24,000 nt of DNA from Leptolyngbyaceae cyanobacterium (lineage in GTDB: Bacteria > Cyanobacteriota > Cyanobacteriia > Phormidesmidales > Phormidesmidaceae): NCBI GenBank assembly GCA_050043365.1, contig JBHJIP010000110.1, positions 10,012 to 34,011 of the forward strand, written 5' to 3'. Within the stretch, counting starts at the first letter, position 1; each line of letters opens with the position of its first letter. A program made the translations under genes and the position numbers. Of the stretch, positions 1-24,000 are shown one piece after another. A model generated the notes under the pieces. It saw nothing but the letters and a program-made list of their open reading frames with translations. It did no database searches and was not told the DNA's origin.

Positions 1-531
1 GCCTCATTTCGAACGATTTATACACTGCAAGGCATTTTCAAATCAGGTCATAGATCATGCTGGAGCGCGGCCTTTTTCATTTTGCGAATTTGATTGAACT
101 GAAATATTTACTAGTGAACTCTATTACTCAACTGGAATCGCTCAAAAATTGATCAGGCATATCAGAGCTTGAAAAGCTTAGTTCTTGGGACCTTACTGCA
201 AACAGCGGCTATGGCTCGGAGTGTATTTTTGCACCAAACGTTTCTGGATTGATTATTGTCAAAACTTGAATTCTTCTTGGGGGCCGCAGCTTAACTTTAT
301 TTTCTAAAACAACATTCACACTCTAAAAAAGAAATGTGACAACACTGTGACTGCTACGGTGGTGCTTTACATTCCGAAACATGGCTTTTAATCTCTTGGG
401 CCCTAGGGGATCGGATGCTCTGGTTTTCACCGCTGTCAAAGGGCGGTTGATAAGCCTGGTGCCGGAACCGCAATAGCCTTGCTATTTCGGGCTATCATCG
501 CGGTGCCAATTTATTTCCCCTTGGCAGACCC

Positions 532-1914
532 ATGACCCAGATCATGAACGATGTCTTCATTTCCTACTCCCGCAAGGATCAGTCCTTTGTCAGGGCTTTA
601 GATGCGGCGTTTCGGCGGTGCGATCGCGACCCCTGGATCGACTGGGAAGACATCCGCAAAGGCGAAGAGTGGTGGAAGGCTATCCAAAGGGGCATCGAAG
701 GGGCAGATACCTTTGTATTTGTGCTGAGCCCTGACTCCGTTGCCTCTGCCGTGTGCCGCGATGAGATTGAGCATGCGGTGCAGCACCATAAGCGCTTTTT
801 ACCCATCGTCTATCGCGAAGGGTTTGCCATGGCCGATGTGCATCCCAAGATATCCAGCCATAACTGGCTATTCTTCCGGGAAGCAGACAATTTTGAGCAG
901 GCTTTTCAGGACCTGCAAACAGCGCTTGACACCGATTTAGATTATGTCCGTGCCCATACTCGCCTACTGCTGCGCGCCTTGGAGTGGCGCGATAAAGGTC
1001 GTGGTTCTAGCTACTTGCTTCGGGGTACAGATTTGATCGAGGCGGAGCAATGGCTAGTGCAGGGGTCCGCAAAAGCGCCCCAGCCCACTGAACACCACAG
1101 TCAATATATTGCTGCCAGTCACGCAGCTAAAGCCGAAAAGCTAAAAGCCATTGAAAAAGGGCGTCGCACCGTTATTCTCACCACTATCGCCGCGAATCTT
1201 TCCCTGGTGATCTTGGGGGGGATTTGGTTGTACCGCGCCCGTGTCTCAGCCACCCTCGACAACATTCAAACCCTGATGCTGAAGGCTCTGCACATGGCTC
1301 GCGAGAATATTGATGGCGATCAGTTTGCCGATTTGACTGCCCTGCCGCCATCCACAGTCGCTGATCCTGAAAATACTGAGCTTTACATCAACCATCAAGA
1401 CTGGTTGGCCGCTGTGCAGCGGGTTTTTCCGGACACTTTAATTCGCACCTACATTGCTGGCGATGATGACGAGTTGCTGTGGGTCGGAGATGTCACTCGC
1501 ACTGCAAATTGGCGTGACGAGCAAGACTATGATTTCGAAACGCAGTTTTTAGAGCCAGTCCCCGCCTGGGAATGGCAAGAAGATGTCTTAGCGGGGCAGC
1601 AACGGTTTATCCCCCAGTTGCTGGAGCGGAAGGAACCTGCCCAGATGATGAATGGGCAAGAAAGTATCGTCATGCAACCCTATGCATTGCTCCCTGGTAG
1701 CGACGAAAAGGTGATTTCCGCCGCAGAACCGATTCGTGATTCCACCGGCAATATTGTTGGGGCCATTCAGGTGGATTATGCAGAGACAGATTTGTTGGCC
1801 GCAGAGCGAGAAGTGATTCAGGCTCTCCTCGTGGCCTTCGCGTTGATTTTGGGTTGGCAGCTGATTATTAGCTGGATTGTGCTGCGGGTGCTGCGCCCGA
1901 TTGCCGATGGCTGA
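532..1914 (+). CDS. TIR-domain membrane protein: cytoplasmic N-terminal TIR, TM helix, ~200-aa extracytoplasmic domain, C-terminal TM helix
   Basis: The 460-aa ORF starts with the typical bacterial TIR motif DVFISYSRKD...WIDWEDIRKGEEW...FVFVLSPDSVAS-AVCRDEIEHA, which includes a candidate catalytic Glu. Hydrophobic helices are RTVILTTIAANLSLVILGGIWLY and ALLVAFALILGWQLIISWIVL. The domain between them is not recognisable to me. Confidence 0.75.
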   Translation: MTQIMNDVFISYSRKDQSFVRALDAAFRRCDRDPWIDWEDIRKGEEWWKAIQRGIEGADTFVFVLSPDSVASAVCRDEIEHAVQHHKRFLPIVYREGFAMADVHPKISSHNWLFFREADNFEQAFQDLQTALDTDLDYVRAHTRLLLRALEWRDKGRGSSYLLRGTDLIEAEQWLVQGSAKAPQPTEHHSQYIAASHAAKAEKLKAIEKGRRTVILTTIAANLSLVILGGIWLYRARVSATLDNIQTLMLKALHMARENIDGDQFADLTALPPSTVADPENTELYINHQDWLAAVQRVFPDTLIRTYIAGDDDELLWVGDVTRTANWRDEQDYDFETQFLEPVPAWEWQEDVLAGQQRFIPQLLERKEPAQMMNGQESIVMQPYALLPGSDEKVISAAEPIRDSTGNIVGAIQVDYAETDLLAAEREVIQALLVAFALILGWQLIISWIVLRVLRPIADG

Positions 1915-1940
1915 AGTCGCACTTGAGCAAAACCTAGACC

Positions 1941-2234
1941 TTAAGACGCTTTACGGCTCTCTAAGCGAAACAAAAACACCATCAGCGCCACAACGCCAAG
2001 CTGTAATGCCAAATTCGGCAAGGCATGTTCCAGGTCGCGACCACTCAGCACCTGAGCAAAAAAAACAAACCCGCCGATCGCGCCAGAGGCCCCAAAGGCA
2101 CCATACATAAACTTGCGCAGTCCTTTATAGGGGGCTTTTGCCTCAGCCATAAGGCGAGCGTAGCGCTCTGGGCTCATACCAGGGGGAATGCGCTGCTTCT
2201 CTTTTTGGGAAAGGGAATTCTTGGGAGTTGTCAT
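1941..2234 (-). CDS. Small two-helix membrane protein, DUF3493-like
   Basis: The 97-aa ORF has a basic N-terminus (ERYARLMAEAKAPYKGLRKFMYGAFGASGAIGG) and a second helix (NLALQLGVVALMVFLF). This resembles the cyanobacterial/plant DUF3493 pattern as I recall it. The family assignment is from memory. Confidence 0.55.
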   Translation of the reverse strand: MTTPKNSLSQKEKQRIPPGMSPERYARLMAEAKAPYKGLRKFMYGAFGASGAIGGFVFFAQVLSGRDLEHALPNLALQLGVVALMVFLFRLESRKAS

Positions 2235-2344
2235 TGTGCAAGTGGCAGTGCTGGTATCTATCCTGCCACGGGTCGGGAAACCGTTCAGCCTGATCGAGCA
2301 GATGTGAGAAGCTGGGGCCAGCGCGCAATCACCCGAACAGGAGG

Positions 2345-2740
2345 ATGGCTATGAGCTTGATCGGCAACATTGTTTGGCTGATTTTTGGCGGATTTATGGG
2401 CGGCGTTGGCTACATTGTCGGCGGCCTCAGCACCTGCATGACCGTCATCGGTATTCCTTTTGGGATTGAGACCATCAAGGTTGGCATCGCCACTTTCACG
2501 CCCTTTGGTAAGGAGGTGATCGAAGGGCCTAACGTGGGTACGCCCCTGGTGCAGATTCTGAATATTATCTGGTTTGTTTTGTTTGGCTGGGCGATCGCCC
2601 TCAACCATCTGGCTTGGGGCGCATTTTTAGCCGTCACCGTGATTGGCCTGCCCTTTGCCAAGCAGCACTTCAAGCTAATGGTGCTAGCGATTATGCCCTT
2701 TGGCCGCAGCTTGGAGTCGGTGCAAGGACAAACGGCCTGA
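2345..2740 (+). CDS. yccF: YccF-family inner membrane protein
   Basis: The 131-aa ORF shows the duplicated YccF motif (NIVWLIFGGF...VIGIPFG and NIIWFVLFGW...VIGLPFAKQHFKL). AGGAGG at 2339-2344 is better spaced for the second ATG at 2351, so the true start may be 2351. Confidence 0.8.
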   Translation: MAMSLIGNIVWLIFGGFMGGVGYIVGGLSTCMTVIGIPFGIETIKVGIATFTPFGKEVIEGPNVGTPLVQILNIIWFVLFGWAIALNHLAWGAFLAVTVIGLPFAKQHFKLMVLAIMPFGRSLESVQGQTA

Positions 2741-2807
2741 GTCTAAGGATTTCAGCGTTGGCTGGTATCCCACCAACCTAAATACCCTGCTAAAATTTGG
2801 GGGCTAC

Positions 2808-2879
2808 GCCGATGTGGCTCAGTGGTAGAGCACTCGATTCGTAATCGAGCGGTCGCGGGTTCAAATCCCGCCATCGGCT
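2808..2879 (+). tRNA. tRNA-Thr (anticodon CGU)
   Basis: A manual cloverleaf fold works. The acceptor stem is GCCGATG/CATCGGC and the D arm is GCTC-AGTGGTA-GAGC. The anticodon arm is CTCGA-TTCGTAA-TCGAG, giving anticodon CGT. The variable loop is 5 nt, the T arm is GCGGG-TTCAAAT-CCCGC, and the discriminator is T. No CCA is encoded. Confidence 0.9.
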
Positions 2880-3057
2880 TTTGTACGTTTGTACATTCGC
2901 ACGTTAAATGTCGCGATTCGCAGATGTGTGTTTTTCATAGAAAAAGACTGTGGCGGCACGCTTCCAAATATCTCCATCGGTTCTTCTCAAGATCTTCTTT
3001 TTTTATTGGTCTAATGGTCTTGTCTTATCCACTTAGATCGTTACATCTTTAAGATCA

Positions 3058-4137
3058 ATGACTACCGTTCTACAACGTCAAGATACGAACTTGTGGGAGA
3101 GCTTCTGTAATTGGGTTACCAGTACCGAGAATCGGCTCTATGTTGGCTGGTTCGGAGTTTTGATGATTCCTTTGCTAGGAGTTTCTATCACCGTTTTTGT
3201 ACTGGCCTTTATAGCTGCTCCCCCGGTCGATATTGATGGCATTCGGGAACCGCTTTCGGGCTCTTTGCTTTACGGCAACAACATCATTACCGCAGCAGTT
3301 GTACCCTCATCTAATGCGATCGGCCTTCATTTTTATGCGATTTGGGAAGCAGCCAGCCTAGATGAGTGGCTTTATAACGGCGGGCCGTACCAGATGATCG
3401 CCTTCCACTATATTCCGGCTTTACTGTGTTATGTGGGCCGAGAGTGGGAGCTGAGCTATCGCCTAGGTATGCGACCCTGGATCTGTGTGGCTTATTCTGC
3501 ACCAGTCGCGGCAACTAGCTCAGTATTTCTGATTTATCCCATTGGACAGGGCAGTTTCTCTGATGGCCTACCGATGGGGATTAGCGGAACCTTCAATTTT
3601 ATGTTCGTCTTCCAGGCTGAACATAATATTTTGATGCATCCGTTTCACATGCTAGGGGTTGCCGGGGTACTCGGAGGATCTCTGTTCTGTGCAATGCATG
3701 GCTCCTTGGTAACCTCAAGCCTGATTCGAGAGACCACTGAAACTCAGTCCCAAAATGATGGCTATAAGTTTGGCCAAGAGGAAGAAACCTACAACATTCT
3801 GGCAGCACACGGCTATTTTGGCCGTTTGATCTTTCAATATGCCAGCTTTAACAATTCTCGCTCGTTACACTTTTTCCTAGCCGCCTGGCCAGTCATTTGT
3901 ATCTGGTTTGTGGCACTAGGCATTAGCACAATGGCATTCAACCTCAATGGCTTCAACTTTAATCACTCGGTTTTGGATTCTCAGGGTCGAGTCTTGCCGA
4001 GTTGGGCCGATGTGCTCAACCGGGCCAATTTGGGCTTTGAGGTTTTGCATGAGCGGAATGCCCACAATTTCCCCCTAGATTTGGCGAGTGCACCGGCGAT
4101 TCCAGTAGCCTATCAAGTGTCTGAAGTTCAGGCTTGA
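3058..4137 (+). CDS. psbA3: Photosystem II D1 protein, far-red-light paralog (PsbA3-type)
   Basis: The 359-aa ORF aligns with D1 end to end. YZ (LIYPIGQG), D170 (GSFSDG), E189/H190 ([12 protein letters not shown]) and [13 protein letters not shown]|S (H332, E333, H337, D342, A344 plus the processing site) are all present. It differs from standard D1 at AFHYIPALL (F->Y) and PVAATSS (A->T), and it sits inside the FaRLiP cluster. Confidence 0.9.
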
Positions 4138-4169
4138 TATCACTTTTGACTGTTACACGCGCCAAGCAG

Positions 4170-4205
4170 ACAGCGCTTTCCTGAGAAGAAAGCGCTGTTT
4201 TTTTA
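4170..4205 (+). terminator. Rho-independent terminator after psbA3
   Basis: The stem ACAGCGCTTTC / GAAAGCGCTGT has a 7-nt loop and is followed by TTTTTTTAT, 33 nt after the psbA3 stop. Confidence 0.8.
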
Positions 4206-4496
4206 TGGTGGCTAAAGCCCTTCAAACGGTCGTCGTGACTCAGTCGTTAGCGTCAACATCAAGGCCTTATAGAGTGCTTACGGCCCCCTGCAACACTGTT
4301 CATGGATAGCGACCTAACTTATGCCTCAAATGTTGACTAAAGATTCGGTTGGCTCAGGCGATCGCCAGAAAGAGCAATAGCAGATCGCTCTACCAGGCCT
4401 CAAGATTCGTTGAATCATGGAGGTATCTTTGGCGCGATCGCACACTTCTCAAATAGGCAGGAATTGCTTTGTCATAGCATTCGGGTGAGTCAAGCT

Positions 4497-4523
4497 CATA
4501 AAAAAGCCCTCTTGACGAGGGCT
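4497..4523 (-). terminator. Rho-independent terminator ending the minus-strand psbD3...ycf35-like transcription unit
   Basis: The minus strand reads AGCCCTC-GTCAA-GAGGGCT followed by TTTTTTAT. It lies downstream of the ycf35-like gene and of repeat copy 1. Confidence 0.7.
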
Positions 4524-4556
4524 GAGGTATTCGCTCAAACAACTTTTGAAAAGGGT

Positions 4557-4716
4557 CTAGGGCTTGTGGACAATCAGCGGCGAAATCCTCTCTGGGTAAG
4601 CCTGACCACGCCCGCTCCGACAAATCAAGCTAGGAGCTGTAACCGTTGCACCCCTGAGATTCCAAACCGTGAATCTTAAACCCCAGTCGGAGATCTTGAC
4701 GCCGCCTGTGACTAGC
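4557..4716. repeat. MITE-like element, copy 1 (left arm conserved, right arm diverged or expanded)
   Basis: Positions 4557-4645 (CTAGGGCTTGTGGACAATCAGCGG...AATCAAGCTAGGAGCTGTAACC) align with 14043-14130 and 17318-17401 at roughly 80-85% by eye. A possible degenerate right end (TGTGACTAGCCCC) overlaps the stop codon of the ycf35-like gene. The right boundary is uncertain. Confidence 0.6.
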
Positions 4717-5095
4717 CCCAACGCTGCACTAATAGGCAAATAGAGCCGTCTTTGCGCTGTTGCTGATCAGCCACTTCAAACCCCCGCTGCGCGGTCTCAT
4801 GCAGGATGGTGTGGTAGGCATAGCGTTGGGTGATGAGCTGCAAAAACCCATCCACCGACAGGGGCTGCTGCCAGAACTGCAAATCCGACACCAGGGCATA
4901 TTCCTGACCATTCCAGGCGAAGCCGATATCATGCTGATTGGACTGTTCAATCACTAGATCAACGCTGCAGGTTTGGCCTTGATAACCTCTGACCTTGGCG
5001 GGGCCAGATTGCCATTCGATATCTAGATCCGTTAAAGCTAATTGCAGGACTTCCAGATTGCGCAGGCGAGTTTTGATGTGACTGAAGTGAGACAT
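4712..5095 (-). CDS. ycf35: Ycf35 / DUF1257-family protein
   Basis: The 127-aa ORF starts MSHFSHIKTRLRNLEVLQLALTDLDIEW and contains YQGQT...DIGFAWNG.EYALVSDLQFWQQPLSV...QRYAY. This matches the Ycf35/DUF1257 pattern as I recall it. Confidence 0.7.
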   Translation of the reverse strand: MSHFSHIKTRLRNLEVLQLALTDLDIEWQSGPAKVRGYQGQTCSVDLVIEQSNQHDIGFAWNGQEYALVSDLQFWQQPLSVDGFLQLITQRYAYHTILHETAQRGFEVADQQQRKDGSICLLVQRWG

Positions 5096-5143
5096 GATGA
5101 ACCTTGCAAAACGACAGACTTTTAGGTGCCGTTCAGGAGGGCA

Positions 5144-5290
5144 CTATTCTCGATCTATGGGATAGGTTTTGTAGGAATAAATCCCAAAAGCCAGGCAGCC
5201 AATGAGCAACACAATGAGTGCTGAAACAATGCCACTAGCAGTAGAGCTAAAGTCACCTTCTCCGTAAGCCAAATAGAAAATATTCAGCAT
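5144..5290 (-). CDS. Unannotated 48-aa single-TM protein, below the ORF-track length cutoff
   Basis: My translation is MLNIFYLAYGEGDFSSTASGIVSALIVLLIGCLAFGIYSYKTYPIDRE*. The ATG at 5290 is preceded by GGAGGTAAAA (SD ending 5 nt upstream). There is one clear TM helix. The ORF lies between psbH2 and the ycf35-like gene on the same strand. Confidence 0.5.
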   Translation of the reverse strand: MLNIFYLAYGEGDFSSTASGIVSALIVLLIGCLAFGIYSYKTYPIDRE

Positions 5291-5342
5291 TTTTACCTCC
5301 ATGAACAGATCAGAAATCGCTGAATTCAGTACCTGATTAGGC

Positions 5343-5564
5343 TTAATCTAAGTCAAATACCGGTGTCATATCGAACTCGTTTAACAGGATGGTGCCGTTG
5401 TAAAGCTGCAAAATAATCAGGATAAACAGCAGCAGTGCTACCAGCAGGGCAGCCATGATGGGGGTAGTACCCCAGCCCGGTGTAACTCGACCGGCCTCAG
5501 AATTAAAGGCTCGCAGGGCATATTGCAAAGGAGCTACTTTTTTAGAAACGTATTTTTGCTGCAT
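5343..5564 (-). CDS. psbH2: Photosystem II PsbH, far-red paralog
   Basis: The 73-aa ORF contains NSEAGRVTPGWGTTPIMAALLVALLLFILIILQLYN. Canonical PsbH has [36 protein letters not shown]. Confidence 0.9.
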   Translation of the reverse strand: MQQKYVSKKVAPLQYALRAFNSEAGRVTPGWGTTPIMAALLVALLLFILIILQLYNGTILLNEFDMTPVFDLD

Positions 5565-5734
5565 GGGTGATAGTCTTCCGGTTTAGAAATGCTTAAATTT
5601 GGGCTTCCGACAACGCATTTTTGATGCAAATTGCTAGGAATAAATGCATTTGAAAAGCTGGTTTCAATAGTGGGGAATCAGGTATACCATCCCATCAAAA
5701 GAGCTGTTGACCACAGTGGCTTTTCAAGGTTGTC

Positions 5735-5765
5735 ATCGGGGCAGGACGCAATAGGCTGCCCCGAT
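5735..5765 (-). other. Perfect 10-bp stem-loop 15 nt after the psbB2 stop
   Basis: ATCGGGGCAG / CTGCCCCGAT flank an 11-nt loop. No U-tract follows on the minus strand, so this looks more like an mRNA stability or processing hairpin than a strong terminator. Confidence 0.4.
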
Positions 5766-5779
5766 CAACGGTTACCCCA

Positions 5780-7312
5780 TCAAGTCGTGGGGGCTTGGCG
5801 AGTGGTGGGATCGCCGACCTTGCTGAAATAGCCCCACTCCACCTGTTCTGCGCTCAACTCTGGATCAATCCCCGAGAAGACATCTTGGAACAGGGCTCGC
5901 AGTCCGTGCCAGATATGGCCAAAGAACCAGACCAAAGCAAAACAGGCATGGAAAAAAGCGAAGAAGCCGCGATTGCTGGTGCGGATAGCACCGTCGGAGT
6001 TGTATACAGTGCGGTCAAACTCAAAGGGTTCGCCCAACTGCGCTTTGCGCGCATACTGCTTGACCTTTTGCGGTTCGGTAAAGGTCTGCCCATCGAGCTG
6101 GCCGCCGAAAAAGCTGACCGTTACGCCCGTTTGTTCAAATCCGTATTTGGCCTCCGATCGCCGGAACGGAATATCAGCTCGAACGATGCCCTGGCGATCA
6201 GTTAACACCACCGGGAAGTTTTCAAAGAAGTTAGGCATGCGCCTGACCTCTAGCTCCCGACCTTCTTTATCTTTAAAGATCGGGTGCCCCAGCCAGCCAG
6301 CGGCAAGGCCATCGCCATCAACCATGCGACCGACGCGGAACAACCCCCCTTTGGCTGGGCTATTGCCTACATAGTCGTAGAAGGCGAGCTTTTGCGGAAT
6401 GGCCGCCCAGGCATCCGTTAGGCTTTGCCCAGCAGCTTCAGCGGCATGGACGCGGCGCTCGATTTCTTCGTGAAAATAGCCCTTGTCCCAGTGGTAGCGG
6501 GTTGGTCCCCACAGCTCAATCGGGGTAGTGGCCGTGCCGTACCACATGGTCCCGGCGGCGATAAAGCCCCCGGCAAAGAAGACCGCCAGGCCACTGGCCA
6601 GAGCCCCTTCGATATTCCCCATGCGGAGGGCTTTATAGAGATATTCGGGCGGCCGCACCAGGATATGGAACAGCCCGCCAAGGATGGCTACGATGCCCGC
6701 CGCAATATGGTGGGCTACCACCCCGCCGGGATTTTGCGGATTGAAGCCAGCGGCACCCCATTCGGGGGCAACGCCTTGGATATGGCCCGTTAGTCCATAG
6801 GGGTCAGAGACCCACATGCCAGGACCAAAGACCCCGGTTAGGTGAAAGGCTCCAAAGCCGAAACACAGCAGCCCTGCCAGTAGTAAATGAATACCGAAGA
6901 CCTTAGGCAAGTCGATGATGGGCTCATCGGTTTTAGGATCGAAGAATGTGGCAACATCCCAGTACACCCAGTGCCAGCAGGCGGCTAGGAATTCTAAGCC
7001 GGAGAACACAATGTGGGCGATCGCGACGGTTTCAAACGTCCAAAAGCCGGGGTCGGTAAAGGTTTCACCCGTGATGCTCCAACCTTGCCAGGAGTTGGTG
7101 ACGCCCAGGCGAGCCACAAAGGGCATCAAAAAGCTCCCTTGCCGCCACATGGCATTGAGGACGGGGTCGGTGGGGTCGTAGCGCGCCAGCTCAAATAGCA
7201 GCATGGAGCCAGCAAATCCGGCGCATAGGGCATTGTGCATCAGATGCACCGCCAGCAGTCGGCCCGGATCGTTGAGGACAGAAGTATGGACGCGGTACCA
7301 AGGCAGTCCCAT
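5780..7312 (-). CDS. psbB2: Photosystem II CP47, far-red paralog
   Basis: Homology to PsbB runs from [10 protein letters not shown] to the C-terminus. The track ORF starts at 7342, but the conserved N-terminus begins at the ATG at 7312, which is preceded by AAGGAGAAG. This gives 510 aa. Confidence 0.92.
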
Positions 7313-7452
7313 CAGGGTCTTCTCCTTGCGTGAGGTGAACATTTAGAAAGGGTGAGACGGGTCAGGCATCCTCGACTGACACTTAGGTCAATGCCGACCC
7401 GTGACGGCGAACATGGCTCACCCATCTATCAAGACGGGTGGCAGGTCTGGCG

Positions 7453-8901
7453 CTAACGCAGACTGGGATCAATCGGCGGCATCGACAGCACTGGTTCGTT
7501 TTCGCGATCGAGGCCGGTTTCAAAGCCAGCAGCCGTGGCCCGAGCTCGGCCCGCGTGCCAGAGATGTCCCACTAAGAAAAAGAAGGCAAAGATAAAGTGG
7601 GCGGAGGCCAGCCAGGTCCGGGGGGAGACATAGTTAAAGGCATTCGTTTCAGTCGCCAGCCCTGCCACCGAGTTCAGAGAACCGATCGGGGCATGGGTCA
7701 TGTATTCCGCCGCTTGCCGTAACTGCCAGGGTTGAATATCGTGCCTGATTTTTTCCAGATCCAGGCCATTGGAGCCTCGCAACGGTTCTAACCAAGGGGC
7801 ACGAGTCGACCAAAAGCGCATGGTTTCACCGCCGAAAATGATTTCTCCCGTGGGCGATCGCTGCAAGTATTTACCGAGGCCGGTCGGCCCCTGAGCCGAC
7901 GCCACCTCAGCCCCCAGATTTTGGTCGCGGGCTAAAAATACCAGCGATTGGGCCTGGGAAGCTTCGGGCACTGTCGGCCCATAGAACACGCTGGGATAAG
8001 CGGTATTGCTAAACCAGATAAAGGCGGTGGCGATAAAGGCTTGACCGGCGACATTGCCCAAACTCTGAGAGAGGTACGTCTCGCCTGTCCAGGGATAGAG
8101 GTTATCGGTCCAGCGCAGGGGCGGCACGAGAATGTGCCAGATGCCCCCAATCACCAGCAAGCTACCAATCCAAATATGACCGCCGATAACATCTTCTAAG
8201 TTATTGACGCCGACAATCCAGCCACTACCGCCAGTGGGCAGGCGCAGCAGGTAGCCAAAAATAATGCGGGGGTCGAGGGTGGGGCTCGTGATCAGTCGCA
8301 CGTCGCCGCCCCCCGGTGCCCAGGGGTCATACAGCCCGCCCCAAAACATCGCTTTGCAGACAAACAGCAGGGCAAAGATCCCCAACATGAGGATATGGAA
8401 GCCGAGAATCTGAGCGACCTTGGCGCGATCGGTCCAGTCAAACTCAAAAAAGCCCGAGAGTTTCTCGGGACCTTTGATGGTGTGATAAATACCACCCGCG
8501 CCTAGGACGGCAGAGCCAATCAGGTGGGCAACCCCAATGGCGAAAAAGGGAAAAATATTAGTGACCGCCCCCCCTTGACCGACCCCAAAGCCCAGGGTCG
8601 CAATGTGGGGCATGAGAATGCAGCCCTGCTCATACATCGGTTTAGACAGGTTGTAATGAGACACCTCAAACAAGAGCATGCCACCTGCCCAAAAGGCGAT
8701 CAGGCCCGCATGGGCGATGTGGGCTCCGAGAAACCGTCCGGTTAACTCAGGGGTAATGAACCGGGCATTTCCCGCCCACCAGGCAAACCCACTGGACTCT
8801 TCGTCGTAGCCAGGGCTGGCCGGGGCCAAGATGGAGCCTTCTTCAGCCAGCGATCGACTCGCTGGCGAGATATCGGGAATCGTTTCGATCGGTGTTTCCA
8901 T
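7453..8901 (-). CDS. psbC2: Photosystem II CP43, far-red paralog
   Basis: The 482-aa ORF contains [11 protein letters not shown]...[21 protein letters not shown]...[21 protein letters not shown]. An in-frame TAA two codons upstream of the ATG fixes the start, so there is no overlap with psbD3. Confidence 0.92.
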
Positions 8902-8983
8902 CGGGGGTTAACCTCTGCAAAAACTATGGGGTGTGAATGAGATGCGCGATATCGCATCCCATCCCGTCTTGACGACAGCGGCT

Positions 8984-10042
8984 TTACTGCGAAAAACCTC
9001 GGGGCAGCACTTCTTCCGGGAAGACAAACTTCTTGGCGGGCTGATCCATCTCTGCCATCCAGGCCCGCACCCCTTCATTGAGCAAGACATTCTTGGTGTA
9101 GAACGTCTCGAATTCGGGGTCTTGGGCGGCGCGAAGCTCCTGACTGACAAAGTCATAGGCCCGCAAGTTGAATGACAATCCCACCATGCCAATGGCGCTC
9201 ATCCACAGTCCGGTAACGGGCACAAACAGCATGAAGAAGTGCAGCCAGCGCTTGTTAGAAAAGGCAATGCCGAAAATTTGTGACCAAAAGCGATTGGCAG
9301 TCACCATGGAATAGGTCTCTTCGGCCTGGGCCGTGGAAAAGCCCTTGAAGGTGTTTTTGCCCGTCGAATCTTTGAACAGGGTATTTTGCACGGTCGCCCC
9401 GTGGATGGCACAGAGCAGCGCTGCCCCCAACACGCCCGTCACCCCCATCATGTGAAAGGGATTGAGCGTGTAATTGTGAAACCCCTGGAAAAACAGTAGG
9501 AATCGAAAAATAGCGGTGACACCAAAGCTGGGGGCAAAAAACCAACCAGATTGGCCCAAGGGATACATCAGAAACGTGGCGACATAGACAGCGATGGGGG
9601 CCGAAAAGGCGATCGCGTTATAGGGGCGCAGCCCAACCAGACGAGCCACCTCAATTTGCCGCAGCATAAAGCCGATCAGGGCAAAGACACCGTGAAAGGC
9701 GGTGAAATTCCACAGGCCGCCAATTTGACACCAGCGAATAAAGTCGCCATTGGCTTCAGGCCCCCACAGCAGCAGTAGAGAATGGCCTATGCTCTCGGCT
9801 GGGGTCGAGACAGCAACCGTTAAAAAGTTGCAGCCTTCGATATAAGAGCTGACTAGGCCGTGGGTGTACCAAGATGTGACAAAGGTCGTGCCGGTAAACC
9901 AAGCCCCGATCGCCAAGTAAGCACAGGGAAAGAGCAACAGTCCTGACCAGCCGATAAACACGAAGCGATCGCGCTTGAGCCAGTCATCGAGTTCACCCAC
10001 CCAGCTGCGGGCTGGTTTCAGGGCTCCTACCGAAATCGTCAT
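8984..10042 (-). CDS. psbD3: Photosystem II D2, far-red paralog
   Basis: The 352-aa ORF contains [24 protein letters not shown]...[23 protein letters not shown]...FPEEVLPRG. It aligns with D2 over its full length. Confidence 0.92.
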
Positions 10043-10076
10043 CGTTTACATCCTCATCTATCTAAATATGTTGGAT

Positions 10077-10116
10077 AAAAGCAGGTCAGGGGGCGGTGTC
10101 AGCCCTTGCTGCTTTT
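10077..10116 (-). terminator. Possible terminator/attenuator hairpin between apcD3 and psbD3
   Basis: AAAAGCAG...CTGCTTTT flank a GC-rich inner stem (GGGC/GCCC). On the minus strand the stem is followed by UUUUAU. It lies 15 nt after the apcD3 stop and 35 nt before the psbD3 start. Confidence 0.4.
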
Positions 10117-10130
10117 GGGGTAAGGGGTCC

Positions 10131-10664
10131 CTAAGCCACGGAATCGCTTTCGCCGGGGCCATCGTTCATGAAATAGGGCGCGCCGGGTAGCGCCAACACC
10201 TGAATGATTTGGTCAAAATAGGGGATGATCGCCTCGGCATCAGCCGCTTCGAGCTGGGTGATCGCCTCCGCTTTCAGGCAGCGCATGTACTGCAAGATGT
10301 TGGTCAGGGGAATGCCAATGTTGGTGTACAGCTCTTTCATGCCCACAAGGCCAATTTCTCGGAGGGGGCGATCGTCGCCCGCCAGCAGGCAGTAGCTAAT
10401 CAAGCGCACGAACCACCCCATATCCCGCTTAGCCGCTGCGGTCTTACGACGATTACCGCTATTGCTCGGGGTGCGAGGGCAAATTCGCCAAAACTGGCGG
10501 GTGCCTTGCTCCACGATGGTTTCGGCTTTCTGCTCTAAGGTTTGAGCCAATCGCACGCGATCGGTGCCCGTTTTGCAGAACGTGCGAATCATCCGCAGCT
10601 CTCCGGGGGTGGGGTAGCGCTGCTCTTCATCGGCGTTGAGAATCACCTGTTTCACAATGCTCAT
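10131..10664 (-). CDS. apcD3: Far-red allophycocyanin alpha-type subunit (ApcD3 by gene order), lacking the canonical bilin-binding Cys
   Basis: The 177-aa ORF has the AP alpha fold pattern (MSIVKQVILNADEEQRYPTPGEL...). It shares the motif W-R-x-CP-x-TPSNS with the other two alpha paralogs here. The site aligned to Cys81 reads AAAKRDMGW, against SCLRDQGW and SCQRDQGW in the paralogs. It also has a ~18-aa C-terminal extension. Confidence 0.85.
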   Translation of the reverse strand: MSIVKQVILNADEEQRYPTPGELRMIRTFCKTGTDRVRLAQTLEQKAETIVEQGTRQFWRICPRTPSNSGNRRKTAAAKRDMGWFVRLISYCLLAGDDRPLREIGLVGMKELYTNIGIPLTNILQYMRCLKAEAITQLEAADAEAIIPYFDQIIQVLALPGAPYFMNDGPGESDSVA

Positions 10665-10861
10665 GATTTTCCAGTTTCAGATAGGGAGTTGGCTGCAACG
10701 GAGTAAACGCGGAGCCCGCCAAACCAGCCGATATGAAGGCGGTAGTCCAAGAGGTTGCGGCTGCGGCACCAGAGCGACAGCTGAGTTTGCGGGGCTTCGA
10801 CGTCCGGCTCAATGACGGACACAGGCGGGGCAGCATGGGAATGAATATGCATGGTTTTCAC
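10661..10861 (-). pseudogene. 66-codon ORF with D1 (PsbA) N-terminus-like segment; relic or micro-ORF
   Basis: The ORF is GTG-initiated. The segment LSLWCRSRNLLDYRLHIGWFGGL resembles D1 [25 protein letters not shown] (RL[YH][VI]GWFG.L). Its TGA overlaps the apcD3 ATG (ATGA). No TM helix follows the motif. Confidence 0.35.
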
Positions 10862-10939
10862 CAGAGAGAGGAAAAAGTTGACGGGGAGTGCGGCAGAATC
10901 AGCCGCCTCAACCTTGGAATGTCAGCACCCAACGATGGG

Positions 10940-13348
10940 TTAAGAGGGCGTGCTGACTTCTGTTGGCGTCGTGACTGCTGGTGTTACCGCTGCGGCCTCG
11001 CCATTATTGACACTGGGCGGCGGGTCTGGGGCAGCGACGGCAGGCGGGGGCTCTTGAACGGCCACAGTGCTGGTCGCGGCTGGCTCAGTGCTGGCTGCAG
11101 CTGGCTCAGTGCTGGCTGCAGCTGGTTCAGTGCTGGCTGCGGCTGGCTCAGTGCTGAGATTGCGGCCATTATGGTTACTGGCGGCGTGAGCCTGGGCGAT
11201 CGCTTGTTTGGCGTAGGTTTGCAGCCATTCCCCCGCGATCGCGGGCGCTTCCCTCGGTTTGAACCAGCCACCGGGGCCTTGGGGCGATCTCTGGGCGTAG
11301 CCCTGGGGCGTCAGGTAGCGCTCATAGGGGACCCCCATGTCGCCAAAGGCGTCGCGGTATTCGGCACTGTCGATCAACGCATCGACCAAGGCATAAAAGC
11401 CTTGGCGAGCGCAGAGGTCGTAGTACCGGGCCATTTCCCGGCGATCGCGGGTTGGGCGACCCAGCAAGCGCCGGTGAATGTATTCGATCGCTTTGGTGAC
11501 ATACAGCGTTTCCCAAGCGAGCTGGCGGAACGGGCGCGATTTGGCCAACTGCCGCACAAATTCCCGCAGCGTGATATTGCCTGCCTTCAGTTGGGTCTCG
11601 ATCGTCCGCTGCCGCTGACCATCCCACACCGCTCGACCAAAGACCTGGCGATAGGTCGCCTCAATCACTGCTTCGCGGGAGTGGCGGGTCAGACTAAAGC
11701 TGGTCTGGTGGCGATCGTCCCCAGCGCTGCCGTTCAATCCGTTCGGGGAGACAACCGCTTCCCACCGCAGCCGATGATGAGCCATGGAGCCGGGGGCGCG
11801 GCCGAGGTGGGCGGCAGGGCGATCAGCCGGGCCGTTGGTCGCACCGTTGCTGATCAGAATCCGGCGGCTGTCTTCGCTAAAGTGAGCGGGCTGCGCTTGC
11901 GGGTCGCGCGTCTCCTGCGGAAAGATCGCCCCAAACTGAATTTCTAACGGATCATTGCCCGCCCCGTAGGGATGCTGATTGGGCAGCGGTTGCTGATAGC
12001 CACTAAAGGTGGTGACGAACTGCGGCACTTTGCGCACCGGGGCACTGTATTTGAACAGCTCCAACTGGGGACCCCAGTTACGGCATTCCTGCGCTTCTAG
12101 CCCTAAACCCCGGAGGTAGGGTACTGTCTCTTCGCCAAAGTAGTCGGCATATTCTGGCGAGTCGATAAAGTCATCCACCAAGGCGGGAAATCCGTGGTCA
12201 GAGATGACGTCAAAGTACTTTTGAAACTCTTCTAGGCAGCTCAACCCGCGCCCCAAGAAGTGACGGCAGGCCAGTTCAATACTGCGGCTGATGCTGTAGG
12301 GCTCATAGTAAAGTTGCCGATACAGCCGGGATTTGCCCAACTGCCGGATAAACTCTTTCATCGTCCCCAGACCGCCTTTGACCTGGGAGACCGACGCGGT
12401 TAATTGAGGACCGTAAAGATCGGTGACATCCCGCTCAAACACTTGCCGATAGGCGGCGCGCACGACATCATCCTTTTCGATATCGGGCAAATCTGCTTTC
12501 ATCACCCAGCGAGGCCGGGGGCTGGCACTATCGCGATAGCTTTGGGGTAAGGGCAAACCAGCATGGTGTTGGGACACCCCTAACCGCAGTTGCGGGTCGG
12601 GCTTTTCGACCCCATAGTCTTCAATCAACACGTCGAAGTAGCGTCCCACGAGCGCCGCTGCTGCCCCGCCTTTCGGAAAGTAGGTCTGGGCTTTCCACTG
12701 CATTTCTCGCAGCGCGACGAGGGTCGCCACGGTGACATCTTCGGGAATGACCCCCCGTAGCCCCCGCGTATTGACGCTAATAATGCTGGTATCGCCCGCC
12801 ACGATCGCATAGGTGACATAACGTAAAAACCAGCTCAGGTCCCGCAGCGATCGCTTCATGCGCACCGGGCCGTAGCGGGCAATGTCGATTGTTCGAAATC
12901 GACTGGGTACCGAGGGTTTGCCCCCCGAAAATGTCCCTTTAAGCCAATCCACCAGCGGGTTCGAAGCTTCGACAAAGCGCGGGCGATCGCGATTGCTGGC
13001 CTGCTCTTTTTTCTGCCGGGTCACCGCCGAGAGGTAGTCTTCGGCAATGAAGTAATCAGAGCCCGGTAAGCCCAACGGCTCCTCGGGTTTCTCTAGGTAG
13101 GCCATTGGGTTACCGCCCACAAAGATGCGGTTAGCCCCTGCCGCCACAATGCGATCGGCATATTGAGTCAGGGTTTGAGCAATGGCCAGTCGCTGTAGCC
13201 CAGTGCCAAAAAAACCTAACAGTTCTTGGCCTTCACCCCGGCTTAGATAGCGATCGCGCTGCATCGCTTCCGTAATGACGGCGGTCGGCACCGTGTGATA
13301 CTGCTGCGGCTGGACAACTGGACTGCCTCCGTTCATCCGATCAGTCAT
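10940..13348 (-). CDS. apcE2: Far-red phycobilisome core-membrane linker ApcE2 (two REP/linker domains)
   Basis: The 802-aa ORF has an N-terminal phycobiliprotein-like domain with a loop insertion (RSLRDLSWFLRYVTYAIVAGD). It has exactly two PBS-linker REP domains (AAYRQVFERDV... and ATYRQVFGRAV...). There is no Cys anywhere in the first ~250 aa. The C-terminus is a repeat-containing Pro/Ala/Thr tail. Confidence 0.9.
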   Translation of the reverse strand: MTDRMNGGSPVVQPQQYHTVPTAVITEAMQRDRYLSRGEGQELLGFFGTGLQRLAIAQTLTQYADRIVAAGANRIFVGGNPMAYLEKPEEPLGLPGSDYFIAEDYLSAVTRQKKEQASNRDRPRFVEASNPLVDWLKGTFSGGKPSVPSRFRTIDIARYGPVRMKRSLRDLSWFLRYVTYAIVAGDTSIISVNTRGLRGVIPEDVTVATLVALREMQWKAQTYFPKGGAAAALVGRYFDVLIEDYGVEKPDPQLRLGVSQHHAGLPLPQSYRDSASPRPRWVMKADLPDIEKDDVVRAAYRQVFERDVTDLYGPQLTASVSQVKGGLGTMKEFIRQLGKSRLYRQLYYEPYSISRSIELACRHFLGRGLSCLEEFQKYFDVISDHGFPALVDDFIDSPEYADYFGEETVPYLRGLGLEAQECRNWGPQLELFKYSAPVRKVPQFVTTFSGYQQPLPNQHPYGAGNDPLEIQFGAIFPQETRDPQAQPAHFSEDSRRILISNGATNGPADRPAAHLGRAPGSMAHHRLRWEAVVSPNGLNGSAGDDRHQTSFSLTRHSREAVIEATYRQVFGRAVWDGQRQRTIETQLKAGNITLREFVRQLAKSRPFRQLAWETLYVTKAIEYIHRRLLGRPTRDRREMARYYDLCARQGFYALVDALIDSAEYRDAFGDMGVPYERYLTPQGYAQRSPQGPGGWFKPREAPAIAGEWLQTYAKQAIAQAHAASNHNGRNLSTEPAAASTEPAAASTEPAAASTEPAATSTVAVQEPPPAVAAPDPPPSVNNGEAAAVTPAVTTPTEVSTPS
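11075..11158. repeat. 21-bp tandem repeat (about 4 units) inside the apcE2 3' end
   Basis: GCTGGCTCAGTGCTGGCTGCA is repeated head to tail with 1-2 substitutions per unit. On the minus strand it encodes (S)TEPAAA x4. Confidence 0.9.
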
Positions 13349-13505
13349 GGCGGTTGATTAGCTCCAAATCAAAAAAAGTTACTAAAAAAGAAGGAGGGAA
13401 GGGGGGATGGGGAGTAAGGAAACCCAGAATTTAGTACTACCGACAAACGACAAACCTGTTCTCCCACCCTCACACTCATCCACCCATCCACTCCCTCACC
13501 GCCCC

Positions 13506-13985
13506 TCAGGGCCGCAAGCCTTCAATCAAGTAGTCAAAATAAGGCGCGACTTCTGCCGCATCCTCAACGTTCAAAAGACTCAGGGCCACTTCCTTTAGGC
13601 AGGTCATACATTCCGCCACATTGCTGAGGGGAATTTCGAGGGAGGTGTACATTGCCTTGACCCCGCGCACCCCACTGGCCTGGAGCGGATCAATGTCGCC
13701 GACCACCACGGCATAGGAAATCAGGCGTAAAAACCAGCCCTGATCCCGCAGACATGAAGCCTGGAAGGTCGAGTTATCGCTGTTGCTCGGAGTGATCGGG
13801 CAGCGTTGCCAAAATCGCTGACTTCCTTGTTCCACAATGAGTTGAACATTGCTGGTCAAAATGGAGGCAATGCGGAGACGTTGTTGTCCTGCATCAAAAA
13901 AGTGGCTGATCGCCTCTAACTCGCCTCGACTGAGATATCGCGCTTCGCGATCGGCATTGGCGATCGCTTGGGTGATGATGCTCAT
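13506..13985 (-). CDS. apcD2: Far-red allophycocyanin alpha-type subunit (ApcD2 by gene order)
   Basis: The 159-aa ORF starts MSIITQAIANADREARYLSRGELEAI. It carries the FRL-type motif WQRCPITPSNS and retains the Cys in ASCLRDQGWFLRLISYAVVVGD. Confidence 0.85.
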   Translation of the reverse strand: MSIITQAIANADREARYLSRGELEAISHFFDAGQQRLRIASILTSNVQLIVEQGSQRFWQRCPITPSNSDNSTFQASCLRDQGWFLRLISYAVVVGDIDPLQASGVRGVKAMYTSLEIPLSNVAECMTCLKEVALSLLNVEDAAEVAPYFDYLIEGLRP

Positions 13986-14042
13986 AGCAAATCCTGTGAT
14001 TTTTAAAGCTTTATGATGGTTTAGGCCTTTGATAAGAAGTGA

Positions 14043-14171
14043 CTAGAGCGTGTGGACAATGAACGGTGAAATCCTTGTGGGATAAGCATGGTCACGCCCG
14101 CCCCACTGAATCAAGCTAGGGCTGTAACCACCTTTTGGTGAGGTGTCTGACTGTGATTGCACAGCCCCTAG
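14043..14171. repeat. MITE-like element, copy 2, in the apcB2-apcD2 spacer
   Basis: The 129-bp element runs from CTAGAGCGTGTGGACAAT to ATTGCACAGCCCCTAG (terminal inverted repeats). Its interior is homologous to copies 1 and 3. Confidence 0.75.
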
Positions 14172-14410
14172 CGTCCACAAGAGCAAGCTAATACCGGCAA
14201 GTGAGGGAGAGCTCTCAAGCCGGCATCAGCTATCCAAGTCAGGTGGGTAAGGCACATCGCGCTTAGAGGGAGAGCTCTTAAACCGACATAACCTTTTGAG
14301 GCAACCGCAATACCGCCTTGACAGTTGATTAACTGACTCACCGGCATCACGGCTCTAATCGCCCCCCACCAGACTGGTTGCCAAGCTGACTGACCCCGCG
14401 CAGTCAGTCT

Positions 14411-14896
14411 CTAGCTCAACCCTGAACAGATGTGGTCAAAATAAACGCCCATTTCTCGACCGGCCTCAGCGCCTAGCATCTCGGTCGCTACTTCTTTCAT
14501 GGACTGCACCGCTCGCACCGTGGCACCCACCGGCACACCCAAAGAGTTGTAGGTTTCTTTCAGGCCATTGAGCACCCGCTCATCCAAAATGGATGGATCA
14601 CCCGCCAGCATGGCGTAGGTGGCGTAGCGCAAGAAATATTCCATATCGCGAATGCAGGCCGCATAGCGACGGCAGGTATACATGTTGCCGCCGGGAGCCG
14701 TGATATCGGTATAAAGCAGGGCTTTGGCGACCGTTTTAGTGACGATTTTGGAGGCATTAGCGCTGACTGACATGGCTGCCCGCGCCCGCAGATCACCACT
14801 GCGAAAATAGTTTTGCAGGTTATCTAACGAGCTATCGTCTAAATATTTGCCCTGCATGTCAGAAGTATTGATCAGGGTGGTAATAGCGTCTTGCAT
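14411..14896 (-). CDS. apcB2: Far-red allophycocyanin beta subunit
   Basis: The 161-aa ORF contains [20 protein letters not shown]...[56 protein letters not shown], the canonical ApcB pattern. AAGGAG precedes the ATG. Confidence 0.9.
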
Positions 14897-15118
14897 TAAG
14901 GATCTCCTTGGGATTCAGAAAAAGGTTTTAAGAGAAAAGCAACAGCCAAAAGGGACAAGGCAGACAGTCAGAGACAAAAGGTGCGGAGTAAACGGCAAAA
15001 AGCCATCTTTATAGATCCGCAAACCCGAAACCTTGCACTCGAAATCTCAGTCCCCACCACAACAGCAGGCGTGAGTTCTCGATGGCAGGGTTGAAATTCA
15101 ACGCCAACCGAGGCCCAT

Positions 15119-15595
15119 CTACGACAAAGAGTTGATAATCAAATCGAAATAAGGAGCAACCTCTTGAGCATCTTCATCACTCATGAGGGTCATCGCTTCC
15201 TGTTTTAGACAACGCATACATTCGGCAATGTTGCGAATGGGAATTTCTAAGTTGTTGTACATTTCCTTAATGCCAACGGTGCCGATTTCTTCTAGGGGGC
15301 GCTCACTGCCCGCCAGAATGGAGTAAGCAATCAGGCGCACATACCAGCCTTGATCCCGCTGACAAGAATTGGTCTTGCGATCTACACCACTATTACTGGG
15401 CGTATTGGGACAACGCTCCCAAAATTTTTGACTTCCGTTTTGGACGATACGCTGTTCATTCTCGGCTAAAGTTTTAGCAATTCGAATTCGCTGTTCTCCA
15501 GTTTTGACAAAATCCTGAAAAATTCTCAGTTCCTTAGGTGCAGGATAACGGGCCTCACTATCAGCACTGAGGATCAATTCCGTAACTAAACTCAT
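15119..15595 (-). CDS. apcD5: Far-red allophycocyanin alpha-type subunit (ApcD5/ApcA2 by gene order)
   Basis: The 158-aa ORF starts MSLVTELILSADSEARYPAPKEL and contains WERCPNTPSNS and NSCQRDQGWYVRLIAYSILAGS. It is the first gene of the apc operon and is visibly more AT-rich than its neighbours. Confidence 0.85.
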   Translation of the reverse strand: MSLVTELILSADSEARYPAPKELRIFQDFVKTGEQRIRIAKTLAENEQRIVQNGSQKFWERCPNTPSNSGVDRKTNSCQRDQGWYVRLIAYSILAGSERPLEEIGTVGIKEMYNNLEIPIRNIAECMRCLKQEAMTLMSDEDAQEVAPYFDLIINSLS

Positions 15596-16490
15596 GACTC
15601 AATGATCTCCGAATTAATGCAAATCACAGAAGAGATTTTGTTTTCTGGATTCAATTAGGAGAGTAGGTAAAAAAAATGAAGAACTTATGAAAGGCCAAAA
15701 ACCGCTTAAAGAAACTTTGTAACGCACTTTAACAAAGATAGCCTTCATCAGTTCTTTAGATTTAGCTGCTTTAATGCGATTTGCATGCTGGCCTAGGCTG
15801 GCGAGATTTAAGGCTTCTCCTAAAGATGTGCCGCAAGGCCAATGAGTAGACAATTTACTCAAGCCGGAGATGTATTTGCTGGTTTATTTGCATGCCGCAA
15901 GATAATGGTGTGTTCAACTTATTTCATGATTTAAGTGCAGGCATTTCTGCCAGTTATCTAGATATAAATCATCAGTAGTTAAGCACCAATAACGGTAAGT
16001 GCGGAATGTTTTAGAGGCGTTGGTTCAGCCTGTCTTTAAAGTCATTATCTTGCATTGATATGGACTGTACTAGGCTGCTCTATTCGACTCAAATTACCCA
16101 TGGTTAAGATGATTTACTTGGCCGCTCTTCGATGCTAAATCAGTAGTAATCATGTAGAAAAACCCAGGAAGCCTTATATAAGGATGCCCTTTCTTTCAGT
16201 TTTCAGAGTGCAAAAAAATGAAGGGACAGAAGAATAAACTGAGTTTGATCCTCGTCTTCATGATCATCTTTGTCAGCCTGTGGACATTTTTGATCAACGA
16301 TTCACAGACAAAGAATGCAATACTAAAGTATCAGGAGCTAAAAGAGCAGAGCAGCTTTGTTCAGATCTGATAATCGATCTGAACCCAAGCCCAGTCTTCT
16401 GGAAGTCAGATTATTCCAAAATTCAAGAAAGATTAATTTCCCTCTGTTTTGGAGTAGAGAGTCGTTTGGAAAGTGAGTTCATAAAAAGCT

Positions 16491-17321
16491 ATGAAATACC
16501 GTTCTCTAATAGCCTTCTTTTTAGCAATTTTTTTGGGTTTCCTGACAGCTTGTAGCAGCAGTCCCACCGCAGGAAATGACGCTTTGAGTTATGACGACAT
16601 TCGAGGTAGTGGGCTAGCCAACAATTGCCCGGAAATATCGGAATCGAGTCTCGATTCGATCAAGATAGCTACTGGCCAGTCTTATCAACTCAAAGAACTG
16701 TGTTTAGAACCCAAAACCTTTTTGGTGAAGCGATCTCCCCGCATCAAACGACAGAATAGTCAGTTTGAACTCACCAAACCCTTAACTCGAGAAAGTTTCA
16801 CCCTTGATCAGGTGAGTGGTTCGCTCAAGGCTGACTCTAACGGCATGCTGACCTTTAGCGAGCAGGGGGGCTTTGATTTTCAGCCGGTGACGGTACAGCT
16901 CCCCGATGGTGAACGGGTGCCACTGTTATTCACCATCAAGGGATTAGTGGCTCAAAATCAAGATTCCTCCGGTCGTCTCAGCACCTCTAGTCGTTTGGTC
17001 GGTACGTTTGATGTGCCGCCTTATCGCACCTCAAGTTTTATTGATCCTAAAGGGCGTGGTCTGTCGATGGGCTACGATGCGGCCGTCGGGCTACCCGTCA
17101 ATGCTGACAGTGAAGAATATGCTCGCCCGAACACAAAGGTATTTGATATTGACCAAGGGACCATTTCCTTGCAGATTAACCGGGTCAACCAAGCAACGGG
17201 CGAAGTTGCCGGTTTGTTTGAGAGCGCACAACCTTCGGATACTGACTTTGGTTCCAAAGAAGTTATGGACGTCAAAATTCAAGGCCACTTTTATGGTCGC
17301 ATTGAACCGGAAACCATCTAG
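16491..17321 (+). CDS. psbO: PsbO (manganese-stabilising protein) paralog with lipoprotein-type signal peptide
   Basis: The 276-aa ORF contains LSYDDIRGSGLANNCPE...ELCLEPKTFLVK...FDFQPVTVQLPDGERVPLLFTIKGLVA...FDVPPYRTSSFIDPKGRG...VKIQGHFYGRIEP, collinear with PsbO. The N-terminus MKYRSLIAFFLAIFLGFLTAC has a lipobox (L-T-A-C). Confidence 0.88.
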   Translation: MKYRSLIAFFLAIFLGFLTACSSSPTAGNDALSYDDIRGSGLANNCPEISESSLDSIKIATGQSYQLKELCLEPKTFLVKRSPRIKRQNSQFELTKPLTRESFTLDQVSGSLKADSNGMLTFSEQGGFDFQPVTVQLPDGERVPLLFTIKGLVAQNQDSSGRLSTSSRLVGTFDVPPYRTSSFIDPKGRGLSMGYDAAVGLPVNADSEEYARPNTKVFDIDQGTISLQINRVNQATGEVAGLFESAQPSDTDFGSKEVMDVKIQGHFYGRIEPETI

Positions 17322-17445
17322 GGCGTGTGGACAATCAACGGCAAAACCCTGACTGGGTAGGCATGAGCCCGTTCTAATGAATCAAGCTAGGGGCTGTAAC
17401 CGCCTTGCGGCAAGGAACCTAGCTTTAATTGTCCACAGCCCCTAG
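17318..17445. repeat. MITE-like element, copy 3 (best preserved)
   Basis: The 128-bp element has 18-bp terminal inverted repeats, CTAGGGCGTGTGGACAAT and ATTGTCCACAGCCCCTAG, with 2 mismatches. An internal copy of the TIR core (CTAGGGGCTGT) and an internal hairpin (AAGCTAGG...CCTAGCTT) are present. Its first bases supply the psbO-paralog TAG stop codon. Confidence 0.8.
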
Positions 17446-17586
17446 TTGAGTTTGGCGGGAATAGACCAACTATGGACAGCCCACTCCCCTTACATTCACC
17501 GGCGCTGTTGTTTCTGACAGCGCCCCCAGATAAGCCAACTGCTGTCGCAGTCCATTAGACATTCATTCAACAATAAGACTACAACC

Positions 17587-17721
17587 ATGACGAATGTAAA
17601 TCGTTCATCTGAGATTAACTATCCGATTTTCACTGTTAGGTGGCTAGCGGTACATACCCTAGCGATTCCTACCGTGTTCTTTCTTGGTGCGATCGCGGCG
17701 ATGCAGTTTATTCAGCGCTAA
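17587..17721 (+). CDS. psbF: Cytochrome b559 beta subunit (PsbF) paralog, not in the ORF track
   Basis: My translation is [44 protein letters not shown] (44 aa). Canonical PsbF reads ...[33 protein letters not shown]. The heme-ligand His is retained. No psbE, psbL or psbJ is adjacent. Confidence 0.88.
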
Positions 17722-17733
17722 TGCGGTAAACAC

Positions 17734-17771
17734 AATCAGCCCCCAGAATTTGTAAATCCTGGGGGCTGATT
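17734..17771. terminator. Bidirectional terminator hairpin between convergent psbF and psbV paralogs
   Basis: A 12-bp perfect stem, AATCAGCCCCCA / TGGGGGCTGATT, has a 14-nt loop and AT-rich flanks on both sides. Confidence 0.6.
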
Positions 17772-17778
17772 ATAGAAA

Positions 17779-18291
17779 TTATCGTTTGGGTTTCCCTCCG
17801 GCCCACTGATCTCCAACGATTTTAGGTTGCACCAAAATGTGCCCGGCAATCGCGGTCAGGTCATCTTTGCTTAGGTCACGCATCTTAGGAAATAGATCCG
17901 TTCGTTGAGTCGAGGGATGGAATTTCGACAGGTCTTGTAAGCCGTCATAGGTCGTGGGATTTTCCAGATAATCGACGATGCTGGCAACAGTGTTGCGCGG
18001 CGGCGTTGCCAAGGCTAAACTTCCGGGGCTTAAATCAACGATAGGGTTGGTTTTAGTCACGCCATCTAAGTGGCACGAGGCACAGCTACCGTTAAATTTA
18101 CGTTGACCAATTGCTAACTGGTTGGTCGTCAAAGTTGTTTGTCTGCCTTCGGCATTTAAAGGAATAGTGCGGGTCACTTTATCGATAGAAGCCGCCATCG
18201 CGACGCCTGTCCAAAAGGTTATTGCAATCATTCCTGCGCAGAGTGGAAGAATAAAATATCTAGCCACTATTTTTTTCGAAGTATAAAGCAT
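17779..18291 (-). CDS. psbV: Cytochrome c-550 (PsbV) paralog
   Basis: The 170-aa ORF has a signal peptide ending AMA|AS. It contains TIPLNAEG...CASCH (heme CxxCH)...TKTNP..DL...LALATPPRN...VDYLENPTTYDG...FHPS (distal His)...LFPKMRDLSKDDLTAIAGHILVQPKIVGDQW. Confidence 0.88.
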   Translation of the reverse strand: MLYTSKKIVARYFILPLCAGMIAITFWTGVAMAASIDKVTRTIPLNAEGRQTTLTTNQLAIGQRKFNGSCASCHLDGVTKTNPIVDLSPGSLALATPPRNTVASIVDYLENPTTYDGLQDLSKFHPSTQRTDLFPKMRDLSKDDLTAIAGHILVQPKIVGDQWAGGKPKR

Positions 18292-19109
18292 TTCTTCTCC
18301 TTAAAGCAGTTTATCAACAGCATAAAAATATCATAATTTATTGAGCTAAAAATCATTTGCATAGATTTTCTTGAAATTTGAATTTAGAATCTGTCAGCGC
18401 TGAATTTCTAAAGATTAAAAAAGCAAAAATTAAGACTAATAGACCTAAAGAGGTCGAGTCATTAACGGGTGGCGGAATGCTAAGCCGACTATCTATGAAA
18501 ACTACAGAATAAGGACCCGGTCGCTATCGGTCTATTCAAAGCCTGTAGGGAAGAGAGCTTTGCTCCGCCTGGGAGGCTGTTTAAAAAGGGGATTGGCTGA
18601 AGCCTTGATGCTACCGCTGCCTATTTTGGGTGATCCATGTAGCGAAACGAGATCCAGAGAACTTTTCAAATAGCCTCTGAACTGATTGGCTCGTAGAGCT
18701 TTCAGCAGCTTATATGACTTGAGTCTTGCTGCGTTTAGCTATATTAGTGTGAATTTTTAAGCGAGTTCTGATGAATTCTGGGGGAATCAGCCCATTGTGC
18801 GGTGGCGGCGAAAAGGAAGCCAAGAAAACGCTTACACAGCTTAAAAAGCAACGATATCTGCTGATGCCTGTAACTTTTCCTAAAGTGAAAGGTGGCCTTC
18901 ATTAGTTCTTCATTTTTTCTCTTTAGTCTTGCTTCATCAATTGAGAGAACACCATTACAGAAAGCCGTTAAAGCTTCTGGTCTAAATGGGGTTGTTTCGG
19001 TTGGGGACTCTTCATGATTTCCCATGCCAATAGGCAAGTTTTGTGCTGCTCTTTTGGAGCAGTATAAGCAGATTTTGGCATTCAAAAACGTGATTTTAGG
19101 AGCTTTAAG

Positions 19110-20321
19110 ATGACACAGTTTGGTAGAGCGATCGCCCTTGATCGTCCTGACCAACTAAAAGGCTTGCCCAACTCGAGCAGACCTTTAGATGAAGTTACGT
19201 CAGTTCCTTCCAGACCTGCTGACGAAACGTTGGCAACCCCCAAGGTTCATCCTTGGGAACGTTTTTGTCGTTGGGTGACGAGTACTGAAAACCGTATTTA
19301 TATCGGTTGGTTTGGGATCTTGATGATTCCCACCTTGTCGACTGCTGCGATTGTTTTTGTGCTGGCGTTTGTGCTAGCTCCGGCGGTGGATATTAACGGC
19401 ACTGGGCACCTAATGTCGGGGTCACTACTCGACGGCAATAACCTAATCACGGCGGCGGTTGTGCCGACTTCTCCGGCAGTGGGTCTACACTTTTATCCCC
19501 TTTGGGAAGCCGCGTCTCTTAATGAATGGTTGGTTAACGGCGGACCTTACCAACTCATCGTGCTGCACTTTTTGATTGGCATCATTGCCTACCAAGATCG
19601 GGAATGGGAGCTGAGCTACCGTCTGGGCATGCGTCCGTGGATCTCGCTGGCCTTCACCGCACCGGTTGCGGCGGCCTTTTCAGTGCTGCTGATTTACCCA
19701 ATCGGGCAAGGTGGTTTCTCCTCAGGCATGCCTTTGGGGATCTCTGGTACGTTCACGTTCATGTTGCAGTTTCAGGCCGATCACAATATCCTGGCCAACC
19801 CACTGCATCAGGTAGGGGTGATTGGCGTGTTTGGGGGGTCTCTGTTGTGTGCCGCCCACGGCTCTTTGGTGACCTCTGCCCTGCTTCGCCAGCCTGAGGG
19901 TGACAAGCTCACCTCGTTTCGCAAACCACGCTGGGCTAGGACGCCTATCCCCGCCTACAGCTTTGAGCACATTCAAGCCAATCAGCAAAAGGTGCTGTGG
20001 CCAGGGGCCAGCTTTCGGTCCTCGAGATCGCTGCACTTCTTTTTAGCGGCCTTTCCGGTAGCAGGCATTTGGTCTGCGGCTATGGGCATTGATATGGCAG
20101 CCTTTGGCTTCGATCAGGTGGGGAACAGTCCGGTGGGGTCGAGCTATGGCCAAAAAGCCGTTGTTCCTACTTGGGCCGACGTCGTCACTCAGGCCAATCA
20201 GGGAATTCGTGCCCTCGCTGTAGAAGAAACCACGACCTTTCCTGAGTCTTTAACTGTTGCTGACGCTCCAGAACTGCTCGTGCCGCTCTCATCGCGCCAG
20301 TCACCGGCCCCACCTTCATAG
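19110..20321 (+). CDS. chlF: Chlorophyll f synthase ChlF (super-rogue D1, PsbA4)
   Basis: The 403-aa ORF has a D1 scaffold ([42 protein letters not shown]). The OEC ligands are lost: D170->S (GGFSSG), E189->D (QADHNIL), and the C-terminal [13 protein letters not shown] motif is absent. The QD motif is present ([10 protein letters not shown], against [10 protein letters not shown] in D1). AGGAG lies 8 nt upstream of the ATG, and there is a ~35-aa N-terminal extension. Confidence 0.88.
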
Positions 20322-20441
20322 CGCTTCGCTATCGGGCCGTTTTTTCTTGACCGCCGTAATGCCTCGCCTGACGTCATTTACCTCTTGATTTGCGGGGCTG
20401 TCATTATCAACTTTTTTGTTTAGCAAATGTGGGAGGTTTTA

Positions 20442-22799
20442 ATGACCAAGAGTCCTCCAAAGCAGAGGCAACCGGTTCAGGTCAATGTCGATCAAAATCC
20501 GGTCCCTACCTCCTTTGAGAAGTGGGCCAAGCCGGGCCATTTTGATCGCACTCTGGCCCGAGGTCCCAAAACCACGACCTGGATTTGGAACCTCCATGCC
20601 GATGCCCATGACTTTGATAGCCATACCAGTGATTTAGAAGATGTTTCTCGCAAAATCTTCTCGGCTCACTTTGGACACCTGGCAATCATCTTTATCTGGC
20701 TGAGCGGCATGCATTTTCATGGCGCGAGATTTTCTAACTTTTCGGCTTGGATGGCCGACCCAACCAACATTAAGCCTAGTGCCCAAATCGTCTGGCCGCT
20801 CGTCGGTCAGGAGATTTTGAACGCCGATGTCGGTGGCGGCTTCCAGGGCATTCAAATTACCTCTGGCCTGTTTCAAATGTGGCGGGGACAAGGGTTCACC
20901 CATGAGTTCCAGCTTTTTTGGACGGCGATGGGTGCCTTGGTGATGGCCGCAATCATGCTGTTTGCGGGCTGGTTTCACTATCACATGAGAGCCCCCAAGC
21001 TAGAGTGGTTCCGCAATTGGGAATCGATGATGAACCATCACCTGGCTGGGCTGCTGGGGCTGGGCAGTTTGGGTTGGGCGGGTCACTTAATCCATGTGGC
21101 GGTGCCAACCAATCGGCTGATGGATGCAGGGGTATTGCCGCAAAACGTGCCGTTGCCCCACGAGTTTATTCTCGATAAGAGCCTGATGGTAGAGCTATTT
21201 CCCAGCTTTGCCCAGGGTGTGAAGCCGTTTTTCACCTTAAATTGGTCGGCCTATACCGATTTTCTCACCTTTAGGGGGGGGCTAAATCCGGTAACGGGCG
21301 GGCTGTGGATGACCGATATTGCCCACCACCACGTGGCGATCTCCGTCCTGTTTATCATTGCGGGTCATTTTTACCGCACCAACTGGTGCATTGGCCATAG
21401 TTTTCGCGAACTGTTGGATGATGCCCGCACGCCCAAGATGTTCCCCTTGTTCAATTTCATTGGGCCAGTGGGGCACCGGGGGCTCGACAAGATCTTTGAG
21501 ACGTCGTGGCACGCCAATCTCGCCATTCACCTGGTTCAATTTGGCACGGCCAGCCTGCTAGTGGCCCATCATATGTATGTGATGCCGCCCTATCCTTACC
21601 TGGCCACTGACTATGCCACGGTGACCTCGCTGTTTACCCACCATGTGTGGATTGCTGGATTCTGCATTGTCGGCGGGGCGGCCCATGCCGGGATCTTCCT
21701 AGTGCGGGACTATAACCCCGCTGATCACGTCAACAACGTGCTGGATCGGGTGCTGCGTCACCGCGACGCTATCATTTCTCACCTGGTTTGGGTCTGCCAG
21801 TTCTTAGGCTTCCACAGCTTTGCCATGTACTGTCACAACGACACCATGCGAGCCTTTGGTCGCCCGCAGGACATGTTTTCCGATACGGGGATTCAGCTCC
21901 AGCCGGTGTTTGCCCAGTGGATTCAGCACATCCACACCATAGCCATCAATAACCCAGCAGTGCAGGCGGCTCAGCCGTTAGGCGATGTGTTCGGCGGGGC
22001 GCGCAACATCGACTTGGTCGGCTTGGGGACAACAGTGCCCGGCATCATGAACCCCATCAGCCATGCCTTTGGCGGTGGAGTCGTGGCAGTCGGCGGCAAG
22101 GTGGCGATGATGCCCATCCAACTCGGGACTGCTGATTTCCTGATTCACCACATCCATGCCTTCACCATTCACGTGACGGTGTTGGTGCTGCTCAAGGGGG
22201 TGCTGTTCTCCCGCAATTCGCGCTTGATTCCTGACAAGGGTAAGTTGGGTTTTCGCTTCCCCTGCGATGGCCCCGGTCGCGGTGGCACCTGCCAAGTTTC
22301 CGCTTGGGATCATGTCTTTCTGGGGCTGTTCTGGATGTATAACTGCCTGTCGATTGTGATTTTCCACTTCTTTTGGAAGATGCAGTCAGACGTGTGGGGC
22401 ACGGTGAATGCCGACGGCACGATCTCCCATATCACCGCTGGCAATTTTGCCCAATCATCCATTACCAATAATGGCTGGCTGCGCGACTTTCTCTGGTCCC
22501 AGGCGTCGCAGGTGATTGGCTCCTACGGGTCGGCACTATCTGCCTATGGTCTGCTCTTCTTGGCAGGGCACTTCGTCTTTGGGTTCAGCTTGATGTTCTT
22601 GTTCAGTGGTCGCGGCTACTGGCAAGAGCTGATTGAGTCTATCGTGTGGGCCCACAACAAACTGCGAATCACGACGGTGATGCAACCCCGTGCGCTGAGT
22701 AGCACCCTAGGCCGCGCGGTGGGAGTAGCCCATTATCTCTTGGGCGGTATTGTCACTACCTGGGCCTTTTTCCTAGCCCGCATGGCGGCAGTGGGGTAG
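20442..22799 (+). CDS. psaA2: Photosystem I P700 apoprotein A1, far-red paralog
   Basis: PsaA homology is full length, including the FX motif [15 protein letters not shown] and the C-terminus [25 protein letters not shown]. The track ORF starts at 20427, but GGGAGG at 20431-20436 fits the ATG at 20442 (MTKSPP...). Confidence 0.9.
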
Positions 22800-22869
22800 C
22801 GGATACGGGCATGGCATCGCCATGCCTGCCCCCCCTGTTTGACATCTGTCTTTTAACCCAATTGCAATT

Positions 22870-23886
22870 ATGGCGACAAAATTTCCGAAATTTAGTCAGG
22901 ATTTGCAGCGAGATCCGACCACTCGCCGCATCTTTTATGCGATCGCCACAGCCCATGACTTTGAGAGTCACGATGGGATGACGGAGGAAAATCTGTATCA
23001 GCGGATTTTTGCCTCCCACTTTGGTCATCTCGCCATTATCTTTTTGTGGATATCTGGCATCTTGTTTCATGTGGCTTGGCAAGGCAACTTTGAACAGTGG
23101 ATTCAAGATCCGCTGAATACTAGACCCATTGCCCATGCCATTTGGGATGCCCAATTTGGCCCAGCGGTGATCGAAGCTTACACCCAAGCCGGAGCCCGGA
23201 ATCCGGTCGATATTTGCTACTCCGGGGTGTATCACTGGTGGTACACCATCGGTATGCGCACCAACACTGACTTGTTTGTGGGTTCGCTATTTTTGCTGCT
23301 GCTGGCCAGCGTCATGCTCTATGCCGGGTGGCTGCACCTGCAACCTAAGTTCCGGCCTAGTTTGGCCTGGTTCAAGAATGCTGAATCACGGCTGAACCAC
23401 CACCTGGCCGGTCTCTTTGGGGTCAGTGCCCTGGCGTGGACAGGGCACTTGGTGCATGTGGCGATTCCCGAATCGCGGGGGCAGCATGTCGGGTGGGATA
23501 ACTTCCTTGCTGTGCGTCCCCATCCAGAAGGACTGACGCCCTTCTTTACCGGCAACTGGGGGGCCTATGCCCAAAATCCCGATACGGTAGACCATCTCTT
23601 TAACACGAGTCAGGGGGCGGGCACCGCCATTCTCACCTTTTTGGGGGGCTTTCATCCCCAGACGGAATCCCTCTGGCTGACGGACATGGCCCATCACCAT
23701 CTGGCGATCGCCGTCATCTTTATTATTGCCGGTCACATGTACCGCACCGTTTTTGGCATTGGCCACAATATTAAAGAAATGACCGAAGCCCTCCAGGGTC
23801 CAGGTTCGAGTGGCTTTTTCATCGCTCCGAATACGGGACGCGGTCACAAAGGTATCTATGACACACGACTTGGCAAACTTCAGTGA
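22870..23886 (+). pseudogene. psaB2: Photosystem I P700 apoprotein A2 far-red paralog, 5' ~45% only; the frame leaves PsaB homology after ...GHKGIYDT (~23865) and stops at 23886
   Basis: The ORF starts [44 protein letters not shown] and contains [23 protein letters not shown]. After codon ~332, canonical PsaB continues INNSLHFQLG. Here the sequence reads RLGKLQ*, and no other frame resumes PsaB-like sequence before the window ends. Confidence 0.75.
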
Positions 23887-23910
23887 GAGGAAAATAAATA
23901 AGGAGTTGAG

Positions 23911-24000
23911 TTGTGTATTTCAGATAGGCATCATCACCTCCACGACTTGCTCAACCGATTGGCCTTGCTCAAAGAGAGCATTAGCCAACTGCAACATTGC
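23911..24000 (+). CDS. 5' end of an unidentified ORF within the sequence interrupting psaB2 (runs off the window)
   Basis: AGGAG at 23901-23905 is followed 5 nt later by TTG. An open frame of 30 codons (LCISDRHHHLHDLLNRLALLKESISQLQHC...) runs to the window edge, with an in-frame TAA just upstream. Its identity is unknown. Confidence 0.3.
   Translation, partial: MCISDRHHHLHDLLNRLALLKESISQLQHC

Follow-up and report, generated by a model that had tools for sequence, protein, structure and literature searches.

Accessory genes named psbO2, psbV2 and psbF2 have been listed for the FaRLiP clusters of Nodosilineales in Table S8 of a preprint (Antonaru et al., 2024; bioRxiv 10.1101/2024.05.15.594131), in which psbO2 and psbV2 are given as far-red-preferential and distinct from their white-light paralogs, and no data are given for psbF2. 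The FaRLiP cluster of Halomicronema hongdechloris (XM38_010770-010970) carries an extra psbO (XM38_010880) and an extra psbV, both products of which become more abundant under far-red light; the genome contains a further copy of each gene outside the cluster (Chen et al. 2019, PMC6416890). Synechococcus sp. PCC 7335 possesses a psbO1-psbF2-nblA-psbV1 operon, and PsbO1, PsbF2 and PsbV1, the more abundant isoforms, were modelled in the cryo-EM structure of far-red PSII (FRL-PSII; 8EQM, PMC9843442). The authors did not count the genes of this strain as part of its FaRLiP cluster, and regarded the duplication of psbF as recent and unique (Gisriel 2021/2022; PMC8689208, PMC9843442).

We analysed a stretch of 24,000 nucleotides of a metagenome scaffold (hereafter the window), in which three genes of this kind lie side by side: psbO2, for a paralog of the PSII manganese-stabilising protein (positions 16491-17321, plus strand; 276 aa; Pfam MSP, E = 1.2e-98), psbF2, for a paralog of the cytochrome b559 beta subunit (17587-17721, plus strand; 44 aa; Pfam Cytochrom_B559, E = 1.4e-16), and psbV2, for a paralog of cytochrome c550 (17779-18291, minus strand; 170 aa; Pfam Cytochrom_C550, E = 4.2e-50). 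All three ORFs are intact and their Pfam scores are well over the curated cut-offs, which, together with the coordinates and strands, bears out the first-pass annotation of a psbO, a psbF and a psbV convergent to both. The left flank is made up of FaRLiP genes, namely five phycobiliprotein genes, apcE, psbD, psbC, psbB, psbH2 and psbA3, and the D1 protein encoded there has the far-red D1 of 8EQM as its top PDB match. On the right flank, we found a ChlF-like Photo_RC protein, psaA and psaB. The three genes are located where the apc-PSII half of a FaRLiP cluster meets its chlF-PSI half. We consider it probable that psbO2, psbF2 and psbV2 constitute an accessory FaRLiP module, which would supply far-red PSII with a lumenal cap and a b559 beta subunit. 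As the three genes have already been described as optional FaRLiP genes, our analysis confirms a finding rather than presenting a new one, and the first-pass annotation was right to caution that some clusters might already list such genes (PMC6416890, PMC8689208, PMC9843442, and Table S8 of bioRxiv 10.1101/2024.05.15.594131).

A survey of synteny among FaRLiP clusters, as proposed in the first-pass annotation, placed the module at the same position in about 30 genomes, and the gene order (apc <- / psbO -> psbF -> (nblA) -> psbV) was found at about 30 loci. psbV was present in nearly all readable loci and psbF2 in 22 of 28; its absence from the other six indicates that psbF2 is dispensable to the module. 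A nblA paralog between psbF and psbV occurred at 17 of the 28 loci and is absent from the window; the wide conservation of this paralog appears to be missing from published accounts. The module is characteristic of a Nodosilineales/Halomicronema/Phormidesmis-like lineage of thin filamentous cyanobacteria, and such wide synteny shows that the duplication of psbF is old and lineage-wide, contrary to its reading as recent and unique. Isolates bearing the module include Oscillatoria sp. CS-180, Leptolyngbya cf. ectocarpi LEGE 11479, Vasconcelosia minhoensis LEGE 07310, Nodosilinea sp. P-1105 and LEGE 07088. At eight loci (L014, L017, L018, L023, L025, L028, L031 and L034), the module adjoins the apc genes but chlF is absent from the surrounding 5 kb. 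The linkage of the module is therefore to the apc/PSII side and not to chlF, which also appears to be absent from published accounts.

In Kimura-distance NJ trees, calculated without bootstrap, the module PsbO and PsbV formed clades separate from the standard paralogs, and diagnostic residues likewise set both proteins apart from those paralogs; these comparisons were drawn from the best 120 homologs listed, among which the standard copies of the same genomes were not included. PsbF is too short and too conserved for its clade to be separated from that of the standard paralog. Every PsbO and PsbV clade member with a readable context lies in a FaRLiP cluster, and the additional clade members that we looked up were cluster-linked in three cases out of three. 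All three genes were under purifying selection (dN/dS of about 0.09-0.11).

These results bear on the possibility that the lineage has no other psbO and psbV, or none of similar importance, so that the module would serve in any light and its linkage to FaRLiP genes would be incidental. Synechococcus sp. PCC 7335 lends this possibility some weight, as (i) its module lies at the cluster edge by hfq, dapF and surE, (ii) its psbF genes were reported to be outside FaRLiP modulation (PMC8689208), and (iii) only one PsbV and one PsbO of this strain were found among the best 120 homologs; the weakness and distance of the psbO-side motif in the window, described below, point in the same direction. Nevertheless, psbO and psbV are both present in duplicate in H. 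hongdechloris as well as in Synechococcus sp. PCC 7335, the cluster copies of the former species rise under far-red light (PMC6416890), Table S8 of the preprint (10.1101/2024.05.15.594131) sets the genes apart from white-light paralogs, and the module clade was found in FaRLiP contexts only. We thus regard a housekeeping role as unlikely, and the earlier proposal that the genes are FaRLiP paralogs, not housekeeping genes placed there by chance, agrees with both their separate PsbO and PsbV clades and their readable contexts.

PsbO2 scored 329.6 bits with the MSP profile (PF01716; gathering cut-off of 25), its residues 31-271 covering positions 2-242 of the 242 in the profile. The N-terminal signal peptide ends in LTAC, as expected for a protein targeted to the lumen, and the Cys pair, which forms a disulfide in PsbO, is retained within LANNCP and KELCLEP, in agreement with the consensus of the comparison set. 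The top PDB match was PsbO1 of the Synechococcus sp. PCC 7335 FRL-PSII (8eqm_O; 351 bits), and in the NJ tree PsbO2 fell within a 92-tip clade holding all cluster-linked PsbO. The dN/dS value for psbO2 was 0.11 (against locus L001). The differences between PsbO2 and the comparison set are subtle and conservative, and are valid only against the sampled outgroup; some module-type residues are also present in Thermosynechococcus PsbO. Because the changes are conservative, we set aside the diagnostic residues of PsbO as a basis for argument.

The ENA entry for the scaffold does not include psbF2 among its called genes. As the gene often goes without annotation, its recognition is of practical value. 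PsbF2 scored 60 bits against PF00283 (cut-off of 30), and 7sa3_F/8eqm_F was the second best of its PDB matches. The haem-ligand His in the R-W-L-A-V-H motif and the C-terminal QFIQR (within AAMQFIQR in the window) were conserved across the 22 loci, the helix is nearly identical to that of standard PsbF, and pN/pS was 0.09 over 231 pairs. The gene is not part of a psbEFLJ arrangement, its neighbours being psbO2 and psbV2 at all loci, and no signal for psbE (tblastn with a PsbE query), psbL or psbJ was found in the window, in keeping with the earlier description of psbF2 as an orphan. With both the haem ligand and the helix kept, no change at the b559 haem site is indicated, and the suggestion in the first-pass annotation of a remodelled b559 haem environment is unsupported.

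We also considered whether PsbF2 is something other than a b559 beta subunit, and instead fills another single-helix position, either in far-red PSII itself or in assembly intermediates, or acts with PsbV2 as a membrane anchor. An unassigned single helix was seen in apo-FRL-PSII and a PsbF paralog was proposed for that position by Gisriel 2021 (PMC8689208), who also noted psbF2 just upstream of psbV; in addition, the C-terminus of PsbF touches Lys30 of PsbV in standard PSII (PMC9732884), a residue changed in the module clade. On the other hand, neither the haem His nor the near-canonical helix has been lost from PsbF2, the models of both 7SA3 and 8EQM place it at the b559 site (PMC8689208, PMC9843442), the extra helix is absent from the dimer (PMC9843442), and the gene is dispensable to the module, being missing from six of 28 loci. 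A second site for PsbF2 is therefore quite improbable, and we retain the b559 beta subunit as its identity within the accessory module.

PsbV2 carries a Sec signal peptide, and both haem ligands of a bis-His cytochrome are present, in the CASCH haem motif and in the distal His of HPS (FHPS in the window), the latter motif being found in 136 of 138 aligned PsbV. The protein belongs to a 79-tip clade with lengths of 169-176 aa, as opposed to 163 aa outside the clade, and the excess of 7-13 residues falls mostly in the signal peptide. The dN/dS value for psbV2 was 0.09. The C-terminus, GGKPKR in the window, conforms to K-P/S/A-x-R in all 79 PsbV of the module clade, whereas 53 of 59 outgroup PsbV have an aromatic pair there (IYY, IYF, IFY etc.). 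This pair (Tyr136-Tyr137 in T. vulcanus numbering), which is conserved in standard PsbV without being a formal requirement for membership of the family, is absent from the window PsbV2. As K-P/S/A-x-R replaces K-I-Y-Y, the module PsbV lacks Tyr137, which has been proposed as the gate of the O1 water channel; the Tyr pair as a whole has been implicated in stable binding and in proton egress through the O1-channel/YZ region (PMC9732884). A further difference concerns Lys30, which in standard PSII contacts the C-terminus of PsbF (PsbF Arg45) and Leu40 of PsbJ (PMC9732884): this residue is changed in the module PsbV, and a Lys appears shifted by two positions along the chain (Gln30 and Lys32 in PsbV2). 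The module PsbV has GQRKF...CH(L/I)(D/E)G in place of the standard GKRLF...CHVGG, gaining an acidic residue two positions past the haem His. We sought compensating changes in the window D1 around PsbV Tyr137, and found His304, Asp319, Asn322, Arg323 and Glu329 (reference numbering of D1) all conserved.

PsbV2 is the component that departs most from its standard counterpart, with its K-P-x-R end in place of Tyr-Tyr and its shifted Lys at the PsbF/PsbJ contact site. As these differences are consistent across the clade, a lumenal cap remodelled through PsbV is plausible from the alignments, and the altered tail and shifted Lys would be likely to affect the O1 water channel, the YZ proton-exit region and the tightness of cap binding. 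These changes in PsbV appear to be absent from published accounts of these genes. It is tempting, albeit rather doubtful, to extend this reading to a co-evolved psbO-psbF-nblA-psbV unit, from which nblA was lost in the window and in which PsbV may have been redesigned at the O1-channel/YZ proton-exit gate, with basic residues in place of Tyr136-Tyr137, such that far-red PSII might be tuned to lower-energy far-red photons in the way its donor side handles protons and water or in the strength of cap binding. The invariant loss of PsbV Tyr137 offers a testable handle on whether the donor-side water/proton channels are tuned in this way.

The convergent gap between psbF2 and psbV2 is 57 bp long and holds a hairpin (17734-17771), with arms of 18 nt at 17734-17751 and 17754-17771 that are 94% complementary. 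Its RNA folds at -29 kcal/mol on the plus strand (z = -5.4) and at -32.5 kcal/mol on the minus strand (z = -8.3), and none of 200 shuffled sequences folded as well, so that the hairpin noticed earlier between the convergent genes is real. The U-tract is weak on the minus strand and absent from the plus strand. A consensus terminator scan missed the hairpin, and the consensus promoter/terminator scan returned fewer sites than in shuffled sequence. Hairpins were found in the equivalent convergent gap of 11 related loci, several of them flanked by an A-run and a T-run, as is usual for terminators that act in both directions, and the hairpin in the window is probably a bidirectional terminator for psbF2 and psbV2.

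The spacer between psbO2 and psbF2 measures 265 bp in the window versus 30-50 bp in most relatives. About half of it is occupied by a short, MITE-like dispersed repeat (17315-17448; inverted repeats I1 and I4), which is some 130 nt long, has inverted repeats at its termini, overlaps the stop codon of psbO2, folds at -55.8 kcal/mol (z = -2.9) and recurs at 4561-4645 and 14048-14171. No decayed psbE or nblA was detected by tblastn in the spacer or the rest of the window.

With a profile of the FaRLiP motif built from 12 loci, nhmmer detected a strong copy facing the apc operon (15665-15693, minus strand; E = 1.1e-4, 20.9 bits), a copy upstream of chlF (18895-18921, plus strand; E = 5.9e-4, 18.6 bits) and a weak, T-rich copy facing psbO2 (15742-15761, plus strand; E = 0.26, 10.2 bits); no copy facing psbV2 was found in the window. 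The psbO-side copy lies about 730 bp before the psbO2 ATG in the window, and 100-125 bp before it in compact relatives. A conserved ATG block upstream of psbO2 resolved into the known T-rich FaRLiP motif, present twice in divergent orientation, and a small ORF considered in this block was rejected, as it meets a stop after four codons at all loci. An Rfam scan of positions 15500-19200 gave one snoRNA match at chance level. Upstream of psbV2, a putative promoter (18325-18376, minus strand) comprises an extended -10-like box, TGATATTTT (18333-18325), and an upstream box, TTTCAAGAAA (18376-18367). Most of the 14 convergent-type loci share the -10-like box and a TTCAAGAAA-type box occurs upstream of psbV2 at seven loci, patterns consistent with the promoter function that we tentatively assign to the two boxes.

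A role in the chlorophyll f synthase complex rather than in water-splitting FRL-PSII, likewise raised in the first-pass annotation and compatible with the divergent arrangement of psbV2 and chlF in the window and 14 other loci, is unsupported and most improbable, as (i) the eight apc-linked loci keep the module with no chlF within 5 kb, (ii) no FaRLiP/chlF motif faces psbV2, (iii) the ChlF of the window lacks the D1-type C-terminal Mn-ligand motif, which would form part of the donor-side surface capped by extrinsic proteins, and (iv) orthologous proteins occur in an FRL-PSII dimer of the O2-evolving type with a Mn cluster (PMC9843442).

If psbO2, psbF2 and psbV2 are an accessory module of far-red PSII, a cell in far-red light would make their products besides the far-red D1, D2, CP47, CP43 and PsbH. 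PsbF2 would pair with the ordinary PsbE and bind the b haem, and PsbO2 and PsbV2, once in the lumen, would attach to the far-red core above the Mn4CaO5 cluster. psbO2 and psbF2 are probably co-transcribed, and psbV2 in its convergent arrangement would have its own promoter and share the hairpin terminator with psbF2. The FaRLiP motif upstream of psbO in the relatives, and weakly in the window, favours such an account. Against it stand the degenerate psbO-side motif of the window, 730 bp off, and a psbV2 without the motif, which leave far-red control of the module in this metagenome scaffold putative; moreover, the two psbF genes of Synechococcus sp. PCC 7335 were stated not to be FaRLiP-modulated (Gisriel 2021, PMC8689208), and the extrinsic subunits of 8EQM are of low occupancy with unreliable coordinates (PMC9843442). 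Since other FaRLiP lineages do without the module genes, any benefit they confer must be optional.

Compared with standard PSII components, the module proteins share the folds and cofactor ligands of PsbO, PsbV and the psbEFLJ products, and psbF2 differs from the standard psbF of psbEFLJ in standing apart from psbE, psbL and psbJ. Thermosynechococcus also has a second c550-family gene under the name psbV2 (c550-like protein; PDB 4LJI). The window PsbV2 matched true PsbV with E = 8.5e-53 and 4LJI with E = 4.7e-16 over 83 residues, and it keeps the distal His; being closer to true PsbV, it was rejected as a protein of the T. elongatus/Thermosynechococcus c550-like type, and the two proteins bear one name only by chance. 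The PsbO of H. hongdechloris (P0064) falls in the module clade, yet is only 59% identical to that of the window; its gene lies between the apc genes and chlF as in the window, no psbF was reported from this species, and the closest related locus (L033) is without psbF2. The PsbO modelled in 8EQM is P0062, the gene for which adjoins the FaRLiP apc genes of Synechococcus sp. PCC 7335, with psbF, nblA and psbV downstream of it. PsbV1 of this strain ends in GGKPKR, as does the window PsbV2, whereas its psbV is co-directional and preceded by nblA, with chlF not adjacent; in the window, psbV2 is convergent, nblA is absent and chlF is adjacent. The extrinsic subunits of the only FRL-PSII holo-structure thus belong to this module.

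The match is closest to the accessory genes listed for Nodosilineales, with which the window agrees in FaRLiP location, gene order and orientation: both psbO2, upstream of the apc genes, and psbV2, upstream of chlF, run opposite to these neighbours, and psbF2 is placed between the two (Table S8 of bioRxiv 10.1101/2024.05.15.594131). A short T-rich motif upstream of psbO is common to both. The nblA paralog found at 17 of 28 loci is unmentioned in that preprint. It is already documented that one early-branching lineage of cyanobacteria, on acclimating to far-red light, exchanges PsbO, PsbV and the b559 beta subunit besides the chlorophyll-binding core. The window is a further example of this known principle rather than a new one: nothing essential differs from the set in the preprint, to which the window adds the 265-bp psbO2-psbF2 spacer with its MITE-like repeat, and some 700 bp of additional sequence separating psbO2 from the motif.

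Judged from the ORF listing and Pfam scans, the window is a FaRLiP (far-red light photoacclimation) cluster. The D1 gene (3058-4137, plus strand), matched best in the PDB by far-red D1 from 8EQM, the cryo-EM structure of the Synechococcus 7335 FRL-PSII dimer, is followed on the minus strand by a DUF1257 gene (4712-5095, E=1e-40) lying inside the cluster between far-red psbA and psbH2/psbB, and then by psbH2 (~5379-5560), psbB (5780-7342), psbC (7453-8901), psbD (8984-10042), a phycobiliprotein gene (10131-10664), apcE (10940-13348) and three further phycobiliprotein genes ending at 15595. A ChlF-like protein without the D1 C-terminal Mn-ligand motif (19110-20321), psaA (20427-22799) and the start of psaB are encoded downstream on the plus strand. 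Just outside the far-red D1 gene, the cluster edge carries a TIR-domain protein of 460 aa (TIR_2 at E=3e-27, ThsB_TIR weakly matched) and a YccF-family membrane protein (532-1914 and 2345-2740), which have no relation to photosynthesis.

ORFs and Pfam matches established that the three paralogs proposed by the first-pass annotation are all genuine: psbO2 (16491-17321, plus, 276 aa, MSP E=1.2e-98), psbF2 (17587-17721, plus, 44 aa, Cytochrom_B559 E=1.4e-16) and psbV2 (17779-18291, minus, 170 aa, Cytochrom_C550 E=4.2e-50). psbF2 is indeed an orphan, as queries for psbE, psbL and psbJ gave no signal anywhere in the window. This gene is intact yet uncalled in the ENA record of the window scaffold (ERZ23488003, scaffold_230, from a public metagenomic assembly) and in the Synechococcus 7335 copy from Logan (loci listed for the missed call: window 17587-17721 and the related loci L029, L030 and L033); short accessory genes such as psbF2 are under-annotated. 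The single hairpin said to separate psbF from psbV lies at 17734-17771, has 18-bp arms and sits in the 57-bp convergent psbF2-psbV2 gap. The consensus terminator scan of the window did not call this hairpin, and its U-tract is weak on the minus strand and lacking on the plus strand. Nevertheless, a bidirectional terminator is a reasonable reading, because the hairpin folds at -29 kcal/mol on the plus strand (z -5.4) and -32.5 kcal/mol on the minus strand (z -8.3), and hairpins occupy the same gap in 11 related loci, several with A-run/T-run flanks.

The cluster-linked paralogs form clades of their own. Neighbour-joining trees without bootstrap, built from the best 120 database homologs and the locus-derived proteins and leaving out the standard psbO/psbV copies of the same genomes, placed every cluster-linked PsbO in one clade (92 of 148 tips) and every cluster-linked PsbV in another (79 of 138 tips), the latter with proteins of 169-176 aa versus 163 aa outside. 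Three extra members of the PsbO clade on long contigs were checked, and a FaRLiP cluster was found in all three. Among the best 120 homologs and locus proteins, only one PsbO each from H. hongdechloris and Synechococcus 7335 fell into the module clade, and both organisms are reported to possess a second psbO copy (PMC6416890, PMC8689208, PMC9843442). All three genes are under purifying selection, with a pN/pS of 0.09 for psbF2 (231 pairs) and, against the related locus L001, a dN/dS of 0.11 for psbO2 and 0.09 for psbV2. These clades and FaRLiP contexts uphold the earlier view of far-red-cluster paralogs, and it is unlikely that the module genes are housekeeping copies. Most likely, psbO2, psbF2 and psbV2 encode far-red-specific PSII subunits: PsbF2 would pair with the ordinary PsbE, and PsbO2 and PsbV2 would cap the far-red core.

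One part of the first-pass interpretation that found no support is the altered b559 haem environment, of which PsbF2 gives no sign. Its haem His (RWLAVH), helix and C-terminal QFIQR are all kept, variation is confined to the N-terminal 10 residues, and another site or role for PsbF2 seems quite improbable. PsbO2 shows few differences from the outgroup (comparison proteins outside the module clades), all conservative. PsbV2 retains CxxCH and the distal His, and has GQRKF...C(A/S/V)xCH(L/I)(D/E)G where the outgroup has GKRLF...CGQCHVGG. Its C-terminal residues are K-P/S/A-x-R throughout the clade (79 of 79), where 53 of 59 outgroup proteins finish with an aromatic pair, mostly K-I-Y-Y. In T. vulcanus numbering, Lys30 becomes Gln, Leu32 becomes Lys, Gly43 becomes Asp, Tyr136 becomes Lys, Asn or Arg, and Tyr137 becomes Arg. 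This analysis adds that the C-terminal and Lys30/Leu32 changes are invariant across the aligned clade. According to molecular dynamics, Tyr137 is a conformational gate of the E3/E4 branches of the O1 water channel, with a possible part in YZ proton egress and importance for stable PsbV binding, and Lys30 joins the C-termini of PsbF (Arg45) and PsbJ in a salt-bridge cluster (PMC9732884). The D1 residues surrounding the Tyr137 site are unaltered in the window far-red D1. The chief functional difference would probably lie in PsbV2, in either the O1-channel/proton-exit region or binding strength. Any channel or redox effect is inferred, and the idea that the module retunes the donor-side water/proton gate of far-red PSII is tentative and somewhat doubtful. 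The far-red D2 ends in ...LPRGFSQ, and standard D2 in ...LPRGNAL. The carboxylate at the D2 C-terminus makes contact with PsbV Lys134 and PsbU in standard PSII (PMC9732884).

Related loci were collected by scanning genomes with PsbO (28 loci) and by exact-protein look-ups (Synechococcus 7335 and three others), and their gene order was mapped by tblastn and blastp. The survey proposed at first pass recovered the same arrangement in ~30 loci: apc genes (minus), then psbO, psbF and an optional nblA (plus), then psbV. The window and 14 further loci have a convergent psbV followed by chlF-psaA-psaB. Synechococcus 7335, L034 and the Phormidesmis-like loci, eight in all, have a co-directional psbV and the module at the cluster edge, and chlF was not found within 5 kb of it. 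psbF was found in 22 of the 28 readable loci and is truly missing from six. A point added here is that the module goes with the apc/PSII side and not with chlF; given this linkage and the eight loci without a nearby chlF, service to the ChlF complex is hardly credible. Separately, window 17587-20321 shows mosaic divergence against L001 and L009: relative to L001, identity is 88-97% for psbO2, the apc genes and psaA, 72% for psbV2 and 74% for chlF (dS 2.3 for psbV2, 0.53 for psbO2), and psbV2 and the psbV2-chlF spacer are nearer to L009. This pattern suggests that the psbV2-chlF segment was recombined or replaced.

In 17 of 28 module loci (for instance L031 7059-7280, L034 5889-6119 and L004 7035-7211), psbF and psbV have an NblA-like ORF between them, with a Pfam NblA match recorded for two of the 17. 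It is lost in the window, where neither ORF nor remnant was found, and in 10 other loci. This paralog was already known at that position in Synechococcus 7335 (PMC8689208) and goes unmentioned in the accessible portions of the text and supplement of the 2024 FaRLiP preprint (bioRxiv 10.1101/2024.05.15.594131); our analysis adds that it is a frequent fourth module member. The protein, of a phycobilisome degradation family, may help to clear white-light phycobilisomes during far-red acclimation.

Alignment of the apc-psbO intergenic regions revealed a T-rich element in two divergently oriented copies (core TTCATnrGTTCTyCAkTTTTTT), corresponding to the FaRLiP motif, whose long form is upstream of apc and short form upstream of psbO (bioRxiv 10.1101/2024.05.15.594131). 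The profile scan of the window detected a strong apc-side copy (15693-15665), a weak psbO-side copy (15742-15761) and a chlF copy (18895-18921), and none toward psbV2. Several convergent-type loci share a conserved extended -10-like sequence, TGATATTTT (18333-18325), as a putative psbV2 promoter, and a putative box, TTTCAAGAAA (18376-18367), 76-85 nt upstream of psbV2. Boxes similar to TTTCAAGAAA precede psbV2 in six other loci (background frequency low, 0.055 per kb), and a TTCAAGAAA box lies 69 nt upstream of psbO2 (16422-16430) in the window only; the two may represent a shared promoter element other than the FaRLiP motif. All of these elements are sequence patterns with a predicted role, and the module is presumed to be far-red regulated in the window organism. 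The psbO-side motif is 730 bp from the psbO2 ATG in the window versus 100-125 bp in compact relatives. The ~700 bp of extra sequence between them (15762-16490) has no counterpart among the related loci and includes a 50-aa ORF (16218-16370) with one predicted hydrophobic helix, a gene call in the public record; in L001, L005 and L009 this spacer is likewise enlarged. Three copies of a MITE-like repeat (~130 nt, bounded by the terminal inverted repeats CTAGGGCGTGTGGACAATCA ... TGATTGTCCACAGCCCCTAG) lie at 17315-17448, 4561-4645 and 14048-14171, all in intergenic spacers of the cluster, the first overlapping the psbO2 stop codon and enlarging the psbO2-psbF2 spacer.

The literature of 2019-2024 bears out the first-pass caveat that annotated clusters might already list such genes, and the module is thus already known. 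Chen et al. 2019 (PMC6416890) reported that an extra psbO (XM38_010880) and an extra psbV belong to the FaRLiP cluster of H. hongdechloris, both proteins being up under far-red light and their function being called unknown. Gisriel et al. 2021 (PMC8689208) described the Synechococcus 7335 operon psbO1-psbF2-nblA-psbV, detected the two PsbF proteins in apo-FRL-PSII, and took the psbF duplication to be recent and unique. Gisriel et al. 2022 (PMC9843442) modelled PsbO1, PsbF2 and PsbV1 in 8EQM and stated that their genes are outside any FaRLiP cluster. Save for the chosen start, the PsbO chain in 8EQM has the same sequence as the Synechococcus 7335 PsbO whose gene directly adjoins the FaRLiP apc genes. 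This analysis therefore adds that the extrinsic subunits of the sole FRL-PSII holo-structure belong to the module, and that the psbF duplication is old and lineage-wide. It is this published work that documents far-red induction in a relative and a place in FRL-PSII for the orthologs. Table S8 of Antonaru et al. 2024 (bioRxiv 10.1101/2024.05.15.594131) counts psbO2, psbV2 and psbF2 among the accessory FaRLiP genes, distinct from their white-light paralogs, and gives far-red-preferential expression as documented except for psbF2. Positions and orientations there are the same as in the window, and the frequencies (psbV2 in 20 of 23 psbO2 clusters, psbF2 in 14 of 20) are comparable to those of our survey.
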